Shown: piece after piece, positions 1 to 64,000 of the stretch
Layout: each line of letters begins with the position of its first letter
Position numbering within the stretch: position 1 is the first letter of the stretch
DNA from: Elusimicrobiota bacterium
GTDB taxonomy: Bacteria; Elusimicrobiota; Elusimicrobia; UBA1565; UBA9628
Reading direction: 5' to 3'
DNA: 64,000 bases
Assembly (NCBI GenBank): GCA_016212795.1
Contig: JACRDT010000015.1
Location: 132,770 to 196,769, forward strand
Notes under the pieces: generated by a model
Seen by the model: the letters and a program-made list of their open reading frames with translations, nothing else
What the model was told of the DNA's origin: nothing
Databases searched by the model: none
Program-made: the position numbers and the translations under genes

Positions 1-819
1 GATGCTCAGGGACTCGCTGCCGAGCCTCGCGCCCAGGCGCATCTTCTCGCGCATCGCCGGCAGCGTCTCGACGATGTCCGCCTCCGAGAAGTGCCCGAAG
101 GCCTCGTGGGCGAACACGCCGGCCAGGTTGCAGTTGAGCACGCAGTCGTGCGAGCCCCCCTGGACGGGCCGCGCCTTGAGGAGGTCGAGCGCGATCCGGG
201 TGCGCTCCTCGATGAGGGCCTCCTGGCCCCGGACGTGCTGGAAGCCCTGGCTCCCCCCGCAGGCGACCCGGACGTTCTGGGTGAGGCCGCCGTCCTTGGC
301 GATGATCTCGCCGAGCACGCGGGTGGTCACGAGCTCCTCCCGGATTTCGCCGCCCTCCGTGCTGACGAACCACTTCTCGCGCACCGTCTCGCCGTAGCCG
401 AGCGCCGTCGTGGCGACGCCCTCGTGGGCCAGGGGGATGTCGTTGTAGCGGCGCAGGAGGTCGAGCTTCTCCTCGATGGAGACGGCCCGGGGGTCCTCCT
501 TCAGCGCCGGCTTGAAGGAGTCCTTGACGGCCTCGGCGGGCGCCAGGGCGACGGGCTTCTTGACCGCGCGGCCGATGAGCCTGGCGTTGGCCAGCGCCGT
601 GGCCGCCGCCTTGCGGCCGTCGGCCTCCTTGGTGAACACCACGGAAGCCATGCCCCCGCCCGCCAGCACGCGGACGACGAACCCGTCCGTGGCGTTGGAG
701 CCGACGGTGGTCAGCTCCCTGCCGGCGAAGGCCAGCGAGGTCGCCGTCTTGACCTCGTAGCGCGCGTCGGCGTAGTCGGCGTCCAAGCCGGCCAGCAAGC
801 CCTTCAGCTTGTCGAACAT
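1..819 (-). CDS. tldD: TldD/PmbA-family metalloprotease, N-terminal 273 codons (3' end lies beyond window start)
   Basis: Own translation of the minus strand from ATG at 819: MFDKLKGLLAGLDADYADARYEV...NLAGVFAHEAFGHFSEADIV (HExxGH-type motif as in TldD). Absent from the ORF track because there is no stop in the window. The + ORF 91..873 is its antisense shadow. Confidence 0.8.
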   Translation of the reverse strand, partial: MFDKLKGLLAGLDADYADARYEVKTATSLAFAGRELTTVGSNATDGFVVRVLAGGGMASVVFTKEADGRKAAATALANARLIGRAVKKPVALAPAEAVKDSFKPALKEDPRAVSIEEKLDLLRRYNDIPLAHEGVATTALGYGETVREKWFVSTEGGEIREELVTTRVLGEIIAKDGGLTQNVRVACGGSQGFQHVRGQEALIEERTRIALDLLKARPVQGGSHDCVLNCNLAGVFAHEAFGHFSEADIVETLPAMREKMRLGARLGSESLSI

Positions 820-870
820 GGTCCCCTCCAGGGCGGCTGCCGCCATGATACAAAGTACGGGCTCCATTTG

Positions 871-879
871 TGATAGACT
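871..879 (+). promoter_or_regulatory. extended -10-like box TGATAGACT for the DUF4342 gene (leadered, with SD)
   Basis: TGnTAGACT lies 33 nt upstream of ATG 913. AGGAGG at 900..905 is 7 nt before the ATG. Confidence 0.4.
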
Positions 880-912
880 CTCAAGGCGGGATCCTATCCA
901 GGAGGCGCTGAC

Positions 913-1164
913 ATGGCCAAGAAGACGCTGAAGGCGGACATCAAGGTGAAGGGCGTGGACCTTCTCAGGAAGGTCAAAGAGCTCATCCATGAGGGCAACG
1001 TCAGGAAGATCATCATCAAGGACGGCGACGGCAAGGTCTTCGTGGAGATCCCCCTCAACGTGGGCGTGGTGGGCGCGTTCCTGCTGCCCGTCTGGGCCGC
1101 CGTGGGCGCGCTGGCGGCGATGGCCTCGGATTTCTCCATCCAGGTCATCCGCAAGGACGACTAA
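913..1164 (+). CDS. DUF4342-like small protein
   Basis: 83 aa. VKGVDLLRKVKELIHEGNVRKIIIKDGDGKVFVEIPLNVGVVGAFLLPVWAAVGALAAM matches my memory of the DUF4342 pattern. Strong SD. Confidence 0.75.
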   Translation: MAKKTLKADIKVKGVDLLRKVKELIHEGNVRKIIIKDGDGKVFVEIPLNVGVVGAFLLPVWAAVGALAAMASDFSIQVIRKDD

Positions 1165-1204
1165 CCCTCGGTCCTCGCCGGTCCAGCCTTCGCACGGAGC
1201 GACC

Positions 1205-2368
1205 ATGAAGCGACCGCGTCCGTTCGCCGTCCTCGCCGCCGTCCTCCTCGCCGGCCCCCTGCCGCTGGCCGCCCTGCCGCTGGGGGTCAGCCTGCCGATG
1301 AGCCGCGACCCGTCCGAGCCCCTGGAGCGGCGCCTCGACGAGCTCAAGGCCCTGGGGTTCGCCTCCGTGACCTTCATCCCGAACTTCGCCTACCCGGGCC
1401 TCGACAAGGTGGACGCCGCGGAGGCCCCGGACTGGGACGAGGTCGGCCGGGCCCTCGCCTACGCCCTGAGGATCGGCCTGCAGGCCGTGGTCAAGCCCCA
1501 TCTCGAGCCCCCCATGTACACCGCGGGGTTCGACTCCTTCAGGTCCGAGAGCCACTCCTGGCGGACGCGCTGCCCGTGGCGGGGGTACTTCGACGTGGAC
1601 CCCATGTCCAAGGACTACCGGCGCAAGGTGGTCCTCCCCGGCCTGGCCGCCCTGGCCGACGCGCTCGCCGGGGTCCCGGCGGGCCACGGCCCGGTCCGCT
1701 TCGAGCTGGGGACCGAGCTCATGAACTCCACCGTCTACCACCCGCAGCGCTGGGTCGAGCTCCTGGCCGTGGCCCGGCTGGAGGTCGCGGGCCTCGGCCT
1801 CAAGGGCCGCGTCGTCCTCTCCCACGACTTCAGCCACCACATCGAGATCGCCGAGGACTTCGTCCTGCGCATGGACCCCGCCGGCCGCCGCGCCCTGGCC
1901 CGGTATATCAAGGGGCTCGACGCCGTCGCCCTCTCCCAGTACATGGACCTGACCGCGGCCGTCCCCGCCTCGCAGCGTGACAAGCGGCTGCCGACGCCCG
2001 CCGAGATCGCCCGCGCCCTGGTCATCCACGAGGCCGACTTCCGCCAGGACATCCTCGTCGGCCTGCTGGGGCTCAAGCCCTCCGAGATCCCGGAGCTGCA
2101 CATCGGGGAGTTCGGCGTGGGCCGGGGCGGCCTGCGCCACCCCAACCTCTGGGAAGGCCCCGCGACCCCGGACGAGGACAGGGCCCTGCGTCACGAGATC
2201 GCCCTGGGGCACCGGGGCCTCATCGAGTACCTGAGGCTCAAGGAGGGCCGGACGGCCCGGAGCGCGACGCTCTGGGTCACGGGGAGGTATTTCGACGTGT
2301 TCGGCTGGATGGAGCCGGGCTTCGCCGTGCCCGAGGCCGCCGACGCCATCAAGGAGGGGCTCCGGTAA
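1205..2368 (+). CDS. secreted clan GH-A (TIM-barrel) glycoside hydrolase-like protein
   Basis: Internal ATG of ORF 989..2368 is followed by signal peptide MKRPRPFAVLAAVLLAGPLPLAA. Candidate acid/base motif FELGTELMNS and nucleophile motif LHIGEFGVG. Confidence 0.6.
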   Translation: MKRPRPFAVLAAVLLAGPLPLAALPLGVSLPMSRDPSEPLERRLDELKALGFASVTFIPNFAYPGLDKVDAAEAPDWDEVGRALAYALRIGLQAVVKPHLEPPMYTAGFDSFRSESHSWRTRCPWRGYFDVDPMSKDYRRKVVLPGLAALADALAGVPAGHGPVRFELGTELMNSTVYHPQRWVELLAVARLEVAGLGLKGRVVLSHDFSHHIEIAEDFVLRMDPAGRRALARYIKGLDAVALSQYMDLTAAVPASQRDKRLPTPAEIARALVIHEADFRQDILVGLLGLKPSEIPELHIGEFGVGRGGLRHPNLWEGPATPDEDRALRHEIALGHRGLIEYLRLKEGRTARSATLWVTGRYFDVFGWMEPGFAVPEAADAIKEGLR

Positions 2369-3721
2369 ATGGACCTCGACCGCCCGATCCCGCTGGCCTC
2401 CCGCCTGGTCAGGAAAGCCTGGGGCAGCGAGGCCTGGCTCAACGCCGCCCACCCCGGGGGGATGGCCGCCATCAGGGGCGGGCCCGGCGAGGCCGGAGGA
2501 CCGGCGACTCTCGCGGAGTTGGTGCGGCGCCACCCGCAGGTGCTGGGGCCGTGGTCCCGCGCGCTGTTCGGCGACAGGGCGCCGGTCTTCGCCAAGCTCA
2601 TCACGACCGACTTCCCTCCCCTGGCCCACATCGGCTTCCGCCGGCGAGTCGCCCCCGGGGCCTTCCTGCGGCGGCTCTTCATGGAGCACGCCTTGATGCG
2701 CAGCCTGTTCGGGATGCTGGCCGTGAGGGACGCCGCCCGGTTCGCCGGCTTCCAGCGCGCCTACCACGACTGGGCCGCGCTCCAATCCATCGGCGGCTGG
2801 CGGCAGGACATCACCGAAGACCTCGAGCGCGCCCTGCGCCGGTTCCTGAAGCCGGGGCAGGAGGCGTCGCTCGCCTCCCTGCTCAGGTCCGTCCGGCAGA
2901 ACAGGGCGCTCATCGCGGCGGACCTCAACGAGGTCGACCTGCGCGAGCAGGCCGGCCGCCTCATCCTCCTCAGGGGCGGCGTCATCCACTCCCTGTTCGG
3001 GCTCTCGCACCAGGTCCACCCGAGGGACCACGCCCAAGCCGCGCTCCAGGAGTTGATCACCGAGATCCGGGCCCGGGCGTCCCGCGGGGCCCCCGGCGCG
3101 CTGCTGGAGAGCGCGGCCCGCCGGGCGCACCGGTGGAGGCCCGAGGACCCCGCCCCCAAGAGCGAGGCGTGGCTGCCCCTCGACGAGCGCGGCGGCCTGA
3201 CCCTGGCGGAGGTCCAACAGGCGGCCGACACGACCCACAGCCTCTGCGACTTCTTCACCCCCTTCGTCTGGAAGGGCCGGCTGGCCTTCCGGAAGGGCGA
3301 CCCAACAACGGGCCTGAACAACGACGACCTCTCGTCCTTCGCGGCCGGAGTCGAGTTCTCCCCGCACCGGCCCGCCGACTACCTTTGCCAGCCGGCGACG
3401 CAGCGATGCCGGGGAGGCCGGCTGACGCGGCTGCTCGACGCTCCCGGGAAGTGGCCGTTCTTCAGCATCTACCGCCTGGACCTCGATGGGACGAGCCGGG
3501 CGGAGGCGGTCTGGCGGGCGGACAGGCCGAAGGCGGCCTTCCGGCACATCGTGGCCCTCGGAGGCTCCGTCGCCGTGCGGACGCCAGGCCGCCGGGCCGT
3601 GGCCCGGCCGCTCGAGCCCGTCTTCGTCCCGGCGACCCTGTCCACGGGCTACGAGCTGGCCTCGCGGGGCGAAGCGAGCGTCCTCATCATCGCCGTCCCG
3701 GGCCCGCGGCCCGGCCCTTGA
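2369..3721 (+). CDS. divergent class I mannose-6-phosphate isomerase-like (cupin) protein
   Basis: ATG directly follows upstream TAA. RKAWGSEAW, PVFAKLITTDFPPLAHIGF and LAEVQQAADTTHSLCDF resemble the PMI motifs (kpWG, fK.l.a...LSiQVHP, EiQq.SD.TyR.yD), but with substitutions. Confidence 0.45.
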   Translation: MDLDRPIPLASRLVRKAWGSEAWLNAAHPGGMAAIRGGPGEAGGPATLAELVRRHPQVLGPWSRALFGDRAPVFAKLITTDFPPLAHIGFRRRVAPGAFLRRLFMEHALMRSLFGMLAVRDAARFAGFQRAYHDWAALQSIGGWRQDITEDLERALRRFLKPGQEASLASLLRSVRQNRALIAADLNEVDLREQAGRLILLRGGVIHSLFGLSHQVHPRDHAQAALQELITEIRARASRGAPGALLESAARRAHRWRPEDPAPKSEAWLPLDERGGLTLAEVQQAADTTHSLCDFFTPFVWKGRLAFRKGDPTTGLNNDDLSSFAAGVEFSPHRPADYLCQPATQRCRGGRLTRLLDAPGKWPFFSIYRLDLDGTSRAEAVWRADRPKAAFRHIVALGGSVAVRTPGRRAVARPLEPVFVPATLSTGYELASRGEASVLIIAVPGPRPGP

Positions 3722-4923
3722 ACCGTCTCAAGGTCGGCGTCGACCTGGGCGGCAGCTCGGTCCGGGTCGGCTTCGTCCGCGCCCCCCTCCCGGCCGGCCG
3801 CGTCGCCCTGGCCTGCGTTGAGTTCCACCGCATGAGCGTCGGCCGGGGGTCCGACTGCGGCGTCGTCGTCCGGCGAGCGGCGCGCCGCATCCTGGAGAGG
3901 ACGGCGGCGCTCGAGGCGAGAGGCTGGCGCGTGGACAGGCGGCCGGGCATCGGGGCGCCGGGAGCCTACCGCCAAGACGGCAGCGTCCACCCCGGCACGG
4001 TCCCGAACCTGCCGGGGCTCGAGCGCGGGAAGCTCCACAGGCTCTTCCAACGGCATCTGGGCCCTGCGTGGCGCGTCCCCCCGCGCAGCGTGAACAACGA
4101 CGGCGTGGTCCAAGGCCTGCTCATGGCCGACCGATACGCGGCGGGCTCGGGCCTGCGCCGGGGCACGGTCGTCGCGATCATCCCCGGGACGGGCCTCGGC
4201 GCCGGCGTCTACCGGATCCTGGACGGCAAGGCCAGCGCCGTGCCGGGCCCCCAGCAGCTCTTCGACGTGGTCGTGCGGCCCGCGGAGCCGGGCGAGTGCG
4301 CCGTCCTGGCCGGGAGCGCCGGGCCGGTCGGGGCCAAGGCGCGGGGCGGCGAGCCCCTCATCGCCGAAGGCCTCCTCACGGGGATGTCGCTGCGCCTGCG
4401 CGCCAGCCGCCTCCTCGGGCGACCCGTGAGGGGAGAGACCCTCTCCCGCCTGGCGCTGGCCGGCCGCGCCGGGGGACCCCATACGGCCTTCGGCCCCCAC
4501 CCCCGGCACGGCCGGAATCGGAACCCCGCCGGCCGCGCCGGGGGACCCCATACGGCCTTCGGCCCCCACCCCCGGCACGGCCGGAATCGGAACCCCGCCG
4601 GTCGCGGCCCGGGAGCCGCGGCGGCGGCGCGGCTCTTCGAGCAGGTCGGGCGCGACCTCGGGCGCTTCATCGCGCTCGTCCACCGAGGCCGCCTGGAAAA
4701 GCGGGCCGTACCGTTCGCGCCGGCGACGAAGGGCGCCGCGGTCTTCCTCCTCGGCGGGCGCTGGATGCTCGAGGGCGCGGGGCTGGCCATCTCCCTGCCG
4801 GCGGCGCGCCGCGAGCTGCGCTCCCAAGGCCTGGCCGCCATCCGGCTGGTCACCCTGGCCGAGATCCCGGGCTTGGCCGGGGCCTCCGAGGTCATGGGCG
4901 TCCTCGGGGCATCCCTCCTATAG
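3718..4923 (+). CDS. ROK-family sugar kinase carrying an in-frame 2x69-bp repeat insertion
   Basis: Motifs LKVGVDLGGS, GAPGAY, NNDG, PGTGLGAG. No ATG near the N-terminus; TTG 3718 overlaps the upstream TGA (cTTGAa). The start is inferred. Confidence 0.7.
   Translation: MNRLKVGVDLGGSSVRVGFVRAPLPAGRVALACVEFHRMSVGRGSDCGVVVRRAARRILERTAALEARGWRVDRRPGIGAPGAYRQDGSVHPGTVPNLPGLERGKLHRLFQRHLGPAWRVPPRSVNNDGVVQGLLMADRYAAGSGLRRGTVVAIIPGTGLGAGVYRILDGKASAVPGPQQLFDVVVRPAEPGECAVLAGSAGPVGAKARGGEPLIAEGLLTGMSLRLRASRLLGRPVRGETLSRLALAGRAGGPHTAFGPHPRHGRNRNPAGRAGGPHTAFGPHPRHGRNRNPAGRGPGAAAAARLFEQVGRDLGRFIALVHRGRLEKRAVPFAPATKGAAVFLLGGRWMLEGAGLAISLPAARRELRSQGLAAIRLVTLAEIPGLAGASEVMGVLGASLL
4462..4599 (+). repeat. GC-rich hairpin element, two identical tandem 69-bp units (4462..4530, 4531..4599); 50-bp cores at 4465..4514 and 4534..4583
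   Basis: Units are identical base for base on manual comparison. Core is CGCGCCGGGGGACCCC...CTTCG...CCCCCGGCACGGCCG, with outer stem GCCGGGGG/CCCCCGGC and inner GGCC-TTC-GGCC. Confidence 0.9.
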
Positions 4924-4954
4924 GCCCAAGGGCCCTGGCGGCCCCCGCCAAGAC

Positions 4955-4963
4955 TGATATAAT
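4955..4963 (+). promoter_or_regulatory. extended -10 TGATATAAT, 7 nt upstream of ATG 4971 (leaderless-type geometry)
   Basis: TGnTATAAT ends at 4963; ATG at 4971. The alternative ATG at 4962 lies inside the -10 box. Confidence 0.5.
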
Positions 4964-4970
4964 GACGGCG

Positions 4971-6041
4971 ATGATTGCCGCCTCGATGGCGCGCCGCGCC
5001 CTGCTGGCCGCGAGCCTGGCCGGTCTTTCCCTCACGGCCCGGGCGTTCGACGACGGCCTCGGCATCCCCCTGCCGGACAAGCCCCGCCTGACCGCCCCCT
5101 CGGCGCCGATGCCTTCCGCGCCGTTCGTCGCCGGCGTGAACTACCCCTGGCTCAACTACGGCTGGGACTTCGGCCGCAACGCCTGGGGGCACCGCGGGAT
5201 GTCCGCGCCCGAGAGCCGCGCCAAGGTCTCGGCGGATTTCGCCTTCCTCAAGAGCAAGGGCGTCAAGGTGGTCAGGGTGTTCCTCCTCTGCGACGGCAGG
5301 GCTTCGCCCGAGTTCGACGAGCGCGGCCGCGTCACCGGGTTCGACGACATGTTCTACCCCGACGTCGACGCGCTGCTGGCCGTCGCCCGGGAGAACGACC
5401 TCCGCCTCGTCCTGGTCATCCTCAACTTCGAGCTGCTCAACAAGGCGGCCTGGAGCGGCGGCGTGCAGTTGGGCGGCCGCGCGGCCGTCGTGGCGGACCC
5501 CGCGGTGGCCGAGTCGTTCTTCCAGAACGCCCTCGGGCCGCTCCTCGACAGGTACGGCGGCGACCCCGCCATCCTGGCCTGGGAGGTCATGAACGAGCCC
5601 GAGATGCGCACCGGCAGGCAGGGGATCGTGATCAGGTCCTACAAGGCGGTCGAGCCCGCCTCCATGCAGGCGTTCGCCGGGCGGGTGGCGGCCGAGGTCC
5701 ACGCGAGGACCGGCCACCTCGTGACCCTCGGCAGCCTAGGCCGCTCGAACGTCAGGACGTGGAAGGACGTCGGCCTCGATTTCTACCAGTACCACTACTA
5801 CGACTACCAGGAGCCGAGCCAGCCGCTCGACGTGCGCTACCGCGACCTGGGCCTGGACAAGCCCTGCGTCCTGGGGGAGTTCCCGACCAAGAGGTCCCTG
5901 CGCGGCATCGAGACCTACCTGGACACGATGCGCGACAACGGCTTCTCCGGCGCGTGGGCCTGGAGCTTGCGGGCCTCGGACGCGTACTCCGGTTTCGAAG
6001 GGGTCGCGGACCGCTTCCACGGCTGGGTCAAGTCGCACTGA
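4971..6041 (+). CDS. secreted GH5-like (clan GH-A) beta-mannanase/cellulase-type hydrolase
   Basis: Signal peptide MIAASMARRALLAASLAGLSLTARA. WEVMNEPE acid/base motif and CVLGEFP nucleophile motif. The start could also be ATG 4962. Confidence 0.7.
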   Translation: MIAASMARRALLAASLAGLSLTARAFDDGLGIPLPDKPRLTAPSAPMPSAPFVAGVNYPWLNYGWDFGRNAWGHRGMSAPESRAKVSADFAFLKSKGVKVVRVFLLCDGRASPEFDERGRVTGFDDMFYPDVDALLAVARENDLRLVLVILNFELLNKAAWSGGVQLGGRAAVVADPAVAESFFQNALGPLLDRYGGDPAILAWEVMNEPEMRTGRQGIVIRSYKAVEPASMQAFAGRVAAEVHARTGHLVTLGSLGRSNVRTWKDVGLDFYQYHYYDYQEPSQPLDVRYRDLGLDKPCVLGEFPTKRSLRGIETYLDTMRDNGFSGAWAWSLRASDAYSGFEGVADRFHGWVKSH

Positions 6042-7475
6042 GTGAGATTCTATTACTTCGACGGCCAGACGATCCGGGACCCGCTGGAGGTCTCGGAGCT
6101 CGTCCAACAGGCCGGCTTCGGCCCGGAGAGCCTCGTCTGCCCCGTCGGCTCGCAGAACACCGGCGACTGGAAAGCCGCGGTCAACTACGAGGCCCTCAGG
6201 CGCGCCCTCCTCGACGCCCCGCCCAAGGCGTCCGGCCCGGAAGCCCGCTGCCCCCTCTGCGGCCACGACAACCCCGGGGACGCCGTCTTCTGCAATCACT
6301 GCGGAGCGAGGTTGCAGGGCGGCCCGGACATCCCCCTGACAGAGCCCTGGATGCCGCCTCCGCCCGAGGCTCCTCCCGCGGCCCGCCCCGAAGGCCGCGG
6401 CCACGGCGGCGGCATGGGCCGCATCGGCGACGCCATGCCCGACCTCCCCGCTCCCGCGGCTGCCGGCGCCCTACCCGCGAGCGCCGCGGACGCTCGGCCG
6501 GACCAAGCCGACCTCGCCCGATCCAAGAAGCGCCGCGTGTGGCTCTCAGCCCTCGTCGTCGGCTGCCTGGTCCTGGCCGCGCTCGCCGCCGTCCACCTGA
6601 AGCGCAAGAAGCCCTCCCGCCGGCCGGCCGCACGGCGCGCCGCGGCGAAAAGCCTCGTGGCTCCCGCGCCGGGGGACCCCCTGCGGCCTTCAGCCGCCGC
6701 CCCCGGCACGGCCGGAGTCGGAATCTCGCCGGCCGCGGCGACGGCGGCCGGCCTGCCCGCAAGCCAAGCCGAGCCCGCGACCCGGCCCCTGGGGCTGCCG
6801 CCCCAGGCCGCGCCCCTTCCGCCGCCGTCCAGGCGCGCCAAACCCAGGATCAAGCCCAAGCCGGCCGCGACCGACCCCGGCGAAGCCAGCCAGCCTTCCC
6901 CGCGCCCCCGGCCCAAGTTCGGCCGGAAGGCCTCGGCCGCGCCCCGGCCCGCCAACACCTTACCTGAGGGCGGCCGGGACGCTCGGCCTCCGGCCTCGGC
7001 CGCGCCCCCATCCGAGGATCCGCAGGAACAGAAGGCGTTGGAGCTTCCCGGCATCCCGAAGAAGGTCAAGCGCGCTCCCGCGGCGGAGCCGGGCGCGTCC
7101 TCAGTCTCCCCCGACGCCGATCGGATCCTGATGGAGAGCGCCAAAGACCAGTTCACCTACTGCCAGCAGCTCCTCAAGGGCAGGTCCTTCGAGACGGCCT
7201 TCAGGAACTGCCTGTGCCCTGCGAGGCGCGACGGCCCCCACTTCAAAGGCAAGCTGAAGAGATTCGTCAAGGAAGCGGAGCGGGGGCCGGAGGTCGGGAG
7301 CGCTTTCCAGGTCCTGTCCACCCAGGTCCAGGAGCAGTCCGTCATCATCACGGCGCGATGGTCCCCGACCGCCAAGGAGCCCGTCGAACGCGCGGAGAAA
7401 TGGTCTTTCGAGGAGGGCCGCTGGTGCCAGGCGGGGCAGTTCTTCTTCGCGCCGGTCGACGAGCCCGGCTCGTGA
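6042..7475 (+). CDS. GYF_2-like domain + zinc-ribbon + Pro-rich linker + single TM + C-terminal domain protein
   Basis: GTG immediately after upstream TGA. N-terminus FYYFDGQTIRDPLEVSELVQQAGF...DWKAAV. CPLCGHDNPGDAVFCNHCGARL zinc ribbon. TM VWLSALVVGCLVLAALAAV. Contains repeat copy B. Confidence 0.6.
   Translation: MRFYYFDGQTIRDPLEVSELVQQAGFGPESLVCPVGSQNTGDWKAAVNYEALRRALLDAPPKASGPEARCPLCGHDNPGDAVFCNHCGARLQGGPDIPLTEPWMPPPPEAPPAARPEGRGHGGGMGRIGDAMPDLPAPAAAGALPASAADARPDQADLARSKKRRVWLSALVVGCLVLAALAAVHLKRKKPSRRPAARRAAAKSLVAPAPGDPLRPSAAAPGTAGVGISPAAATAAGLPASQAEPATRPLGLPPQAAPLPPPSRRAKPRIKPKPAATDPGEASQPSPRPRPKFGRKASAAPRPANTLPEGGRDARPPASAAPPSEDPQEQKALELPGIPKKVKRAPAAEPGASSVSPDADRILMESAKDQFTYCQQLLKGRSFETAFRNCLCPARRDGPHFKGKLKRFVKEAERGPEVGSAFQVLSTQVQEQSVIITARWSPTAKEPVERAEKWSFEEGRWCQAGQFFFAPVDEPGS
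6665..6738 (+). repeat. GC-rich hairpin element copy B (core 6665..6714)
   Basis: CGCGCCGGGGGACCCCCTGCGGCCTTCAGCCGCCGCCCCCGGCACGGCCGGAGTCGGAATCTCGCCGGCCGCG aligns with the 4462 units, including the 3' tail. Confidence 0.85.
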
Positions 7476-7489
7476 CCCGGCGAAGAGGC

Positions 7490-7519
7490 TTGCGCCCGGG
7501 CCGGACGGCGAGCTAAACT
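7490..7519 (+). promoter_or_regulatory. TTGCGC-N18-TAAACT promoter-like motif, -10 box 7 nt from ATG 7527
   Basis: Read directly. Same TAAACT-N7-ATG geometry as at 30717. Confidence 0.4.
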
Positions 7520-7526
7520 AATCCCT

Positions 7527-9914
7527 ATGGAAGACGCCGGCGCAACAGGCCCGGACTGGCGCGCGCTGGACCGGATCGCGGATTACTTCGCCACCTCCCA
7601 GTACGACCTGGCCGACATCTACAACCACATCCTCTTCGAGAGCGGGGGCTCCCTCTGGACCGCCGAGCAGGTGCGCTCGGAGTGGGCGGCCGCGGCGGAG
7701 GGCGAAGGGACCCCGCCCAACGTCAACCTCTACCCCTACATCCCCTTCTGCCGCCGGCGCTGCGGCTTCTGCGGGGACCCGATCGTGATCGTCCGCGACG
7801 GCGCCGAACTCGAGGCCTACCTGGCCAGGCTCATCGCTGAGCTGGAGTTCATGTCCCCCGCGTTCCAGCGGCTGCCCGTGACAGCCGCCTGGCTCGGCGG
7901 CGGCACCCCCACCCTGCTGGACGCCGCCCAGCTCGAGCGCCTGCTCTCCACGGTGCGCTCCCGGTTCCTCTTCCCCGAAGGCGCCGAGATGACCCTCGAG
8001 TGCCACCCCGCGAGCCTCGCCGAGGACAAGCTCAAGACGGCCAGGCTGCACGGCGTCAGCCGCATCAGCCTGGGGGTCCAGACCCTGGACCCGGCGACCC
8101 TGCGCTCCATCAACCGGGCCGACCAGTCCGAGGCGGAGGTCCTGCGCCACATCCGGCAAGCGCGCGCCCTGGGCTTCCCGCACGGGATCAACGTCGACAT
8201 GATCATGGGCCTGCCTGGCGAGAGCCCGGAGGCGTGCCTGCGCACGCTGCGGGTCCTCGCCGCCGAAGGCCCCGACGAGATCTCCGTCTTCACCATCACG
8301 CCCAGCGGCGCGAACTACGTGGGCAAGTTCTACGAAGGAGACGGCGCGGGCTTCGAGCGCCACGGCGCCCTGTACGCCGGCCTCAAGGAGCGGCTCTGCC
8401 AGGAGGCCGAAACGGCCGGCTACGCGCTGATGACCTCGGTGCCGGGCCGCGAATGGCACTTCATGCGCCGGGGCGGCGCCGCCGCGCGGCGCCATCCCGA
8501 GGCCGACGTCTTCGACTCCAACCTGTGCAACCGCCGCATCTTCCTGTTCGGGGTCGGGTCCCGGATGACCTCCATGGTGGGCGACCGGTTCGCCTACGGG
8601 GACATCACGTTCCCCGGGGACCCCTTCGACCCGTCGGCGCCCATGCACAAGGGCACCCGCCTGACGCCGCGGCTGAGGATGCTCCAGTTCCTCTTCCACC
8701 GCCTCCGGACGGACGGCGCCGTCGACGGCGCCGAGTTCCGCGCGCAGTTCCAAGAGGGCCTCCTGGACGCCTTCCCGGAGGTCGTGCAAGCCCTGGCGGA
8801 CCGCGGCCGGGCGAGCCTCGAGGGCGACAGGCTCGCGCTCTCCCGGCGGGACGCGCGCGAGACTTTCCTGTCCGGCATCGCCTTCCTGGACCAGGCGACG
8901 GTCTCGGACGTGCTCCGCTCGAAGAGCATCGCCATCCCTTCCCTGGCGTCCGCCCGCCCTCGGCCGATCGACAAGCCCCTGCCCTCCCCGGGACCCGAGC
9001 CGGAGGAACCCTCCGTGCCGGTGGGCCTGACCGCCGACGGCGTCCTGCTGCCGGGGGCCAACGGCTTCGAGCGGGTCTCCGACGAGGCGGCGCTCGAGCG
9101 CCTCGCCGGGGCCGGCCAGCCCTCCCGGCCGGGCGTGCTCTTCTGCCTCGAGACCCTCCCGGCGGCGCGGTTCCTGGAGTGGGGCCGGCGCCTGCGCGCG
9201 GCCGGCGCGTCGGGCTGGGCGGCGCACCTGGACGGCGTCCTCGACGACGGCGAGGAGGCCGCCGAGGTCTTCGACGAGCTGCGCCTCACGGTGCTCTCGC
9301 TGGACCCGGACCGGCAGGACGCCCTCGACAGGCAGCCGCAGAGCTTCCGCAGGAAGCTCCGGCTGCTCGGGCGCCTGCAGTCGCTGAAGGTCGAGGCGCC
9401 CTCCTTCCGGCTGGCCGTGGACGTCCCCCTCCTGCGGGCCAACTACCGCGACATGCTCGCCATGGCCGTCTCCCTCAAAGGCCTCGGGGCCGACGAGGTC
9501 GCCATCCATTGCCCGGACTTCCGCCTCGGCCAGGCCGCCGGGGAGCCGGACGCCGCGCCCACCTTCAGGGAAGCGATGCCCTTCCTCCTGAGGCTGCTCC
9601 TCAAGAACGCCGCCGGCCCGAAGACGACCCTGCGGCTGTGCGGCTTCGCCCCCTGCTGCTTCCGGCTCCTGCGCAACTCGGTCTCGGACAAGCTCATCGA
9701 GCATCTCGCCGGCAAGCACCTCTGCGCCTCGGCCGCGAGCCTGCCGGCCCGCCTCGCCCTCAAGAGCTCGGCCTTCGACGGGGCGCCCTGGCCCCCGGGC
9801 CGCATGAAGATCCCGGCGTGCTCGCCCTGCCGCTACGCGTCGACCTGCCAGGGCTTGTGGCGCAACTACGCGCTCCTGCACGGCACGCAGGAGATGTGCG
9901 CCATCACCGCCTGA
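7527..9914 (+). CDS. HemN-like radical SAM enzyme fused to a second, Cys-cluster-poor barrel with SPASM/twitch-like Cys-rich C-terminus
   Basis: LYPYIPFCRRRCGFCG (CxxxCxxC) and LGGGTPTLL as in the HemN/HemZ family. C-terminus: CGFAPCC...HLC...IPACSPCRYASTCQG. Confidence 0.7.
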   Translation: MEDAGATGPDWRALDRIADYFATSQYDLADIYNHILFESGGSLWTAEQVRSEWAAAAEGEGTPPNVNLYPYIPFCRRRCGFCGDPIVIVRDGAELEAYLARLIAELEFMSPAFQRLPVTAAWLGGGTPTLLDAAQLERLLSTVRSRFLFPEGAEMTLECHPASLAEDKLKTARLHGVSRISLGVQTLDPATLRSINRADQSEAEVLRHIRQARALGFPHGINVDMIMGLPGESPEACLRTLRVLAAEGPDEISVFTITPSGANYVGKFYEGDGAGFERHGALYAGLKERLCQEAETAGYALMTSVPGREWHFMRRGGAAARRHPEADVFDSNLCNRRIFLFGVGSRMTSMVGDRFAYGDITFPGDPFDPSAPMHKGTRLTPRLRMLQFLFHRLRTDGAVDGAEFRAQFQEGLLDAFPEVVQALADRGRASLEGDRLALSRRDARETFLSGIAFLDQATVSDVLRSKSIAIPSLASARPRPIDKPLPSPGPEPEEPSVPVGLTADGVLLPGANGFERVSDEAALERLAGAGQPSRPGVLFCLETLPAARFLEWGRRLRAAGASGWAAHLDGVLDDGEEAAEVFDELRLTVLSLDPDRQDALDRQPQSFRRKLRLLGRLQSLKVEAPSFRLAVDVPLLRANYRDMLAMAVSLKGLGADEVAIHCPDFRLGQAAGEPDAAPTFREAMPFLLRLLLKNAAGPKTTLRLCGFAPCCFRLLRNSVSDKLIEHLAGKHLCASAASLPARLALKSSAFDGAPWPPGRMKIPACSPCRYASTCQGLWRNYALLHGTQEMCAITA

Positions 9915-9983
9915 CCGGCATGAAGAGCCCCTGGTCGCAGTACCTCTTCATCAAGGCCTGCCGGTTCGCCGCCTGCAAGGCGT

Positions 9984-11309
9984 TCACTTGACGTCGCGGA
10001 CCGGACGCAGCCCGAGGTAGCGGATGTGCTCGGCGAGGCCGCTGCCCGCCCGGAACATGACGTCGAGCTCCACGGCGCGGCTCTCCGCGGCGCCGCCCCG
10101 GATGACCCGCACGGTCCCGGGAGGGTCCTCCCAGGCGCGGCTGTCCGCCGGGGCGCCCCTGTACGAGTCGTGGTACCAATCCTGGACCCATTCCCAGGCG
10201 TTGCCCGCCATGTCGCAGAGCCCCTGCTCCGTGTGGCCCTTGGGCTTCGAGCACACGGGCATGGTGGCCCCCGTCCCGCAGCCGTCGCCGGCCTGGCCGG
10301 CGTCGTCCTCCTCGCCGCCGCCCTCCTCGCCGGGGCCGTCGCCGTGGCGCATCACCGCGTAGGCGCACGTCGGCGCGGCGTTCCCCCACGGGAACCGGCG
10401 CTCCGCCCCGCCGCCGCGCGCCGCGTACTCCCACTCCGTCTCGCTGGGCAGCCTGCCGCCGGCCCAGGCCGCGAACGCGCGCGCCTGGTCCCAGGTCAGG
10501 CAGACCGCCGGGTGGCTGTCGTCCTCCTCGGCGGACCATTGGCAGAACGCGGCCGAGCAGACGCCGGCGTCCATGCAGGCGCCGTATTGGGCCCTCGTGA
10601 CCTCGTGCTTGGCGATCTCGAACGTCTTGACCTGGGCGAAATGGTGGGCTCCCATCCTGAAGGAACCGCCGGGGATGGCCACCCAGGTGATTTTCGTCGG
10701 CGACTTCCTCTCCTTCTTGGCCGCCGGCGCGGCCTGGGTCTTGGGCCCCGGCGCGGGGGCGGGCATGAGGGTCACCCCCGCCGCGAGCCGCGGTTGTTGC
10801 CGGGCGGGCTGGGGCGCGGCCTGGCTCTTCGGCGCGGGGACCGGAGGCCGGGCGTCATGCGCGGCGGACGGGGGCGCGGCCTGGACCTTGGGCGAGGCCC
10901 CGCGCTCCTCCGGGAGGGCCCGGGCAGCCGGGAAGAGGGGCACGGGAGCGGCCGCCCTCCGGCCCGGCGGCAAGGACAGGACCGGCGCGTCCGAGCCCGC
11001 CGCCAGGTTGGTCCCGATGGCCCGGTGCCGGGTCCGGAGGCGCAGCGCCAGGGAGATCACGCCGGCCAAGACGCACAGGAGCGCGAGGCCGGCGATGACG
11101 ATGAGGAGCTGGCGCGTCACCCGCTCGGACGCGATCGCGGCGAAGGAGACGCGGGGGAAGGCCGGGGCCGAGTCCTCCACGGGCTCCGGGGCGACGAGCC
11201 TCATCGCGCACACGCCGCAGAGCCTGGCGGCGGCGCGGTTGACGTAGCCGCAGACGGGGCAGCCCGCGGGCGGCGGCGGGCGCTTGGGGACGCTCGCGGT
11301 GGCGCTCAC
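9984..11309 (-). CDS. zinc-ribbon / TM / Pro-rich / FGE-sulfatase-domain protein (lacks the FGE catalytic Cys pair)
   Basis: GTG 11309 overlaps the kinase TGA (GTGA). CPVCGYVNRAAARLCGVCAMRL. TM LLIVIAGLALLCVLAGVISLAL. FGE-fold motifs WVAIPGGSFRMG, GGRLPSETEWEYAARGG, CDMAGNAWEWVQDWY, RVIRGG. Confidence 0.75.
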   Translation of the reverse strand: MSATASVPKRPPPPAGCPVCGYVNRAAARLCGVCAMRLVAPEPVEDSAPAFPRVSFAAIASERVTRQLLIVIAGLALLCVLAGVISLALRLRTRHRAIGTNLAAGSDAPVLSLPPGRRAAAPVPLFPAARALPEERGASPKVQAAPPSAAHDARPPVPAPKSQAAPQPARQQPRLAAGVTLMPAPAPGPKTQAAPAAKKERKSPTKITWVAIPGGSFRMGAHHFAQVKTFEIAKHEVTRAQYGACMDAGVCSAAFCQWSAEEDDSHPAVCLTWDQARAFAAWAGGRLPSETEWEYAARGGGAERRFPWGNAAPTCAYAVMRHGDGPGEEGGGEEDDAGQAGDGCGTGATMPVCSKPKGHTEQGLCDMAGNAWEWVQDWYHDSYRGAPADSRAWEDPPGTVRVIRGGAAESRAVELDVMFRAGSGLAEHIRYLGLRPVRDVK

Positions 11310-13054
11310 AGGGAGCCGAGCCTCTGCAGGAACTCCGCCGGAGAGCGGAACCTGTACTTGTGGTTCGGCTCGAGCGCCGTCGCGATCATGTCGTCGACCG
11401 CGGGAGGGAACCCCATGAGCTTGCGGCCGGAAGCGGCGCGCCGGCGCTGCTCCTTCTGAGCCACGAAATCCGGGCCGGGGAACATCATCTCCCCGGTCAG
11501 CATCTCGTAGAGGCAGGCCCCCAGCGAGAACACGTCGGAGGCGGGCACGGCCTCGCCGTGGTGCTGCTCGGGCGCCATGTACGCCCACGCCCGCGAGGGC
11601 CCGGCGCCCGTCAGGCGGACGAGCGCGTCCTTGGCGGCCCGCGCCAGGGCGAAATCCGTCACCTTGACGACGCCGTCCGCCCCCACCATCACGTTCGACG
11701 GGTTGAGCCCGAGATGGAGCACCTTGCCGCCGTGCGCGAACTCCAGGGCCTCGCACACCGGGGCGAGGAGTCGCTTGCAGTCCGCGAGCGGCAGCCTCCA
11801 GCTCTCGGCCAGGACGGCGGCCAGGGGCTTGCCGCCGAAGAACTCGTACACGAGGAAGAGGTCCCCCCCAGCCTCCACGACGTCGCAGAGGCGCACGATG
11901 CCAGGGTGCTCCAGCTGGGCGATGGCCCTGGCCGAGGATTGGAAGCGGTCGGACTCCCGAGGCTCGGACCGGATCTCCCGGCGCAGCCTCTTGACCGCGA
12001 CCTTGCGGTTCGCGTCGCGGTCGAAGCCGTCGATGACCACCCCGATGCTGCCTTCGGCGATGACCCCGCGCAAGTCGTATCGTTTCGCGATGGTCGGCGG
12101 CAGGGAGATGGGGGCGGGGGCCGGCGCCGGGGCGGCGTCCGCCGACGGGGAGCCGGGCGCCGGCGCCGAGACCGCCCGGAGCGCGGCCAGCCTCTCGCCG
12201 GCGTCCCGGTAGGACACCTTGGCGGCCGCGAACTTCCCGTAGACGCTCTCGGCCGTCGCCAGGTCGCCGGCTTTCTCGCAGGCCGCGGCGAACCGGTAGT
12301 GGAGGTCGGGGTCGGTCTTGACCGGCCTCAGGTCGTCGATGCGCCCGTAGAGCGCCTTGGCGCGCTCCATCCGCCCCGCTCCCACGAACAGCTTGAAGAC
12401 CAGGAGGAGGTCCTCCACCTGGCACTCGGCCGCGGGGATGGCGTCCCAGGCGGCGGTGGCCTCGTCGAGCCGCCCGTCCACGACGAACGCGCGGAACGCC
12501 AGCCGGCGGCAGCCCGGGGCCGACGCCTCGCACCGCGCCAGCAGGAGCAGGCACGGCTTCGGCTTGCCCGTGTCCAGCAGCGCGCGCGCCATGGGCAGGA
12601 GGAAGTCCGACCCGAGCCTCATCCAGCCGTCCAGGCAGACCTCGAGCTGGCCGACGCTCTGGGCGAACCGGACCACCTCCTCATGGCCGCGCGGCCCCGC
12701 GCACAACGAGCGCAGGGGCTCCTCCTCGGTCAGGAACCGGATGGGCTCGCCCATCTGCCCGGCGGCCGCGAAGCACTTGAGGATGCCCAGGACCTGGGCG
12801 GGATCGCATTTCCCAGGCCAGGGCAGGAGGGTGTCCTTCTTGCCGGTGCCGGCGTACGCGGCGTGGATCCACTCCGGGGGGATCCGCCGGATGACGTCCG
12901 TCGCCATGAGCCGCTCGAAGGCGACCTGGATCCTGTGCAGGTCGACGGCGAATTCCCCGGACCCGCCCCGGCCGGCCTGCCAGTCCAGCGGCCGGCCGCA
13001 CTGGTCGCAATAGACGAGCCCGGGCACCTGCGCCAAGCACTCGCGGCAGACCAT
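11306..13054 (-). CDS. zinc-ribbon + helical-repeat + Ser/Thr-kinase-like domain protein, predicted pseudokinase
   Basis: N-terminus MVCRECLAQVPGLVYCDQCGRPL. Kinase fold: GSIGVV, VAVKRL, YMAPEQ. The catalytic loop reads HLGLNPSN (canonical HRDLKPxN) and DFG reads DFA. Confidence 0.75.
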   Translation of the reverse strand: MVCRECLAQVPGLVYCDQCGRPLDWQAGRGGSGEFAVDLHRIQVAFERLMATDVIRRIPPEWIHAAYAGTGKKDTLLPWPGKCDPAQVLGILKCFAAAGQMGEPIRFLTEEEPLRSLCAGPRGHEEVVRFAQSVGQLEVCLDGWMRLGSDFLLPMARALLDTGKPKPCLLLLARCEASAPGCRRLAFRAFVVDGRLDEATAAWDAIPAAECQVEDLLLVFKLFVGAGRMERAKALYGRIDDLRPVKTDPDLHYRFAAACEKAGDLATAESVYGKFAAAKVSYRDAGERLAALRAVSAPAPGSPSADAAPAPAPAPISLPPTIAKRYDLRGVIAEGSIGVVIDGFDRDANRKVAVKRLRREIRSEPRESDRFQSSARAIAQLEHPGIVRLCDVVEAGGDLFLVYEFFGGKPLAAVLAESWRLPLADCKRLLAPVCEALEFAHGGKVLHLGLNPSNVMVGADGVVKVTDFALARAAKDALVRLTGAGPSRAWAYMAPEQHHGEAVPASDVFSLGACLYEMLTGEMMFPGPDFVAQKEQRRRAASGRKLMGFPPAVDDMIATALEPNHKYRFRSPAEFLQRLGSL

Positions 13055-13063
13055 GGCCCCCCA

Positions 13064-13072
13064 ATGATAGCA
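13064..13072 (-). promoter_or_regulatory. extended -10 TGCTATCAT, 9 nt upstream of ATG 13054
   Basis: Minus strand reads TGCTATCAT-TGGGGGGCC-ATG. Confidence 0.45.
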
Positions 13073-13095
13073 GGTTTTCGCCGCCCACGGCTCGC

Positions 13096-13108
13096 GGGGG
13101 GGGGGGGG
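13096..13108 (-). repeat. 13-nt homopolymer (G13 on +, C13 on the coding strand of flanking genes)
   Basis: Counted from the sequence. It lies between the ptb-like stop (13113) and the promoter/start of the pseudokinase gene. Confidence 0.9.
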
Positions 13109-13112
13109 CGGG

Positions 13113-14042
13113 TCAGGCCGGCAGGGTCCGGCCCTTCATGAAGGACGCCAGCGCGATGGAGAGCATCTTGGTCCTCGGCTCGTCGGCCCTCGACGGCAGG
13201 ATGACCGGCAGCCTGGCGCCGGCCACGATCGCCGCCGAGGCGAAGCCGTCGGCGAAGAACGAGATGGCCTTGTAGACCGCGTTGGCCGCGTCGAGGTCCG
13301 GGAGGACGGCGATGTCCGCGTCTCCGGGAACGAGCCCGCCCTTCACGCCCTTCTCGTCGGCGAGCCTGCGGGAGAAGGCGATGTAGAGGTCGTAGGGCCC
13401 CTCGACCACGGCGTTCCCGATGCGGCCGTCCCGGCTCATGGCCGCCAGCGCCGCGGCGTCCTCGGTGCTGGGGATGCCGGGGTTGACCTTCTCGATGGGG
13501 CAGATCACCGCGACCTTGGGGGTCGCCACGCCAAGCCTGCGCATCACGCCGACGGCGTTCCTGACGATGAGCCGCTTCTCCTCGAGGCTCGGGGCGATCA
13601 TGATGGCGGCGTCGCTCAGGGCGAAGAGCTTGTGGTAGCGGGCCGTCTGGAACAGGACGACATGGCTCAGGGCCGCCCCCTCGTCCACCAGCCCGGACTC
13701 CCGCCTCATGATCGACTTGAGGAAGGACTTGGTGTCCACCATGCCTTTCACCAGGAAATCCCCCCCGCCGTCCTTGATGAGGCCGGCCGCCAGGTCGCAC
13801 ATCCTGGAGACCTCCGTCTCCTGGAAGAGCTGGAACCGGCCGAGGCCCAGGCCCACCCGGGCGGCCAGCGCCTCGACCTCCTTCTTGTCTCCGACGAGCG
13901 CGCCCCCCGACAGCAGGCCGGCCTCGTCGCTCATCTTGAGGGCCTCGAGGACCTCCGCGCTGGCCGCGCCCGGCACCACGACGCGGTTGGGCTTGCCCCT
14001 CACCAGCTTCACCAGCTCCGAGAAGTCCTTGAACTCCATCAT
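13113..14042 (-). CDS. phosphate butyryl/acetyltransferase family protein (PTA_PTB)
   Basis: MMEFKDFSELVKLVRGKPNRVVVPGA...FLVKGMVDT...SDAAIMIAP...GPYDLYIAFS...AANAVYKA pattern. Start moved to ATG 14042, behind a GAGGGGGG SD. Confidence 0.75.
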   Translation of the reverse strand: MMEFKDFSELVKLVRGKPNRVVVPGAASAEVLEALKMSDEAGLLSGGALVGDKKEVEALAARVGLGLGRFQLFQETEVSRMCDLAAGLIKDGGGDFLVKGMVDTKSFLKSIMRRESGLVDEGAALSHVVLFQTARYHKLFALSDAAIMIAPSLEEKRLIVRNAVGVMRRLGVATPKVAVICPIEKVNPGIPSTEDAAALAAMSRDGRIGNAVVEGPYDLYIAFSRRLADEKGVKGGLVPGDADIAVLPDLDAANAVYKAISFFADGFASAAIVAGARLPVILPSRADEPRTKMLSIALASFMKGRTLPA

Positions 14043-14112
14043 CCCCCCTCGCCGCGCGTCCGCCCGCGGCTCGTCCTGCGAGGAGACATGCAATGCTCCG
14101 GCCAGCGGGGTA

Positions 14113-14121
14113 TGCTACAAT
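14113..14121 (+). promoter_or_regulatory. extended -10 TGCTACAAT for the M20 peptidase gene (leadered)
   Basis: TGnTACAAT. AGGAGA SD at 14175..14180, 5 nt before ATG 14186. Confidence 0.45.
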
Positions 14122-14185
14122 GGGCGCTGCCGCCCTCCTTGGCGCGCGGACGGCCGGGCCCATGGCCCTTCAACAGGAGACAGCG

Positions 14186-15418
14186 ATGAAGCAGCACATC
14201 CTCCGCAGCATCCAGTCCTATCGAGACTACGCCGTCGAGCTCCAGCGCGGCTTGACCGCCATCCCGGCCATCGCCCCGTCCAGCGGCGGGGAGGGCGAAT
14301 ACGACAAGGCCGTCTGGCTCGAAAAAGAGCTGCGCAAGCTGAAATTCGACAGCGTGACGCGCTACGACGCCCCGGACAAGAAGGCCAAGAAAGGGGTGCG
14401 GCCCAACATCGTCGCTCGCTACAAGGGGCAAAGCTCCAGGAAGACGCTCTGGCTCATGTCGCACCTCGACATCGTCCCGCCGGGCGAGCGCAAGCTCTGG
14501 AAGACCGACCCCTACGTCATGCACGTCCGGGGCGGCGCGCTCTACGGCAGGGGCGTCGAGGACAACCAGCAGGCCGTCGTGTCGAGCATCCTGGTGGCCC
14601 GCGCCTTCATGGACTCGGGCGCCCGGCCCCCCATCGACCTGGCGCTCCTCTTCGTCGCGGACGAGGAGGTGGGCAGCGGCTACGGGGCCGACTTCCTCAC
14701 GAGCAGGCACAGGAACCTCTTCGGCAAGGACGACATGTTCCTCGTCCCGGACGGCGGCAACAAGCAGGGGACCCTGGTCGAGGTCGCCGAGAAATCGATC
14801 TGGTGGCAGAAGGTCACGACCCACGGGGCCCAGTGCCACGCCTCCATGCCGGAGGCCGGCCGCAACGCCTTCCGGGCCTCCTGCGACCTGGTCACGCGGC
14901 TGGGCGGGCTCTACAAGAAGTTCGCCCTCAAGGACCCGCTCTACCGGCCCTCCTACTCCACCTTCGAGCCCACCAAGAAGGAGCCCAACGTCCCGAACAT
15001 CAACACCATCCCCGGGGAGGACGTCTTCTACCTGGACTCCCGCGTCCTGCCCCAGTACAAGCTCGCCGACATCGCCAGGGAGCTGCGCCGGGTCGCCGAC
15101 GCCGTCGAGCGCGACCACAAGGTGACGATCTCCTTCGAGGACGTCCAGCGCGGCGACGCCGCCCCCCCCACCCGGCCGGACGCCGGGATCGTCCTGGCGC
15201 TCATCGACTCCATCAGGGAGGTCCACGGCATCCGGCCCAAGCCCCAGGGCATCGGCGGCGGGACCGTGGCGGCGTTCCTGCGGCGGCTGAACCTGCCGGC
15301 CGTGGTCTACTCCAAGATCGACGAGACCGCCCACCAGCCCAACGAGCGCTGCACGCTGGACTTCCTCATCGGCGACGCCAAGGTCTTCGCCCTGACCCTG
15401 CTGAACTCCCGGCCTTGA
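14186..15418 (+). CDS. M20-family metallopeptidase/deacylase (ArgE/DapE-like)
   Basis: LWLMSHLDIVPPG, GRGVEDNQQ, FVADEEVGS motifs. Start chosen at the SD-preceded ATG inside ORF 14093..15418. Confidence 0.75.
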   Translation: MKQHILRSIQSYRDYAVELQRGLTAIPAIAPSSGGEGEYDKAVWLEKELRKLKFDSVTRYDAPDKKAKKGVRPNIVARYKGQSSRKTLWLMSHLDIVPPGERKLWKTDPYVMHVRGGALYGRGVEDNQQAVVSSILVARAFMDSGARPPIDLALLFVADEEVGSGYGADFLTSRHRNLFGKDDMFLVPDGGNKQGTLVEVAEKSIWWQKVTTHGAQCHASMPEAGRNAFRASCDLVTRLGGLYKKFALKDPLYRPSYSTFEPTKKEPNVPNINTIPGEDVFYLDSRVLPQYKLADIARELRRVADAVERDHKVTISFEDVQRGDAAPPTRPDAGIVLALIDSIREVHGIRPKPQGIGGGTVAAFLRRLNLPAVVYSKIDETAHQPNERCTLDFLIGDAKVFALTLLNSRP

Positions 15419-16152
15419 CACAGCTCGACGACTGGAGCTCGCCCGGGTTCGTCGCGCGCTACAACGGGCTCTACGGCATGAGCCCGGCAGAGGCCCTCGC
15501 CATCCTCGAGCCGCTCTCGCTCGGCCGGGGAGACCGCTTCGCGGACTACGGGTGCGGCAACGGCAGCTTCCTGGCCCTGGCCCGCCCTCTGGTGGCCGGC
15601 GCCGTCGGCGTGGATTCATCCCCCGAGCAGATCAAGCTGGCGCGGGAGAACCTCGCCGGGGTCCCCGGCGTCGAGCTCGTCGAGATGGACCTCCTGCGCT
15701 TCGCCCGGGACTGGACGGAGGCGGCCGGGTTCACCAAGGCCTTCAGCCGCAAGGCCCTCCACCACCTCGACGACGCGCGGAAGGGAAGCTTCTTCCAGGG
15801 CGCCTCCCGACAGCTCGACCGGGGGGCGCTCTTCCTCATCGAGGACGCCGTCTTCGATTTCGACAAGTCCGAGCTCGCCGCCCGGATGCCCCAGGTGGAA
15901 CGGGAAGCCCAGGCCTTCTTCGGGGACCTGTGGCCGCGCAAGCGCGCCGACGTGCTCCGGACCCTGGCCAACGAGTTCCCCACGGGCTGGCGCCAGTGGG
16001 AGGAGGCCCTGCGCCAGGGAGGCTTCGACATCGTGCGCCGCTGGCAGAAGACCTGCTTCTACGGCGCCATCCTGGCGAGGAATCACTCGCCCCCAGTCAC
16101 TCGCCCCCCCCACGGGGGGGCGAGTAGCGGGGGGGCATATTATGTTTTATAA
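15415..16152 (+). CDS. class I SAM-dependent methyltransferase
   Basis: FADYGCGNGSF SAM motif. TTG 15415 overlaps the upstream TGA (TTGA); the start is inferred. The last ~22 codons are encoded by the hairpin element at 16083..16152. Confidence 0.6.
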   Translation: MTQLDDWSSPGFVARYNGLYGMSPAEALAILEPLSLGRGDRFADYGCGNGSFLALARPLVAGAVGVDSSPEQIKLARENLAGVPGVELVEMDLLRFARDWTEAAGFTKAFSRKALHHLDDARKGSFFQGASRQLDRGALFLIEDAVFDFDKSELAARMPQVEREAQAFFGDLWPRKRADVLRTLANEFPTGWRQWEEALRQGGFDIVRRWQKTCFYGAILARNHSPPVTRPPHGGASSGGAYYVL

Positions 16153-16212
16153 GAAACTCCCTCAGAAACGGCATTTGCCCCCCACTACTCGCCCCCCGTG
16201 GGGGGGCGAGTG
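16083..16212. repeat. MITE-like palindromic element: two ~38-40-bp G/C-run hairpin arms in inverted orientation (16098..16137, 16176..16212) around an AT-rich core
   Basis: The left arm CACTCGCCCCCCCCACGGGGGGGCGAGTAGCGGGGGGGCA and the reverse complement of the right arm differ only in run lengths and one C/T. There is a partial extra left-arm copy TCACTCGCCCCC at 16083..16094. Confidence 0.85.
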
Positions 16213-16214
16213 AT

Positions 16215-17153
16215 ATGACCGTCGAGCTGTTCGCCAAAGGCTGCCTGGACGCGTGCTGGTACGGGGCCTACCATTACGTCGAGCCCTGGGTGGGCTGCGG
16301 CCACGGCTGCCACTACTGCTACGCGCGCTTTCGCGGCGCGGTCAGGAATTCGCTCGCCGCCCGGGGCGCGGCCTACGAGCGCCCCGTCCCCCTGCTCGAG
16401 CGCAAGGCCCTCCTCGACAGCGTCCGCCGCGGCGTCAAGGAGCACCAGGTCGAGAGCGTGAAGCTCTGCCGCTTCACCGACATCATGAACCCCGCCTTCG
16501 TGAAGGACGGGCTCGCCCTCGGGATCCTCGAGGCCCTGCTGGAAGGAGGGGCCCGGCGCATGATCATCACGACCAAGGGCCTGCCCGACGCCAGGATCAT
16601 GGACCTCATCAGCCGCCACCCGGACCGCTTCTCCTACAACGCGGCCGCCCGTCCCGCGCGGGGCCTGCCCCTGGAGCCCGGCCTCCCGCCGCTGGCCAAA
16701 CGGCTGGACGCGGCCGCGCGGCTCAAGGCCGCGGGGGTCCTGGTGACCGTGCACCTCGACCCCATGGCCCCCGGGTTCGACGACGACCCCGAGTCCCTGC
16801 GGCCCTTCCTGGAGGACCTGCGCGCCCGGGGCCTCCAGCGCGCCATGTTCTCCTACCTCCTGATCAACCCGGCGATCCGCGAGCGCCTCTCGAAGAAGCT
16901 CCCCCCCGCCGTCTTCGAGCGCATCCTCGGCAGCTACGACCTCCGCCGGCCCGAACGCATGCTCCCGGGCCAGGAGGAGACGGACTACTTCACCATCAAG
17001 CCCGAGATCCGCCGCGCCTCGGTGGAGCGCGTCGTCGCCCTGCTCGACGAGCTGGGGTTCCAATACGTGCTGTGCTCCCTCAAGAGCGTGGCCGGCGACG
17101 ACCAGGGCAAGCTGGGCAAGGCCAAGCTCTGCGACGGCTCGTTCTATGCCTAA
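16215..17153 (+). CDS. radical SAM protein, SplB/DNA-photolyase-like family (COG1533-like)
   Basis: VGCGHGCHYCYA CxxxCxxC motif near the N-terminus. Size and layout match spore-photoproduct-lyase-like radical SAM proteins. Confidence 0.65.
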   Translation: MTVELFAKGCLDACWYGAYHYVEPWVGCGHGCHYCYARFRGAVRNSLAARGAAYERPVPLLERKALLDSVRRGVKEHQVESVKLCRFTDIMNPAFVKDGLALGILEALLEGGARRMIITTKGLPDARIMDLISRHPDRFSYNAAARPARGLPLEPGLPPLAKRLDAAARLKAAGVLVTVHLDPMAPGFDDDPESLRPFLEDLRARGLQRAMFSYLLINPAIRERLSKKLPPAVFERILGSYDLRRPERMLPGQEETDYFTIKPEIRRASVERVVALLDELGFQYVLCSLKSVAGDDQGKLGKAKLCDGSFYA

Positions 17154-18408
17154 GGTCTGGGTCTTCAACGCCGAGGAGGTGGCCTCCTCGGAGGACCTGC
17201 ACTACGACAAGGTGCTGGTCCCGAAAATTCAGGACATCCTCATCCGGTTCGTGCTCTGCCTCGGCCGCGACGACCTCCTCATCGCCCCGGGGAGCATCCC
17301 GGAGGAGTTCGTCCGCTACACCCGGCGGGTCAAGGGCTTCCCCGAGTCGTTCTCGCCCATCCTGCGACTGCGCCGCAAGTCGAACCCCTGGCACCTGGCG
17401 GACAGCGTCTTCGAGGACGGGGAACTCCTCGAGACCCTGCGGGGCCTGGGCCGGCGGGGAGGGTGGGTCATCGAGCCGTACATCGAGTCCCCCCGCGTCG
17501 TCAGGCTCTGCCGCGCCGTACGCATGCCGACGGACAAGACCAACGCGGACCTGGCCCTGGCCGGCATCATCATCGAGCTCAACGAGAAGGCCCGCTTCAA
17601 GGACTTCGCCGCGAGCCTCGGCATCCCGACGCCGCCCGGGCGGGTGGCGGGCGACCGCGCCGGGATCGTCTCGGCCATGGAGGAGCTCGCCCGGGTGTCG
17701 CCCCGGCTCATCCTGCGCAAGTCCCGCTACGGGGGCGGCATGGGCAACCTGGTGGGCACGCCCGACGACATCCTGCGCAAGCTGCCGGACTGGTACAACG
17801 AGGGCGAGGTCCTGGTGGAGTGCTTCCTCGAGTTCTCGGCGGTCGCGGGGACGCTGGCCACCATCACGCACGACTCCGTGCGCTACTGGGGGGCCGACCA
17901 GCAGGCCTTCGAGCGCTCGGGGTGGGTCGGGTTCAGCTTCCCCTTCTGCGACCGCGCCGCGGCCGCCAGGCTCTGCAGCCAGTCCCTGCGCATCGCCAAC
18001 GCCGTGCACCGCCGGCGGGCCCGGGGCGAGATGAACCTGGACTGGGGCCTCAGGCCCGACGGCTCGGGCGGGCTCGAGCCGGTGGCCCTGGAGTGCAACC
18101 TCCGGCACAACGGCTTCGGCCACATGCTGCGCTTCGCGGAGGGCTACTTCCCGGGGGGCTTGGGCAAGCTGCGCATCCGCTACCTCGAGAACATCCGGTG
18201 CGGCGACCGGGATTTCACGGCCCTCGCCGCGGCGCTGCGCGCCGAGACCTTCCACGGCGAGCCCATCCTCATCGAGAGCCCCGGCCGGCGCCGGGGGGTG
18301 GTCATCGTGATGCCTCCCCGCGCCGGGAGGTTCGCGGCCGCCTGCTTCGCGGCCGACGCCCCGGGCCTGCGCGCCCTCGAGGAACACCTCGAAGCCGCTC
18401 TAGCGTGA
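17146..18408 (+). CDS. ATP-grasp domain protein
   Basis: 8-nt overlap with the upstream gene (ATGCCTAA). ILRKSRYGGGMGN, EVLVECFLE, MNLDW...ALECNLRHNG resemble ATP-grasp nucleotide/Mg-binding motifs. Confidence 0.55.
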   Translation: MPKVWVFNAEEVASSEDLHYDKVLVPKIQDILIRFVLCLGRDDLLIAPGSIPEEFVRYTRRVKGFPESFSPILRLRRKSNPWHLADSVFEDGELLETLRGLGRRGGWVIEPYIESPRVVRLCRAVRMPTDKTNADLALAGIIIELNEKARFKDFAASLGIPTPPGRVAGDRAGIVSAMEELARVSPRLILRKSRYGGGMGNLVGTPDDILRKLPDWYNEGEVLVECFLEFSAVAGTLATITHDSVRYWGADQQAFERSGWVGFSFPFCDRAAAARLCSQSLRIANAVHRRRARGEMNLDWGLRPDGSGGLEPVALECNLRHNGFGHMLRFAEGYFPGGLGKLRIRYLENIRCGDRDFTALAAALRAETFHGEPILIESPGRRRGVVIVMPPRAGRFAAACFAADAPGLRALEEHLEAALA

Positions 18409-19631
18409 TGGATCGGGTCCGGGTGGCGCTCTCCTTCGCCCTGATCTTCTGCCTCGCCTCCATCGACAGCTCCATCGCGCCCATGGTCAGGGAGCTGAGC
18501 GCCCACTTCGGCGCCCCCATGGACCAGACCCTCTGGCTCATCTCGGCGTGCACGGCGGGCATCGTAGCCGGCGTGCTGCTGGGCCCCGCGCTCATCTCGA
18601 GCTTCCCGGCCCCGCGGCTCCTGGCCGCCTCGGTGGCCGCGCTGGCCGCCAGCCACCTGCTGTTCCTGCTGGCTCCGGGCTTCGGCGCCGCCCTGCTGTG
18701 GCGAGCTGTCTTCGGCCTGGCCTGCGGCATGACCGCCTCGCTCCTTTGGTGGCTGACCTTTGAAGGCGTGTCCCAGGCCTACTACCAGGCCATGGTGGTC
18801 GTCATGATGTCGGCCCGGCCCCTGGCCACCGCCGTCGGCGTGCCCGCGGCGGGGCTCCTGGCGTCCAGCGCGGGCTGGCGGCCGCCCTTCTGGGCCCTCG
18901 GCGGGCTCATGGCCGCCGCCGGGGCCGCGCTCTGCATGGCGATGCCGGCCGACACGGCGCCGAAGCGCTCCTTCGCCCCGGCCGGCGTGTTCTCCGAATA
19001 CGCCGAGGCGCTCAGGCTCCCCCGCGCCGCGGCCTTCTACGCCGGCATGACCGTCAACCGGATGTGCTATTTCGGCTTCTACGCCCTGACCGGCATCTGG
19101 TTCCTGCGCCACTACGGGCTGGGGCTGGCCCGGATCAGCTTCGCCCTGCTCGTCATCGGGCTGGCCGAGGGCCTGGTGAACTTCGCGGCGCCGGCGCTGC
19201 AGCGCCGGTGGGGCCTGGCCGCGACCTTCACCTGGGGCCTGGCGGGCTCGGCGGTCCTGCTCCCCATGTTCCTGTTCGGCTGGCTTCCGCTGGCGGCCGC
19301 CGTGGGGCTGGTCGCCGCCTTCATGCTCCTCGACCGGGTCTACGTCATGGCCGCGGTCGTCAGCATCAGGGAGCTGTTCGCGGACTCGGGCAGCAAGACC
19401 GCCTTCGGCAGCCTCAACACCCTGACGGCCTGGCTGGGCTTGACCTTCATCTCCTGGCTCGAGGGGCGCTTCACCGACGCCTGGGGCCTGGCCGCCATGG
19501 AGTGCGTGCTCCTGGCGTGCTTCGCGGCCGGCTCGCTGCTGCTCTACAGGGCGCTCAGCCTCGCCGCCCCGCGCGGGGCGCGGCCCCCTCCCGCCGGAGG
19601 AAGCGGAAACCCGCTCTCGATTTTTATATGA
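18408..19631 (+). CDS. MFS transporter
   Basis: ATG shares its A with the upstream TGA. About 12 hydrophobic segments, MFS-like N-terminus. Confidence 0.7.
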   Translation: MDRVRVALSFALIFCLASIDSSIAPMVRELSAHFGAPMDQTLWLISACTAGIVAGVLLGPALISSFPAPRLLAASVAALAASHLLFLLAPGFGAALLWRAVFGLACGMTASLLWWLTFEGVSQAYYQAMVVVMMSARPLATAVGVPAAGLLASSAGWRPPFWALGGLMAAAGAALCMAMPADTAPKRSFAPAGVFSEYAEALRLPRAAAFYAGMTVNRMCYFGFYALTGIWFLRHYGLGLARISFALLVIGLAEGLVNFAAPALQRRWGLAATFTWGLAGSAVLLPMFLFGWLPLAAAVGLVAAFMLLDRVYVMAAVVSIRELFADSGSKTAFGSLNTLTAWLGLTFISWLEGRFTDAWGLAAMECVLLACFAAGSLLLYRALSLAAPRGARPPPAGGSGNPLSIFI

Positions 19632-21109
19632 TAGGCAGCCCGACGGACATCGGAATCGCTTCCGGTCGAAACCCTCGACACCTCATCATGAACGGCCATT
19701 GGCACGCCCGCGTCCTAGCCACGATCGTCATCTTCCTGACGGTTTTCAGCCTCGTCATGGTGGGGCTCACCCGCAGGCAGGACGCGATGCTGCAGACCCA
19801 GCAGTACGAGCAGGCCGCCGCCACCTTCGACCTCATCGGCATCGTCTGGAAGTGGAACTCGGATCACGGCGGGGTCTTCGTGGAGAAGAAGCCGGGCATG
19901 CCGTCGAGCCCGTTCCTGCCGCACCCCGACCTCAAGACCGTCTCGGGCAAGACCTACACCCTGAAGAACCCCGCCCTCATGACCAGGGAGTTGTCGGACC
20001 TCGCCCGAGCGGGCCTGGGCATCGGCTTCCATATCACGAGCCTCAAGCCCCTGAACCCCGGCAACGCGCCGGACCCCTGGGAACGGGAGGCCCTCTCGGC
20101 CTTCGAACAGGGCGCCGGCGAGAAGACCACGGTGGCGCGCCAGGACGGCAAGCGCCAGTACCGGCTCATGAGACCCCTCCACGTCGAGGCGTCATGCCTC
20201 CCCTGTCACGCCAGCCAGGGCTACGAGGTCGGCCAGGTGAGAGGCGGCATCAGCGTCACCATGCCGGCCGACGATCATTGGGGGCTCATCCGGCGCAACA
20301 TCGTCTTCATGGCGGTCCTGTCCGTCGCTCTCCTGGCGGCCTTCGCGATGGTCCTCTACTACTTCATCTGGACCCTGCTGGAGAAGCTCTCGCGGCAGAA
20401 CGAGGCCCTGGCCGGGCTGAACGCGACCAAAGACCGGTTTTTGGGCATGGCGGCCCACGACATCAGGAACCCCCTCTCCGTGATCTACTCGGCGCTCAAG
20501 GTCCTCCAACCCGAGTCCGAGGGCAAGCCCCACGCCGCCCTGGTCGACCTGATGGCGTCCTCCGCCGACCGGATGCTGAAGCTCGTCACCGACCTCCTCG
20601 ACGTCTCCAAGATCAACAGCGGGCATCTCGACCTGCGACTCAAGGAAGTCGACGTCGCGGCGCTGGTGCGGGAAGCCGTGGCGGCCAGCGCCCCCATCGC
20701 CCACCAGAAGCACATCGCCCTGCGCCACGAGACGCCTCAGGGACTTGGGACCGCGTCCCTCGACCCCGACCGGATCAGGCAGGTCCTCGACAACCTCATC
20801 AGCAACGCCATCAAGTTCTCCTGCATCGACACGACGGTGACGGTGGGGGCGTCCAAGCGGGACAAGACGCTCTCGCTCTGGGTGCAGGACCAGGGCCTGG
20901 GCATCCGGCCCGAGGACCGGCCCAAGCTCTTCGGCGAGTTCTCCAAGACCAGCTCCCGGCCGACCGCGGGCGAGTCGACCCACGGCCTGGGGCTGGCCAT
21001 CTGCAAGAGGCTCGTGGAGCTGCACGGCGGCGCCATCGAGGTCGACAGCGAACCCGGCCGGGGCAGCAGGTTCACGGTGGTGCTGCCGGCGGGCAAGGCG
21101 CATGGCTGA
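19628..21109 (+). CDS. sensor histidine kinase with DUF3365-like CxxCH (heme c) sensor domain
   Basis: ATGA overlap with the MFS gene (alternative start ATG 19688). ASCLPCHAS. H-box FLGMAAHDIRNPL. N/G boxes DNLISNAIKF, DQGLGI, GLGLAICK. Confidence 0.8.
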   Translation: MIGSPTDIGIASGRNPRHLIMNGHWHARVLATIVIFLTVFSLVMVGLTRRQDAMLQTQQYEQAAATFDLIGIVWKWNSDHGGVFVEKKPGMPSSPFLPHPDLKTVSGKTYTLKNPALMTRELSDLARAGLGIGFHITSLKPLNPGNAPDPWEREALSAFEQGAGEKTTVARQDGKRQYRLMRPLHVEASCLPCHASQGYEVGQVRGGISVTMPADDHWGLIRRNIVFMAVLSVALLAAFAMVLYYFIWTLLEKLSRQNEALAGLNATKDRFLGMAAHDIRNPLSVIYSALKVLQPESEGKPHAALVDLMASSADRMLKLVTDLLDVSKINSGHLDLRLKEVDVAALVREAVAASAPIAHQKHIALRHETPQGLGTASLDPDRIRQVLDNLISNAIKFSCIDTTVTVGASKRDKTLSLWVQDQGLGIRPEDRPKLFGEFSKTSSRPTAGESTHGLGLAICKRLVELHGGAIEVDSEPGRGSRFTVVLPAGKAHG

Positions 21110-21410
21110 CCAGAAACTGGTCGACTGGGGCCTCTTCAAGCGCATGGTCGGCAAGCATCTGCTCGTGGGCGTCGACATCGAGGACGACCGGGGCAAGGTC
21201 GTCGAACGGCGGCAATTCCACGGCGAGGTCGTCAGGGTCAGCGCCGAGGAAGGCATCGTCGTGCAGGTGGACGGCGCCTCCCAGCTCAAGACCCTGCCGC
21301 TGAGCGTCAAGGTCTTCGCGGCCAAGCCGGGCCACTACCTGCTCTGCTCCTCGGGCGAGGTCGTGGAGGACCCCGACTACGTCGCGCGCTGGCCGGTCCG
21401 CAGGAGCTAG
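21102..21410 (+). CDS. hypothetical 102-aa protein translationally coupled to the histidine kinase
   Basis: ATG overlaps the kinase stop by 8 nt. Non-shadow-like composition. No motif recognised. Confidence 0.45.
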   Translation: MADQKLVDWGLFKRMVGKHLLVGVDIEDDRGKVVERRQFHGEVVRVSAEEGIVVQVDGASQLKTLPLSVKVFAAKPGHYLLCSSGEVVEDPDYVARWPVRRS

Positions 21411-21513
21411 CCGGACAAGCTCCCAGGCGGTGCGAAGGTCCTACCTGGACATAGGCAATCTGCGGGCCCCTCCTTGGGCCCCCTGCCGGATGCCGCCCGC
21501 CGCGCAGCCGGCA

Positions 21514-21519
21514 TATAAT
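21514..21519 (+). promoter_or_regulatory. TATAAT -10 box, 7 nt upstream of ATG 21527
   Basis: gcaTATAATacaccccATG read directly. Confidence 0.45.
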
Positions 21520-21526
21520 ACACCCC

Positions 21527-23770
21527 ATGAAAGACCGGGGACATGCCGCCGCGCGACTGACCACCCTCCTCCTGGCGACGCTCCTGGCCCTGCCGTCGGC
21601 CGCGCGGGCGCAGGCCGTCGTCGCCGGGGCCGCGGGCCGGGCGCCGGTGGTCCGCGTCCCGGTCATCGCCGCGCCGGCCTACCAACCCTCGCCCGCCCTG
21701 GGGGGCGCGGCCGCCCTGCCCCTGGGCGCAGCCGGCCTGCCCCAGGTCCCCGACTGGTCGCTCGACGCCCGCCAGATGAAGGAGGCCTACAAGGCCGCCG
21801 AGGTGCGCATGCTCCGGACGGCCGACGCCGTGGCGGCCATCCCGGCCGAGTCCCGCACGTTCGAGAACACGGCGCTGGCCCTGGAGCGCGCGGAGTCCGA
21901 TTTCCAGGACGCCATGCTGCCCCTGAGGTTCCTGTCCGAGGTCTCGCCGGACGCCAAGGTGCGCCGCATGGCGGACGCCATCGAGCGCCGGACCAGCAGG
22001 ATGTTCCAGTCGTACGGGGACCGTTCGGACCTTCACCGGGCCTATCAGGAAGTCGCGGCCAAGGGCCTGGAACTCGGCGGGCTGGAGAAGAAGCTCCTCG
22101 ACGACGCCCTCCGGGGATTCGAGCGCCGCGGCATGAACCTCCCCCGGGAGTCGCGCGACAAGCTCAACCGCATCAGCCGGCGGCTCTCGGACCTCAGCCA
22201 GCAGTTCTCCAGGAACGTTTCGGGCATCTTCGAGGGCATCGAGGTCACCCGCGAACAGCTCGACGGCCTTCCCGAGGACTACGTCAAGGGCCTGGAGGCC
22301 GCGCCGGAGGGCCGCTACCGCGTCACCCTCGACTACCCCACCTTCTTCCCGTTCATGAAGTACGCCAAGGACGCCGCCCTGCGCAAGGAGCTCTACCTCA
22401 AGTTCGAGAACAAGGCGGCCGAGGCCAACCTCCCCATCCTCGGCGAGACCCTGGCCCTGCGGCGGGAGGAGAGCCTCCTCCTCGGCCGCCAGGACTTCGC
22501 CCACCTCGTCATCGAGGAGCGGATGGCCAAGACCCCGGAGAAGGTCAAGACCTTCCTCGAGCGCATCAAGGACCTGCTCAAGGGGCCGGCCGAGGCCGAG
22601 TACCAGGCGCTCCTCGAGACCAAGCGCCAGGACGACCCCGCGGCCGAGTCCGTGCCCGGCTGGGATCGCAGCTACTACGCCAACAAGCTCAAGCAGAAGC
22701 TCTTCTCCTTCGACTCGGAGGAGGTCCGCCAGTACTTCCCCGTCGAGCAGGTCATCAAGGGGACGCTCGAGGTCTACCAGGAGCTCCTCGGGGTGCGCTT
22801 CCGGGAGCTGGCCTCCGACGCCTGGCACAAGGACGCCCGGCTCTTCGAGGTCATCGACGCGGCCTCGGGACGCAGCGTCGCCTACTTCTACCTGGACCTC
22901 CACCCCCGGGAGAACAAGTACGGCCACGCGGCGCAGTTCACGCTCAGGAAGGGCAGGGCCCTGCCGGACGGCTCCTACCAGAAGCCCGTCGGCGCGGTGG
23001 TCGCGAACTTCTCCAAGCCCACCCCGGACAAGCCCGCGCTCCTGACCCTCGGCGAGGTCGAGACCCTCTTCCACGAGCTGGGCCACTGCATGCACGAGAC
23101 CCTCACGCAGGTCAAGCTCGGCAGCTACGCCGGCGCCAGCGTGGCCTGGGACTTCGTGGAGACCCCCTCGCAGATGATGGAGAACTTCGTGTGGCAGCCC
23201 GAGGTGCTAAGAAGGATATCGGGACATTACCAGGACCCTTCGAGGAAACTCCCGGAGGAGCTCCTGAAGAAGATGGTCGCGGCTCGCAACTTCCTCGCCG
23301 CGACCAGTCATCTCTGGAACGCGGCCCTGGCCGCCGTGGACCTGGCCTACCACACCCTGACCGGGCCCTTCGACCCGGCCGCGGTCTACCGGGAGGTGTT
23401 CGAGGCGTTCGGCCTGAAGGTCATCGAGCCGGGCACCCACCCCGAGGCCGCCTTCGACCACATCATGGGAGGCTACGCGGCCGGCTACTACGGCTACATC
23501 TGGTCCGAGGTCTACGCCCAGGACATCTTCTCCGTCTTCAAGAAAGCCGGGGTCCTGAGCCCCGAGGTGGGCATGCGCTACCGGAAGGCCATCCTGGAGC
23601 GCGGATCGAGCGTGGACGAAGGCCGGCTCCTGCGGGACTTCCTGGGCCGCGAGCCCGACGAGAAGGCCTTCCTCGAAGGCATGGGGATCAAGACCAGCCC
23701 CCGGGCCCGGCGGCCGGGGTTCGCGTGGTACAAGCCCTGGACCTGGTTCGGCTTCCTGCTGAAGTCCTAG
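21527..23770 (+). CDS. secreted M3-family zinc metallopeptidase (oligopeptidase A / Dcp-like)
   Basis: Signal peptide LLLATLLALPSAARA. HELGHCMH HExxH motif with downstream E. Size is typical of the M3 family. Confidence 0.85.
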   Translation: MKDRGHAAARLTTLLLATLLALPSAARAQAVVAGAAGRAPVVRVPVIAAPAYQPSPALGGAAALPLGAAGLPQVPDWSLDARQMKEAYKAAEVRMLRTADAVAAIPAESRTFENTALALERAESDFQDAMLPLRFLSEVSPDAKVRRMADAIERRTSRMFQSYGDRSDLHRAYQEVAAKGLELGGLEKKLLDDALRGFERRGMNLPRESRDKLNRISRRLSDLSQQFSRNVSGIFEGIEVTREQLDGLPEDYVKGLEAAPEGRYRVTLDYPTFFPFMKYAKDAALRKELYLKFENKAAEANLPILGETLALRREESLLLGRQDFAHLVIEERMAKTPEKVKTFLERIKDLLKGPAEAEYQALLETKRQDDPAAESVPGWDRSYYANKLKQKLFSFDSEEVRQYFPVEQVIKGTLEVYQELLGVRFRELASDAWHKDARLFEVIDAASGRSVAYFYLDLHPRENKYGHAAQFTLRKGRALPDGSYQKPVGAVVANFSKPTPDKPALLTLGEVETLFHELGHCMHETLTQVKLGSYAGASVAWDFVETPSQMMENFVWQPEVLRRISGHYQDPSRKLPEELLKKMVAARNFLAATSHLWNAALAAVDLAYHTLTGPFDPAAVYREVFEAFGLKVIEPGTHPEAAFDHIMGGYAAGYYGYIWSEVYAQDIFSVFKKAGVLSPEVGMRYRKAILERGSSVDEGRLLRDFLGREPDEKAFLEGMGIKTSPRARRPGFAWYKPWTWFGFLLKS

Positions 23771-23978
23771 GCCGCAAGGTCTGGATTCCTCGACCGGGAA
23801 GACCGCAAGCTTCCCTCATGGCGTGCGCGACGTTCCCGAGGCCCGCCCACCGAAGGAGGTCCGCTACGCCCTGACGAGCCATCTCGTGGGATTATCCTAC
23901 TAGAACTGAGCGGCGCACATTCAAATTACTGTTTCAGTATCAATATTAATCTGGATATTTGCACAATGCATATTCAAC

Positions 23979-24007
23979 TTGCATAATGTACGATTCTTTG
24001 CTACACT
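23979..24007 (+). promoter_or_regulatory. TTGCAT-N17-TACACT sigma70-like promoter for the DUF4143 ATPase gene
   Basis: Read directly in the AT-rich stretch 23880..24030. Confidence 0.45.
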
Positions 24008-24029
24008 TCTTGTCATAGGCGATCTGAAA

Positions 24030-25217
24030 ATGGTGGACAGGACAGCGGGACCCATCATCAAGAGGCTGGCCCAGACGCATCCGGTCGTGACAGTCACCGG
24101 ACCGCGCCAGAGCGGCAAGACCACTCTTTGCAGGATGGTCTTTCCGGAGAAGCCGTATGTCAACCTGGAGAATCCGGCGACCAGGTCTTTCGCGCTCGAT
24201 GATCCGGTCGCGTTCCTCAGACAGCACCGTGACGGCGCCATCTTCGATGAGATCCAGCGGGCGCCGGACCTGACTTCCCATATCCAAGCTTCCCTCGAGG
24301 ATGACTCCCGCCCAGGCTTGTTCATCTTGACGGGAAGCAGGCAACTGGAGGTGATGGAAGCGGTGAGCCAAAGCCTCGCCGGCAGGACCGCTCTGGTCAA
24401 ACTGCTCCCGTTCAGTCTCGACGAATTGCGCGGCAGCTATGACATAGGGTCTCTCGACGCGTTGGTCGCGCGCGGATTTTTCCCGAGGATCTACGACCGA
24501 GGCCTGGACCCGGCGCAAGCCTTGGGGGACTATTTCGAGACCTGTGTGGAGCGCGATGTCCGCAGGGTCGTCCAAGTCAAGGACCTGAGCACGTTCGGGC
24601 GGTTCGTCCGGCTCTGCGCCGCGAGAGTCGGGCAGCTTCTCAATCTGAACGGCCTGGCCGATGACGCGGGCGTCTCGCATACCACGGCGCGGTCATGGAT
24701 GAGCGTCTTGGAAGCCATGTATGTCGTCTTCCTCCTCCAGCCCTACCACAAGAACATCGGCAAGCGGCTCATCAAGTCGCCCAAGGTCTATTTCTACGAT
24801 GTCGGCTTGGCCAGCCATCTCCTCGGCATCGAGAACGAGGTCCATGTCGCGGGCCATCCTCTGCGCGGGAGCCTCGTCGAGAACCTTGTCATCATGGAGG
24901 TCTTGAAACACCGCCTTCATCGGGGAGGCGGGGCGGGCTTGAGTTTCTACCGCGACAGCGCGGGCCACGAGGTGGACCTGCTCGTGCCGATCGGGCCCGA
25001 GCCGTTCCCCATCGAGATCAAGGCCGGCGCCACCTTCGGCCCGGATTACCTGAAGGGGCTGGCCGCTTTCTCCAAGGCGCACCGTCAGGCGGCCGTCCGA
25101 GGAGCCGTCGTGTACGCCGGAGACGCGGCGCAGGAACGCCACGGCATCCTCATCCATCCCGTGATGGATGTCCACGCCCTGCTCGATCGCTTGCCCGGGG
25201 CCTACAGCCGCGCGTAG
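24030..25217 (+). CDS. AAA ATPase with DUF4143 domain (AAA_14-type)
   Basis: VTVTGPRQSGKTTL Walker A, IFDEIQ Walker B-like. Start set at MVDRTAGPIIKRL. Visibly lower GC than the surroundings. Confidence 0.75.
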   Translation: MVDRTAGPIIKRLAQTHPVVTVTGPRQSGKTTLCRMVFPEKPYVNLENPATRSFALDDPVAFLRQHRDGAIFDEIQRAPDLTSHIQASLEDDSRPGLFILTGSRQLEVMEAVSQSLAGRTALVKLLPFSLDELRGSYDIGSLDALVARGFFPRIYDRGLDPAQALGDYFETCVERDVRRVVQVKDLSTFGRFVRLCAARVGQLLNLNGLADDAGVSHTTARSWMSVLEAMYVVFLLQPYHKNIGKRLIKSPKVYFYDVGLASHLLGIENEVHVAGHPLRGSLVENLVIMEVLKHRLHRGGGAGLSFYRDSAGHEVDLLVPIGPEPFPIEIKAGATFGPDYLKGLAAFSKAHRQAAVRGAVVYAGDAAQERHGILIHPVMDVHALLDRLPGAYSRA

Positions 25218-25314
25218 AGGTTTTCGCCCTCCACCTTGGCAATGAGCCGTTCGAAGGCCGCGTCACGGCCCGAAAGGGCTTTGCCTTCCCCCCAGGTCCC
25301 GATCCGGTCGCTAA

Positions 25315-25349
25315 ATCAGCCCCGGACGACCGCGGACTCCACCGGCCCG
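25315..25349 (+). repeat. 35-bp direct repeat, copy 1 (left flank of TA cassette)
   Basis: ATCAGCCCCGGACGACCGCGGACTCCACCGGCCCG. 33 of 35 positions are identical to 26049..26083 by manual alignment. Confidence 0.85.
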
Positions 25350-25403
25350 CATCGCCGAATGTTCAACCCTGGTTGTAGGCCTGGGGGATGGGGGCGCGCC
25401 CGG

Positions 25404-25679
25404 CTAAAATGACTTCAGGAAGCGTCTGACATCGTCATGGCTGCCGTAAAGCAGGTACAAAATCGCGCCTTCGCGTTTGAGATACAGGACCCGTTTCTTG
25501 ATGCCCGCCCGGAACTCGAAGAAGTCGCCCCGGAGGTGTTTCATCCCAAGTCCCCTGGGAAACCGGCCGGCTTCCCAGGCTGTCTCGAATTTCGCGACTG
25601 CTTGATAAAGGCGCCTGCCTTCGCCCGGGGATAGCTCGGAGATCGTCGCGTGGAAAGACCCCGAGTAGCCGAACCGCAC
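25404..25679 (-). CDS. RelE/ParE-superfamily type II toxin
   Basis: GTG 25679 lies 4 nt after the antitoxin stop. GMKHLRGDFFEFRAGIKKRVLYLKREGAILYLLYGSHDDVRRFL fits the RelE/ParE C-terminal pattern. Confidence 0.6.
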   Translation of the reverse strand: MRFGYSGSFHATISELSPGEGRRLYQAVAKFETAWEAGRFPRGLGMKHLRGDFFEFRAGIKKRVLYLKREGAILYLLYGSHDDVRRFLKSF

Positions 25680-25683
25680 GGCG

Positions 25684-25968
25684 TCAGCGCGGCTTGAGCC
25701 GCGACTTGAGATGCCGCAAGGAAGCTTGGGAGTCGAGCCCGGCCGCAGCCGGGGGCTTGGCCGCGAGCCCGCGAATCTTCTCCCACTCCTCATCGGTAAA
25801 TGGGTCGCTGGTCGGGACCGGCTCAATGCGGGTCAACGCCACGCGCCGGCCGTCTACTATGAACCCCACCAAGTCGCGAGCCTCGCGCAGGCTCAGGGCT
25901 TTGCGCACGGCCTTGGGCAGGGTCACCTGCGCCTTGTTGCCCAAATGGCTGAAATAGACATGCTGCAT
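25684..25968 (-). CDS. AbrB/MazE/SpoVT-type antitoxin
   Basis: N-terminus LGNKAQVTLPKAVRKALSLREARDLVGFIVDGRRVALTRIE is a swapped-hairpin (SpoVT-AbrB)-like motif. It sits upstream of the toxin. Confidence 0.65.
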   Translation of the reverse strand: MQHVYFSHLGNKAQVTLPKAVRKALSLREARDLVGFIVDGRRVALTRIEPVPTSDPFTDEEWEKIRGLAAKPPAAAGLDSQASLRHLKSRLKPR

Positions 25969-25974
25969 GGGAAT

Positions 25975-26003
25975 ATCCTATTTTACGGAAATCTCAGATT
26001 TCC
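25975..26003 (-). promoter_or_regulatory. TA promoter/operator: TAGGAT-N6-ATG plus perfect inverted repeat GGAAATC-N3-GATTTCC
   Basis: Minus strand reads GGAAATCTGAGATTTCCGTAAAATAGGATATTCCCATG. The palindrome at 25987..26003 is a likely antitoxin operator. Confidence 0.45.
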
Positions 26004-26048
26004 TCCATTCAGTATAGCAGGCCCTCGCGCGTTCGTCAAGCGGCGGCG

Positions 26049-26083
26049 ATCAGCCCCGGATGACCGCGGACTCCACCGGACCG
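26049..26083 (+). repeat. 35-bp direct repeat, copy 2 (right flank of TA cassette, immediately 3' of the kinase stop)
   Basis: ATCAGCCCCGGATGACCGCGGACTCCACCGGACCG. Confidence 0.85.
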
Positions 26084-26088
26084 GCGCG

Positions 26089-28917
26089 TCAAGAAGCCGC
26101 CGGCGCGGACACGGAGGCAGTCAGGAATGCGGCCAGGGCCGAGCGCACTTCCATGGCCGTCTGCGGCCGGCCCGCGGGATCGGCCTTGAGGCAGCGGGCC
26201 ACGAGTTCCTTGAGCGCCGGGGGGACATCCTCGGGCAGGGGGCGGTACGCCTCCGCGCGCTTCTGCGCGGCGGGATCAGGACCCCGGAAGGGAATCTCGC
26301 CTACGAGCATCTCGTAGGCCGTCGCCCCGAGCCCGAAGAGGTCCGACCTGGCCGAGGAGCGCCCCTCGTGCTGCTCGGGCGCCATGTAGGCCAAGGTCCC
26401 GGAGACCCCGCTCTCCCGGATGGACTGGCCTCCCGCCGTCTCCCGAGCCAGCCCGAAATCCATCACCTTGACCTGGCCCCGGCGGTCGACCATGACGTTG
26501 CCGGGCTTCAAGTCCCGGTGCACCACCCCTTTGCCGTGCGCGTGCTCCAGGGCCGCGGCGATCGAATCGAGCAGCCGGGCGCACTCCCGGGCCGGGACCC
26601 GGCCGCGGTGGGCGATGAGGGCCGAGAGGGTCTCTCCGTCGACGAACTCGAGCACGAGGTAGAAGGTCCCGGCCCCCTCGATGAGCTCCGCCAGGCCCAC
26701 GATGTTGGGATGGCTCAAAGCCGCCAGGATGCGGGCCTCGTTCCTCAAGTCCTCGCGGTGGCTGGAACTGGCTGCCAGCTCCCCACGCAGCCTCTTCAAG
26801 GCCACGTCCCGGCCGGTCTTCAAGTCCTTGGCGCGGTAGACGATCCCCATCCCGCCGACCCCGGCCGACTTGAGCAGCAGGTAGCGCTCGTTGATCAACC
26901 CCGCCCGCTCCTTGTCCTCCAGGCTCCTCAGGAGCGCCGCCATGTCCGCCCCGGCCGTCGCCGCTTTGGCCGCGGTCGCGGTCGTCGTCAGGGTGGCGAT
27001 GAGCCGGGATTCCTCGGCCGGGATGGCCTCCAGGTTCCTCATCCGCTCCGACAGGTCCTTGAAGGAGCCGACGGCCGCGAGCAGCGCCTTGTAGACCGCC
27101 TGCGCCCGGTCGAACGCCCCGGCCTTCTCGCAGGCCAGCCCGAAATAGTAATGGACCTCCGGGGCGCTCTCGACGCTCAGGACCTTCGCCAGGTCCGCGT
27201 AGAGCCGCGCCGCCTCGGGGAAGCGGTCGAGGCGGTTGAAGACCCTCAGGCCCAGGCCGTAGCCCCGCGCCCCCCACTTGGACCTGGGCACGCTCTCGAG
27301 GACCTTGAGGCCCCGCTCCTCCAGGCCCGCCTCGGCCAGGGCCTCGGCCAGGAGCAGGCGGTGAGCCTCGGGGATGGAGGCGGGATCGAGCGTCTCCAGG
27401 CTGCCCAAGCCCGCGTGGGCCCGGATCAAGACCGGATAATCCGCCGGATCGAGCCTGCCCTTGGCCTTGAGGAGTTCCAGGGCGGACGCGCTCGCTCCCA
27501 ACTCCTGGAAGGCCTGGGCATAGCCTGACCAGAACTCAGGGGAACGCTCCTTGGAGCCCGCGCGTCCGAGGAACTCCCACCCGGCCTTGGCGGTGATGAA
27601 GTGCCCCGCCACGACCATCGCGTCGGCCTCCTCGCGGGAAGCCGTCCTCAACAGTTCCTCATCGAGCATCCCCAGGGCCTCATCCCAAAGCCCCATGCCG
27701 GAGAAAGCGTTGGCCAGGGTCAGGCGCTCCCAGTAGGTCCGGGCAGCCAGCCCGCCCCTCCTCAGGCGCAGGACCTTGTCGATGATCCCGAACAAGGCCG
27801 CCTGCTCCCGGTCCAGGCCGCGGCCCTTCTTCAGGAGCGCGTGGGCGGCCTCGTAGTCTCCCGCCGCGAGGAAGGCCCGTGCGAAGGCCTGGGGAGCGTC
27901 CTCGGCCGCTCCGCCGCGGGATGTGCTGCTAAAGAGCGCCAGGAACTCCTGGACCTTGCGCCGCTCGACGCATAACCGCGCAAGCTTGAGTCGTTCCTCG
28001 GGGCTATTGAGGGCCGCCAGCAACTCCGGCAGGCCCGGCTTCCAGCGGTCTTCGAGCCGGGCGGGAAGGTCCCCGGCCCCGGACGCGGCGGCGGCGCCAG
28101 AACCATCGGTCGGAACTTGGGCAGGCTTGGCCAGGACTTTCCGGATAATGAAGACGAGCCCGCCCAGCACGGCCAGGCCCGCCAGGCCCGCGAGGACGAC
28201 CACAAACAGCGCCTGCGACTCCCCCAGCTTGAAGCGCTTGCCCGCGTCTTCAAGCTCGCGGCCGCGCAGGGCCAGGGCGTCCGACGGGAAGAGCTTGGCT
28301 GCCGAGGAAAGGTCCTCCAGGGCCGCGTCATATTCCCGGGCGGCCGCGCGCTCATCGACCTTGCGAAGGAGCGTCAGGTACTCCTCGAGCCGGGCGGCCC
28401 GGCCCATCGCCTTGCCATGGACCTCCTCCCCCCGGTTCTTGCCGGGGCCGTCGGCAAGAGCGGCCTTGAAAGCCGCCAGGGCCTCCGGCATGCGATGGGA
28501 CGCCAGCAGGGCCTCCCCGAAGTAATAGTTCCAGACCGCGGCCGGCTGGGCCTTGCCCACCGACTCGAACTGCGCGACGGCCTTTCCATGCTCGCCTGAC
28601 AGGAGATAGACGGAGCCGAGCCAGTTTCGGGCCTCGAGGTTCGAGGGGTCATCCGCCAGGATGGACTCGAAGCCCGCGGCCGCGTCGGCGAACTTCCCCT
28701 GTCGGGCCAGCCCGACAGCCTTCTCCAAACCGGCCCGGGCGGCCTGGGCGCGGCCCCGCGCCGCCAGCCCGCCGTCGATGGCCCCAGGCGGCGTCACGGC
28801 CCGCAACGGCTTTGCCTTCCCCGAAGAGGATGCCGCGCAGGCCGGAACCGCGCTGGCCGCGGCCAGGGCGAGCGCCAGAAAGCCGGCCGAAATCCGGTCC
28901 ATGCGCGCGATGATCAT
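26089..28917 (-). CDS. membrane Ser/Thr protein kinase with exported TPR region, TM, cytoplasmic TPR-like repeats and C-terminal canonical kinase domain
   Basis: Signal peptide FLALALAAASAVPACAA. TM ALFVVVLAGLAGLAVLGGLVFII. GGMGIVYRA, VALKRL, HRDLKPGNVMV, DFGLAR, YMAPEQ. Confidence 0.85.
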   Translation of the reverse strand: MIIARMDRISAGFLALALAAASAVPACAASSSGKAKPLRAVTPPGAIDGGLAARGRAQAARAGLEKAVGLARQGKFADAAAGFESILADDPSNLEARNWLGSVYLLSGEHGKAVAQFESVGKAQPAAVWNYYFGEALLASHRMPEALAAFKAALADGPGKNRGEEVHGKAMGRAARLEEYLTLLRKVDERAAAREYDAALEDLSSAAKLFPSDALALRGRELEDAGKRFKLGESQALFVVVLAGLAGLAVLGGLVFIIRKVLAKPAQVPTDGSGAAAASGAGDLPARLEDRWKPGLPELLAALNSPEERLKLARLCVERRKVQEFLALFSSTSRGGAAEDAPQAFARAFLAAGDYEAAHALLKKGRGLDREQAALFGIIDKVLRLRRGGLAARTYWERLTLANAFSGMGLWDEALGMLDEELLRTASREEADAMVVAGHFITAKAGWEFLGRAGSKERSPEFWSGYAQAFQELGASASALELLKAKGRLDPADYPVLIRAHAGLGSLETLDPASIPEAHRLLLAEALAEAGLEERGLKVLESVPRSKWGARGYGLGLRVFNRLDRFPEAARLYADLAKVLSVESAPEVHYYFGLACEKAGAFDRAQAVYKALLAAVGSFKDLSERMRNLEAIPAEESRLIATLTTTATAAKAATAGADMAALLRSLEDKERAGLINERYLLLKSAGVGGMGIVYRAKDLKTGRDVALKRLRGELAASSSHREDLRNEARILAALSHPNIVGLAELIEGAGTFYLVLEFVDGETLSALIAHRGRVPARECARLLDSIAAALEHAHGKGVVHRDLKPGNVMVDRRGQVKVMDFGLARETAGGQSIRESGVSGTLAYMAPEQHEGRSSARSDLFGLGATAYEMLVGEIPFRGPDPAAQKRAEAYRPLPEDVPPALKELVARCLKADPAGRPQTAMEVRSALAAFLTASVSAPAAS

Positions 28918-29300
28918 CGGGCGGGCCGAAGGCCGACGACGTTACTGCGGTAGGCCGGGGCGAACCAGGGGCGGTACGCAGCCCGCAAGTCGTCGGCGCT
29001 GCAGATCCAGGAGAAGTCCCCGCCGAGGGCCTTGGGATAGAGCGCGAAGGTCCGGCCCCCGTCCCCGGAGAGGCTCAAGCCGACGTCGAACACCCTGTTC
29101 TCGGGATTGTCCAGCCGGTAGAATATCAACACCCGCCCGGAGGCGTCCTGCTCGAAACGCGCAGATGTCTCCTTTCGAGCGAGACCCGCCGGAGGCTCAG
29201 GAGGGACAAGCTCGGCAACAGCCATCGTGCGCGCGCGGGCCGGCCCCAGGGAAACGGCCAGAAGGGCTCCCGCAACCAGCCTCCCCCAGCGCGGCCTCAT
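28914..29300 (-). CDS. 128-aa secreted protein, paralogous to the signal peptide, N-domain and extreme C-terminus of the FGE-domain protein at 29617..30717 (FGE domain missing)
   Basis: MRPRWGRLVAGALLAVSLGPARA and ARFEQDASGRVLIFYRLDNPENRVFDVGLSLSGDGGRTFAL align with MSARWVRLAGGFLLAAALGPGRA and ARFEQDASGLVRISYRLDNPENRQFDVSLSLSRDGGRIFAL. It ends VGLRPAR versus LGLRPARSR. ATGA overlap with the kinase start. Confidence 0.6.
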   Translation of the reverse strand: MRPRWGRLVAGALLAVSLGPARARTMAVAELVPPEPPAGLARKETSARFEQDASGRVLIFYRLDNPENRVFDVGLSLSGDGGRTFALYPKALGGDFSWICSADDLRAAYRPWFAPAYRSNVVGLRPAR

Positions 29301-29465
29301 GGCCCAGCCGAGTCCTTCTCCGATGGGCCCTCCAAGTCGTCCCTCTGATCGAGGAGCACCTGTTTGAGGTCTTCGTAGCTCACCAGAGATATGATACTCT
29401 GATTGCATAAGAAAGTCAGGTATCATGCAGTTGACTGCACAAGAATAGTCATATCCCAGGAGAAG

Positions 29466-29503
29466 TTATCCACAAAACTTTCCCGGGAAAGTCCGGTGGA
29501 TAA
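29466..29503. promoter_or_regulatory. 38-bp nested palindrome TTATCCAC-AAAA-CTTTCCCGGGAAAG-TCCG-GTGGATAA in an AT-rich intergenic region
   Basis: Read directly. The outer arms equal the DnaA-box core TTATCCAC(A). On the minus transcript the inner hairpin is followed by UUUU (terminator-like). Confidence 0.4.
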
Positions 29504-29616
29504 CCCGAAGCCTCCCTCAAGGACGCGTCAAGACGCTGCCGACGCGGACACGGAGGACATTAAGGAACGCGGCCAGGGCCGAGCCCCCCTCCGCCAAGCT
29601 CCCAAGAGCCGAGAGG

Positions 29617-30717
29617 TCAACGGGACCTCGCCGGGCGCAACCCGAGGAGGTCGTAGCTGCGGCCCGCGTCGCGGTAGTAGCGGAACGCGGTCCGGGCGTT
29701 CCCGGCGGGGAGGCTCCAGGAGCCGCCGCGAAACACCCGGCCCGAACCCCTGGGGCTTTCCCATGCGCTGCCGTCGACCGGCGCGCCATCGTACGAGCCA
29801 TGATACCAATCCTGCGTCACCTCCCAGACATTGCCCGCCATGTCGCACAGGCCCTGCTCGGTGTTCCCGGCGGGCTTTGAGCATACAGGCCAGGTCGAAT
29901 CGCGGCCGCAGCCGACGCCGCCGTCGTCCATGACGGCTCTCGAGCAGCTCGCCTGCTCGTCGCCCCAAGGATATGCCCAGTCCTTGCCGGCGGAACGCGC
30001 CGCGTATTCCCATTCGGCTTCCGTCGGCAACCTCGCTCCCACCCACGCCGAGAACGCCTTGGCCTGGCTCCAGTCCACGCACACCACGGGCTGGCCGTCG
30101 CCTTGGAAGGACGCGGGCAGGTCGCCCTGTTTCCACGCCGAGCCGCTGTACACATAGCACGTCCCGTCGGCGACGTGCGCCGGCGAGCATGCGCCGGCGC
30201 TGACGCAAGCCCTGTACTGCTTGTTGGTCACCTCGGTCTTCGCCATGTATAAGCCCTTCACGGTCACCCGGTGGACGGGTTTCTCGTCGTCGGCCTCGCC
30301 AGCCTCCGAGCCCATCAGGAAGCTTCCGCCCGGGATGAAGACCCACTCGATGCCGGCCCGCTCCTCCGCGGGAGTCCCCTCCACCGCGAAGACGCAGTCC
30401 CGGCACGACAAGCCGGGGTAGTCCTTGTCGACATCCCAGGTGATGAGCTTGGGTCCCGACCCGGCGACCGTCCCGATATCCCCGGCAAGGGCCCTGGGAA
30501 GAAGGGCGAAGATCCGGCCCCCGTCACGGGAGAGGCTCAGGCTGACGTCGAACTGCCTGTTCTCGGGGTTGTCCAGCCGGTAAGATATTCGCACCAGCCC
30601 GGAGGCGTCCTGCTCGAAGCGCGCCGAACCGATGGAGGCCGCCCCATGCGCGCGGCCGGGCCCCAGGGCCGCGGCGAGGAGAAATCCTCCGGCCAGCCTC
30701 ACCCAACGCGCCGACAT
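29617..30717 (-). CDS. secreted FGE-sulfatase-domain protein (no catalytic Cys pair) with N-terminal beta-rich domain
   Basis: WVFIPGGSFLMG, GARLPTEAEWEYAARS, CDMAGNVWEVTQDWYH, RVFRGGSW. Start set at ATG 30717, which sits 7 nt after a perfect promoter. Confidence 0.8.
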   Translation of the reverse strand: MSARWVRLAGGFLLAAALGPGRAHGAASIGSARFEQDASGLVRISYRLDNPENRQFDVSLSLSRDGGRIFALLPRALAGDIGTVAGSGPKLITWDVDKDYPGLSCRDCVFAVEGTPAEERAGIEWVFIPGGSFLMGSEAGEADDEKPVHRVTVKGLYMAKTEVTNKQYRACVSAGACSPAHVADGTCYVYSGSAWKQGDLPASFQGDGQPVVCVDWSQAKAFSAWVGARLPTEAEWEYAARSAGKDWAYPWGDEQASCSRAVMDDGGVGCGRDSTWPVCSKPAGNTEQGLCDMAGNVWEVTQDWYHGSYDGAPVDGSAWESPRGSGRVFRGGSWSLPAGNARTAFRYYRDAGRSYDLLGLRPARSR

Positions 30718-30724
30718 GGCTTTC

Positions 30725-30753
30725 AGTTTACGCGGCCCGGAGAGACGTGTCAA
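30725..30753 (-). promoter_or_regulatory. TTGACA-N17-TAAACT promoter with -10 box 7 nt from ATG 30717 (leaderless)
   Basis: Minus strand reads TTGACAcgtctctccgggccgcgTAAACTgaaagccATG. Positions verified base by base. Confidence 0.65.
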
Positions 30754-30772
30754 CCCTCCTAGTCTATCGCCG

Positions 30773-32098
30773 CTAGGCGTCTTCTTTCAGCCGGGGGTTG
30801 GCGCGGACATAGGCGGCCATCAGGAGGCGGACCGCGGCCCACGACGCGGCGTGAGCGAGGACCCCCGCCACCCCGGCCACGGCCATCTGCTTGGGCAAGA
30901 CCTTGGCCAGGACGACCAAGGAAGCCAGCGCGGCCAGCGTGATGAGCGGGTTGTAGTGGCTCATGACGCCGACCCACACGCCCGCGCCCCAGAGCAGGAA
31001 GACCGCGGCCGCGGCCGCCACGGTCACGACGGGCGCCGCGACGACGCCCAGCCTCGCCGCGACCACGACCACCGCCATGCAGACGAGCACGGAGAACATC
31101 CAGTGGACCGCCGCGCCCGTCCTGTAGGCGCTGAAGCCCTCCGTGCCGGGCACGACGAAGTAGTTCTCCATCAGCCACCGGCCGGCGTCCGCCGCCATTT
31201 CCCACGGATCCTGGGAAGGGACGTCGACCGGCGCGCCCCGCTTCCTCATGGCCTTGAGGGTCGAGCGCGCCGCCTCGCGGACGGGCTTGGCCGGATCCTT
31301 GAGCAGCCTCAGGAGCGGCGCCACGCAGGCCTCGTCGCCGGCCTTCTCGAGAGCGGCGGCGCAGCCCGCGCGCACCGCGGGGGCCGGGCTGGCGAGCCCC
31401 TTGAGCACCGCGGCCTTGTCGTGCCGGCAGAGCGACGCCAGGTAGGACGCGACCCACCCGGCGTCCGACGGCGGGAGCCCGCGGCCGAGCACGGCCACCA
31501 GGGGCTCTAGGCCCAGGGGAGCGTCGATCTCGGCAAGCGCCTGGGCCGCGGCTTTGACCATGAACTGCCAGCTCTCCTTGTCGTAGGCCAGGGCCTTCAC
31601 GAGGGCCGGCACGGCGCGGGCGTCCTTGAACCTTCCCAAGACATCGGCCGCCTGGCAGCGCGCGTACCATGACGGATCCTCGAGGAGCACCTCGATGAGC
31701 GGCTCGACCGCCCGCCGGTCCTCCAGGAACCCCAGGGCGACCACGGCGTGCTCGCGGACCTCCCGGTCGGCGTGCTTGAGAGTCTTGATCACGGGGTCCA
31801 CGGCGCGGGGATCCTCCAGTCGTCCAAGCGAGCTGACGGCCCACCGCACCGCGTCGGCCTCGTCGTCGCCGAGCGCCGCGATCAACGGCTCGACCGCCCG
31901 CTGATCCTCGAGGTCGCCGAGGGCGTTGATCGCCCACCAGCGGTACGGGCAGCTGTTGTCGGACAGGACCTTGATGAGGTGCGGGACCGCCTCCCGGCCG
32001 CGGCGCTCGAGCTCCGAGCGCGCCGAGTCGCTGCCGCGCCACAGCCCCTCCTTGATCAGGTCCGCGATGTCCGTCTTCTCGTCATCGGTCGTTGCCAT
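30773..32098 (-). CDS. HEAT-repeat (PBS-lyase-type) protein with C-terminal multi-TM region
   Basis: Repeated motif D.RAVEPLI..L.D....VR..A..ALG. C-terminal hydrophobic segments VLVCMAVVVVAARLGVVAAPVVTVAAAAAVFLLW... Confidence 0.75.
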   Translation of the reverse strand: MATTDDEKTDIADLIKEGLWRGSDSARSELERRGREAVPHLIKVLSDNSCPYRWWAINALGDLEDQRAVEPLIAALGDDEADAVRWAVSSLGRLEDPRAVDPVIKTLKHADREVREHAVVALGFLEDRRAVEPLIEVLLEDPSWYARCQAADVLGRFKDARAVPALVKALAYDKESWQFMVKAAAQALAEIDAPLGLEPLVAVLGRGLPPSDAGWVASYLASLCRHDKAAVLKGLASPAPAVRAGCAAALEKAGDEACVAPLLRLLKDPAKPVREAARSTLKAMRKRGAPVDVPSQDPWEMAADAGRWLMENYFVVPGTEGFSAYRTGAAVHWMFSVLVCMAVVVVAARLGVVAAPVVTVAAAAAVFLLWGAGVWVGVMSHYNPLITLAALASLVVLAKVLPKQMAVAGVAGVLAHAASWAAVRLLMAAYVRANPRLKEDA

Positions 32099-32118
32099 CC
32101 TGCCTCCGCGCTGCGCCT

Positions 32119-32124
32119 ATTATA
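32119..32124 (-). promoter_or_regulatory. TATAAT -10 box for the HEAT gene (short leader with GGAGG SD at 32103..32107)
   Basis: Minus strand reads gcTATAATaggcgcagcgcGGAGGcaggATG. Confidence 0.45.
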
Positions 32125-32170
32125 GCTCTCATCGGCCGGGGAAGTGGGCCCCCTGTCCACGCCCGATGTG

Positions 32171-32179
32171 TGATATCAT
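32171..32179 (+). promoter_or_regulatory. extended -10 TGATATCAT, 8 nt upstream of ATG 32188
   Basis: Read directly. Confidence 0.45.
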
Positions 32180-32187
32180 AGCGGTGC

Positions 32188-34368
32188 ATGGAACGCCCCG
32201 TCATCGTCATCGCGATTTCCCTCACGGCGGCCGCCCTCCTGGCCGCGGGCCCGGCCGGCGCGCAGCTCGACGTGCCGGAGCCCCCCCTGTTCAAAGCCGT
32301 CGCGGAAGGAGACGTCCAGGAGGTCCGGCGGTCGCTGGCCTTGACTCTCTCACCCCGTGACCGGTGCTACATGGGCGAATCGATCGCGGCCCACGCCAGC
32401 GCCTACGGCGACCTGGAGATCCTCGAGCTGCTGGTCCAAGCCGGGGCTTCCCTCCAGGAAGAGGACTGCCGGGACGACTCCCCCCTCTACCACGCCGCGG
32501 AGCAAGGCCACGCGAAGGCCGTGCGCTTCCTCCTCTCGAAGAAGGCCGACGTCAAGTTCAGGACCGGCAACGGCTCGACCCCTCTGCTGGCGGCCGTCAC
32601 GGGCCCGCTGTTCCAACGGGGACCGAAGGGCGACGCCCGGGAGACCGTCCGCCTCCTCCTCGAGGCCGGCTCCGACCCCGACGCCGAGAACCGGTTCGAG
32701 CAGACCCCCCTGCTCCTCGCCGTGCGCCGCGCCGACGCCAGGCTCGCCCGGCTGCTCTTGGACCGCAAGGCCGACCCGCGCCGGAAGAACGGGCGCGGCG
32801 TCAGCGCCCTCGACCTGGCCAGGCAGGCGGGCCTGGACTACATGGTGGCCGTCCTCGAGAAGCGCGCTCGCGCCGAGCCGACCCGCCCCGGCCGCAAGCT
32901 CATCGACGCGGCCCAAGCCGGCGATCTCGCCGTCGTGGACAAGCTCGTCAAGGAGGGCGCGCCGCTCGACGCCCTCGACGAGGGCGGCAGCACGCCGCTC
33001 ATCCACGCCGCCTTCATGGGCCACGAAGCCGTCGGGGTGGCGCTCGTGAGAGCCGGCGCGGACGCGGGCGCCAGGAACCAGAGCAACGACACGGCGCTCA
33101 TCTACGCCGCCGCCAGGGGCTGCGCCGGCCTCCTCAAGGCCCTGCTCGACCGCGGCGCCGACCCGCTCGCCCGGGACCACTTCCGCGGCACCGGCCTGTC
33201 CTACGCGGTCCGGGAAGGCAAGCCCGAGACCGCCGCCCTCCTCCTGGCCCGCGGCGCGCCCCCGGACGAGAGCGACGACGACGGCAAGACCCTGCTCATG
33301 GAGGCGGCCGTCGCGGGCGACGCGGCCTTGGTCCGGACCCTCCTCGACGGCCAGGCCGCCGTCGACGCCGTCGACAAGTACGGCCGCTCGGCCCTGATGC
33401 ACGCGCTCAAGGAAGGCAAGGACGCCGTCGCCCGCGTCCTCATCGAGCGGGGCGCCGACACCGTGAAGGCGGACAAGGACGGCGCGACCCCGATGCGCTA
33501 CGCGGCCCAGGCCCGGCTCCCCGACATCGCGTCCCTGCTCCTCCAGCGAGGGTCCCGCCCCGACCCAGACGCGCTCCTGGCCTCCATCGCCAACTGGGAT
33601 GTCGCCAGCCTCAAGCTCCTGCTCAAGAACGGGGCGGACCCCGACGGCAAGACGGACGGCAAGCTCCCTCTCGTGGAGGCCGCCGGGGCGTACAGCGACA
33701 AGCTGGCGCTGACCACGCTCCTCGTGGAGGCCGGCGCGGCCGTCGACGCGAGCGACGACGAGGGGAACACGCCGCTCATGAAAGCCGCCGAGTGGGACAA
33801 CGAGGAGTCGACGGCGACCCTCAAGTACCTGCTGGCCCGCGGGGCCGACCCCAAGGCCAAGGACAAGAAGGGCATGACGGCCTGGACCCGCGCCATGCTC
33901 AACGGGCACGACGCGGCCGCCGCGGCCCTGCGGAGCGCCGGCGCGGCGGCGGCCTACGACACCCTCGGATGGCGGGGGTCCAACCTGGACGGCGACGAGA
34001 AGACCGCGGCCGTCGTCTCGGACCAGGCCGGCTGGGAGCGCGTCTGGCGGCGGATGCGGCGCGACCCCGGGGGCCCCACCATCGACTTCAAGGGCTTCGT
34101 CGTGGTCCTCGTCTCCCTCGGCAGGATCCCGGGGCCGGAGTGCCCGTCCGTCGCGTTCAAGGAGCCGGTCCTCGCCGGGGGCGTGACGACCGTCGACTAC
34201 GACATCCACCCCGGAATCGTCTACGACGCCCCCTGGACGACCCCCTACGCGGTCAAGGTGTTCAAGCGCCCGAAAGCCGGCAAGATCGTGGTCAAGGAGC
34301 CTCCGGACCTCTCCTCCTCCCGCGGCAGGTTCGGGCCGGGGGATGGGCCGGGCTTCCTCCGGGAGTAG
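32188..34368 (+). CDS. secreted ankyrin-repeat protein (more than 12 ANK repeats) with a non-ANK C-terminal domain
   Basis: Signal peptide VIVIAISLTAAALLAAGPAGA. Many repeats of the G.TPL..A...G......LL..GAD pattern. Confidence 0.85.
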   Translation: MERPVIVIAISLTAAALLAAGPAGAQLDVPEPPLFKAVAEGDVQEVRRSLALTLSPRDRCYMGESIAAHASAYGDLEILELLVQAGASLQEEDCRDDSPLYHAAEQGHAKAVRFLLSKKADVKFRTGNGSTPLLAAVTGPLFQRGPKGDARETVRLLLEAGSDPDAENRFEQTPLLLAVRRADARLARLLLDRKADPRRKNGRGVSALDLARQAGLDYMVAVLEKRARAEPTRPGRKLIDAAQAGDLAVVDKLVKEGAPLDALDEGGSTPLIHAAFMGHEAVGVALVRAGADAGARNQSNDTALIYAAARGCAGLLKALLDRGADPLARDHFRGTGLSYAVREGKPETAALLLARGAPPDESDDDGKTLLMEAAVAGDAALVRTLLDGQAAVDAVDKYGRSALMHALKEGKDAVARVLIERGADTVKADKDGATPMRYAAQARLPDIASLLLQRGSRPDPDALLASIANWDVASLKLLLKNGADPDGKTDGKLPLVEAAGAYSDKLALTTLLVEAGAAVDASDDEGNTPLMKAAEWDNEESTATLKYLLARGADPKAKDKKGMTAWTRAMLNGHDAAAAALRSAGAAAAYDTLGWRGSNLDGDEKTAAVVSDQAGWERVWRRMRRDPGGPTIDFKGFVVVLVSLGRIPGPECPSVAFKEPVLAGGVTTVDYDIHPGIVYDAPWTTPYAVKVFKRPKAGKIVVKEPPDLSSSRGRFGPGDGPGFLRE

Positions 34369-34380
34369 CGCGGTGTCAAG

Positions 34381-35121
34381 CTACCAGCCTTGGATCCGCG
34401 TGAAGCCGCCGTCCCCGCGCACGATGAAGGCCGAGCCGCCGCGCTGCTCGCCGGCGAGGCCCTTGGCCCTCCACTGGACGGCCAGGACGATGGCCGCGAC
34501 CGGGTCCGCGAGCGTGCCGACGTTGCTGACGGCGAGCACCTTGGCGGCCATGGAGAGCTCGTACCCCGCCCTGACCTCGACCGTGGTCGGCTGGACCGAC
34601 ACCCCGGTCAGGAACCTCCCTTTGCCCGCGTAGCGCCCGCCCGTCGTCCTCACGACCGAATAGGCGACGCGGGCCGCCGGCAGGCCGACGACGTCCTTGA
34701 CCTCGAACTCGAACCGGTCCGCCTCGGCCCCGGACCACTGGCACAGCCCCGTCCAATCGCGCAGGCCCTCGGGAAGGGCCGCGGCGAAGCGCTGGCCGGC
34801 GTCCGGCAGCACCGCGTTGTTCTCGACGATCTTCCACGAAGCCCGGCCGGCGTTCACGATCGTCGCGAGGTCCACCTCCGGGCCGGCGGCGCCGCGCATC
34901 ATGCAGGACGCCGCGACCTCGCCCAGGAAGTCCCGGAAGCCGCGGCCCACGGCGTCGAAGTCGACCCTCGGGAGGTCCCCGACGCCGCCGGCCGCGCCGG
35001 GGGACCCCAGACGCCCTTCGGGCGCCGCCCCCGGCACGGCCGCGAGCGGTACCAGGCCGGCCGCCACCGCCGTCGAAGCCGTCAACGCCGCCGCGACCAA
35101 CACGCTCGTCGCCCCTCTCAT
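34381..35121 (-). CDS. secreted hypothetical protein carrying hairpin-element copy C near its N-terminus
   Basis: GGAGGTGAG SD before ATG 35121. Signal peptide MRGATSVLVAAALTASTAVAA. No family recognised. Confidence 0.55.
   Translation of the reverse strand: MRGATSVLVAAALTASTAVAAGLVPLAAVPGAAPEGRLGSPGAAGGVGDLPRVDFDAVGRGFRDFLGEVAASCMMRGAAGPEVDLATIVNAGRASWKIVENNAVLPDAGQRFAAALPEGLRDWTGLCQWSGAEADRFEFEVKDVVGLPAARVAYSVVRTTGGRYAGKGRFLTGVSVQPTTVEVRAGYELSMAAKVLAVSNVGTLADPVAAIVLAVQWRAKGLAGEQRGGSAFIVRGDGGFTRIQGW
34993..35063 (+). repeat. GC-rich hairpin element copy C (core 34993..35042), antisense to its host gene
   Basis: CGCGCCGGGGGACCCCAGACGCCCTTCGGGCGCCGCCCCCGGCACGGCCG. The host reads it as AAVPGAAPEGRLGSPGAAG. 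Confidence 0.85.
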
Positions 35122-35297
35122 GGTCTCACCTCCCCTGTCCCCCCGGAAATCAAGCCGGCGCCGCACCCCTCAGAGCGGCGCCGGCAGTTGCGGCGTGTAA
35201 ACCGACCAGTCGTCCAGCGCATCATGGTTGTGGAAACTGCGTATTCCATTGTAATCCGCCGAAGAAACCTTGTCAAGGGCCTTAGGGCCCAAAAAGA

Positions 35298-35305
35298 TGT
35301 AGAAT
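35298..35305 (+). promoter_or_regulatory. TG-TAGAAT -10 box, 9 nt upstream of ATG 35315
   Basis: aaagaTGTAGAATgcctccgccATG. Confidence 0.4.
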
Positions 35306-35314
35306 GCCTCCGCC

Positions 35315-35986
35315 ATGGCCAGACCGGCCCTCCCCAAGGGCGAGAAGACCCGCCAGAACATCATCCGGACCGCGCTGCGGCTCGTGGCCAAGCGGGGCTT
35401 CAGCGAGACCAGCTTCCAGATGATCGCGGACGCCCTGGGCCTCAGCCAGTCCGCGGTCCTGTACCATTACAAGACCAAGTACGCCCTCTTCGAGGACACC
35501 ATCAAGACCATCGTGCGGCACAACCACGAGACGGTCAACGCACTGACGCGCATGACGGACAACGCCGGCCAGCGCCTCGTCAAGCACTGCCTGGGCAACG
35601 TCCTCTGGGCGCATCGCTATAGGGCGGACGGCCAGGTCCTCATCCTCCTCTATTACTTCGCCTGCTTCGAGAGGAAGTTCACCTCCCTCTTCACGCAGAT
35701 GATGGAGCGCGGCCGCGAGAGGCTCATGGTCCACCTGCTGGCCGGGGAGAGGGAAGGGCTGTTCCGCTTGCCGTCCGGGCCGGCCACCGCGGCCGAGACC
35801 CTGCAGGACGCGCTGTTCGGCGCGATGCTCCACGCCATCTCGGCCCCGGAGGGCAGCGTCCCGCGCGGGGAGCTCGAGGGCAAGTGGCGCCAGGTGGTCG
35901 CGGCCCACACGGGCTGGACCGATCCCCGCCCGTCTCTAGTCACTCTACCCTCCCCGCGGGAGGGTAGAGTAGGGGGAGGCGAGTAG
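35315..35986 (+). CDS. TetR/AcrR-family transcriptional regulator
   Basis: KTRQNIIRTALRLVAKRGFSETSFQMIADALGLSQSAVLYHYKTK HTH motif. The last ~15 codons are encoded by the hairpin element. Confidence 0.85.
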   Translation: MARPALPKGEKTRQNIIRTALRLVAKRGFSETSFQMIADALGLSQSAVLYHYKTKYALFEDTIKTIVRHNHETVNALTRMTDNAGQRLVKHCLGNVLWAHRYRADGQVLILLYYFACFERKFTSLFTQMMERGRERLMVHLLAGEREGLFRLPSGPATAAETLQDALFGAMLHAISAPEGSVPRGELEGKWRQVVAAHTGWTDPRPSLVTLPSPREGRVGGGE

Positions 35987-36007
35987 CGAGGGGGCCGATG
36001 CCGCATT
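35941..36007 (+). repeat. solo copy of the G/C hairpin element with a covarying stem
   Basis: Perfect 13-bp stem ACTCTACCCTCCC/GGGAGGGTAGAGT, followed by GCGAGTAGCGAGGGGGCCGATGCCGCATTT. This tail resembles the arm tail GCGAGTAG(C/T)GGGGGGGCA and the GGCATTTG at 16170. Confidence 0.7.
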
Positions 36008-36016
36008 TGGTAAAAT
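36008..36016 (+). promoter_or_regulatory. extended -10 TGGTAAAAT upstream of the LuxC-like fusion gene
   Basis: TGnTAAAAT lies 19 nt before ATG 36036, directly abutting the hairpin element. Confidence 0.4.
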
Positions 36017-36035
36017 CTCCCCGGCAACGACGCCC

Positions 36036-38648
36036 ATGACACCCGCGAAGAACCGCTTCGTTTTCGGACGATGGGAGACGGCCGGGCCCCTCACTCCCGA
36101 GGACGCCTCCCGCATCGGCGGCCAGGCCCGGACGGCCATGCCCGCCCTCGCGGACTATCCCGTCGACAAGATCCTCTCCCTGCTCGGCCGGACGGCCGAC
36201 CGCTGGGCCGGCCCGCGGTCCGGCCTGCGCCGCGAGGCGCTGCGCCGGCTGCCCGCCATCACCGGCTTCTCGCCCGCGATGGTGGCCAAGGGGCTCGACG
36301 AGCTCTGCTGGACCCTGGACCCCGGCCTGCTGGCGAGGAAGCTCGAGACGGAACTGCGGCCCGACGCCGCCCCCCAGCGGCTGATCTGGGAGCCCCTGGG
36401 GGTCGTCCTGCACGTCCTGGCCGGCAACGTCTTCGTGGGCGCGGCCGGCGCCCTGGTCGAGGGGCTCGTCACCCGCAACGTCTCCATCCTGAAGATGCCC
36501 TCCGCCGACACCTTCTTCCTGCCGGCGCTCCTGCGCTCTCTGGCCGAGCTCGACCAAGACGGCGTGGTCGCCGGGTCCGTGGCGGCCGTCGAGTACGGCT
36601 CGGGCCAGCAGGACGTCATCGACCGCTTCAAGTCGTCCGTGGACGCCGTCGCGGTGTGGGGCGGCGAGGGCTCCGTCCGGGCGTACCGCGATGGGCTGCC
36701 GGCCAGGACGAGGCTGCTGGTCTTCGGCCCGAAGATCAGCCTGGCGGTCGTGACAAAGGAAGGGCTTGAGGAAACGGATCTCGCCTCAACGGCCCGACGG
36801 CTGGCCGCTGAGGCGAGCATATGGGACCAGAACGCCTGCACGGCGCCCCAGGTCTGCTACGTGGAAGGAGAGCGCGCGGCGCGCGCTCTCGTCGAAGCCC
36901 TCCCGCAAGCCTTCGAGGCGGCGGCCCGACGCCTGCCGCCCGGCGCGATCGGCCGGGACAACGCCGTCGAGATCCAGAAGCTGCGCGCCATCGCTTCGGT
37001 CGCCCAAGGCCGCGGGGAAGGGGTCCTCAAGCGCTCCCCCCGCGGGCTGGACTGGACCGTGATCCTCGACCGGGACCTCACCCTGGAGCCCTCCCCCCTG
37101 CACCGGACGCTGCGCGTCGCGCCGTTCCGGGACGTCTCGGAAGTCCTGGGGCAGATCGAGTCCCTGCGGGGGTACATCCAGACCGTCGGGCTCGTGGCGT
37201 CCGCGGGCGAGCAGCGCGGCCTGGCCGAAAGCCTCGCCCGAGCCGGAGCCCTGCGCGTCCTGGAGCTGGGCGCGATGGCCTCGGGGGAGATCGACGACCC
37301 GCACGACGGCCAATACGACCTCCCCCAGTACATGAACCTCGTCATCGGGCGGGTCGGCAGGACCCGGGGCTCCACCCTGCACCTGCCCGAGGCCGAGAGG
37401 CGGCGGCTCGTCGACGCGCGCCTCCGATGCCTCGTCGCGGCGGCCCGGCGCTCCGCGTTCTACGGCAAGCGGCTCAAGGGGCTGACCCTCGAGACCGCCG
37501 CGGACCTGCCCCGGGTGCCCGTCCTCACCCGGTCCGAGATGGAGGCGAACATGCCCCCCCAGGGCGACGGGCTCTCCACGGGCCCCTGGGCGGGCGGGTA
37601 CGTCTCGCGCAGCGGCGGCTCGACCGGCGAGCCCAAGTTCTCGGTCTACGACCGGCACGACTGGGACGCCATGATCTCGAGCGCCGTCGACGTCTTCAGG
37701 GACATGGGCTTCGCCGAGGACGACCGGCTGGGCAACTTCATGCTGGCCGGGGACCTCTACGGGAGCTTCGTCTCCTTCGACCACATCAACGCCAGGCTCG
37801 GGCTCACGAGCTTCGCGTTCGCCGGGAATTCCAACCCCGAGACGTTCGTGAAGGTCTGGAGGAAGTTCCGCCTTACGGCCGTCCAGGGGATACCCTCCCA
37901 CCTCCTGCCCTTCCTCCGGCGAGCCAAGGAGCTTGAGCCGGGCCTGACCCTGCGCAAGCTCATGTACGCCGGCGTCCCCCTGGCCCCCTCCGACTACGAC
38001 TGGCTCAAGGCCTCCCTCAAGGTCGAGCGCATCGCCTCGGTCATCGGCGCCAACGACGGGGGGCAGATCGCCTACCAGTGCCCCATGATGCGGGGGGCCG
38101 CGCACCACGCCGTCGACGAGTTCAACTTCCTCGAGGTCGTCGACGGCAAGGACCGCCCCGTGCCGGAGGGCCAGGCCGGGCAGATCGTCATCACGAGCCT
38201 CCTCAAGCTCGCCTTCCCCCTCATCCGCTACGCTCTCGGCGACAGCGCCCGGATCGTCCCCCGGCCCTGCCCCTGCGGCGGGACGGCCCGGGTGATCGAG
38301 TACCTGGGCCGCTGCGACGACGTCCTCGCCGTCGGCATGCTCAACGTCCGCTACCGCGACTTCCAAGACGCGCTCGGGCGCTTCCCCGTCTCGGCCCTCC
38401 AGCTGGCCGCGACGAACGACGCCAGGGGCGAGTCCGTCGTGGTGCGGGTGGAGACCGGCGCGCCGGCGTCCGGCGACGGCCTGGCCGAGCGCATGCGCCG
38501 GTCCATCCTCGCCGCCATGGAGAAGGTCCGCGAGCGCCTCGCCGCCGGCGCCCTGGCCGGGCTGCGCGTCGAGCTCTTCGGCCCCGGCGAGCTTCCCCGC
38601 AACCTTCGGAGCGGCAAGGTCAAGGCGCTCGTCGACGAGAGGCGATGA
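36036..38648 (+). CDS. fusion protein: LuxC-like acyl-CoA reductase (N, ~430 aa) + PaaK/coenzyme-F390-synthetase-like adenylate-forming enzyme (C)
   Basis: N-terminal half: LHVLAGNVF, ILKMPS, IWDQNACTAPQVCYV (LuxC-type catalytic Cys context). C-terminal half: SRSGGSTGEPKF, IVITSL...PLIRYALGD, PCPCGGTARVIEYLGRCDD as in PaaK-like ligases. Confidence 0.7.
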   Translation: MTPAKNRFVFGRWETAGPLTPEDASRIGGQARTAMPALADYPVDKILSLLGRTADRWAGPRSGLRREALRRLPAITGFSPAMVAKGLDELCWTLDPGLLARKLETELRPDAAPQRLIWEPLGVVLHVLAGNVFVGAAGALVEGLVTRNVSILKMPSADTFFLPALLRSLAELDQDGVVAGSVAAVEYGSGQQDVIDRFKSSVDAVAVWGGEGSVRAYRDGLPARTRLLVFGPKISLAVVTKEGLEETDLASTARRLAAEASIWDQNACTAPQVCYVEGERAARALVEALPQAFEAAARRLPPGAIGRDNAVEIQKLRAIASVAQGRGEGVLKRSPRGLDWTVILDRDLTLEPSPLHRTLRVAPFRDVSEVLGQIESLRGYIQTVGLVASAGEQRGLAESLARAGALRVLELGAMASGEIDDPHDGQYDLPQYMNLVIGRVGRTRGSTLHLPEAERRRLVDARLRCLVAAARRSAFYGKRLKGLTLETAADLPRVPVLTRSEMEANMPPQGDGLSTGPWAGGYVSRSGGSTGEPKFSVYDRHDWDAMISSAVDVFRDMGFAEDDRLGNFMLAGDLYGSFVSFDHINARLGLTSFAFAGNSNPETFVKVWRKFRLTAVQGIPSHLLPFLRRAKELEPGLTLRKLMYAGVPLAPSDYDWLKASLKVERIASVIGANDGGQIAYQCPMMRGAAHHAVDEFNFLEVVDGKDRPVPEGQAGQIVITSLLKLAFPLIRYALGDSARIVPRPCPCGGTARVIEYLGRCDDVLAVGMLNVRYRDFQDALGRFPVSALQLAATNDARGESVVVRVETGAPASGDGLAERMRRSILAAMEKVRERLAAGALAGLRVELFGPGELPRNLRSGKVKALVDERR

Positions 38649-38661
38649 CGAGGGGGGCCTG

Positions 38662-39906
38662 ATGCTCATCGCCCGCAACCGGGACATGCTCCTGCTGTGG
38701 CTCGGGCAGGTCCTCAGCCAGGCCGGGACCCGCATGCACCAGATCGCCCTGGCCTGGTGGATCGTGACCTGGGCCTCCGGCCCAGGGGCGGGAGGCTCCG
38801 GCGCCAAGCTCGGGACCTTCATGGTCGCCGGGGCCCTGCCGGCCATCCTCCTGGTCAAGGTCATCGGGCGCACGGTCGATGAGAACCCCTCCCGGCGGGT
38901 CCTGGTGGCCGCCGACGTCCTCTCGGCCGCGGTCGCGGCCGTCATGGCCGCGGCCCTGGCGGCCTCGCTGCTCGATTTCGCCTGGGCCTGCGCCGGGGGG
39001 TTCGTCCTGGCCGGGCTGCAGGCCTTCTTCGACCCCGCGCTCAACAAGGCGGTGTCGGAGGTCGTCGAGCCCCGGGACATCGAGGAAGCGGTCGCCTTCC
39101 AGTCGTCGACCCAATCCCTCGCGAGCTTCGCGGGCGCGGTCGCCGGCGCGCTCCTCATCGAGCGCCTCGGCATCGCGGGGGTGGTCAGGCTCAACGCCGC
39201 GAGCTTCCTGCTCTCCGGGGCGCTCAACGCGTGCCTGCGCATGAAGCACGCCCGGCCGGCGACCCCCGAAGCCCAACAGCCCGGGCTCTCGGGGTGGGCC
39301 ATCGTCAACCGGATGCCCCTCGTCAAGAAGGTGCTGCTGGGGTTCGGCTTCGTCAACTTCTTCATGACCCCGATCCTGGTGGTCCTGCCCCTGTACGTCA
39401 AGGAGACGCTCTCCGGCTCGGCTTCGCTCCTCGGGGCGCTCGAGGCCGGCCTCTGGGTGGGCCTCGTGACGGGCACGGCCGTCGCCGGCTGGCGGGGGTT
39501 CCCCAAGGACACGCTCCGCCTGGGCGCCTGGTGCCTGGCCGTCATCGGCGGGTGCCTCGCCGTCCCGGGCGTCGTCGCGGCGGCGCCGCTGTTCCTCGCG
39601 CTGCTCTTCATCGCCGGGGCGGCGCTCGGCGTCAACAACGTCAAGTTCGTCGCGCTCTTCCAGGTCGCGGTCGCGCCCGAGCACAAGGGCAGGTTCTTCG
39701 CCCTGATGGCCGCGCTCGTCAGCTTCACCTTCCCGGTCGCCTTCTTCCTCTTCGGCATGCTCGCGGACGTGCTCAAGCCGCAGCACGTGTGCCTCATCCA
39801 AGGGCTGGGGATCCTGGGGCTCGCCGCCTATTTCGCCAGGCTCGCGGCTGTCGCGCGCACCCCCTGCGGGGGGGCAAGCATCGGAGGGGCATGCCAGACC
39901 GCATGA
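38662..39906 (+). CDS. MFS transporter (EntS/MFS_3-like)
   Basis: NRDMLLLWLGQVLSQAGTRMHQIALAWWIV N-terminus. About 12 TM segments. Confidence 0.75.
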   Translation: MLIARNRDMLLLWLGQVLSQAGTRMHQIALAWWIVTWASGPGAGGSGAKLGTFMVAGALPAILLVKVIGRTVDENPSRRVLVAADVLSAAVAAVMAAALAASLLDFAWACAGGFVLAGLQAFFDPALNKAVSEVVEPRDIEEAVAFQSSTQSLASFAGAVAGALLIERLGIAGVVRLNAASFLLSGALNACLRMKHARPATPEAQQPGLSGWAIVNRMPLVKKVLLGFGFVNFFMTPILVVLPLYVKETLSGSASLLGALEAGLWVGLVTGTAVAGWRGFPKDTLRLGAWCLAVIGGCLAVPGVVAAAPLFLALLFIAGAALGVNNVKFVALFQVAVAPEHKGRFFALMAALVSFTFPVAFFLFGMLADVLKPQHVCLIQGLGILGLAAYFARLAAVARTPCGGASIGGACQTA

Positions 39907-41105
39907 CCTGCCGCTGGGCCACGCCCTCCGACGACCCCGCCATCCGCGCCCTCTGCGCCGGGCGGCCCGCCGCCGCGAAGGACCGCTCGTCGCTCCCGCG
40001 CCCATCGGGCATCGCGTCGGCGTTCCGGGACGCGGTCGAGGCAGGAGGCCGAGCGTCCCGGCCGTCCTCGGGAATGGCGTCGACGGGCCGGGAGACGGCG
40101 TGGGCCGTCGCCGAGGAGGACGGCGCCATCGTCGCGGCGGCGCTCGTGAGCGTGGAGCCGGCGACCCGGCTGGGCAAGCTGCAGTCCCTGCGCGCCGACG
40201 GCCCGGCGGAGCGCCGGCCGCCGCGCCTGCGGGACCTGGCGGGGTTCCTGACCCGCCACTTCCAGGAGGCCGGCACGGTCGACCTCCTCTACGGCACGAC
40301 TCGCAACCTCAGCATGGAGGAGCAGTCCGCGACCGTCGCCGCGGGCTTCAAGGTGCTGGGGGTCTTCCCCGGCGCCGTCGCGGCCGACCCCACGGCGACC
40401 ACCGGGCTGGCCGCCTGGTACGCCCCGGGGGTCCTCGCGGACAAGCGCCACGCCGACTTCGCCCTCCACCCGGCCATCGCGCCGTTCTACGACATCGCGG
40501 CGAGCCAATGCGGCCTGGCAAGCCTGCCCCCGGCGGCCCAGCCCCTGGGCCCGGCGGCCTTCCCCCAGCCCGAGGCGCCCGCGCCGTCCCGGGCCCTGCT
40601 CGAGGTCATCGATGCCCCCGCCTTCGCCGCCGAGCGCTTCCGGCGGCTCAAGGAGCGCCGCAGCCTCTCCGTGAATTTCTACCCCTTCACGGACCCCAAC
40701 GTCATCCTCATGAGCGCCGACGAGAGCATCCAGGTCTTCGCGTCCCTGTCCCGCGAGGTGCGCTTCGCCACCATCATCGGGGAGCACCTGCGCGCGGGCA
40801 CCGACCCGGTGCAGCTCTACAGCGAGGCCCTCCGCCTGCTCCACGGACATGGCGCCCTCTATATCGAGGTCATCAACGACGCCGCCGACGCGGCGGGCAT
40901 CGAGTACATCCTGCGCGCCGGCTTCTCCCCCTGCGGCTACGTCCCGTGCCTCAAGCTCCTGGGCGACAAGCGCCGCGACTTCGTGGTCTTCGCCAACTCC
41001 AAGGAGACCGCGGTCCAGCCCGGGCGCGACCACCCCGAGCACCGCCGCTTCTTCGAGGAGTACGTCAAGATCAGCCTGGGCGGCTGGCCCCCCAAACGAC
41101 CGTGA
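39903..41105 (+). CDS. double-domain GNAT-like protein, paralog 1 (N-terminal acetyl-CoA motif degenerate)
   Basis: ATGA overlap with the MFS gene. The C-terminal half aligns by eye with 42526..43695 (FYPFTDPNVILMS / FFPFHEPNLLLVA; YIEVINDAADAAGIEYILRAGFSPCGYVP / YLELLTSAYHPEVVKRIMDARFLPSAYYP). Confidence 0.5.
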   Translation: MTCRWATPSDDPAIRALCAGRPAAAKDRSSLPRPSGIASAFRDAVEAGGRASRPSSGMASTGRETAWAVAEEDGAIVAAALVSVEPATRLGKLQSLRADGPAERRPPRLRDLAGFLTRHFQEAGTVDLLYGTTRNLSMEEQSATVAAGFKVLGVFPGAVAADPTATTGLAAWYAPGVLADKRHADFALHPAIAPFYDIAASQCGLASLPPAAQPLGPAAFPQPEAPAPSRALLEVIDAPAFAAERFRRLKERRSLSVNFYPFTDPNVILMSADESIQVFASLSREVRFATIIGEHLRAGTDPVQLYSEALRLLHGHGALYIEVINDAADAAGIEYILRAGFSPCGYVPCLKLLGDKRRDFVVFANSKETAVQPGRDHPEHRRFFEEYVKISLGGWPPKRP

Positions 41106-42529
41106 ACATCCTCCTCGTCAACCCCCTGCTGGCCCCCGACAGGACCCCGGAGACGTGCAACCTCGGGCTGGCCTACATCGCAAGCGCCCTCCGCCAGGAC
41201 GGCCACCGCCTCACCGTGCTGGACCTGGACGCCCGAAGGATGCCCCCCGAGCGGGTCCGCGAGGTCCTCGCCAAGACCGACTTCGACGCCGCGGGCATCG
41301 GGACGCTCGTCAGCGGCTTCCGCTCGACCCGCTGGCTGACTCGGCAGATCAGGGAGCTCAAGCCCCAAGCCCACATCTGGGTGGGCAACAGCATCGCGAC
41401 GCCCATCCCCGAGGTCATCCTGCGGGAGATGCCGGTGGACGTCGTGGCGCTCGGCGAGGGCGAGGCCACCGTCCGGGAGCTGGCCCGGGCGACGGAACGC
41501 GGGGAGGACCTCTCGTCGGTCGCGGGCATCGTCTACCGGGGCCCCGGCGGCCCGGTCGCGACGGCCCAGCGCCCCGTCATCGCGGACATCGACTCCATCC
41601 CGATGCCGGCCTGGGACCTCTTCCAGCAGGACGTCTACACGAAGTCCTCCACGGCCGGCATGCCCGGTCCCAAGATGTACGTGATCACGACCCGCGGCTG
41701 CCCCTATCGCTGCACCTACTGCTACCACCCCTTCCAGAACGTCAAGGTCCGGTTCCACTCCGCCGAGCGCGTGGTCGCGGAGATCGCGGAGCTCCAGGGC
41801 CGCTACGGGGTCAGGAGCATCCACTTCGGCGACGACCTCTTCGTGGTCGACAAGAAGCGCGTCTACGAGATCTGCGACCTGATGGAGAAGCGCCGCGTCA
41901 AGGTCCTCTGGAGCGCCGCCAGCCGCGTCAACACGCTCGACGAGGACATGCTCAAGCGCATGAAGAGCGCCGGCTGCGTCGTCCTGGGGTTCGGCATCGA
42001 ATCCGGCAGCCAGACGATCCTCGACAACATCAAGAAGCGCACGACCGTCGCCCAGGGGCTCGACGCGGTCAGGCTCTGCCGGAAGGTCGGCATCGAGGCC
42101 GCCTGCAGCTTCATGATCGGCAACGTCGGCGAGACCCCCGAGACGGTGGCGGCCAGCGTCGACTTCATCAAGCGGGCCGACCTGCCGCCGACGGTCTTCT
42201 TCTTCACCACGCCCTACCCGGGCACCGAGCTCTACGAGCACGGCCGGGCCGCCGGCCTCATCAAGGACGAGGTGGCCCTCTTCGAGTCCTACGGGGAGCA
42301 GAACGACCAGTTCCTGGTCAATTTCACCGGCATGACCGACGCCGAGCTCCTGCGCGTGAAGAAGGCCGCCGAGGACCGGCTGCTCGTCGACTACGGGCGG
42401 CGCCACCCCCTGCGCTGGCTGCGGCACATGGGCCGCCACCTGCGCCACAACGTGCGCAACTACGGCTGGGCGGCCGTCCTGCGGCGCATCGTCCGCAGGC
42501 TGGGCCGCCTGGTTCGGAGCCGGCCATGA
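41102..42529 (+). CDS. B12-binding-domain radical SAM enzyme
   Basis: GTGA overlap. N-terminal Rossmann-like NILLVNPLL...GLAYIASAL...DVVALGEGE. TTRGCPYRCTYC CxxxCxxC motif. Confidence 0.8.
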   Translation: MNILLVNPLLAPDRTPETCNLGLAYIASALRQDGHRLTVLDLDARRMPPERVREVLAKTDFDAAGIGTLVSGFRSTRWLTRQIRELKPQAHIWVGNSIATPIPEVILREMPVDVVALGEGEATVRELARATERGEDLSSVAGIVYRGPGGPVATAQRPVIADIDSIPMPAWDLFQQDVYTKSSTAGMPGPKMYVITTRGCPYRCTYCYHPFQNVKVRFHSAERVVAEIAELQGRYGVRSIHFGDDLFVVDKKRVYEICDLMEKRRVKVLWSAASRVNTLDEDMLKRMKSAGCVVLGFGIESGSQTILDNIKKRTTVAQGLDAVRLCRKVGIEAACSFMIGNVGETPETVAASVDFIKRADLPPTVFFFTTPYPGTELYEHGRAAGLIKDEVALFESYGEQNDQFLVNFTGMTDAELLRVKKAAEDRLLVDYGRRHPLRWLRHMGRHLRHNVRNYGWAAVLRRIVRRLGRLVRSRP

Positions 42530-43695
42530 AGAGCTCCCCCGGGCGGAAGGCCCGGCTCAAGAAGCCGGCCGCCGTCATCCGGCGGGCGACCCCCGAGGAC
42601 GCCGACGAGCTGCGGCGCATGTACCACGACGTCTACGAGGGCAAATACACCCTCAGCATCATCTACGACGCCGACGAGACCGCCGACGCCCTCAAGAAGG
42701 ACGACGTCCATTGGTTCGTGGCCGAGGACGCCGGCCGGATCGTGAGCTCCGTCATCTTCTCCGTCGAACGGGACCTCAAGCTCGCCAAGGTCTTCGGGGC
42801 CGTGGTCCTTCCAGAGTACCGGGGCTCGGACCTGACCGAGCGCGCCATCGCCATGGGGCTCGCCTCGATCATCGACGAGGAAGGCCAGGCCCACAGCGCC
42901 TACGCCACCGCCCGCACGATCTCGCCCGCCCCCACGCGCCTCCTGCGCAACCTCGGGTTCGCGGACCTGGGGGTGCTGCCCAACGTCCGCAAGGTCCAGA
43001 ACTACGAGACCCACTGCATGTGCGCCTACTTCCGCAAGGGGGCGCTGGCCGACCGGGTGGTCCCGCCCAGGCTCCCGACCGCGCTCAAGCCCTTCTACTC
43101 CATCGTCCGGCGCGCCACGGGCATCGGGGACGCCGAGTGGCACGAGCTCCCCATCGAGCCCTCCTCCCCGTACGCCGGCAAGTGGATCGAGTTCGAGATC
43201 ATCGAGGCCCCGCACTACATCCTGGGGCGCTGGAAGGCGCTCAAGGCCGAGCACAAGCTCAAGATGCAGTTCTTCCCCTTCCACGAGCCCAACCTCCTGC
43301 TCGTGGCCAAGGACCGCCCCGCGGAGATCTACGTCTACTACTCCAAGTCCGACCACTACGCGGCCATCATCGGGGGCCACGAGCACGTCCCCGACCTGAC
43401 GCACCTGCTCAACTCGATCGTCATGGCCCTCGAGGAGCACGGGGCGCGCTACCTGGAGCTCCTGACCTCGGCCTACCACCCGGAGGTCGTCAAGAGGATC
43501 ATGGACGCGAGGTTCCTGCCGAGCGCCTACTACCCCGCCCTGCGGTGGAACCACGGGCAGGGCCACGACTACATCGTCTTCAGCAAGTCCTTCGTGCTGC
43601 TGGACTTCAGCAACATCGTGGCCGAGGGGCTCGTCAGCGACTACATGCGGGAGTACTTCAACCTCTGGCGGGCGCTGTACATCAGGGGCGTCTGA
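42526..43695 (+). CDS. double-domain GNAT-family protein, paralog 2
   Basis: ATGA overlap. IRRATPEDADELRRMY and VVLPEYRGSDLTERAIAMGL (R-x-x-G-x-x-type CoA motif). Confidence 0.6.
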   Translation: MKSSPGRKARLKKPAAVIRRATPEDADELRRMYHDVYEGKYTLSIIYDADETADALKKDDVHWFVAEDAGRIVSSVIFSVERDLKLAKVFGAVVLPEYRGSDLTERAIAMGLASIIDEEGQAHSAYATARTISPAPTRLLRNLGFADLGVLPNVRKVQNYETHCMCAYFRKGALADRVVPPRLPTALKPFYSIVRRATGIGDAEWHELPIEPSSPYAGKWIEFEIIEAPHYILGRWKALKAEHKLKMQFFPFHEPNLLLVAKDRPAEIYVYYSKSDHYAAIIGGHEHVPDLTHLLNSIVMALEEHGARYLELLTSAYHPEVVKRIMDARFLPSAYYPALRWNHGQGHDYIVFSKSFVLLDFSNIVAEGLVSDYMREYFNLWRALYIRGV

Positions 43696-43725
43696 CCCCA
43701 GGGCGGGCCGGGGCCGGCCCGGCGC

Positions 43726-45138
43726 TCAATGGGCCAACAGGCGCAGGCCGGCGGACAGCTGGTGCCTCAAGGCAGCCAGGGAACGCACCGAGGCCAGGCG
43801 CCGGAAGATGTAGCCTGGCCGCAGATAGAACCTCCGGTAGATGTCCTTGATCATCGCCGCGAGTTCTTCACGGGTGAAATGCTCGTTCCATACCTCGGGC
43901 GTGAAGCCGGGCGAGGGATCCTGCGCGTAGCGCCGCCAATAATCCCCGGGGAACAATCCCTTGGCGAGGCCGAGCCGGTACAGGTCGGTGCCCGGGAACG
44001 GCGTCGCCGCCCCCAGATGGATGTAGTCGGCGTCGAGGCCGAGGAGGTAGTCCACCGTCGCCGCGATGTGGCGGCGCTGCTCGCCCGGGCATCCGATCAT
44101 GAAATAGGCGAGGGTCTCGAACCCCAGCCTCTTCGCCGCCGAGAACGTCTCTTTCGCCTTCGCCAGGTCGATGTCCTTTCGGAGGGCCTTCAGGATGTCC
44201 GGATGGCCCGATTCGATGCCCAGATGGAGCCGGTAACAGCCGCTCTCCCGGAGCCGCTCGAGCATCTCCCGGTCGAGCGTGTCGACCCGCGCGCGGACGT
44301 CCCAGAGGACCTTCAGCCTCCTTCGCGCGATCAGGGAGCATATCTCCATCACCCGAGACCGGTCGATCGTGAAGGTGTCGTCGTAGAATTTGATCTCGCC
44401 GATCCCCCGCGACACGCAGTCCTCCATCTCCCGCACCACGGAGCCGGGCGAGCGGGCCCTGAATCTCTTGCCGAGGTGCGGCCGTTCGCAGAACAGGCAA
44501 GGGTAGGGGCAACCCCTGCTCGAGATCATCGTCGTGATGCGATCCGCCCTGCCCAGCAGCGAATGGTAGAGCCCGTTGTCGAGCAGGCCTCGGTCCGGCG
44601 ACGGGACGTCATCGAGGTCCGCGATCAGGCCTCTCTCGGCGGTGCGCACGACGGCGCCGTTCTCCCGCAGCACCAGGCCCGGGACAGCCTTGAGGTCGCC
44701 CTTGCCGGCGAGCGAACGCAGGAGGTCGACGACGGCGGATTCCCCTTCCCCCAGCACGAGCGAATCGACCGGGGGGAACCCGATCGACTCCTCGGGATAG
44801 ATGTTCACGTGCGGGCCGCCCAGGCAGACGTGCGCGCCGGGCCGGACCCTCTTCGCCGCCGCCGCGACGCGATACGCGTCGAGGAGCGAGAACGTCAGGA
44901 CCTGGATGCCGACGAAGTCGGGCCTGCGGCGCGCGATCTCGCGCTCGATGCCGGGTTCGTCGAGCCGTTCGGCGGCGCAGTCGAGGACTTCGACGTCCCA
45001 ATCGGTGCCGGCCCGGGCGGCAGAGGCCACATAGAGCAGACCCATCGGGGGGTAGCAGCCCGTGGAATCATCCACGAAGGCCGGGACATTCGAGCGGATC
45101 ATGTGCCGCGACGGCGGGTAGATGAACAGGGCCTTCAT
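43726..45138 (-). CDS. B12-binding-domain radical SAM enzyme (second copy, different subfamily by eye)
   Basis: MKALFIYPP...GLLYVASAA...SLVLGEGE. SSRGCPYPCLFC. Start at ATG 45138 inside ORF 43726..45720. Confidence 0.8.
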   Translation of the reverse strand: MKALFIYPPSRHMIRSNVPAFVDDSTGCYPPMGLLYVASAARAGTDWDVEVLDCAAERLDEPGIEREIARRRPDFVGIQVLTFSLLDAYRVAAAAKRVRPGAHVCLGGPHVNIYPEESIGFPPVDSLVLGEGESAVVDLLRSLAGKGDLKAVPGLVLRENGAVVRTAERGLIADLDDVPSPDRGLLDNGLYHSLLGRADRITTMISSRGCPYPCLFCERPHLGKRFRARSPGSVVREMEDCVSRGIGEIKFYDDTFTIDRSRVMEICSLIARRRLKVLWDVRARVDTLDREMLERLRESGCYRLHLGIESGHPDILKALRKDIDLAKAKETFSAAKRLGFETLAYFMIGCPGEQRRHIAATVDYLLGLDADYIHLGAATPFPGTDLYRLGLAKGLFPGDYWRRYAQDPSPGFTPEVWNEHFTREELAAMIKDIYRRFYLRPGYIFRRLASVRSLAALRHQLSAGLRLLAH

Positions 45139-45191
45139 GGTCTCAGGTCCGCGCGGAGCGGCCCCTTCGGCGCGAGGCCGGCGGGACCCCG

Positions 45192-46118
45192 CTATTTCCT
45201 CGCGCCGTGCTGGCGGCGCAACAGAGAGAATTGATCCGCCAGGATGCCGAACAGCAAAATCAAGAGAGCGCCCAGCGACATGACGACGCCCGTGTTGGGC
45301 ACCCTGCCATGCAGGCCGATGTTGAGGATCGTCATCCCGACCCCGATGACGCCGCAGACCACGGCGGCGGGGATGAAGACCCTCAGCGGGTTGAACAGCG
45401 AGATGGTCCTCATGATCATGATGACGGTGTTGATCCCGTCGCTGACGACATTCACGTTGCTTGCCCTGCCGGCGCGCTCGTACACCGTGACCGGGACGAA
45501 CGTCACGCTGTACCCGTCGCCCATGAAGGCGAGAGTGGTCGTCGTGGAGATGGAGAACCCGTTCGGATAGAGGGGAAGGAACTCGAGGAACACGCTCTTC
45601 TTGAACAGCCGCAGGCCGGAATTGACGTCGGGGATCGCCGTCCCGGCCAGGTAATTGGATACCAGCCGCATGATCATCTTCCCGGGGCGCCTGACCCAGG
45701 CGGGGTGCGCCCCATGGCACCGGTTCCCGATGATCAGATCATACCCTTCTTCCTGAGCCTTGAAGAACGACGGCAGGCTGTCCAGGCGATGCTGCCCGTC
45801 GCTGTCGAGAGTCAGGATCCATCCATGCCCCGCCGATCTCGTCCCCGCCTTGATGGCGGCCCCGTAGCCCATGTTGTACGGCAGCCTGATCACCTTGACC
45901 CCTTCCACCGACCCCGCGATGGCCGCTGTTCGATCGGTCGACCCGTCGTCGACCACGATGACCTCGCAGCCCCGATGGCAGGCCGCCCGCGAAAGGGCCT
46001 CCCGCACGTGCTCGAGGAGCGCGCCGATCTCCGACTCCTCGTTGTACGCGGGGATGACGACGCTGACGTCGTCGTCGCGCCTGCCGCCCCCTTGCGCTCG
46101 CGGTCCTGATCCGATCAT
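45192..46118 (-). CDS. GT2 glycosyltransferase, polyprenol-phosphate glycosyltransferase-like (DPM1/ArnC-type) with C-terminal TMs
   Basis: VSVVIPAYNEE, VVDDGSTDRT, LDSDGQH (DxD). C-terminal hydrophobic helices. Confidence 0.8.
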   Translation of the reverse strand: MIGSGPRAQGGGRRDDDVSVVIPAYNEESEIGALLEHVREALSRAACHRGCEVIVVDDGSTDRTAAIAGSVEGVKVIRLPYNMGYGAAIKAGTRSAGHGWILTLDSDGQHRLDSLPSFFKAQEEGYDLIIGNRCHGAHPAWVRRPGKMIMRLVSNYLAGTAIPDVNSGLRLFKKSVFLEFLPLYPNGFSISTTTTLAFMGDGYSVTFVPVTVYERAGRASNVNVVSDGINTVIMIMRTISLFNPLRVFIPAAVVCGVIGVGMTILNIGLHGRVPNTGVVMSLGALLILLFGILADQFSLLRRQHGARK

Positions 46119-46179
46119 ATCCCGATGCCCAGGCCGGAGCGAGCCGCCATCGCTCGAAGTCCGGCTTGATGGGCCCTTA

Positions 46180-46872
46180 TTATAGCTGATGTCCGGCCGG
46201 CGTCGGGCGGGCAGCCACGCAGCAGATATCGAACCCGATGCTCCTGAGCGGCGTCTTGCCGAGCATTCGTCCGATCGGTATCCACCAGCAGGGAGCCTTG
46301 TTGGGGACAAGCCATCCTTCCACGTGGACATGAACGGATAGGAGTCCCGTCTTCACGAACAGCCCACGCATGTAGCCGGGAGAGAAACGCCATGCCATGC
46401 GTTCTTCTCGCTCGAGCAGAGAGAACGCTAATACCAGAGGGTTCGTTCGGTTAGGCTCGAACGAGATGACGGCACGGCTGGCAACCCTCCTCATCTCCAT
46501 CAGGGTTCGGATCCGGGCGGGTTCTTCAAGATGATGGAGGAGGTGGGAAGCGACCGCAACGTCAAAACTCCCATCAGCGAACGGAAGCCCCTCGGAGGAA
46601 CCGAGGTACTTCTCCTTGCAGGGGTTGACCTCGAGCATCCGCGCAGAGCGGTCCACCCCGGCGACCCGCCCGAACCGCTTCTCCAGCGCCCATTGCAGAT
46701 ATCCATTCCCGCACCCGACGTCGAGCACGCTGGAAGCGCCCGCGCCGTCGACGGCTGACGCGACGATGGCCGCGAACGGGGCGAACGTCGCTTCTACGAC
46801 GGGGTGGTCCGGTGTCCGTCGGTCATGGTTGTCTCTAGACCAATGCTCATCCTGAATCTTCTGTTCGCCCAA
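46180..46872 (-). CDS. class I SAM-dependent methyltransferase
   Basis: VLDVGCGNGYL and FDVAVASHLLHHL. The region is visibly less GC-rich. Confidence 0.7.
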   Translation of the reverse strand: MGEQKIQDEHWSRDNHDRRTPDHPVVEATFAPFAAIVASAVDGAGASSVLDVGCGNGYLQWALEKRFGRVAGVDRSARMLEVNPCKEKYLGSSEGLPFADGSFDVAVASHLLHHLEEPARIRTLMEMRRVASRAVISFEPNRTNPLVLAFSLLEREERMAWRFSPGYMRGLFVKTGLLSVHVHVEGWLVPNKAPCWWIPIGRMLGKTPLRSIGFDICCVAARPTPAGHQL

Positions 46873-46989
46873 TCGCCCCTCTTCCTATGGCTGGTCGCGC
46901 AACGATCCGGGATCCCAGCCTGTCCCGGCACCATGAGTCTGACATTCCTCGCCAAGCGCTCGCAAGAGGACTTTGATATCATTCTCCCG

Positions 46990-48546
46990 ATGGCCCGCGA
47001 GCATCCTCCCAGAACCGGCGGGTCCTCGCCCGCCGGCCCCCGTCCGGCCTCCTGGGCCGTCCCGCTCGGCATCGCCCTGGGCGTGTTCCTCTTCAACATC
47101 AGCTTCGCCGCCTTCGGCTTCATGTCGCCGGACGCGTCCCTCTATCTCGACATCGGCAGGAACATCCTCTCCGGGAAGGGCGCGGTGACCTCGTCCAACT
47201 TCTATCATTTCTGGCTCGCCAAGCACCACCCCGCCCTTCCCTACGTCCCTCCGCTCTACCCCGTCTTCGCCGGGGTCGTCTGGAAGCTCGCGGGGCTCAA
47301 AGGGGCCATCGGCGCCAACATCCTCCTCCTGGGGGCCAACTGCGGCCTCCTCTACGCCATCCTCTCCAGGACCAGCGGCCGCCTGGCCGCCGCCCTCGCG
47401 GCGCTCCTTGTCGGGGTCACCTTCCCCGTCGTCAAAACCTCGATCTACCCCTGGACCGAGCAGCTCCACCTGCTCTTCCTGCTCTCGGCCTTCCACCTGC
47501 ACCTGGCCGGAAGGCGCAAGGACGTCCTGGTCGGCGTGATCCTCGGGGCGAGCTGCCTCGTCCGGGTCGCCTCCCTCCACAACATCGCGGCCTTCGCTCT
47601 TTCGAGAGTCGTCCTGGAAGGCCTTTCAAGGGAGGCCCTCCTGCGCCAAGCCAAGACGGCCCTCGGCGTCCTGGCGGTCCTGCTCCCCTACGAGGCCTTC
47701 TGCTGGCTGGCCTACGGCATCGTCTTCCCCGAGTATCCAGCGGCCTCGAAGACGTTCACCCTGGCGGGCTACCACCCCGGAGCTTACTACGCCCTGGCCA
47801 TGCCGGTCCTTAGGGCCCCGCCAATACCCCTGGAGACCGGCACCATCGCCATGAGGTTCCTCGCCCACCTCGGCTCCTTCATCACGGCCTTCGACACAGC
47901 GGTCTTCGCGCTCGTCCTGGCCCCACTCCTGCTGATCTTGAACCGGGAGCGGCGCCGAGACCCCGTCCTCGTCACCCTCCTGGCCCAAGGGTTCGTGCCG
48001 ATCCTCCTCTTCAGCATCAGTTTCACCTGGAGACCCGACGTCGATGGGCCTCGCTACCTCCTCATCCCGCTCGTCGCGATCATGAGCTCGACCCTCGTCC
48101 TGACCAGGGACCTGGCCGCCGGATTCCTCGAGGGCCTCGAGAAGCGCTGGCGGCTTGCGACCGCCCTGTCCGCCGTCCCGTTCTTCGCCCTCGCCCTGCC
48201 CGAGACCTGGGAGTCCCGCCGCAATCCACTGCTCCTAAGGCCGGACCTGACCGCCGACCACGTCAGGGACAGGGACGTCGTGTACCGCTGGATCAGGGAG
48301 AACACGCCCGAGGACAGCCTGGTCGTCTCCGACCAGATCATGGACTCGTTCCTTTTCGATCGACCCTTCGTCTGCTTCCCGTTCGGAGCCGCGTACACCC
48401 CGACGAACGTCGAGGGCTTCCTATCGGTCTACAAGCCCGATTACGCCCTGACGAACAACCCCCAGCTCTACCCCTTCCTGCTCAAGCGCGGCTACGCGTC
48501 GGTCATGGAGACCCGATCGCTTGCCGTCTTGCGGAGGAAACCGTGA
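46990..48546 (+). CDS. polytopic membrane protein, GT-C (ArnT/PMT)-like glycosyltransferase candidate, tandem paralog 1
   Basis: Multiple TMs. SPDASLYLDIGRNI first-loop acidic motif. Start chosen by alignment with paralog 2 (alternatives 46933, 46804). Confidence 0.55.
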   Translation: MAREHPPRTGGSSPAGPRPASWAVPLGIALGVFLFNISFAAFGFMSPDASLYLDIGRNILSGKGAVTSSNFYHFWLAKHHPALPYVPPLYPVFAGVVWKLAGLKGAIGANILLLGANCGLLYAILSRTSGRLAAALAALLVGVTFPVVKTSIYPWTEQLHLLFLLSAFHLHLAGRRKDVLVGVILGASCLVRVASLHNIAAFALSRVVLEGLSREALLRQAKTALGVLAVLLPYEAFCWLAYGIVFPEYPAASKTFTLAGYHPGAYYALAMPVLRAPPIPLETGTIAMRFLAHLGSFITAFDTAVFALVLAPLLLILNRERRRDPVLVTLLAQGFVPILLFSISFTWRPDVDGPRYLLIPLVAIMSSTLVLTRDLAAGFLEGLEKRWRLATALSAVPFFALALPETWESRRNPLLLRPDLTADHVRDRDVVYRWIRENTPEDSLVVSDQIMDSFLFDRPFVCFPFGAAYTPTNVEGFLSVYKPDYALTNNPQLYPFLLKRGYASVMETRSLAVLRRKP

Positions 48547-50081
48547 CGCCGGACTCGACCCGCCCTCCCCTCGGGGAAAGGCTGGTCCCGCTCATCCCGT
48601 GGGGCATCGCGCTGACCGTCTTCCTCGTCAACCTTCCGTTCGCTTCCCTTGGCCTCCTGTCGCCGGACGCCTGCCTCTACCTGGACATCGGCAGGAACAT
48701 CTTCTCCGGCAACGGCGCGGTCACCTCGTTCAACTTCTATCAGTTCTGGCCCGGGAAGTATTACCCCGCCCTTCCCTATGTCCCTCCCATCTACCCCGTC
48801 TTCGCCGGCCTCGTCTGGAAGCTCGCCGGGCTCAAGGGCGCCATCGGCGCCAACATCCTCATCCTGGGGGCCAACTGCGCGCTTCTTTACGCCATCCTCT
48901 CCCGGACGAGCGGCCGCCTGGCCGCCGCCCTCGTGGCCATCTACGTCGGGACCCGTTGGCACGTCGTCCTCACCGCCCTCCTTCCATGGACGGAACAGCT
49001 CCACCTGCTCTTCATCCTCGCGGCGATCTTCCTGCATCTGCGGGAGACGCGGCGGGAATTCCTGGTCGGCGTGATCCTCGGGGCGAGCTGCCTCGTCCGG
49101 ATCGCCTCTCTCTACAACATCGCGGCCTTCGCCATCTCCACGGCCCTGCTCGAAGGCCTCTCTTGGGACGCCCTCAAGCGCCAGGCCAAGACGGCCCTCG
49201 GGGTCCTGGCCGTGCTGGTTCCCTACCAGGCCTTCTGCTGGCTGGTCTACGGCCGTGTCTTCCCCCAGTATACCGCGGCCGCGACGTCCTCCATCCTGGC
49301 GGAATCCTACCCCGGCGCGTCCTACGCCCTGGCCATGCCGGTCCTCAAGGCCCCCCCCATGCCCTTGGCCACCGGGAACATCGTCCTATGGGCCATCTCC
49401 CACCTAGGCTCCTTCAAGAAGGCCTTCGGCAGGGAATACCTCCTTCTCGCGCTCGCCCCCCTCGCGCTCTACCTGAGCCGGGAACGGCGCCGGAACCCCG
49501 TCTTCGTCACTCTCCTGGTCCAGGGATTCGCCCCGATCGCACTCTTCAGCATCAGCTTGTCCTGGAAGCCGATCGTCGACGCGTACCGATACAACCTCAT
49601 CCCCTTCATCATGATCGCGAGTTCGGCGCTCGTCCTGACCAGGGAGCTGGCCGCCGGTTATCTCAAGGGCTTGGAACAGCGCTTCAGGCTCGCGACGATC
49701 CTCGTCTTCGCCCCCTTCTTCGCCCTCTCCCTGACCGAGGCCGGGAAGTACCATCGGAACCATGCGCTGATCCGGCCGCATGGGACCGCCGCCTTGAAGA
49801 AAGACAAGGCCGTCGTGTACCGCTGGATCAGGGAAAACACGCCGGGGGACGCTCTGGTCGCCTCCGACCAGCTCTCGGACCCGTTCCTCTTCGAGCGGCC
49901 CTTCGTCCGTTTCCCGCCGGGCGCCGCGTTCACCCCGAAGACCGTCGAGGAGTTCATGGGGGTCTTCAAGCCAGAATACGTCCTGACGGAGAACCCCGCG
50001 CTCTTCGCCTTCCTGCTGGAGCGCGGCTATGAACGCTCCATGGAGACGCGCCTCCTGGCCGTCCTGCGAAGGAGAAAATGA
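48543..50081 (+). CDS. GT-C-like membrane protein, tandem paralog 2
   Basis: GTGA overlap. Collinear with paralog 1 over the full length (e.g. PALPYVPPIYPVFAGLVWKLAGLKGAIGANILILGANCALLYAILSRTSGRLAAAL). Confidence 0.6.
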   Translation: MTPDSTRPPLGERLVPLIPWGIALTVFLVNLPFASLGLLSPDACLYLDIGRNIFSGNGAVTSFNFYQFWPGKYYPALPYVPPIYPVFAGLVWKLAGLKGAIGANILILGANCALLYAILSRTSGRLAAALVAIYVGTRWHVVLTALLPWTEQLHLLFILAAIFLHLRETRREFLVGVILGASCLVRIASLYNIAAFAISTALLEGLSWDALKRQAKTALGVLAVLVPYQAFCWLVYGRVFPQYTAAATSSILAESYPGASYALAMPVLKAPPMPLATGNIVLWAISHLGSFKKAFGREYLLLALAPLALYLSRERRRNPVFVTLLVQGFAPIALFSISLSWKPIVDAYRYNLIPFIMIASSALVLTRELAAGYLKGLEQRFRLATILVFAPFFALSLTEAGKYHRNHALIRPHGTAALKKDKAVVYRWIRENTPGDALVASDQLSDPFLFERPFVRFPPGAAFTPKTVEEFMGVFKPEYVLTENPALFAFLLERGYERSMETRLLAVLRRRK

Positions 50082-50123
50082 CGCCGCTCGGGAGGAAGGG
50101 CCCGGCCGAGGACGCTCCCCCGC

Positions 50124-51458
50124 CTACTCCCCCAGGGCTCCGAACGCATGGGGCCCCCCGGTCCTCTCGCCGGCAAGGGGGTTGTCCGCGCCCAGGACAC
50201 GCTTGCTCGTGAAGGTCGTCGCGCCGCCGGGCGGCAGGTCGACGTCCCAGGTCTCCCCGCTCTTGCTCGCGAGGCGCGCCTTGAGGGGCTTGTCCGCGGC
50301 GTTGAGGAACCTGTAGTGGTACTGCGACCCGCACCGCCCGAGCAGCCAGGCCTTCCCGTTCAACTCGAGGGCCGTCACCTGGATGAACCGGTCGGGCGTC
50401 ACCTCCAGCTTGCGCAGGCAGGGCGCGACGACCGCGCCGTCCAAGGCGCAGGCCAGCTCGCCGCAAGCCGCGGGTGCCCGGGGCGAAGGCCCGGGGGCTG
50501 AAAGCATGGGGGCCTCGCGGACAGGAAGCAAGGGCCGAGAGAATTCCTGCGGCGCGAGGCCTTCCGCTTCGGCCGCCGGCGCCGGCGCCTCCTTGTAGAA
50601 GATCCCGTCGGTGGAGTTCGCCCTCATGGGCGCGGGCTGGACCCGAACGCCCTGGATGAAGGCCGGGATATCCTCGCCGCGGGGGCCGGTGCCGTCCACC
50701 GATTTCTTGTTGTCCTCGGCGCAGTCCGCCGCCCCCCAGGCCTTGCAGTCGCGGCGGGTCCCCTGGGTCGTCACGACCCCGCGCTCGTCGATGCAGTAGG
50801 CCCCCGGCCGCATGACGTTCCAGGAGCACGGAGGCACGATCTTGTACCAGTCCCGATCCGAGGCCGCCTTGGCCCTCTCGGCGGTCCTCTGGGCGGCGGC
50901 CGCGGCCTCTTCCTGGGTGGCGGGCCGGCCCGCGATGAAGCTCTTGTTCTCGACCTGCGAGGTGCTCAGGCCACCATCGGAGGACCCGGACGGCTTCGCG
51001 ATGGCCGCGAGGTACCGGACCGGCTTGAGGCGCGGGGCCGAGGCCGGCGGCCGGCCGGCGAGCCGGCCCGGCTCCTCGGCGGGAACGGGGCCCCGCTGAG
51101 CCTGGCGCTCGGGATACGGCACGAGCCCGTCGGCGGGCTGAAGCGCCGAAGGCTCGGCCGCCGGCCTGGCCGCACCCCCCCCGAACGGCGCGTCATCCAT
51201 CCTGGCCTGCGCCGCGGGCCTGGCCGGGACGTCCCGCGGCGACGACGCGGGGCGCGTCGCGGCCGGCCCTCCCCTCCCGACGTCCTTGAAGATCAGGGCC
51301 GACGCCAGCCCGGCCGCGAGGACCGCCACCGCGGCGAACTTGGCGCGCTCCGCGCCGGCCGGGGCCTTCGGGCGGGCGCGCGACGGGATGACGACGGGAG
51401 GGCTCGCCGGGACGGGACCGGGCTCCGGGTCCGGCCGGGGCGAGGGGTCGATGGCCAC
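50124..51458 (-). CDS. hypothetical membrane-anchored, Pro/Ala-rich and Cys-containing exported protein
   Basis: GTG start. TM FAAVAVLAAGLASALIF. No family recognised. Confidence 0.45.
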   Translation of the reverse strand: MAIDPSPRPDPEPGPVPASPPVVIPSRARPKAPAGAERAKFAAVAVLAAGLASALIFKDVGRGGPAATRPASSPRDVPARPAAQARMDDAPFGGGAARPAAEPSALQPADGLVPYPERQAQRGPVPAEEPGRLAGRPPASAPRLKPVRYLAAIAKPSGSSDGGLSTSQVENKSFIAGRPATQEEAAAAAQRTAERAKAASDRDWYKIVPPCSWNVMRPGAYCIDERGVVTTQGTRRDCKAWGAADCAEDNKKSVDGTGPRGEDIPAFIQGVRVQPAPMRANSTDGIFYKEAPAPAAEAEGLAPQEFSRPLLPVREAPMLSAPGPSPRAPAACGELACALDGAVVAPCLRKLEVTPDRFIQVTALELNGKAWLLGRCGSQYHYRFLNAADKPLKARLASKSGETWDVDLPPGGATTFTSKRVLGADNPLAGERTGGPHAFGALGE

Positions 51459-51497
51459 GCAGATAGTATGCTAGAGCAAGACGGGTGATGCAAGCCC

Positions 51498-51526
51498 TTG
51501 CCTCCCGCCTTCCAGAATGGTAAACA
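51498..51526 (+). promoter_or_regulatory. TTGCCT-N17-TAAACA (with TGn) promoter, -10 box 10 nt from ATG 51537
   Basis: Read directly. Confidence 0.45.
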
Positions 51527-51536
51527 CATGGTGCCC

Positions 51537-52010
51537 ATGAAGCTCTACCTGCTCCGGCACGGCCATGCGTTGTCGGCCACCGAGGCCAAGGTCGCCAGCG
51601 ACGCCGACCGGCCTCTCTCCGACCAGGGGCTCGCCGACGTCAGCCGGATGGCGCTCTACCTCTCCAGCCGGGGCGTCGTGCCGAACCTCATCCTCCACAG
51701 CCCGCTCAAGCGGGCCAGGCAGACGGCCGCTCACGCCCGCTCCGCCTGGCCCAGCCATCCGGCCATCGAGGTCTTCGACCCGCTTGCCAACATCCTCGGC
51801 CCCGAGGAGCTCCTGGACCGCCTCCTGGAGCGCTCGGCGGGCGTGCCCGAACTCCTGGCGGTCGGGCACCAGCCCCAGCTCGGGGAGCTCGCCCGGCACC
51901 TCAGCGACGCGCAGTTCGCCCTGAGGCCGGCCGGCGTCATCGCCCTGGAGACCACGGACAAGAAAGCCCGCACCCTCTGGGCCTTCAACCCCGAAGACCT
52001 CATGCTGTGA
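51537..52010 (+). CDS. sixA: SixA-type phosphohistidine phosphatase (histidine phosphatase superfamily)
   Basis: MKLYLLRHGHA (RHG motif), SPLKRARQTA, AVGHQPQL. Confidence 0.75.
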   Translation: MKLYLLRHGHALSATEAKVASDADRPLSDQGLADVSRMALYLSSRGVVPNLILHSPLKRARQTAAHARSAWPSHPAIEVFDPLANILGPEELLDRLLERSAGVPELLAVGHQPQLGELARHLSDAQFALRPAGVIALETTDKKARTLWAFNPEDLML

Positions 52011-53242
52011 ACCGTCCAAACGCCCGCCGGCGCGCCGGCCTCCTCGCGGCGATGGCGGCGCTGGGGCTCCTCCTGCCGGCCCCCGCGTCGGCCTTGTTCA
52101 GCGCCAAGGAGCTGGAGCGGGTGGACACCGAGCCTTTCCTGGACTACGAGTACTTCTCGGACCTCCAGGCCTTCTCCTACCCGATGGAATGGGACCTCGC
52201 GTGGCGCGCCTCCACCATGTCCTACCGGGCCAGCGGGGCGAGCCTCGACTGTTGCGACCTCCTTTGGTCCCAGGAGCTCCTGACCAGGTTCCAGCTGGCG
52301 GACACGCTGGCCTTCTCCGTGCGCCTCGCCCAGCAGGAAGACAAGGAGCGCCGCGACCTCCACTACCTGCTCGAGTTCGAGAAGAAGCTCCCCTGGGGGC
52401 TGACGGCCTGGGTCTTCGGCGAGCCCACGTACGACAAGAAGGACGCGGACGCCGGGCTGGGCCTGGGTTGCGCGCTCTCCAAGGGCCTCCAGCTCTCCTA
52501 CAGGCGCACGGCCGCGGACTTCCCCTTCAACCGCAAGGCCGGCGACCCCCAGCGCTACAGCCGCCAGCCCTTCACGGACGAGTTCCGCGTCGACGCGGAC
52601 TTCGCGCGAGGCCGGCTCTCGCTCCAGGTCGAGCTGGACCAGCCCCTGCGGCGCGAGTTCTGGAACGAGAGCCGCAGCTACTCCTACCGCAGGACCACGG
52701 GCAGGGCCAGTTACCAGGGGCCCGTCCTGGGCGTGACGGGCAGGCTGGGCTACACCTACGAGTACCAGCACGAAGGCGACTATCTCTCCCCCGACCCGGG
52801 CACGCGCTCGGTCGACTACCGGCGGCGGACCCACACCCTGCTGGCCGCCGTCCTCGCCGACCTGGGGGCCCGCGACTCCCTGGAGGCGGGCCACAACCTC
52901 ATCCTGCGCGACGCGCGCAACGACAACCCCCACGACCCGGACGCCGGCATCATGTACCGCCGGTGGGAGGCCGAACCCTACGCCCGCTGGCGCCACCGCG
53001 CCAGCGACCTCGTCACGACGGAGCTCGCCGCCTTCCTCTCCCTCGGCGAGTACCGCAAGCGCTACCCCGCGCACCTCATCCCGTCCGTCTTCGACCCCAT
53101 CATCCAAGCCAAGCTCGGGACGGGCCTGGACTTCACCTTCGGCCCTAGAGGCCGGGTCGGGCTCTACGGGGCCTTCGACCTCGACGGCGCGGCCACCCAC
53201 CCCTGGGACGGCGGCAGCATCCGGGCCATGTTTGTCTTCTAA
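52007..53242 (+). CDS. putative outer-membrane beta-barrel protein
   Basis: GTGA overlap. Signal peptide LLAAMAALGLLLPAPASA. Alternating amphipathic strands. C-terminal IRAMFVF (terminal Phe). Confidence 0.45.
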   Translation: MNRPNARRRAGLLAAMAALGLLLPAPASALFSAKELERVDTEPFLDYEYFSDLQAFSYPMEWDLAWRASTMSYRASGASLDCCDLLWSQELLTRFQLADTLAFSVRLAQQEDKERRDLHYLLEFEKKLPWGLTAWVFGEPTYDKKDADAGLGLGCALSKGLQLSYRRTAADFPFNRKAGDPQRYSRQPFTDEFRVDADFARGRLSLQVELDQPLRREFWNESRSYSYRRTTGRASYQGPVLGVTGRLGYTYEYQHEGDYLSPDPGTRSVDYRRRTHTLLAAVLADLGARDSLEAGHNLILRDARNDNPHDPDAGIMYRRWEAEPYARWRHRASDLVTTELAAFLSLGEYRKRYPAHLIPSVFDPIIQAKLGTGLDFTFGPRGRVGLYGAFDLDGAATHPWDGGSIRAMFVF

Positions 53243-53251
53243 TGCTATAAT
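53243..53251 (+). promoter_or_regulatory. perfect extended -10 TGCTATAAT for the GGDEF gene (leadered)
   Basis: Read directly, 65 nt before ATG 53316. Confidence 0.5.
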
Positions 53252-53315
53252 CGTCTTCCCGCATGACCGAGCCTAGCGAGGGAATGGTAGATTCCGAGGT
53301 CGTGGGAAAGAAACC

Positions 53316-54152
53316 ATGACGATCCCCAAGCGCCGACGGTCCGACCGCGACGAGGTCCCGTTCTGGAAGACGATCCCGCACCACGTCCTCTTCCCCGTGG
53401 TCGGGTTCGTGTGCGGGGTCTGCTCGCCGGTGGGCGCCTTCGCCATGCGGTACTGGCTCGCCGACCCGATCCTGCAGACCCTCTGGGTGCGCCACGAGCT
53501 CCAGTACAACCTCCTGTTCTACGGCTACATGGCGGTCGGCTCCATCACCACCTTCGTGGCCTTCGGGTACGTCGTGGGCCGGCGCAGCGAGAGCCAGCGT
53601 CTCTCCAACAAGACCCTCCAGGCGCGCGTCGAGGAGCTCCACCTCAAGTCGGTGACGGACAGCCTGACGGGCGCGTTCGGGCACGCGTACCTCCACGAGA
53701 TGCTGGAGATCGAGATCCAGCACGCCCTGACGAGCAAGTCCCCCCTGTCGGTCCTGATGCTCGACATCGACGACTTCAAGAAGATCAACGACACCCACGG
53801 CCACCTCTTCGGGGACCGGGTCATCAAGGAGACCGCGGAGACCATCCGCGCCAGCATCCGCTCCGAGGACATCCTGGGCCGCTACGGCGGGGACGAATTC
53901 CTGGTCATCATGCCCAAAGCGGACCAGGAGACCGCCATCCAGGCGGCCAAACGCATGCTGTCGGGCTTCGCGGGGCGCGGCAAGCTCGCCACGGTCTCCA
54001 TCGGGGCGGCGACCTTCCTCGGCCAGGGCAAGGAAGGCCCGCAGGACCTGCTCGAGCGGGCCGACGCCAACCTCTACGAAGCCAAGCGGGACGGCAAGAA
54101 CAGGGTGAGCGCCCTCACCTTCCCCACCAAGTCCATCCCCCAACCAGAATAG
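53316..54152 (+). CDS. membrane-anchored diguanylate cyclase (GGDEF)
   Basis: N-terminal TMs. DSLTGAFGHAY, MLDIDDFKKINDTHGH, RYGGDEFLVI, LYEAKRDGKNRV. Confidence 0.85.
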   Translation: MTIPKRRRSDRDEVPFWKTIPHHVLFPVVGFVCGVCSPVGAFAMRYWLADPILQTLWVRHELQYNLLFYGYMAVGSITTFVAFGYVVGRRSESQRLSNKTLQARVEELHLKSVTDSLTGAFGHAYLHEMLEIEIQHALTSKSPLSVLMLDIDDFKKINDTHGHLFGDRVIKETAETIRASIRSEDILGRYGGDEFLVIMPKADQETAIQAAKRMLSGFAGRGKLATVSIGAATFLGQGKEGPQDLLERADANLYEAKRDGKNRVSALTFPTKSIPQPE

Positions 54153-54180
54153 GCTCCGGCGCGGGGCCGGCCGGGGGGAG

Positions 54181-54774
54181 CTACGCCAGCAGCTGGCGGG
54201 GCGCCCTGAAGAAGCTCAGGAAGCTGTCCCCGTATTTCTCGCGGCGGAACATCTCGAGACCCTCGGGGGGCTCCACCGGCTCCTTGGCGTGGTGCTGGCA
54301 GACGATCCAGCCCTCGGGGGCGAGCAGACGCGCCTCGAGGATGCGGCGCAGGGTGGGGACCGTGTAGGCCAGGGGCTTCTTCTGGGCGTCCTTGTACGGC
54401 GGCCCGGTGAAGATGAGGTCGTAGAGGGCCAGGCCGGACCTGAACGGGATCCAGGACAGGTCCGAAAGGGCGTTGCCGGGCAGGACCGCCGCGCGGCCCG
54501 CCAGCCCCGCCAGCTCGAGGTTCCCCTTGAGGCTCTCCACCAGGCGGCGGTCGAGCTCGACGAACGACACGCGCTCCGCCCCGCGGCTGAGCGCCTCGAT
54601 GCCCACGGCGCCGGTCCCGGCGTAGAGGTCCAGCAGGCGCGCTCCCCCGACCCGGACCTTGAGGATGTCGAACAGGGACTGCTTGATCCTGCCCGAGATG
54701 GGCCTGAGGGTCTCCGTGCTCCTGAGGCCCGTGGGCAGGCTCCTGCCGCGCAGCTTGCCTCCGATGATCCTCAT
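54181..54774 (-). CDS. rsmD: 16S rRNA (guanine966-N2)-methyltransferase RsmD
   Basis: MRIIGGKLRGRSL, LRPISGRIKQSLFDIL, LDLYAGTGAVGIEALSRGA, IFTGPPY. Confidence 0.8.
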   Translation of the reverse strand: MRIIGGKLRGRSLPTGLRSTETLRPISGRIKQSLFDILKVRVGGARLLDLYAGTGAVGIEALSRGAERVSFVELDRRLVESLKGNLELAGLAGRAAVLPGNALSDLSWIPFRSGLALYDLIFTGPPYKDAQKKPLAYTVPTLRRILEARLLAPEGWIVCQHHAKEPVEPPEGLEMFRREKYGDSFLSFFRAPRQLLA

Positions 54775-54782
54775 GGGAGGAT

Positions 54783-54788
54783 ATTATA
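54783..54788 (-). promoter_or_regulatory. TATAAT -10 box, 8 nt upstream of the rsmD ATG 54774
   Basis: Minus strand reads gtgTATAATatcctcccATG. Confidence 0.45.
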
Positions 54789-54823
54789 CACTCGATGGGC
54801 CCGGCCCGGCATGTCGGCAAGCA

Positions 54824-54852
54824 TTGCATAAGCCTTGGCGTATTAATAGAAT
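54824..54852 (+). promoter_or_regulatory. TTGCAT-N17-TAGAAT promoter, -10 box 10 nt from ATG 54863
   Basis: Read directly. Confidence 0.45.
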
Positions 54853-54862
54853 AACCGCCGTT

Positions 54863-56140
54863 ATGCCCAGGGTCATCGTGGTGGACGACGACGAGATCGT
54901 CGGGAACCTCACCCTCGACCTCGTCACCGGGATGGGCTTCGACGCGGAGCTCATCCAGGACAGCACCACGGTCATGGCCGCCGTCAAGGCCAAGAAGCCG
55001 GAGCTGGTCATCCTCGACATCCTCATGCCCGGCATCGACGGGCTGACGCTGTGCCACCACATCAAGAGCGACCCGGCCACCCAGAACATCAAGGTCGCCA
55101 TGGTCTCCGGCAAGGTCTTCGCCGAGGAGCGCGACCGGGCCAAGCAGTACGGGGCCGACCTCCTCATCAAGAAGCCCTACGACGTCATGACCTTCGGCGA
55201 GCAGATCAAGGCGCTGCTGTCGGGCCCCGCGCCCGTGGAGGAGCCCGAGGCTCCCCCCCTCAAGGACTTCAACGCGGTCAAGGACCCGAAGTACGCCTTG
55301 ACCGTCTGGGGCTGCCGCAGCCTCTCGTCCCACACGACGAGGATGCGCTCCCGCTACGGCTTCCAGACCTCCTGCGTCTCCGTCGAAGTCGGGGGGCACT
55401 ACCTCATCCTCGACGCGGGCTCGGGCATCATCGACCTCGGCCAGGACCTCCTGAGCGGCGACGCCAAGCGCAAGGAGGTCTGGCTGTTCCTCACCCACTT
55501 CCACCAGGACCACATCCAGGGGCTGGCGTTCCTCCCCTGCCTGCGCAGGCCCGACTACACCGTGAACATCGGCGGGGCCAACGACCCCGACAAGAGCCTC
55601 GAGACCCTGATCAAGGAATCCTTCGAGAAGTACCCCTCGACCATGCGCGACCCGTTCGTCGCCGAGGTCCAGCTCTACGAGCTCCAAGAGGACTCCTACG
55701 AGATGCTCCCCGGCATCAACTTGACCGCCTTCTACGCCAACCACCCGTCCACGACGCTGGGCTTCATGTTCGAGACGGGGGGCAGGAAGATGATCTACTG
55801 CCCCGACAGCGAGATCTACGGCGAGACGGCCACGGCCCTGCAGGACTACGACGAGAAGCTGGGCGCCATGTGCGCCGGCGCGGACCTCATCATCCACAAC
55901 GCCCGCTTCCTGCCCGACGACTACAAGCGGCGCAAGAACAACGGCCACACCAGCTACGTGAGCGCCATCGAGTTCGCGGCCCGCAACAAGATCAAGCGCC
56001 TGCTGATGTTCCACCACGACGACCAATACGACGACGAGACCCTCGACGGCATCAGCGAGGACGCGGCCAAGCTCATCGCCCGGAAAGGCTACGCCCTCGA
56101 ATGCGTCATGGCGCGGGCCGGCATGAAGTTCTCCGTCTGA
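54863..56140 (+). CDS. response-regulator receiver domain fused to an MBL-fold metallo-hydrolase
   Basis: RVIVVDDDE...LVILDILMPGIDG...KP receiver motifs. LFLTHFHQDHIQG (HxHxDH). Confidence 0.8.
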   Translation: MPRVIVVDDDEIVGNLTLDLVTGMGFDAELIQDSTTVMAAVKAKKPELVILDILMPGIDGLTLCHHIKSDPATQNIKVAMVSGKVFAEERDRAKQYGADLLIKKPYDVMTFGEQIKALLSGPAPVEEPEAPPLKDFNAVKDPKYALTVWGCRSLSSHTTRMRSRYGFQTSCVSVEVGGHYLILDAGSGIIDLGQDLLSGDAKRKEVWLFLTHFHQDHIQGLAFLPCLRRPDYTVNIGGANDPDKSLETLIKESFEKYPSTMRDPFVAEVQLYELQEDSYEMLPGINLTAFYANHPSTTLGFMFETGGRKMIYCPDSEIYGETATALQDYDEKLGAMCAGADLIIHNARFLPDDYKRRKNNGHTSYVSAIEFAARNKIKRLLMFHHDDQYDDETLDGISEDAAKLIARKGYALECVMARAGMKFSV

Positions 56141-56151
56141 CGGCCTCCCGC

Positions 56152-57051
56152 ATGCCGCGGTTCGACTGCGTCTGCGTGGGCCTGACCACGGTGGACGTGC
56201 TGGCCCTGCACGCCGGCGAGCTGCGGGAGGACGAGAAGATCCCCGCGGAGCGCATCGCCGTGGACGGCGGCGGCCCGGCGGGGACCTGCGCGGCCGTCCT
56301 GGGGCGCTGCGGGCTCAGGACCGCCGTCCTGTCCTTCATCGGCCAAGACGCCTGGACGGGCCTCGTGCTGGGCCAACTCGAGGCCATGGGCGTGTCGACC
56401 GGCCTGGTGCAGGCCGTCCGCGGCATGGCCACCCCGGTCTCCCTGGTCGCGGTCAGCCGGCGCAACGCCTCCCGGACCATCCTCTGGAACAGCCAGGGAG
56501 CCGGCCGGCGCCGGGTCCCCATGGCGCGCCTGCTCCGGGGAGGGGCCCTCGACACGGCCTGCCTCCACAGCGACGGGCACCTCATGGACCTCTCCCTCCG
56601 GCTGGCCGCGGCGGCGCGCCGGGCGGGGATCCTGGTGTCCTACGACTGCGGCTCGGTCAAGCCTGGCTGGGAACGCCTGGCGGGCCTGGCCGACGTGTTC
56701 ATCGCGTCGCACAAGTTCACGCGCCAGCTCGGGATGGCGATCCCCGCCGCCATCCGGGCCCTGCGCGCCCGCCACGGCTTCCAGGTCGCGGTCACCGCGG
56801 GAGAGAAGGGCTGCTACTACTACGACGAGGCCAGGGGCAAGGTGGGCTTCCTGCGCCAGCGGCCCTACGCGGCCGTGGACACCACCGGCTGCGGCGACGT
56901 GTTCCACGGCGCCTTCCTGGCGCGCTATCTCGGGCGGCGGGATTTCCTCGGGGCCCTCGGCTTCGCCCAGGAGACCGCCGGGCTCAAGACCCTCGAGCTC
57001 GGGGGCCGCGCCGGCATCCCCAGCCGCTCGTGGCTGAGGCGCCGCTTGTGA
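56152..57051 (+). CDS. PfkB-family carbohydrate kinase
   Basis: VCVGLTTVDV, GGGPAGTCAAV, DTTGCGDVFHGAF. Confidence 0.8.
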   Translation: MPRFDCVCVGLTTVDVLALHAGELREDEKIPAERIAVDGGGPAGTCAAVLGRCGLRTAVLSFIGQDAWTGLVLGQLEAMGVSTGLVQAVRGMATPVSLVAVSRRNASRTILWNSQGAGRRRVPMARLLRGGALDTACLHSDGHLMDLSLRLAAAARRAGILVSYDCGSVKPGWERLAGLADVFIASHKFTRQLGMAIPAAIRALRARHGFQVAVTAGEKGCYYYDEARGKVGFLRQRPYAAVDTTGCGDVFHGAFLARYLGRRDFLGALGFAQETAGLKTLELGGRAGIPSRSWLRRRL

Positions 57052-60000
57052 TCAGCTGATCCTGGCCCCCTTCGCGATCTTCTTCTTGAGGATGTTGCGC
57101 AGGCTCTTGGCGAACTCGGCGGCGTCCTTGAGCCACCAGCCCTGACCCGCCGGGAAGAGGTCCAGCACGAGCTGGGCGCCGGGCCCCAGGCCGATGCCGT
57201 GGATCTCGACGTCCCTGGCGCCCTTGATGAGCTCGCGGTACTGGTCCCGGTCGAAGTTGTAGTCCGGGTCCCCGTCGTTGACCATGATGACGAGCTTGTC
57301 GCCCCGGCCCAGGCGGATGCGCTCGATGGCCTCCTTGAGCGCCACGTGGGCCTCGGTCGAGCCCGAGCCCGACATGATCATGGAGACGATCTTGCTCTTG
57401 AGCTCGGGGGAGAGCTTCGTCCCGTAGGGCTTGATGACCTTGGGGTCGGAGTCGTACTTCACGATCTCGAAGACCACGCCCGGGACCTTCTCCAGGGCCT
57501 CCATCATCATGACCGCGCCCTCGACGGCGCGCTCCTTCTTCTCCCGGTCCATGCTGCCGCTGGTGTCGATGAGCAGGGAGACCCGGTAGAGGACCTTGTT
57601 GGGCGACATCTCCTCTTTGAAGACGTCCCGCTCGCCCCGGGGGATGGACGGGAGGGCGTCCTCGTCGAGGTCGCCGGTGTCCCGGTTGTGGATGGTGCGC
57701 TGCCTGAGCTTCTGCTTGAGGGCGTGCATCAGCTCCCGGCGCATGGTCGGGACGAGGCCCCGCACCCGGGAGAGGAACTCCTGGTACTGGCGCCGGTCCT
57801 CGAGGGAAAGGTCCTCCTTCTCCTGGTCGGCCTTGTTGAGCCGGGACTTCTGCTTGGCGGCCTGCTCGGGGGTCTGGGGCTTGTCCGCGGAGCTCTTCTT
57901 GGAGGCCTGGCCCGACCCACCCTGCCCTTGCTTGCCGTCCTGGGGCTCGCCGGATTCCTGCTGGCCCTCCTTGCCCTCCTGCCCTTTCTGGCGGGCCTGC
58001 TCCATCTTCTTGCGCAACTCCTCCATCTCGCGCTTGGCCTTTTCGCGGGCGTCCTTCGACATCTTCTCGGGGTCGTCGACGACCTTGCTGGCGTGCTTGT
58101 CCCGGTACTCCTTGGAGGCTTTCTCGAGCTTCTCCTTGGCCTGCCGCTCGAGCTCCTTGCGCTCGGAGTCGCTCAAGTTGTCGTCGGAAGACCGACCCTG
58201 GCCCTGGCCTTGGCCCTGCTGCCGCTTCTGTTGCTGCTTGGCCCTCTGCTCCATCTCAGACTTGGTCGCCTCGTCGAGGAGCTCCTGGTAGATGGGCCAG
58301 ATCTCATAGAGCACGATATCGAAGGCGCGCCGCGCGTCGGCCGCCTTGAAAGCGCGCTGGAGGGCGCCGTCCGCCCGCCGCAGGGCGTCCCGGACGCGCT
58401 CGTCGACCACGCGGGGATCGGGCTTCCCGGTCCACCACTCGTAGATGAGCGCGTAGTTGAACTGCAGGTGCAGGGGAATGGACTGCCACTGGTTGCGCTC
58501 CAAGCCCAGGTCCCTGATCTCGTAGTCCTTGGCGTAGGCGGCGTCCACCCATGGCTGGGCCCCGGGGTGGGCGCCCAAGCCCAGGTTGTTCACCCTGGGA
58601 TCCTCCACGGCCCACCAGAGCGCCTGGAAGGACATGTTGTCCGCCAGGTCGGGATGGTCGAAGATCAGCTCTGGTCGGCTGTGGAGAAGGTGCCAGGACT
58701 CGTGCGCGGTCCGGCCGAGGGAGACGTTGCGGTCCGGATCCGCGAGGTCCTCGGGGAGGTAGTGGATCTCCGACAAGCCCGAGACCACGCGCCAGGTGCG
58801 CGGCGTCTCGTCGGAGCGCTCGCCGTGCTTCTCGAGGTAGTAGAAGGGGACGAGCCTGATCGGGGGATATTGGGCCAAGAGCCTCGCCACGTTCTCGAGG
58901 ACCTTGGCCCAGGCTTCCTGCCCCTGGTCGGCCGCTCCCCCGGCGGGCTGGCCCTTGGGCGACGTGAAGGGCATCGGCGGGAGGTGCCTTCCGAACCTGT
59001 TCCACCGCCCATGGACCCCCAGGAACTCGCCGTCCCAGTCGTGGTCGTGGACCCGGGACTTCCAATGCTCGCCCGGCGGACTGGGCGGCGGGTCGGCCGG
59101 CTTGGGGTCCTGCGTCCCTGCGTCGGCGGCCTTGGGCCTGGGCGCCGGCTTCTCGAGGGCCTCCTCTACGGCAGGTTCAAGGGACTTTTTTTTTACATCC
59201 TCGCCCTCGGCCGCCGCCTGCCGCGCAGCGGCAGGTGCCTTGCCCAGGCCGTTGGCCGTGAGCACCTTCGAGATGGCCTCGCCGATGGCCGGGTCCTCCA
59301 CGATGGAGGAGGGGTTGTAGGTCTTGGTGAAGATGTCCGCCACGCTGTCCTGCGGGAACTGCTGGACGTGCTGCACGATGTGCATGAGCGTTCGGGGCGC
59401 GATCGGCAGCGGCAGGATCTCGGGGTACATCCTGCGCAGGTCGTTGGCGATGGAGACCAGGCGGTGGATGATGTCCCTGGACACCTTGCCGAAGAAGATC
59501 GCGAGCAACGCCTCCTCCTCCTCCGGCGGCAGGTACTTGACGTCCAGGGTCATGCCGAAGCGGCTGGAGAGCTCGCCCGAGGGGGGCTCGCCCTTGTAGG
59601 GGGGCTTCACCGGGTTCATCGTGCCGATGACCCAGGACTTGGTCCGGTCGTACTTGATGACCCGGCCGTCCGCCAGCCGGTACTCGCCGTTCTGAAGGAT
59701 GTTGTTGAGGACCGCGATGCCCTCGAGCGGCTTGTGCATCTCGTCGAGCACCAGGATGCCGCCTTCCTGCATCCAGCGCAGGACCGTCGAAGGCGTCAGG
59801 CCCGTCTTGTTCTTGCCTTCCTCGCCGAAGGTCTCCCGGGCGATGAGGTCCTTGTTCCGGGTGTACTCGTTCATCGAGACCATCCAGAGCTCGTTGCCCG
59901 TGAGCTGGGCCAGCATCGAGGCGATCCAGGTCTTGCCGCCCCCGGTCTCGCCGATGTAGAGCACGTGCTGCTGGAGCGAGAAGCCCTTCAAGGTGTCGTA

Positions 60001-61866
60001 GATGAGCCGCTTGTTCGACGGCAGGTTGAGCGCCTGCCAATCCCGCTCGCTGATGCCCATGTCAAGCGCCGCCGCAGGCGGCGCTTCTCTTCCCAGGAGC
60101 CTCCTGACGGCGGCCCATGCGCGCTCGGTCCAGGGCCTTGGCTTGGCCTGTTTCCTCGCGACGGGAAAGGCGAAATCCCCGATGTGCAGGAAGCCGCCCT
60201 GCACGAACATCGGGTTGGCCTGGGACCACAGCCTGACCTCGGCGGCCCGGGAGCCCAGGAATTCCCTGGCCTCGCCGAGTTGCAGCTGGAAGACCTTGCG
60301 CCCCGCGGCGACGGCGACCGTCTGGTCGCCGGCCGACATCATGAGGCTGACCGCCCCGCCCTGGGCCGCGGCCTCGGCGAGGCCCGGCACCTTGAACGTG
60401 CGATAGCGCCCGCCGGCCGCGTCGAGCTCGACGACGCCCTCGGGGGCGACGGCGAAGAACGTCCCGCGCACGGCGCCGCGCACCACCGACTTGACGTCCA
60501 GAGGCAACGCCGCCACCTCTTCGAAGACCGGGTCGTCGGAGGCGTACGACCGGGCGTAGATCCTCGTGCCGTCGGCCGTCTTCTGAAGGTAGAGCCCTTC
60601 CGAGACCCGCTCCACGCCGGCGATCAGGTTGCCGTGCAGGTCGACGATGTCCTCCTTCTGCGTCAGCCGGATCAGGCGGTCGTTGATCCAGTAGAGCCTG
60701 GAGCCGGCCGTCTGGACGGCCACCCCTTTCTCGGACTTGTACTCGACGGCGGCCAGGGACCGGGCGGCCTCGAGGCCCAACGAGGGGCCTTCGACCTGGA
60801 GCGTCTCGGCGGCGGGCTTGAAGGAGAACAAGTCCCACTTCTGCAGCTTCCCGCCGGCCAGCACGTAGAGCTTCCCGCCGTCGGAGTCCGCGGCCATCAG
60901 GGACACCGGGCCGGGCGTCTCGACCTTGAAGGTCCGGCCCTTGGCGATGTCGTGGTAGCGGACCGTCCCCTGTTCGTCGAGCCACACGACGGCCTCGTTG
61001 TCGTTGCGCTTGAGCGACACGGCGCTCTTGATGCCGGCGGGCACGGTCCATGACCGGCCCGTGAGCCTGGCCTGCAGGTCGGCGGAAAGCCGCGCCTCGA
61101 TGAACGCCGCATCCGCCGCCACCACGGTCAGGTCCGAGCTCTGCTTGGAGATCGGGGCATCCTCGCCGAGCTCCTTGACCTCCGTTTCCAAGGCGCGCAC
61201 CCTGAGCTTCCTGCCCTGCGAAGCGCCGGCGGACCTCCACTGCGGATCGACCTCCGGCAAGGCCGCCTCGGCGGGCTTGCCTAGGTAGGACTCCTTCGGG
61301 GTCAGGTCGTACTCGCCGGCGACCTCGGATTGGCCGCCGACAGCCGGGAGCTTGGCTCCGTCGAAGACCTGGCCCAGCACCTGCGGCGCGAGCCGCACGT
61401 CGGCGCCTTCCCCTTGGGGCAGACCCTGAGCGGCTTCCTTAATATCAGTGAACGCCGCGCCGGGGGACCCCAGACGACCTTCGGGCGCCACCCCCGGCAC
61501 GGCCGGGAGCTGCATCACGGAATCCCCGCCCGCGAAGCTCGCCCGCAGTACGGCCGGCTGGCCCGGGGCCGCCGGCGCGAGCGCCAGGGGCGGGGCAACG
61601 ACGCCGCCCACCGGGGCGCCTTGGAACGCTGGCGCCTGAAAGCCGGGCAGCGAGGGCGCCGCCAGGACGCCGGCCGACAGGCCGGGCACCGCGGCGCCGA
61701 TGCCGGGGTTGGTCAAGCTGTTGAGTCCGGCGGCGACCGGCTGGGTCACGGGGGTCGCGTTGACGACCCTCGTGGCCGTGAGGTTCGCGGCCGGGGCGAC
61801 GGCAGGGACAATCAGGAAGGCGATCGCCAGGGGAATGGCGATCCGCCAGTGGGATTGGGGATCCAT
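57052..61866 (-). CDS. giant multidomain protein: signal peptide/TM, ~600-aa beta-rich region, MoxR/AAA_5-like ATPase, HExxH region, Lys/Glu/Gln-rich coiled coil, C-terminal VWA (MIDAS)
   Basis: Walker A GETGGGKT (~59929..59952). Walker B ILVLDEMH (~59736..59762). AHESWHLLH (~58681..58707). MIDAS LLIDTSGSMD (~57551..57580). First ATG is 61866; the ORF-track start 61899 is a TTG. Confidence 0.8.
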   Translation of the reverse strand: MDPQSHWRIAIPLAIAFLIVPAVAPAANLTATRVVNATPVTQPVAAGLNSLTNPGIGAAVPGLSAGVLAAPSLPGFQAPAFQGAPVGGVVAPPLALAPAAPGQPAVLRASFAGGDSVMQLPAVPGVAPEGRLGSPGAAFTDIKEAAQGLPQGEGADVRLAPQVLGQVFDGAKLPAVGGQSEVAGEYDLTPKESYLGKPAEAALPEVDPQWRSAGASQGRKLRVRALETEVKELGEDAPISKQSSDLTVVAADAAFIEARLSADLQARLTGRSWTVPAGIKSAVSLKRNDNEAVVWLDEQGTVRYHDIAKGRTFKVETPGPVSLMAADSDGGKLYVLAGGKLQKWDLFSFKPAAETLQVEGPSLGLEAARSLAAVEYKSEKGVAVQTAGSRLYWINDRLIRLTQKEDIVDLHGNLIAGVERVSEGLYLQKTADGTRIYARSYASDDPVFEEVAALPLDVKSVVRGAVRGTFFAVAPEGVVELDAAGGRYRTFKVPGLAEAAAQGGAVSLMMSAGDQTVAVAAGRKVFQLQLGEAREFLGSRAAEVRLWSQANPMFVQGGFLHIGDFAFPVARKQAKPRPWTERAWAAVRRLLGREAPPAAALDMGISERDWQALNLPSNKRLIYDTLKGFSLQQHVLYIGETGGGKTWIASMLAQLTGNELWMVSMNEYTRNKDLIARETFGEEGKNKTGLTPSTVLRWMQEGGILVLDEMHKPLEGIAVLNNILQNGEYRLADGRVIKYDRTKSWVIGTMNPVKPPYKGEPPSGELSSRFGMTLDVKYLPPEEEEALLAIFFGKVSRDIIHRLVSIANDLRRMYPEILPLPIAPRTLMHIVQHVQQFPQDSVADIFTKTYNPSSIVEDPAIGEAISKVLTANGLGKAPAAARQAAAEGEDVKKKSLEPAVEEALEKPAPRPKAADAGTQDPKPADPPPSPPGEHWKSRVHDHDWDGEFLGVHGRWNRFGRHLPPMPFTSPKGQPAGGAADQGQEAWAKVLENVARLLAQYPPIRLVPFYYLEKHGERSDETPRTWRVVSGLSEIHYLPEDLADPDRNVSLGRTAHESWHLLHSRPELIFDHPDLADNMSFQALWWAVEDPRVNNLGLGAHPGAQPWVDAAYAKDYEIRDLGLERNQWQSIPLHLQFNYALIYEWWTGKPDPRVVDERVRDALRRADGALQRAFKAADARRAFDIVLYEIWPIYQELLDEATKSEMEQRAKQQQKRQQGQGQGQGRSSDDNLSDSERKELERQAKEKLEKASKEYRDKHASKVVDDPEKMSKDAREKAKREMEELRKKMEQARQKGQEGKEGQQESGEPQDGKQGQGGSGQASKKSSADKPQTPEQAAKQKSRLNKADQEKEDLSLEDRRQYQEFLSRVRGLVPTMRRELMHALKQKLRQRTIHNRDTGDLDEDALPSIPRGERDVFKEEMSPNKVLYRVSLLIDTSGSMDREKKERAVEGAVMMMEALEKVPGVVFEIVKYDSDPKVIKPYGTKLSPELKSKIVSMIMSGSGSTEAHVALKEAIERIRLGRGDKLVIMVNDGDPDYNFDRDQYRELIKGARDVEIHGIGLGPGAQLVLDLFPAGQGWWLKDAAEFAKSLRNILKKKIAKGARIS
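61456..61533 (+). repeat. GC-rich hairpin element copy D (core 61456..61505), antisense to the giant gene
   Basis: CGCGCCGGGGGACCCCAGACGACCTTCGGGCGCCACCCCCGGCACGGCCG. The host reads it as LPAVPGVAPEGRLGSPGAAF. Confidence 0.85.
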
Positions 61867-61872
61867 GCCGAC

Positions 61873-61899
61873 ATCATACGAACATCCGGCGTCTTCCAA
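61873..61899 (-). promoter_or_regulatory. TTGGAA-N15-TATGAT promoter-like motif, -10 box 6 nt from ATG 61866
   Basis: Minus strand reads TTGGAAgacgccggatgttcgTATGATgtcggcATG. Confidence 0.4.
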
Positions 61900-61960
61900 T
61901 AGAATCCATGGACCCAGAGCGGCAGCGCTATTCGGCCCAGGAGATTGTGGGACTATGGGG

Positions 61961-62371
61961 TCAGGAAGGGTCCGGGCCCAAGTGCTTCAGCAAGTCGACG
62001 ACCTTGTCCAGGTGCTCGCGGTCCTCGGCGAGGATGCCCTTCAGGACCAGCCTGTCGCGCGGCTTGAGGGGCGACCGCAGGATCGCCTCGTAGAGCCGGA
62101 TCGACCTCAACTCCCTCTCGAGGTGGGCCCTCAGCGCGTCGCGCAAGGTGCGCGAGCGCGGCGGGGGCTCGCGCTTCGTCTTGGCCATGTCCTCCATGCT
62201 CAGCATGCCGAGCAGGACTTCCATGTGGCTGCGCTCCTCGGCCGCGAACCCGGCGAGCACGGGCGCGACGGCCTCGCCGGCCACCTTCTCACGGCGGAAC
62301 AGCTCGGCCTCGCGCTTGTAGAGCTCCGCGTCGGCGATCTCCTCGGCGGCCGCCTGGATCATGGCTTCCAT
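61961..62371 (-). CDS. ferritin-like/rubrerythrin-like four-helix protein
   Basis: Two E-x-x-H containing helices (AAEERSHMEVL, LAEDREHLDKV). Confidence 0.45.
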   Translation of the reverse strand: MEAMIQAAAEEIADAELYKREAELFRREKVAGEAVAPVLAGFAAEERSHMEVLLGMLSMEDMAKTKREPPPRSRTLRDALRAHLERELRSIRLYEAILRSPLKPRDRLVLKGILAEDREHLDKVVDLLKHLGPDPS

Positions 62372-62377
62372 TGCGGC

Positions 62378-62386
62378 ATCCTACCA
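62378..62386 (-). promoter_or_regulatory. extended -10 TGGTAGGAT, 6 nt upstream of ATG 62371
   Basis: Minus strand reads tTGGTAGGATgccgcaATG. Confidence 0.45.
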
Positions 62387-62455
62387 AATTCCCCGGGCCT
62401 CCGCCTGTGCCGTGATGCATGCCGTGATGCGGCATGCGCCGGCGGCGGACGCAAG

Positions 62456-62464
62456 TGGTACAAT
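62456..62464 (+). promoter_or_regulatory. extended -10 TGGTACAAT for the HD-domain gene (leadered; GAGGAGG SD 62488..62494)
   Basis: Read directly. Confidence 0.45.
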
Positions 62465-62502
62465 AGGGGGCCGCCGCCCGCGGCCATGAGGAGGCCTGGA
62501 CC

Positions 62503-63075
62503 ATGAACACCCCTTCGACGACGACCCGGGAAGACGCGCTGAAGCTCCTGCGCCAGCACGTCAAGAGCGAGCCCATGATCCGGCACTGCCTGGCCTCCGA
62601 GGCCGTGCTGCGCGCCCTGGCCAGGCGCTTGGGCGAGGACGAGGAGAAGTGGGCCTTGGCCGGGCTGCTCCACGACGTGGACGTCGAGCTGACCAACGCC
62701 GACCCGGCCGTCCACGGCGCCAAGGCGGGCGAGCTCCTGCGGCCCTCCGGCGTGCCAGAGGACGTCATCGAGGCCATCCGCATGCACAACGAGCGCTCGG
62801 CGGGGGCCAAGCGCTCCGACCGGTTCCACAAGGCGCTCGCCGCGGGCGAGACCATCACGGGCCTGGTCATGGCCACCACGCTGGTCTACCCGGACAAGAA
62901 GCTCGCGAGCGTCAAGCCCTCCTCCGTGGTCAAGCGCATGAAGGAGAAGCTCTTCGCGGCCAAGGTCGACCGGGACGTCATCCGGGAATGCGAGGCCATC
63001 GGCATCCCCCTGGCCGACTTCGCGCAGCTCGCGGTCGACGCGATGCGGCCCATCGCGGCCGAGCTGGGCCTCTGA
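62503..63075 (+). CDS. HD/HDIG-domain phosphohydrolase (COG2316-like)
   Basis: MIRHCLASEAVLRALA...LAGLLHDVD (H...HD motif). Confidence 0.7.
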   Translation: MNTPSTTTREDALKLLRQHVKSEPMIRHCLASEAVLRALARRLGEDEEKWALAGLLHDVDVELTNADPAVHGAKAGELLRPSGVPEDVIEAIRMHNERSAGAKRSDRFHKALAAGETITGLVMATTLVYPDKKLASVKPSSVVKRMKEKLFAAKVDRDVIRECEAIGIPLADFAQLAVDAMRPIAAELGL

Positions 63076-64000
63076 TGGCCTGGACCAAGGACTCCTTGGG
63101 CGACCTCGCCCGCTCCTTCATGGGGCCCTGCGTCCTCGCCGCGGCCGCGGAGCTCGACGTCTTCTCCGCGCTCAAGCGGCCGCGGGCCTCGGCGGAACTC
63201 GCCCGCGCGCTCAAGTGCGACGAGCGCGGGCTGCGGACGCTCCTGGACGCCCTGGCCAGCCTCGGGCTCCTGCTCAAGTCCGGCGGCCGCTACCGCTGCG
63301 CCGCGGGCGTCGGGCAAGCCATGGCGCGGGACGCCTCCCTGAGCCTCCTGCCCGGGGCGCGCCACCTGGCCAACTGCCTGCGGCGCTGGGCCGACCTGGC
63401 CCGGGTGGTCAAGGCAGGCGGGCGCCTGCCCGTCCGTCCGAGCATCCTGGGCGAGGCCGGCGACAGGGCGTCCTTCATCGGCGCCATGCACAGCTTCTCG
63501 GCGCCCGTCTCCGAGGCCGTCGTGAAGACGGCGCGGCCCGGGGCGTTCCGCTGCCTCCTCGATATCGGAGGTGGCTCGGGCACCTGGACCATGACCTTCC
63601 TGCGCCGCCGGCCACGGGCCCGCGCCGTCATCTTCGACCTCCCCCCGGTCATCCCCATGGCGGCCCGGCGGCTGGCCCGGGAAGGCTTCGCCGGACGGGT
63701 GCGCCTCGTGGCGGGCGACTACCTCAGGGACCCGCTCCCGACGGGCGCGGACCTCGCCTGGCTGAGCGCCATCATCCACCAGAACTCCAGGGAGCAGAAC
63801 CGGCGGCTCTTCGCCAGGGTCCACCGCTGCCTCGAACCCGGCGGGCGCCTCCTCATCCGCGACGTCGTGATGGACGAGTCCCGCACGGCGCCCGCGGCGG
63901 GGGCGCTCTTCGCGGTCAACATGCTCGTGGCCACCGACCGGGGCGGCACCTTCACCCTGCGCGAGACCCGTTCGGACCTCGAGGCCGCGGGCTTCCAGGG
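63075..64000 (+). CDS. O-methyltransferase family 2 (dimerisation domain + SAM-MT), 3'-truncated by window end
   Basis: Own translation from the ATG sharing its A with the upstream TGA: MAWTKDSLGDLARSFMGPCVLAAAAELDVFSAL...LLDIGGGSGTW...VAGDYLRDPLP. Not in the ORF track (no stop in the window). Confidence 0.7.
   Translation, partial: MAWTKDSLGDLARSFMGPCVLAAAAELDVFSALKRPRASAELARALKCDERGLRTLLDALASLGLLLKSGGRYRCAAGVGQAMARDASLSLLPGARHLANCLRRWADLARVVKAGGRLPVRPSILGEAGDRASFIGAMHSFSAPVSEAVVKTARPGAFRCLLDIGGGSGTWTMTFLRRRPRARAVIFDLPPVIPMAARRLAREGFAGRVRLVAGDYLRDPLPTGADLAWLSAIIHQNSREQNRRLFARVHRCLEPGGRLLIRDVVMDESRTAPAAGALFAVNMLVATDRGGTFTLRETRSDLEAAGFQ

Follow-up and report, generated by a model that had tools for sequence, protein, structure and literature searches.

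Palindromes inserted in frame in coding sequence ('coding palindromes') were at first regarded as a peculiarity of Rickettsia, and documented cases in free-living bacteria are few. The Rickettsia palindromic elements (RPE-1 to RPE-10) are short palindromes inserted in frame in many genes (Ogata et al. 2000 Science, 2002 Genome Res, via PMC10969869, PMC3733652). In-frame intragenic palindromic repeats are also found outside Rickettsia, e.g. in Opitutus terrae (PMC3733652), which makes the behaviour less exceptional. Two further groups are relevant, the intragenic GTAG- and CGTC-tagged REPs of Opitutus terrae and Thioalkalivibrio (Di Nocera et al. 2013, PMC3733652) and the bacterial MITEs that make in-frame fusions, such as QMITE1 of Coxiella (PMC5896051) and the intragenic ERIC and Anabaena MITEs (PMC10969869).

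The window, as we call the whole 64-kb stretch of DNA that was analysed, carries a repeat that we consider likely to represent a family found in groundwater Elusimicrobia, whose short, non-autonomous palindromes are GC-rich and sit in frame in unrelated genes. A first-pass annotation had reported two identical 69-bp units in a ROK-like gene, and this was confirmed: unit 1 (4462-4530, + strand; nhmmer E 5.7e-17) and unit 2 (4531-4599, + strand) agree base for base, the exact repeat extends 3 nt more leftward and 2 nt more rightward, and TRF returns a period of 69 with 2.1 copies and a score of 289. A 60-nt core pattern gives two matches in the window versus zero expected from shuffles. The element is about 70-80 nt long and about 80% GC, the genome being 70% GC, and has the consensus [GCCGGCCGCG] CCGGGGGACCCC AWACGCCC-TTC-GGGCGTYR CCCCCGGCACGGCCGG AAGAGGAACATY GCCGGCCG. 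Folding reproduces both features that were originally proposed, an outer stem of 8 bp, GCCGGGGG/CCCCCGGC, and an inner hairpin that closes on TTC. The predicted single-strand fold consists of two hairpins. The first (4468-4507 in unit 1) has the invariant 8-bp stem around a mini-hairpin of 6 bp with a 3-nt loop; the second (4509-4535, extending into the shared terminal motif) has the stem CGGCCGG/CCGGCCG, which is retained in seven of the eight copies. The folds are consistent among copies (z = -4.8 for the consensus-like L003 copy). The covariation check that had been suggested for them gave compensatory changes at two inner-stem pairs and an invariant outer stem in the eight copies; it was underpowered, and covariation support is weak because the 8-bp stem never varies and only the two inner pairs change on both sides.

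No Rfam family matched at gathering thresholds, a cutoff of E <= 1 brought up just two chance returns near E 0.5-0.6, and no published description of the element was found in the literature searched, in agreement with the initial view that this is not a described family. The resemblance to Rickettsia palindromic elements that had been put forward stands as far as behaviour is concerned. Both are short palindromic repeats without coding capacity of their own, both are inserted in frame in many unrelated, apparently functional genes (here four in the window and four in other MAGs), both occupy orthologous sites in related species and no transposase is known for either. The resemblance does not extend to the encoded peptide: each RPE family has one conserved peptide with a consistent frame and orientation, whereas three frames, distributed over both strands, are in use for the Elusimicrobia element. 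RPEs are, moreover, about 100-150 bp long and AT-rich and reside in obligate intracellular alpha-proteobacteria, in contrast to an element of 70-80 nt and about 80% GC in free-living groundwater Elusimicrobia. Judged by composition, length and host phylum, which set it apart from the published RPE descriptions, sequence homology is implausible, and the evidence supports reading the comparison as an analogy of behaviour rather than as membership.

The likeness to the REPs lies in GC-rich stem-loops (REP stems are 8-13 bp) that occur within known genes singly, as dimers or in groups, in the addition of 20-30 amino acids that are argued to form flexible linkers or loops, and, for the CGTC REPs, in the lack of a dedicated transposase. 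The Elusimicrobia hairpin differs in having neither a GTAG nor a CGTC tag at either end: it is flanked by GCG.../...CACGG in all copies, and CGTC is confined to the inner stem of two of the eight. It is also longer and composite, with a nested inner hairpin and a second hairpin, its ROK dimer is a direct tandem repeat and not head-to-head, and its eight known sites are all intragenic, whereas REPs are mostly intergenic. With the MITEs it shares small size, non-autonomy, folding into hairpins, the extension or interruption of ORFs in frame and short direct repeats flanking the copies. Terminal inverted repeats of about 15-30 bp are, however, absent; the ends have only the 6-nt self-complementary GCCGGC, and the long inverted repeats of the element are its internal hairpins. 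No parent IS is known, and the flanking direct repeat is the same at different sites, unlike an ordinary target-site duplication. We regard the Elusimicrobia repeat as a putative new family of a rare kind of gene-resident selfish DNA, of which Rickettsia and a small number of other bacteria have provided earlier examples.

With an nhmmer profile the window yields exactly five copies, at E 1e-15 to 1e-17; below E = 4 there is no other match. The three copies beyond the ROK doublet were where they had been reported, at about 6665, 34993 and 61456, in + orientation and inside ORFs; their CCGGGGGACCCC starts are at 6669, 34997 and 61460, all on the + strand, and they match the ROK copy or one another at 56-67 of 76 nt. 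Every window copy lies inside a gene backed by GC3 periodicity plus Pfam, homology or fold evidence.

Host gene 1 (3718-4923, + strand; P0001) encodes a divergent sugar kinase of 401 aa with a ROK-like (ASKHA) fold, in which the insert occupies residues 249-294. Its original designation as a ROK kinase holds by fold and by name but not by profile: the AF2 model (pLDDT 84.7, pTM 0.83, with pLDDT < 50 only at residues 253-294) has as its best Foldseek match the ROK hexokinase 3vov (E 4e-16, TM 0.70-0.74 target-normalised), followed by many ROK kinases and repressors, and the exact NCBI protein bears the name 'ROK family protein', while no Pfam family matches at E <= 0.01, hence not the ROK profile (PF00480), and there is no sequence match in PDB. 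The model supports a predicted ROK/ASKHA sugar-kinase fold that is intact around the insert. Each 69-nt unit translates in the host frame as AGRAGGPHTAFGPHPRHGRNRNP, which is thus present twice, and the reading frame, as judged by codon-position GC, is unchanged before and after the insert.

Copy 3 (6659-6737, + strand; nhmmer E 1.5e-16) is read in the sense frame as APGDPLRPSAAAPGTAGVGISPAA and lies at residues 208-233 of host gene 2 (6042-7475, + strand; GC3 frame, Pfam Zn_Ribbon_1), within the Pro/Ala-rich linker of a 477-aa protein that also has a zinc ribbon and a TM helix. Copy 4 (34987-35064, + strand; nhmmer E 1.4e-15), with GCCGGCCGC at 34987 and at 35056, is read antisense as GLVPLAAVPGAAPEGRLGSPG by host gene 3 (34381-35121, - strand; P0015, HY927_07710, GC3 frame), a secreted protein of 246 aa with 1099 homologues at E <= 0.001, where it occupies residues 20-45 between the signal peptide and the conserved domain. 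Copy 5 (61449-61530, + strand; nhmmer E 1.9e-17), in which the 3' arm of hairpin 2 is degenerate, has the antisense reading LPAVPGVAPEGRLGSPGAA and lies in the N-terminal region, residues 124-151, of host gene 4 (57052-61899, - strand; GC3 frame), which encodes 1615 aa with an AAA_5 ATPase and a VWA domain (Pfam) and has an uncertain start codon.

Comparison of filled and empty sites shows the segment to be a real insertion and not a conserved feature of the host proteins. In the comparison with related ROK proteins that had been proposed, ten homologues have a 10-aa loop without the insert, where the window protein has 10 + 46 aa. For host gene 3, P0136 from a related MAG (JACQWX01) is a syntenic orthologue with the TetR neighbour retained; it is 62-63% identical and shows a clean 63-nt gap (21 codons) exactly over the element. 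This empty site has GCGGCAGGC once, and the window has GCGGCCGGC at either side of the element. A third site, in RmlD, is seen in all states: L004 and L005 carry the element intact, in L047 and L048 it has decayed or lost part of its length, and P0020 and ten more distant RmlD proteins lack it. The family offers a clean filled-versus-empty site, one orthologous site in intact, decayed and empty states, and three reading frames.

The ROK doublet is bounded by 10-nt direct repeats, GCCGGCCGCG at 4459 (4459-4468, + strand) and again at 4528, and a third, GCCGGTCGCG, at 4597 (4597-4606, + strand). Since the homologues have a loop of 10 aa and the window protein 10 + 46 aa, GCCGGTCGCG is probably the original target sequence of the ROK loop. 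Both units carry private substitutions that are absent from every other copy, which argues that one unit was duplicated in place rather than a second one inserted from another locus. The doublet may be a recent product of the locus itself, generated when the 10-nt repeats on either side of a unit slipped or exchanged unequally, and the outcome would be 46 disordered residues in a surface loop of an otherwise intact kinase. That the window derives from a metagenome-assembled genome and that the units are 100% identical would also suit an artefact, in which a single true copy, or an array of different length, was expanded or collapsed by the assembler. We regard this as decidedly unlikely: to be assembled at all, the doublet requires the unit-to-unit junction in reads, its 138 nt are 46 codons that keep the frame, and the element itself is found in four independent assemblies; with k-mers > 69 a two-unit array would contain no repeated k-mer and should assemble unambiguously.

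The presence of multiple copies in unrelated genes, first noticed in the window, extends to three other groundwater Elusimicrobia MAGs, which contain four further copies. The known sample amounts to nine copies (eight distinct) at about seven to eight sites, seven of which are counted as independent, in four genomes, and all known copies, in the window and in the other MAGs, are intragenic. Copy number is patchy, with four sites in the 64 kb of the window, one or two exact-pattern copies in each of three related species-representative genomes and none in about 75 kb of other related DNA; this fits a selfish element with lineage-specific bursts. Several candidates were discarded. L001, one of the copies, was not accepted as an orthologue of the window gene at 6042-7475, the common features being only a zinc ribbon and a Pro-rich architecture. 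L002, a genome-scan match from the Alphaproteobacteria, is not homologous, as only the pattern anchors match; a metagenome scan with GGGGGACCCCN{15,25}CCCCCGGCAC gave 40 matches, none a family member (nhmmer E <= 0.01), and the single match of a viral scan was an unrelated contig already among these. In plasmids and phages blastn found nothing relevant.

The claim of in-frame tolerance proved correct in a broader sense, for the element is read in three frames and in both orientations relative to the host genes. Four independent sites use one sense frame, three use one antisense frame, and the ROK copy has a third frame, rich in Arg/His; copies other than that of the ROK gene lie in Pro/Ala linkers or directly after signal peptides. 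These preferences of frame, like those of orientation and target, rest on very small numbers, i.e. nine copies and seven independent sites. The recurrence of one sense and one antisense frame, both of which encode Pro/Gly/Ala-rich linker-like peptides, would agree with a recombining protein module, a flexible peptide such as APGDPxRPSGxxPGTAG being exchanged for its function at the protein level. Yet the three frames on two strands yield unrelated peptides, synonymous positions are conserved and the ROK copy uses the Arg/His-rich frame. A six-frame peptide profile searched in 5.8 billion proteins likewise had the window's own P0015 (31 bits) as its sole match, although so short and simple a motif is ill suited to this route. 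On frame usage as predicted from sequence, the protein module appears largely refuted, and we consider it very improbable. The occurrence in unrelated hosts, in three frames and in both orientations, indicates instead a DNA element. Yeast mitochondrial GC clusters and 'byp' elements are likewise GC-rich mobile palindromic mini-elements that can sit in protein-coding genes; they are organellar, and the byps are skipped by the ribosome. Nothing suggests bypassing for the Elusimicrobia element, because every copy is in frame and stop-free in the frame used.

Three copies, those of the ROK gene and of 34993 and L001, have the near-palindromic terminal motif GCCGGCCGC at each end, a direct repeat of 9-10 nt flanks three to four copies, and one near-copy of it is found at the empty site. 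New copies arise at sites with a GCCGGCCGC-like motif, which is then found on both sides of the insert. All that the two ends of the element have in common is GCCGGC(CG), a direct and at the same time an inverted repeat. As the flanking repeat is identical at different sites, it may belong to the element itself or reflect a preferred target; since the left-hand GCCGGCCGC is degenerate in four of the eight copies, target-site duplication, terminal repeat and target preference are indistinguishable. The constant GCCGGCCGC at insertion sites is a concrete handle on the spread of transposase-less palindromic repeats.

For the palindromic repeat family we propose that spread may depend either on a trans-acting enzyme recognising the GCCGGCCGC motif or on microhomology-templated copying at the self-complementary GCCGGC ends. 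Pfam scans of about 50 predicted window genes detected no transposase, Y1 or RAYT domain, and no tRNA or tmRNA from which the element might derive was found in the window. The GCCGGCCGC motif would read as Ala/Gly/Pro/Arg codons and, at 70% genomic GC, would be frequent in coding sequence, so that insertions would land in genes; a survival filter would follow, selection retaining only stop-free, multiple-of-three copies in loops, linkers or just after a signal peptide, and aged copies would decay or lose part by deletion. The family would be a compact natural example of selfish DNA giving rise to additional disordered loops and linkers in the proteins of a phylum that has been little studied. 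In the annotation of MAGs its practical effect is that proteins are lengthened and profile matches broken, and that inserts may be misread as protein-level motifs or as errors of assembly.

The core is conserved to a degree not expected of a purely neutral passenger. In the eight distinct copies, which come from four genomes, about 44 positions (CCGGGGGACCCC ... CCCCCGGCACGGCCG) never vary, and at the RmlD site L004 and L005 are identical at 66 of 72 nt of the element (92%) versus 70.5% for the host gene, with third codon positions identical at 20 of 24 versus 56% in the rest of the gene. The core hairpin might be a functional nucleic-acid signal under purifying selection, beneficial to the host rather than selfish and tolerated in coding DNA, for example a hairpin or cruciform in the DNA to which a host protein binds, or a site associated with recombination or replication. 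The inner hairpin, which on the minus strand reads C-GAA-G, presumably the motif of unusually stable DNA mini-hairpins, would accord with such a role, as would one orientation at all four window sites under a uniformly negative GC skew. We nevertheless hold a functional signal, including the examples given, to be unlikely. Two other genomes have a decayed element at the RmlD site and the remaining ones have none there; copies per sampled genome region range from one to at least five; and L004 and L005 are close, with 88-99% identity in the neighbouring rpsB and tsf, which means that 92% is not extreme. The same orientation of the window copies had been emphasised at first; it was observed again, but with four independent sites (two-sided p = 0.125) it carries no weight by itself, and at other loci the relation to local GC skew is the opposite one, the skews being tiny.

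A further possibility, quite unlikely in our estimate, dispenses with a transposase altogether: the hairpin would copy itself into GCCGGCCGC-like sites by replication-linked, microhomology-templated insertion, with the invariant 44-nt core under DNA-level selection within genes as well. If true, this would be a self-homing, coding-compatible repeat that builds disordered protein loops in free-living bacteria.

As to base composition, GC skew is uniformly negative over the window, where all copies are on the + strand; at the other loci, of 4-8 kb each, the copies are oriented oppositely with respect to the local, very small skew.

The window has a GC content of 70%, at which ORFs mean little, and the coding status of each site was hence judged by codon-position GC (GC1, GC2 and GC3 in each frame). 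At every site one frame with a GC3 of 0.84-1.0 and GC1 above GC2 runs on through both flanks of the element. Four genes of the window serve as hosts: 3718-4923 (+), whose product is identical to an NCBI 'ROK family protein' of an Elusimicrobia MAG (228,475-nt contig); 6042-7475 (+), whose product combines a zinc ribbon and a TM helix with a Pro-rich linker; 34381-35121 (-), encoding the 246-aa secreted protein HY927_07710; and 57052-61899 (-), encoding a 1615-aa AAA_5 and VWA protein. The claim of the first-pass annotation that all copies lie inside ORFs, two hosts being on the + and two on the - strand, holds on the basis of codon-position GC that is continuous across the element.

No base differs between units 4462-4530 and 4531-4599, and the exact repeat reaches 3 nt further on the left side and 2 nt further on the right. 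Tandem Repeats Finder assigned to this doublet a period of 69, 2.1 copies and a score of 289, by far the top array of the window, which bears out the two identical tandem 69-nt units proposed in that annotation. A 60-nt core pattern matched twice in the window (0 expected from shuffles). The claimed recurrence of the core at 6665, 34993 and 61456 was recovered by repeat finding and alignment, with the CCGGGGGACCCC motif starting at 6669, 34997 and 61460, all on the + strand, and by a profile HMM built from the copies, which retrieved five copies from the 64 kb (E 1e-15 to 1e-17) and no further one below an E of about 4. The family in the window thus consists of five copies at four sites. Private substitutions common to both ROK units and absent from every other copy imply that the doublet arose locally, which would most simply have occurred by slippage or unequal exchange between 10-nt direct repeats; the lack of any difference between the units implies that the duplication is recent. 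It is improbable that the exact doublet is an assembly artefact: the unit-unit junction has to be present in the reads, and the element itself was found in four independent assemblies.

Presence/absence evidence was obtained from three hosts, the ROK-like kinase, the 246-aa protein and RmlD. The kinase (3718-4923) has no match in Pfam or in a PDB sequence search; its AlphaFold model (pLDDT 84.7, pTM 0.83) best matches the ROK hexokinase 3vov (E 4e-16), followed by dozens of ROK kinases and repressors, and by its predicted fold it is a divergent ROK-like sugar kinase. The loop between LSRxAL and ARxxF comprises 10 residues in ten ROK-like homologues (38-48% identity) and 56 residues, 10 plus exactly 46, in the window kinase. 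The comparison of orthologues advised in the first-pass annotation thus found the 46-aa insert (residues 249-294) absent from the ten homologues compared; in the model, pLDDT drops below 50 only at residues 253-294. The closest relative of the 246-aa protein, P0136 from the MAG JACQWX01 (62-63% identical), adjoins the same divergent TetR gene. The alignment covers the ribosome-binding site, start codon and signal peptide, is interrupted by a clean 63-nt (21-codon) gap in P0136 that falls exactly over the element, and then resumes. The empty site reads ...GCGCC GGCGGCAGGCGGC..., while the filled window site has GCGGCCGGC on either side of the insert. Near the C-terminus of RmlD, an intact copy occupies one common site in two other Elusimicrobia MAGs (loci L004 and L005), recognisable remnants, mutated and partly deleted, occupy it in L047 (JACRDQ01) and L048 (JACQWX01), and the site is empty in P0020, an RmlD protein without the element, and in ten more distant RmlD proteins. 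Filled, empty and decayed sites across three hosts amount to gain, retention and decay, as expected of an inserted repeat rather than a protein segment under conservation. The palindromic element is a real insertion with multiple copies, which unrelated genes tolerate in frame and which decay over time; the proposed tolerance in unrelated proteins is borne out by the empty sites of all three hosts.

A distant homologue of the kinase (P0010; L051 5001-6089, MAG JANQER01, 41% GC) carries a different insert of ~24 aa in the same loop (homologous to window 4450-4610), in which a small GC-rich hairpin (AGGGGCGG...CCGCCCTA) precedes four AATCAAA heptamers in tandem. The loop seems to take up unrelated insertions repeatedly.

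Eight distinct copies align gap-free over about 80 nt, with GCCGGGGGACCCC, CG, CCTTC and CCCCCGGCACGGCCG invariant in all eight. Judged by the copies from other MAGs, the ancestral form was likely GCG CCGGGGGACCCC AWACGCCC TTC GGGCGTYR CCCCCGGCACGGCCGG AAGAGGAACATY GCCGGCCG. Folded as DNA or RNA, the element forms two hairpins: the 8-bp stem GCCGGGGG/CCCCCGGC around a 6-bp stem with a 3-nt loop, in accordance with the outer stem and enclosed inner hairpin drawn earlier, and CGGCCGG/CCGGCCG with a 13-nt loop, which is retained in seven of the eight copies. About half of the copies allow an alternative extension, in which a left-hand GCCGGCCG pairs with the CGGCCGG of hairpin 2. A z of -4.8 was obtained for the fold of the consensus-like L003 copy. 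In the covariation analysis suggested earlier, two inner-stem pairs are changed on both sides (in the ROK and 6665 copies, for instance, G-C replaces C-G). The outer stem of hairpin 1 does not vary among the eight copies and so carries no covariation information, and the covariation score was beaten by 13-26 of 500 shuffles, weak support from eight related sequences.

The ROK array is laid out as GCCGGCCGCG-59 nt-GCCGGCCGCG-59 nt-GCCGGTCGCG, and the 34993 and L001 copies are likewise bordered on either side by the same 8-10 nt motif; every copy has it at the right, and in the remaining copies the left-hand one is degenerate. Since the motif has the same sequence at different sites and the sole DNA-level empty site contains a one-mismatch copy, GCCGGCCGC would either belong to the element itself, represent a strongly favoured target or supply the microhomology used for insertion. 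The window contains 26 occurrences of this 9-mer (expectation from dinucleotide-preserving shuffles, 8.5 +/- 2.8), 5 of the 26 being element-associated, so that potential targets are plentiful. The 9-mer is thus enriched genome-wide, possibly through codon usage or earlier decayed copies.

Four independent cases (ROK, 6665, L001 and RmlD) have the element in sense orientation to the host gene, and three (34993, 61456 and L003) have it in antisense. The sense frame APGDPxRPSGxxPGTAG is used at four sites, the antisense frame LPAVPGxxPEGRxGSPGA at three and the sense frame RAGGPHTxFGxHPRHGR at the ROK site only; the use of three frames on both strands rules out a recombining protein module. Peptides of the two common frames are Pro/Gly/Ala-rich and nearly uncharged, and the unused frames are Arg-rich or contain a stop codon in some copies, a usage that fits a selection filter on which frames proteins tolerate. 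The same + orientation, as claimed, was seen at 4/4 sites of the window, which has a uniformly negative GC skew, but with p = 0.125 no conclusion was drawn from it; the short loci of other genomes show the opposite relation between orientation and skew, their skews being negligible.

Between L004 and L005 the element is identical at 66/72 positions (third positions 20/24) and the rest of RmlD at 70.5% (third positions 56%; P = 1.2e-5 and 0.005), with indels in the immediate flanks of the copy. This excess identity, together with a core that is invariant across four genomes, is not expected of a neutral passenger, and could be due to a constrained hairpin, to gene conversion by other copies or to renewed insertion at a favoured site. 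Two observations speak against a strong functional role: the adjoining rpsB and tsf are 88-99% identical, which indicates that the two genomes are close, and the same RmlD site has decayed in two other genomes. The identity of L004 to L005 is a mosaic, mostly 88-99% in the housekeeping stretch including rpsB and 60-80% with several indels in the adjacent RmlD; RmlD is either fast-evolving or was exchanged by recombination, which complicates rate arguments on the element.

The search with the core pattern was extended beyond the window, as the first-pass annotation had recommended. In an exact-pattern scan of 185,579 species-representative genomes, a collection that does not include the window's own genome, the element was found only in three groundwater Elusimicrobia MAGs (two copies in JACQWX01, one each in JACRNU01 and JBAZSR01). 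A match in an Alphaproteobacteria MAG was rejected as a chance match, and none of 40 matches to a looser pattern in JGI metagenomes is a family member. The element was not found in viral contigs, plasmids or phages, and about 75 kb of further related Elusimicrobia DNA, reached via host-gene homologues, yielded the L048 remnant and no other copy. With four sites, the 64-kb window exceeds the 1-2 exact copies per related genome, which suggests a lineage-specific expansion.

Rickettsia palindromic elements (RPEs) are described as in-frame insertions in many unrelated genes, with one conserved peptide encoded by each family (PMC10969869). The present element is likewise found in frame in unrelated genes, but it has no relation to RPEs in composition, length or host phylum and uses several frames; the analogy drawn earlier stands for behaviour, not for membership. 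Its behaviour also matches the intragenic GTAG/CGTC-tagged REPs of Opitutus terrae, Thioalkalivibrio and others, which add 20-30 residues, often as dimers, and are argued to occupy linkers or loops (PMC3733652), but the eight-copy alignment shows no GTAG or CGTC tag. Unlike MITEs, it has no long terminal inverted repeats, and Pfam scans of the window genes revealed no transposase. No Rfam family matches the element, even at E <= 1, and literature searches turned up no description, in line with the earlier remark that the sequence was not recognised as a described family. It is accordingly classed as a new family within an already known kind, member of neither the RPEs nor the GTAG/CGTC REPs: a clean new example, with some unusual features, in an understudied phylum, of a phenomenon known since 2000.

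A second repeat of 83 nt, inverted and ~80% identical, is present at 6926-7008 (+) and 40027-40109 (reverse complement). Both copies are intragenic, in the Zn-ribbon/Pro-rich gene carrying the 6665 copy and in gene 39891-41102 (no Pfam match), and fold with a ~10-bp stem CCCGGCC.GYC/GRC.GGCCGGG. The pair may represent a second intragenic palindromic repeat family; the loci examined yielded no convincing further copy (best E 0.022, in L052).

A low-GC island at 23900-26000 (0.63-0.65 vs about 0.70) contains an AAA_14 and DUF4143 ATPase gene (23979-25217, +), with a homologue in L052, a MazE/AbrB-like antitoxin gene (25684-25968, -) and, overlapping the latter, a 140-aa ORF without a Pfam match (25404-25826, -); the island probably represents an acquired islet of toxin-antitoxin or defence type. 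The adjacent paralogues 46933-48543 and 48543-50078 (537 and 512 aa, no Pfam match) share 81-84% identical stretches at 1535-nt spacing, which indicates a tandem gene duplication, and coincide with the most negative GC skew of the window. Two FGE-sulfatase-domain genes accompany two Ser/Thr protein kinase genes in the regions 9987-13135 (-) and 26092-30753 (-): 9987-11309 abuts the kinase 11309-13135, and 29620-30753 lies ~700 nt from the TPR-containing kinase 26092-28917, both modules having a common 149-nt stretch of 85% identity (29017 vs 30479). Two B12-binding radical SAM genes on opposite strands (41102-42526, +; 43729-45720, -) are adjoined by a family 2 glycosyltransferase and a methyltransferase gene. 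Radical SAM genes are also found at 7527-9911 and 16215-17150, so that these enzymes are unusually abundant in the window.

Follow-up and report, generated by a model that had tools for sequence, protein, structure and literature searches.

In canonical REPs, an unpaired GTAG lies 5′ of the stem, and the gene coding for RAYT, a Y1/HUH transposase, is usually flanked by REPs. GTAG REPs were described by Di Nocera et al. (PMC3733652) as extragenic sequences situated between co-directional or convergent ORFs, sometimes also intragenic, some of which supply a TAG stop to an ORF; inverted REP dimers with spacers of 20–100 bp also occur and can fold into one long hairpin. Both the GTAG REPs and their dimers (BIMEs, REPINs) are thought to be mobilised by RAYT tyrosine transposases (PMC3733652; PMC3116915). 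Elusimicrobia are not named in the list of phyla given for the GTAG repeats (PMC3733652), and a full-text literature search combining Elusimicrobia with REP sequences found no paper.

The locus presented here lies in a 64,000-nt stretch of an Elusimicrobiota contig, referred to below as the window, and consists of a double hairpin at the junction of a methyltransferase gene and a radical-SAM gene. It is probably an inverted, tail-to-tail pair of GTAG-tagged REP-like mobile palindromes, i.e., a BIME/REPIN-like dimer, which was inserted into the junction and may be bridged there by a relay of ribosomes through a short ORF.

The double hairpin and the genes around it

The region 16083–16213 comprises two very GC-rich hairpins and a 38-nt core, and forms a real palindrome of ca. 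130 bases. RNA folding of a 151-nt stretch gave −97.3 kcal/mol versus −57 ± 4 kcal/mol for shuffled sequences (z = −10), with one long hairpin possible across the entire stretch. The left and right arms are mutual inverted copies, with 86% complementarity over 29 nt and 100% at the outermost 13 nt (16082–16094 and 16202–16214), and together make up an imperfect inverted repeat of ca. 40 nt; in shuffles of the window, which has 70% GC, 0.00 matches to the arm pattern are expected. The description given in an earlier sequence-only reading, of inverted arms that are each a hairpin and flank a 38-nt core, thus corresponds to what the sequence reads, with one addition to the layout of the two arms: an extra half-arm, TCACTCGCCCCCAGT (16083–16097, plus strand), which repeats part of the left hairpin's 5′ arm in direct orientation. 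A copy of the repeat located in preA (L005) is arranged likewise.

The left repeat unit (16096–16150, plus strand) was recognised by the covariance model R1, described below, with 69.8 bits and an E-value of 4e-18, and has the order hairpin, GTAG, G7 run, and T-rich tail, its orientation being that of the flanking genes, whose strands were read from codon-position GC. The left hairpin, ACTCG-C8 / ACG / G7-CGAGT (16099–16125, plus strand), has 12 bp, an ACG loop, and a folding energy of −29.2 kcal/mol, and is followed by the conserved GTAG, C, G7, and C (16124–16136, plus strand). The right unit (16162–16214, minus strand; R1, 65.3 bits, E-value 7e-17) is inverted, and on the mRNA strand runs from a C6 run through ACTAC to the right hairpin, ACTCG-C6 / GTG / G7-CGAGT (16187–16211, plus strand; −25.1 kcal/mol), in which the repeat finder counted 11 perfect pairs and the fold 12. 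The core between the units (16137–16174) had been taken for the AT-rich centre of a MITE, but it is where the two units meet, each contributing its weakly conserved tail. Within it are the methyltransferase stop TAA (16150–16152) and an ATG at 16142.

The genes on both sides belong to an operon with the order M20 peptidase, methyltransferase, radical SAM, pre-ATP-grasp, and MFS, which is conserved in relatives; at every other junction of the window operon the stop and start codons overlap. The gene of the SAM-dependent methyltransferase (15412–16152, plus strand) starts with a TTG that overlaps the M20-peptidase stop (TTGA); its orthologues are 222 aa long, and the alignment with them starts at TTG 15412. 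As had been noted before, the upstream ORF continues across the left arm as far as the TAA, but the 814-aa extent (13708–16152) ascribed to it is an over-call, an artefact of the high GC content, the true start being TTG 15412. A homology search with the 814-aa ORF as the query gave no matches, and the methyltransferase orthologues were found via synteny. The element-encoded part of the gene comprises the codons at 16084–16149 and the stop. The window protein ends with ...ILARN-HSPPVTRPPHGGASSGGAYYVL*, whereas the orthologues end with ...LLARKEG* or ...KES*, and in the alignment with four orthologues the last 22 codons (HSPPVTRPPHGGASSGGAYYVL) are without counterpart in relatives, which confirms that the gene owes its end, including the TAA, to the element.

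The downstream, SplB-like radical-SAM gene (16215–17153, plus strand) begins with ATG 16215, the first start codon of its open frame, and alignments with about 90 homologues, which come almost entirely from Elusimicrobia, cover at least 99% of its length. Some sources call these homologues "DNA repair photolyase". The right hairpin and ATG 16215 are 3 nt apart, and the 3′ arm of this hairpin carries a G7 run (16200–16206) situated 8 nt before this ATG and fully paired. This run is the sole Shine-Dalgarno-like purine run left for the radical-SAM gene, so the earlier claim that the ribosome-binding purines would be base-paired holds, G7 lying inside the stem.

The element-free junction in the closest relative

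The comparison of syntenic loci proposed in the sequence-only reading disclosed an empty site. The closest syntenic relative (L045/L046; 57% protein identity) has the same operon without the element: at its junction, ...AAGGAGGGCTGAGTG..., reading ...GCCCGCAAGGAGGGCTGAGTGGCT..., the methyltransferase TGA abuts the radical-SAM GTG, which implies co-transcription of both genes. The final methyltransferase codons of relatives include an AAGGAGG ribosome-binding site. In the window, this zero-length junction is precisely where about 130 additional bases are found, and the AAGGAGG is gone; with the element removed, the window sequence would go back to ...AAGGAGGnnTGAATG. Through the insertion, the methyltransferase gained 22 codons and a different stop, and the radical-SAM gene lost the AAGGAGG site that the relatives have. 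No R1 copies are present in about 70 kb of the syntenic relatives.

The boundaries of the insertion cannot be fixed to the base, because at 57% protein identity the closest relative is too diverged. As regards a target-site duplication, the AT...AT flanking the element is self-complementary and thereby indistinguishable from the inverted repeat. Among the other copies, CATGAAA flanks the L008 copy and CCATGA is found near both ends of L011, but a TCATGA-like sequence is also part of the tail consensus, so that no consistent duplication is definable.

The repeat family

The repeated unit is a single arm of ca. 40–55 nt with the structure (Y)TCACTCG-C7-8 / 3-nt loop / G6-8-CGAGTAG / one base (C) / G6-7-C / tail, the tail being loosely conserved and T-rich (...GATGCCGTTTY...). 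An exact-pattern scan for the hairpin alone, in one genome per bacterial species, matched 12 loci, nine of them in six Elusimicrobiota MAGs (JBGFSC01, JACQWX01, JACRDR01, JACRNU01, JAPLKK01, and CAYLZQ01; 64–71% GC), three of which have two loci each. All nine share the whole unit including GTAG and the second G run, neither of which was required by the pattern, and GTAG is present in 11/11 copies retrieved without requiring it. The remaining three matches, in an actinobacterium, an Actinomycetes MAG, and a Polyangiales MAG, comprise only a C/G hairpin with a longer loop and were treated as unrelated, since they are without GTAG and the second G run. A scan of metagenomes yielded five further distinct copies, most of its matches being poly-G junk contigs.

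The covariance model R1, built on 16 units, added three copies, of which two, both diverged, are in the window and the third is in preA of the MAG JBGFSC01; two weak matches, at 28412 and 10882, were inspected and rejected. In total 19 copies are known, which supports the earlier MITE-like reading in so far as the element belongs to an interspersed repeat: four in the window, namely the pair and the copies at 35939–36009 and 39850–39904, and 15 in the six other Elusimicrobiota MAGs and in metagenome contigs. The exact pattern or the model gives 1–3 copies per other MAG, compared with four in 64 kb of the window genome. With R1, a single copy is recovered from each 8-kb seed locus and not one from the syntenic relatives; the family is thus real but sparse in the sequence at hand, and its copies are thinly spread by the standard of a classical REP family. 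Viral contigs contained no copy. In the window, Rfam 15 gave no match at the gathering thresholds and, in E-value mode, only sub-threshold ones, nearly all to microRNA-precursor hairpin models; a tRNA search found none.

The repeat is nearly invariant across species. That its poly-G and poly-C runs are an artefact of sequencing or assembly can be given practically no weight, even if a G-rich pattern did match mostly poly-G junk in the metagenomes: assemblies made independently in different projects contain this structured unit, three assemblies (L005, L013, and L016) share one identical copy, and the reading frames are preserved through the unit.

The window pair is the only dimer among the 19 copies, the other 17 being single units. 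Because no other dimer was found, the pair could result from two separate insertions or from a local inverted duplication. The same count bears on the MITE-like composite postulated in the sequence-only reading. In a classical MITE, a composite of ca. 130 bp would be the mobile entity, with the arms as its terminal inverted repeats and a DDE transposase acting in trans. Its size would be typical, the outermost 13 nt are perfect inverted repeats, and the site is empty in the relative; the composite is, however, without a second copy in the window, in one genome per species, and in the metagenomes, where the 17 others are single units, a target-site duplication is not demonstrable, and no transposase of any kind is encoded among about 40 window ORFs. 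Such an origin is decidedly unlikely, and the single arm as the repeated unit agrees with the REP/BIME pattern.

Relationship to REPs and other palindromic elements

The best reading of the repeat is that of a non-autonomous element scattered across a group of Elusimicrobiota genomes of high GC content. It resembles REPs in its GC-rich stem of 11–13 bp with a 3-nt loop and −25 to −29 kcal/mol (the REP range being 6–13 bp and 2–4 nt), in the conserved GTAG at one end of the stem-loop, and in the location of the copies, which are found between co-directional genes, in frame within preA, and, in one case, at the end of a TetR ORF to which the TAG stop is supplied. The window pair, with the GTAG ends directed inward and a 38-nt core, corresponds to a "TT" dimer in the naming of Di Nocera et al. 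(PMC3733652). The repeat differs from REPs in that the GTAG tag is 3′ of the stem on the GTAG strand, with its GT paired in the stem, in the presence of a second conserved G run and the tail, in arms made of G/C homopolymers, and in the low apparent copy number; moreover, there is no RAYT among the ca. 40 window ORFs. The obvious candidate for the mover of the repeat is a Y1/HUH transposase acting on hairpins.

Other known elements are similar in part. With Correia/NEMIS and ERIC sequences the double hairpin shares a length of ca. 100–150 bp, terminal inverted repeats, proximity to genes, and, in those elements, effects on neighbour expression, but here a single arm is the repeated unit, and neither a target-site duplication nor a parent IS was found. 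Rickettsia palindromic elements (RPEs), likened here by description, are also tolerated as in-frame insertions, as the repeat is in preA and in the tails of the methyltransferase, TetR, and MFS proteins; RPEs differ in being longer, AT-rich, and ending in CGTC (PMC3733652). Three further interpretations were dropped: CRISPR for the lack of arrays, attC for the lack of GTTRRRY core sites, and uptake sequences for a copy number that is too low.

Genomic setting of the copies

Each of the 19 copies has genes on its sides or lies inside one, and these genes are mostly co-directional as judged by codon-position GC. Thirteen copies have one orientation relative to transcription and six the other. 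The flanking genes are unrelated and include rpmF–plsX, ribH–nusB, rplO–secY, genes for a kinase and a response regulator, and others. In the copies that are entered hairpin first, the hairpin lies 1–3 nt past the upstream stop or the upstream ORF enters the element; in the window, all three hairpin-first copies are read into by the upstream ORF.

The diverged copy at 35939–36009 (plus strand; R1) has a 13-bp hairpin, ACTCTACCCTCCC/GGGAGGGTAGAGT, whose three differences from the consensus are all compensated, so that a perfect 13-bp stem is kept; next come an additional 3′ arm of consensus sequence, GTAG, a G run, and the tail. The TetR gene (35315–35986) reads through this copy and stops at the element's TAG (35984–35986). 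The copy at 39850–39904 (plus strand; R1, E-value 0.01) is decayed, its hairpin being no longer better than shuffles, and lies inside the 3′ end of the MFS gene (38662–39906), the encoded tail of which, VARTPCGGASIGGA, matches that of the methyltransferase, VTRPPHGGASSGGA, in the same frame. Three window genes, those of the methyltransferase, TetR, and MFS proteins, have repeat-encoded C-terminal tails.

The copy in preA of one MAG forms an in-frame insertion of about 20 residues between two 4Fe–4S motifs, as judged by comparison with pig DPD and nine Elusimicrobia orthologues, and is present in three independent assemblies. In a second MAG, JBGFSC01, a diverged copy (R1, E-value 9e-11) occupies the same preA site in another frame, and the two copy-bearing PreA proteins are not each other's closest relatives.

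The setting of the copies also bears on a function in transcription, in which the left hairpin would terminate the methyltransferase transcript and the AT-rich core, whose −10-like boxes TATTAT and TATAAG had been pointed out in the sequence-only reading, would start that of the radical-SAM operon. The hairpins are very stable, and TAnAAT boxes precede the ATG directly in several genes of the same genome. Nevertheless, neither hairpin is followed by a T run (AGCGGGGGGG or GATATG follows), consensus scans of 15400–16900 found no −35/−10 pair, and neither a sigma-70 promoter nor a hairpin-plus-T-run terminator is present in this interval. The left hairpin is, moreover, inside the translated methyltransferase ORF, and the abutting genes of the closest relative (TGA/GTG) imply co-transcription. 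A strong terminator function is unlikely because sister copies are situated inside normally co-transcribed operons (rplO–secY, rpmF–plsX, and ribH–nusB), where termination would be harmful. Taken as a combined terminator and promoter, the element is thus very improbable.

The short ORF and translation of the radical-SAM gene

A putative coupling ORF of 23 codons, MFYKKLPQKRHLPPTTRPPWGGE* (16142–16213, plus strand), lies across the junction of the two genes. It opens with the ATG at 16142, 6 nt past the left G7 run; the methyltransferase stop is 8 nt downstream of this ATG, so that the short ORF overlaps the methyltransferase end. It closes with TGA 16211–16213, which leaves 1 nt to the radical-SAM ATG. 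A start codon is abutted by six copies of the repeat: the window copy and those before plsX, nusB, secY, a gene for a kinase, and an unknown gene. Each of the six has an ORF of 14–23 codons that begins with ATG and either stops at most 4 nt short of the downstream start or overlaps it. Five of these ORFs end at a conserved GAG-TAG, GAG-TGA, or GAG-TAA; in the sixth, the run length is shifted by one base and the TGA overlaps the ATG. The terminal TGA or TAG of the short ORFs belongs to the repeat consensus. Among copies in the other orientation, a short ORF is found in three of nine (Fisher p = 0.017, for copies that are few and partly related by descent).

These features suggest how the radical-SAM gene could be translated. 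The G7 run of the right unit, 8 nt before the radical-SAM ATG, would be locked in a stable GC hairpin, and direct binding of the 30S subunit would be blocked. Ribosomes translating the 23-codon ORF (16142–16213) may rescue translation of the gene by opening the hairpin, terminating at TGA 16211–16213, and reinitiating 1 nt further. Such a relay would restore the coupling that the other junctions of the operon obtain from the overlap of stop and start codons. Reinitiation through the hairpin via the short ORF is plausible rather than established, because the copies are partly kin and GC-rich DNA is open in most frames. It would resemble known termination–reinitiation coupling in the position of the short-ORF stop, from 4 nt before the start to an overlap with it, and in a start hidden in a hairpin whose opening would require an elongating ribosome; it would differ in that the short ORF is supplied by a mobile repeat, and the likeness is drawn from sequence.

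Should the start-abutting module work in this way, it would bring with it a short ORF, a stop near the ATG, and a hairpin-caged G run as the ribosome-binding site, and this portable module would make initiation of the host gene an obligatory reinitiation. In addition, the second G run could let the G strand switch between a hairpin and a G-quadruplex, as GGGGGGGCGAGTAGCGGGGGGG fits the pattern G3N1G3N8G3N1G3. That the repeat is a portable translation module and/or a hairpin/G-quadruplex switch, and thereby able, as a mobile element, to regulate essential operon junctions (e.g., rplO–secY and rpmF–plsX), is nevertheless quite unlikely.

The same observations could be accounted for by a selected cis-regulatory RNA, e.g., a translational operator, a thermosensor, or a protein-binding or mRNA-stabilising hairpin, in place of selfish DNA. 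The near-invariance of the sequence across species, the six copies with both a G run at Shine-Dalgarno distance from the start and a short ORF, and the hairpin preserved by compensated changes would fit this explanation, as would the stabilisation of upstream mRNA by known REPs (PMC3733652). Against it speak the mixed orientation of the copies with respect to transcription (13 versus 6), the copies lying in frame within ORFs, the unrelated neighbouring genes, the toleration of a decayed copy, and the lack of an Rfam family, and near-identity at non-orthologous sites needs copying, whatever the function. We consider a purely regulatory origin unlikely, and regard the locus as a probable insertion of mobile, REP-like palindromes.

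Significance

The locus extends small palindromic mobile repeats of the REP type to the Elusimicrobiota, a mostly uncultured phylum. It also corrects annotation with respect to the 814-aa over-call, the three repeat-encoded tails of window genes, and the repeat inside preA. The zero-length junction of a translationally coupled operon provides a clean natural test case for the tolerance of such insertions in compact genomes. Elements of this kind, i.e., GTAG REPs and their dimers, are already known; of the features of the locus, only the relay through a short ORF would, on confirmation, make it more interesting. It would be a simple, general means by which a selfish palindrome does no harm before essential genes.

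Insertion sites of the repeat

In preA, the repeat lies between the two 4Fe-4S motifs, at an identical site in two species (L005, with the identical loci L013 and L016, 520-600, and L051, 11089-11143) which are not each other's closest relatives; nine other orthologues lack it there. Such a distribution suggests a hot spot for targeting or, alternatively, an old insertion that has repeatedly been lost with precision. The two empty sites, that of the closest syntenic relative (L045, about 5985-6000) and that in preA of L052, have in common the 10-mer GCCCGCAAGG, coding for Ala-Arg-Lys at both, and at each of them a small GCCC/GGGC palindrome is formed. The flank adjoining the element in the window and in L005 (GGCGAG / GCTCGCC) is similar to the element's own arm. 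Similarity may be the basis of target recognition here, or these features may be coincidental.

Structure of the repeat unit

The G-rich strand, GGGGGGGCGAGTAGCGGGGGGG (16114-16135 in the window and present in every unit), matches the quadruplex motif G3-N1-G3-N8-G3-N1-G3, and therefore a hairpin and a quadruplex could compete within the unit. The copies differ by one base in the length of their homopolymer runs (C6-8 and G6-8), as expected for slippage. Exact matches to the G-rich search pattern in the metagenome scan (L014-L044) were mostly contigs of long poly-G stretches, probably sequencing artefacts in public assemblies.

The two other copies of the repeat in the window are surrounded by the region 35315-45720, which comprises genes for a TetR regulator, an MFS transporter, a LuxC-type acyl-CoA reductase that carries a fused AMP-binding domain (36036-38648), and two B12-binding radical-SAM proteins (40100-42529, forward strand, and 43726-45720, reverse strand), as well as a 400-aa ORF for which no Pfam match was found.

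Other features of the window

The G+C content falls to 62-64%, from about 70%, in the patch 23000-26000, where an AAA_14/DUF4143 ATPase is encoded (23979-25217); near preA in L051 there is also a gene of a homologous type (7246-8415). GC skew is strongly negative (about -0.2) at 46800-50100, a segment spanning two long ORFs without a Pfam match (46804-48546 and 48543-50081). A very large ORF of 1615 aa (57052-61899, reverse strand) codes for a protein with a dynein-related/MoxR-like AAA_5 ATPase domain and, at the C terminus, a von Willebrand A domain.

In several genes of the window a TAnAAT-like -10 box lies just 6-10 nt 5' of the ATG, without a Shine-Dalgarno sequence (starts at 21527 and 35315 on the forward strand, and 13054, 25968, 54774, and 62371 on the reverse), which suggests that mRNAs with no leader, or almost none, are common in the source genome.

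The conserved gene cluster

An 814-aa ORF (13708-16152) was rejected as a high-G+C over-call; the true methyltransferase gene is 15412-16152, and its TTG start and the stop codon of the M20 peptidase gene (14093-15418) share bases in TTGA. Both belong to a five-gene cluster (14093-19631) with overlapping junctions, kept across Elusimicrobia (compared loci L045-L050) and coding for an M20/M28 peptidase, the methyltransferase, a SplB-like radical SAM protein, a pre-ATP-grasp protein, and an MFS transporter, which together may constitute a small-molecule or peptide-modification pathway.

Follow-up and report, generated by a model that had tools for sequence, protein, structure and literature searches.

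The 64-kb window considered here, meaning the whole stretch of DNA analyzed, contains a short hairpin-forming element that is read as part of a protein immediately behind an N-terminus resembling a signal peptide. This arrangement raises the question of whether the unit of interest is the peptide or the DNA that encodes it. The preliminary description left two alternatives. In one, the element multiplies as DNA and proteins put up with it in their surface or linker regions; in the other, the encoded peptide has a function of its own in exported proteins.

The copy at issue, copy C, spans 34993–35064 on the plus strand (CGCGCCGGGGGACCCCAGACGCCCTTCGGGCGCCGCCCCCGGCACGGCCGCGAGCGGTACCAGGCCGGCCGC). 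These boundaries come from an alignment of the copies, which keeps the start originally given and moves the end from 35063 to 35064. The host gene (34381–35121, minus strand) encodes a 246-aa protein that falls in no Pfam family. Its ATG is at 35121 rather than 35122, with a GGAGGTG ribosome-binding site 5 nt upstream. GC3 is 0.94 for the open reading frame (ORF) and remains at about 0.9 or more on either side of the element, so the host is a genuine coding frame. The protein starts MRGATSVLVAAALTASTAVAAG-LVPLAAVPGAAPEGRLGSPGAAG-GVGDLPRVDF..., and the first of these segments (35056–35121, minus strand) combines a positive n-region, an Ala/Val/Leu-rich core, and an A-x-A motif, as do the N-termini of two orthologues described below. 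It is a predicted signal peptide. Copy C is translated antisense as AAGLVPLAAVPGAAPEGRLGSPGA; the insert encoded by the element starts directly after ...TAVA, and the insertion point is the predicted junction of signal peptide and mature protein. The original account of an antisense element in a minus-strand gene, placed after a signal-peptide-like N-terminus, was thus correct in sequence, strand, peptide, and position. An AlphaFold2 model of the host, made from a three-sequence alignment, has a pLDDT that averages 49.5 and drops under 30 at the element, too low for placing the insert on the fold.

The surroundings of this gene provide a useful anchor for comparison with other genomes. A TetR-family gene (35315–35986, plus strand) is divergent from the host and serves as the synteny anchor. 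Beside the TetR gene, the region 36036–45138 encodes a LuxC-like acyl-CoA reductase/AMP-binding fusion, an MFS transporter, two B12-binding radical SAM enzymes, a GT2 glycosyltransferase, and two genes without Pfam matches, a combination that resembles no obvious known pathway. Immediately downstream of the host and convergent with it is a gene (32188–34368, plus strand) for a 726-aa ankyrin-repeat protein. Its N-terminus resembles a signal peptide, and its repeats have a period of 99 nt.

Copy C belongs to a family. Repeat finding and alignment located five intact copies in the 64 kb (A1, A2, B, C, and D), all on the plus strand, where 0 are expected by chance. The unit is 62–69 nt long with a GC content of about 80%. 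A 41-nt core searched with at most three mismatches has two matches in the window against 0.00 expected (100 shuffles), the second at 61460 with two mismatches. A covariance model built on nine copies, which include those from other genomes, scores the window copies at 70–86 bits (E 1e-11 to 1e-13) and copy C at 76.7 bits. All copies, including those in other metagenome-assembled genomes (MAGs), score 70–97 bits against a background of at most 28 bits, and the top noncopy matches are the same palindromes on the opposite strand. These results confirm the presence of a repeat family far beyond chance.

The other copies reside in very different genes. Copies A1 (4465–4536, plus strand; 86.4 bits) and A2 (4534–4605, plus strand; 75 bits) form a 69-nt tandem pair, differ only in their last bases, and lie within a 401-aa, weakly ROK/ASKHA-like protein (P0004; 3718–4923, plus strand). 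Copy B (6665–6736, plus strand; 81 bits) lies in the gene for a zinc-ribbon protein with a transmembrane segment (6042–7475, plus strand), within a low-complexity linker behind that segment. Copy D (61456–61527, plus strand; 69.8 bits) is found in the Pro/Ala/Gly-rich N-terminal region of a protein of about 1600 aa with AAA_5 and VWA domains (57052–61866, minus strand).

A probable sixth copy, D2 (61223–61265, plus strand), appears to have decayed within the host gene of copy D, in the same frame. It scores 21.5 bits (E 0.04), four of its 30 arm positions are mismatched, and 6 nt are missing from its inner hairpin; in a relaxed arm scan none of 40 shuffles reached four or fewer arm mismatches. 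A weak match of the model at 3954–4022 has mismatches at 7 of 30 arm positions and was rejected as a copy because it encodes a GAPG...HPGTVPN motif that is conserved in orthologues free of the element. The uniform plus orientation of the four independent loci in the window is only suggestive (p about 0.06–0.125). GC skew is negative on the plus strand throughout, and since most genes are also on this strand, skew was not used to assign leading and lagging strands.

Each copy forms three helices. The outer stem pairs GCCGGGGG with CCCCCGGC, the inner stem of 5 bp (CGCCC/GGGCG in copy C) has a TTC loop, and the second hairpin reads CGGCCGG...CCGGCCG. In the nine-copy alignment, 94% of the cells at paired positions are standard pairs, against 32–54% when the partners are slid by one to three columns. 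The outer stem is invariant, and one pair of the inner stem swaps between C-G and G-C. In all, 28 arm positions are invariant over nine copies and four genomes, while the internal loops and the tail vary, and the arms can be described by the pattern GCCGGGGGACCCC-N19-CCCCCGGCACGG. The hairpin is clear from these comparisons; the covariation is modest, and the pairing measure stops short of proving selection for it. Rfam gives no match to the element at gathering thresholds or at E ≤1, and a sub-threshold match to Actino-ugpB falls outside the element.

The ends are less well defined than the arms. Terminal inverted repeats are limited to an imperfect 7–8 nt, 5' GCGCCGG against the reverse complement of 3' CCGGCCGC. 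Neither GTAG nor CGTC is present at the foot of the stem, where one strand has CGC-GCCGGGGG and the other GCCGTGCCGGGGG. The sequence GCCGGCC(GC) closes the element in eight of nine copies. It is found on both sides at A, C, and L001 (three of seven sites), and B, D, L003, L004, and L005 are not preceded by it. These flanks could be a target-site duplication, a preferred target, or the remnant of a tandem insertion.

When one genome per GTDB species was scanned for exact matches, the element turned up at four loci (L001, L003, L004, and L005) in three MAGs of groundwater Elusimicrobia. Together with the five copies in the window, this gives nine known copies, which represent seven independent insertions. 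A candidate in an alphaproteobacterial MAG (L002) matches in the arms, has neither inner hairpin nor tail, and reaches 19.6 bits; it was rejected because such a chance match is expected in 596 Gb. Scans with the exact pattern recovered nothing from JGI metagenomes or from viral contigs. The window has five copies in 64 kb compared with one or two exact copies per related genome, a density that suggests expansion of the repeat in the lineage of the window. No description of the hairpin repeat was found in the published literature searched.

Related genomes with empty sites speak most directly to how copy C came to be in its gene. The two homologues of the host, P0002 (225 aa, 57% identity) and P0003 (221 aa, 55% identity), align with it from end to end except for a clean gap of 21–25 aa exactly at the element, which supplies the comparison with insert-free orthologues that the preliminary description had proposed. 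The best homologue, which has the TetR neighbour as well, is annotated as Elusimicrobia, and the window probably derives from a related MAG of that group. P0002, at locus L006, adjoins a divergent TetR gene just as the host does in the window, so the site in L006 is orthologous and empty. It reads GCCTGCCGC-CGG-CGCCAG. Compared with L006 and L007, the copy C site has 66 nt in place of one CCG codon, a net gain of 63 nt.

A second empty site is found at A. Orthologues of the A host in metagenome contigs L008 (48% identity) and L009 (33%) lack the tandem 2 × 23 aa, with the missing insert measuring roughly 43–46 aa. The host at L004 and L005 is an RmlD-like reductase (PF04321), in which the insert sits between conserved blocks, just ahead of an RPxxSxL motif. 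Alignment of this host to solved RmlD/MAT2B structures ends one residue before the element; when the 23 aa of the element are deleted, the alignment carries on past the junction into the RPxxSxL motif, and its score rises. At C and A, therefore, related genomes differ in the presence or absence of the element, and the case for mobility draws on these two sites only.

The reading frames bear on what is being maintained. All nine copies lie inside stop-free ORFs, with GC3 of 0.73–0.98 on both sides. The element is sense to transcription at four loci and antisense at three, and three different frames are used. Frame f1 (sense), the frame used in host A, gives RAGGPHTAFGPHPRHGRNRNPAG in A1. Frame f2 (sense) gives APGDPxRPSxxxPGTAGxGxxPA in the hosts of B (APGDPLRPSAAAPGTAGVGISPA in the window), L001, L004, and L005, and frame r1 (antisense) gives xPAVPGxxPEGRxGSPGA in the hosts of C, D (GDSVMQLPAVPGVAPEGRLGSPGA), and L003. 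The used frames are free of stops and encode peptides rich in Pro/Gly/Ala or in Gly/His/Arg. The three unused frames are Arg-rich, with stops in some copies. The original statement that the complement frame of every copy would give a near-identical peptide is true by arithmetic; in the window, only copies C and D are actually translated in this frame, and A and B, in plus-strand genes, use the two others.

The host proteins are unrelated to each other. They comprise an orphan exported protein, the AAA_5 and VWA protein, two zinc-ribbon membrane proteins, a Glucodextran_C-domain protein, the RmlD-like enzyme, and the ROK-like protein. The hosts of B and L001 were considered as possible orthologues, as both are zinc-ribbon membrane proteins that read the element in the same frame, yet they proved nonorthologous and are counted as independent insertions. 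The insertion points are the signal-peptide junction, low-complexity linkers past transmembrane segments, and a probable loop of the RmlD-like enzyme. Five of seven hosts appear exported or membrane bound, and the two with a cytoplasmic appearance, the RmlD-like reductase and the ASKHA/ROK-like protein, read the element in frames other than r1. Such a predominance of exported hosts agrees with insertion being tolerated in linkers, and not with the function of one peptide.

These observations make it very unlikely that xPAVPGxxPEGRxGSPGA is a functional module of exported proteins, such as a linker or a sorting or processing motif conserved at the protein level. The idea has some appeal, as the three hosts that use frame r1 (C, D, and L003) all have N-termini resembling signal peptides or membrane anchors and most hosts overall look exported or membrane bound. 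However, the linker content of exported proteins accounts for that excess, and the same element is also read as APGDPxRPSxxxPGTAG in four hosts and as RAGGPHTAFGPHPRHGR in another, with proteins lacking an export signal (RmlD-like and ROK-like) among these other-frame hosts. The r1 reading occurs in only three of seven independent insertions. Similarity between copies is highest at the nucleotide level, synonymous sites included, and orthologues of the copy C host exist without the peptide. The peptide LAAVPGAAPEGRLGSPGAAG is what the complement of the hairpin spells in that frame, a by-product. Of the two original alternatives, the spread of DNA tolerated in surface or linker regions is supported by clean empty sites in two hosts, by the use of three frames and both orientations, and by the insertion points. 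Function of the peptide in exported proteins finds no support, given the cytoplasmic-looking hosts and conservation that follows nucleotides.

Protein searches are in line with this. No Pfam domain covers the element or its peptide, and no other carrier proteins were detected. A six-frame chimeric peptide query against 5.8 billion proteins recovered only P0004 and P0001, both from the window; this search lacks power for single copies, for which a 23-aa match cannot reach significance. A three-frame profile run against 1.84 billion representatives recovered only P0004 and the unrelated tandem-repeat proteins P0005 to P0007, a result that is uninformative for single copies and excludes only a widespread, strong family. 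The proteome search for the AVPG-type peptide proposed at the outset thus found no further protein carrying it, with little power for single copies, and nothing in these searches placed the peptide in an established domain of unrelated taxa.

A different concern is whether the copies are an artefact, either of chance similarity between GC-rich, low-complexity sequences or of misassembly joining unrelated flanks through a repeat. With a genome GC content of 66–74%, long spurious ORFs and GC-rich matches are common. Short-read assemblers also break at dispersed repeats. The Logan contigs of SRR12113407, an independent short-read assembly from the same population, are 100% identical to the window on both flanks and end or start inside A1, A2, C, and D (contigs L010 to L014, with break points at 4488/4572, 35013–35016, and 61481 of the window). 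It is thus the MAG assembler that made the joins at these places, and it is also the only source for the tandem copy number at A. Against this, one independent contig runs through copy B, and in independent contigs each half of copy C carries the flank that belongs to it. In orthologues, the two flanks of A and those of C follow each other directly, which indicates that the assembly joins are right. No shuffle yields a match, the gap between the scores of copies and background noted above is wide, and the element also occurs in three other MAGs from other samples. The artefact reading is largely refuted by this evidence and must be considered extremely improbable.

Other features of the window are recorded here in their own right. 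A second repeat, unrelated to the hairpin repeat, is formed by 6926–7008 (plus) and 40027–40109 (inverted). The two members, of about 80 nt, show 80% complementarity and a perfect core of 22 nt (GGCCGGGACGCTCGGCCTCC), and no other inverted pair in the window comes near this length. One member lies within the host gene of copy B (6042–7475) and the other within a gene at 39891–41105, and more than one repeat family may be resident in frame in this genome. Adjacent paralogues of 518 and 512 aa without a Pfam family (46990–48546 and 48543–50081, plus strand) share blocks of 81–84% nucleotide identity at a spacing of 1535 nt, which points to a recent tandem gene duplication. Two separate gene pairs, each with a Ser/Thr protein kinase beside a protein with an FGE-sulfatase (formylglycine-generating-enzyme-like) domain, are found at 9984–13054 and 26089–30717 (both minus strand). 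A 149-nt repeat of 85% identity (29017–29165 and 30479–30627) suggests a partial extra copy of the 5' part of the FGE gene in a poorly coding gap (28917–29617). The segment 23770–26089 has a lower GC content (about 0.66) and gaps of 655 and 871 nt without high-GC3 ORFs, and it may be degraded or foreign. Between these gaps, a gene at 24426–25217 matches DUF4143 only and is much shorter than a 434-aa AAA_14+DUF4143 gene in L006, of which type it may be a truncated copy.

One comparison hints at something beyond passive residence. L004 and L005 come from different species with about 72% nucleotide identity in the RmlD-like gene, and the element occupies the same codon of this gene, adjoining rpsB, in both. 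Columns 4–50 of the element differ at only 1 of 47 positions, compared with 5 of 13 in the tail, a diverged 5' flank, and a divergence of about 28% over the gene. Third-codon-position identity is 0.83–0.85 in the element and about 0.55 gene-wide. A binomial estimate from these counts gives a probability of about 4e-6 for one or no difference in 47 at 28% divergence. This hints at constraint or homogenization acting at the nucleotide level. Three processes could account for the retained core in this one pair, namely constraint on the hairpin, homogenization by gene conversion, and separate insertions at a hot spot.

The hairpin might accordingly act, originally or by later change, as a functional nucleic-acid signal, in which selection keeps a DNA or RNA structure that a protein of the host or of the element binds, with the peptide still a by-product. 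The hairpin could then serve, for example, as a binding or cleavage site of a hairpin-recognizing enzyme or as a signal oriented with the chromosome strand. We regard this as unlikely, although several observations are in its favor. They include the near-identical core and the raised third-position identity in L004 and L005, the 28 invariant arm positions beside variable loops and tail, the one covarying pair of the inner stem, and the single chromosomal orientation of all copies in the window. On the other side, there is only one orthologous pair, and its pattern would also result from independent hot-spot insertion or from gene conversion by other copies. The occurrence of both sense (four loci) and antisense (three loci) copies argues against a strand-specific mRNA signal, a probable decayed copy lies at 61223–61265, orthologues manage without the element at two sites, and no Rfam family matches. 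Purifying selection on the nucleotides of the hairpin core after insertion, making it a dual-use sequence within coding DNA that these Elusimicrobia would retain in their genes, instead of inert selfish DNA, is similarly unlikely.

The account that best fits the evidence is that copy C is one unit of a nonautonomous palindromic repeat of the kind represented by the Rickettsia palindromic elements (RPEs), multiplied as DNA and tolerated in linkers and loops, and we consider this probable. The repeat would have multiplied in a lineage of high-GC groundwater Elusimicrobia. The unit in the tandem pair is 69 nt, a multiple of three; this length and the stop-free frames allow coding insertions to survive where about 21–23 flexible residues are tolerated. 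With about 93% of the window coding (47 genes), the finding that all four independent insertions in it are intragenic is expected of random, tolerated insertion.

Movement would be provided in trans by an enzyme that recognizes the conserved hairpin. A single-strand transposase (HUH/Y1, RAYT, or IS200/IS605-like) is the most attractive guess. Each unit has two subterminal hairpins and no long inverted repeats, GCCGGCC(GC) is conserved at or beside its ends, one tandem pair exists, and the orientation in the window is uniform. Pfam analysis of the 47 genes in the 64 kb revealed no transposase, neither TnpA nor RAYT, which counts against the proposal. The possible target-site duplication is also ambiguous, with GCCGGCC(GC) flanking both sides only in A, C, and L001, and the sample is small at nine copies and seven independent insertions. 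The orientation bias of the four loci has a p of about 0.125. Finally, a selfish insert that simply decays leaves unexplained why the core in L004 and L005 is retained beside a diverged tail and gene.

Among described phenomena, the closest parallel is the in-frame insertion of RPEs, which, in the summary given in PMC10969869, are palindromic repeats found in frame within unrelated genes (Ogata et al. 2000). Both types are palindromic, lie in frame in unrelated genes, add a peptide while leaving the host ORF intact, have insert-free orthologues, and encode no transposase. The RPE-like features present here are a repeated hairpin, in-frame intragenic residence, and insert-free homologues (of the C, A, and RmlD-like hosts). 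The Elusimicrobia repeat differs in its length of 62–69 nt, compared with about 100–150 nt for RPEs, and in its use of three frames and both orientations, compared with one conserved peptide per RPE family (PMC10969869). It is also found in free-living groundwater bacteria rather than in intracellular Rickettsia, and the sequences are unrelated; homology to the RPE consensus is implausible because of the GC content of about 80% and the Elusimicrobia host.

Other families of small palindromic repeats share fewer of these attributes. REPs are extragenic palindromes of 20–40 nt tagged by GTAG or CGTC at one end (PMC3733652), and REP, BIME, and REPIN elements with a RAYT are thought to be moved in trans by a hairpin-recognizing enzyme (PMC3733652, PMC2817692, PMC3116915). 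The Elusimicrobia repeat is similar as a short, GC-rich, imperfect palindrome with many copies, a conserved hairpin, and a tandem arrangement. However, none of its nine copies is intergenic, the unit is longer and has two hairpins, the foot of the stem has no GTAG or CGTC, and no RAYT gene is seen in the 64 kb around it. It thus fails the defining features of REPs, namely extragenic location and the GTAG/CGTC tag. Intragenic bacterial miniature elements of the MITE type include ERIC, Correia, Nezha, and others (reviewed in PMC10969869). The small, nonautonomous nature of the repeat, its presence or absence between relatives, its occasional in-frame fusions, and its stable stem-loops are all MITE-like. 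Typical MITEs, in contrast, are AT-rich and mostly intergenic, with clear terminal inverted repeats and target-site duplications (PMC10969869), while the ends of the Elusimicrobia repeat (GCGCCGG / CCGGCCGC) match over 7–8 nt at best and duplication-like flanks occur at three of seven sites. The repeat fits this class only partly.

Derivatives of the IS200/IS605 family are associated with palindromes and move by a single-strand "peel and paste" process (PMC6006769). The Elusimicrobia repeat resembles them in having subterminal hairpins at both ends in place of inverted repeats, a short conserved sequence abutting the end, and one-strand orientation over 57 kb, and a tandem insertion beside the element's own end would be plausible for such a system. 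It differs in that no TnpA or RAYT was found in the window, and target specificity and strand bias are drawn from three to five observations. IS200/IS605 derivatives are not known to reside systematically in frame within genes.

In-frame colonization of genes by palindromic repeats is documented mainly for the RPEs of Rickettsia and is generally seen as an oddity that goes with reduced intracellular genomes. Elements of this kind have practical consequences, as they break short-read assemblies and create "orphan" peptide segments in predicted proteins that can mislead those who search for motifs. If the conservation of the core in L004 and L005 holds, the repeat would be a tractable example of overlapping protein-coding and structural-DNA constraints. 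The occurrence of an unrelated element in three frames within the compact, high-GC genome of a free-living groundwater Elusimicrobia bacterium suggests that the phenomenon is more general.
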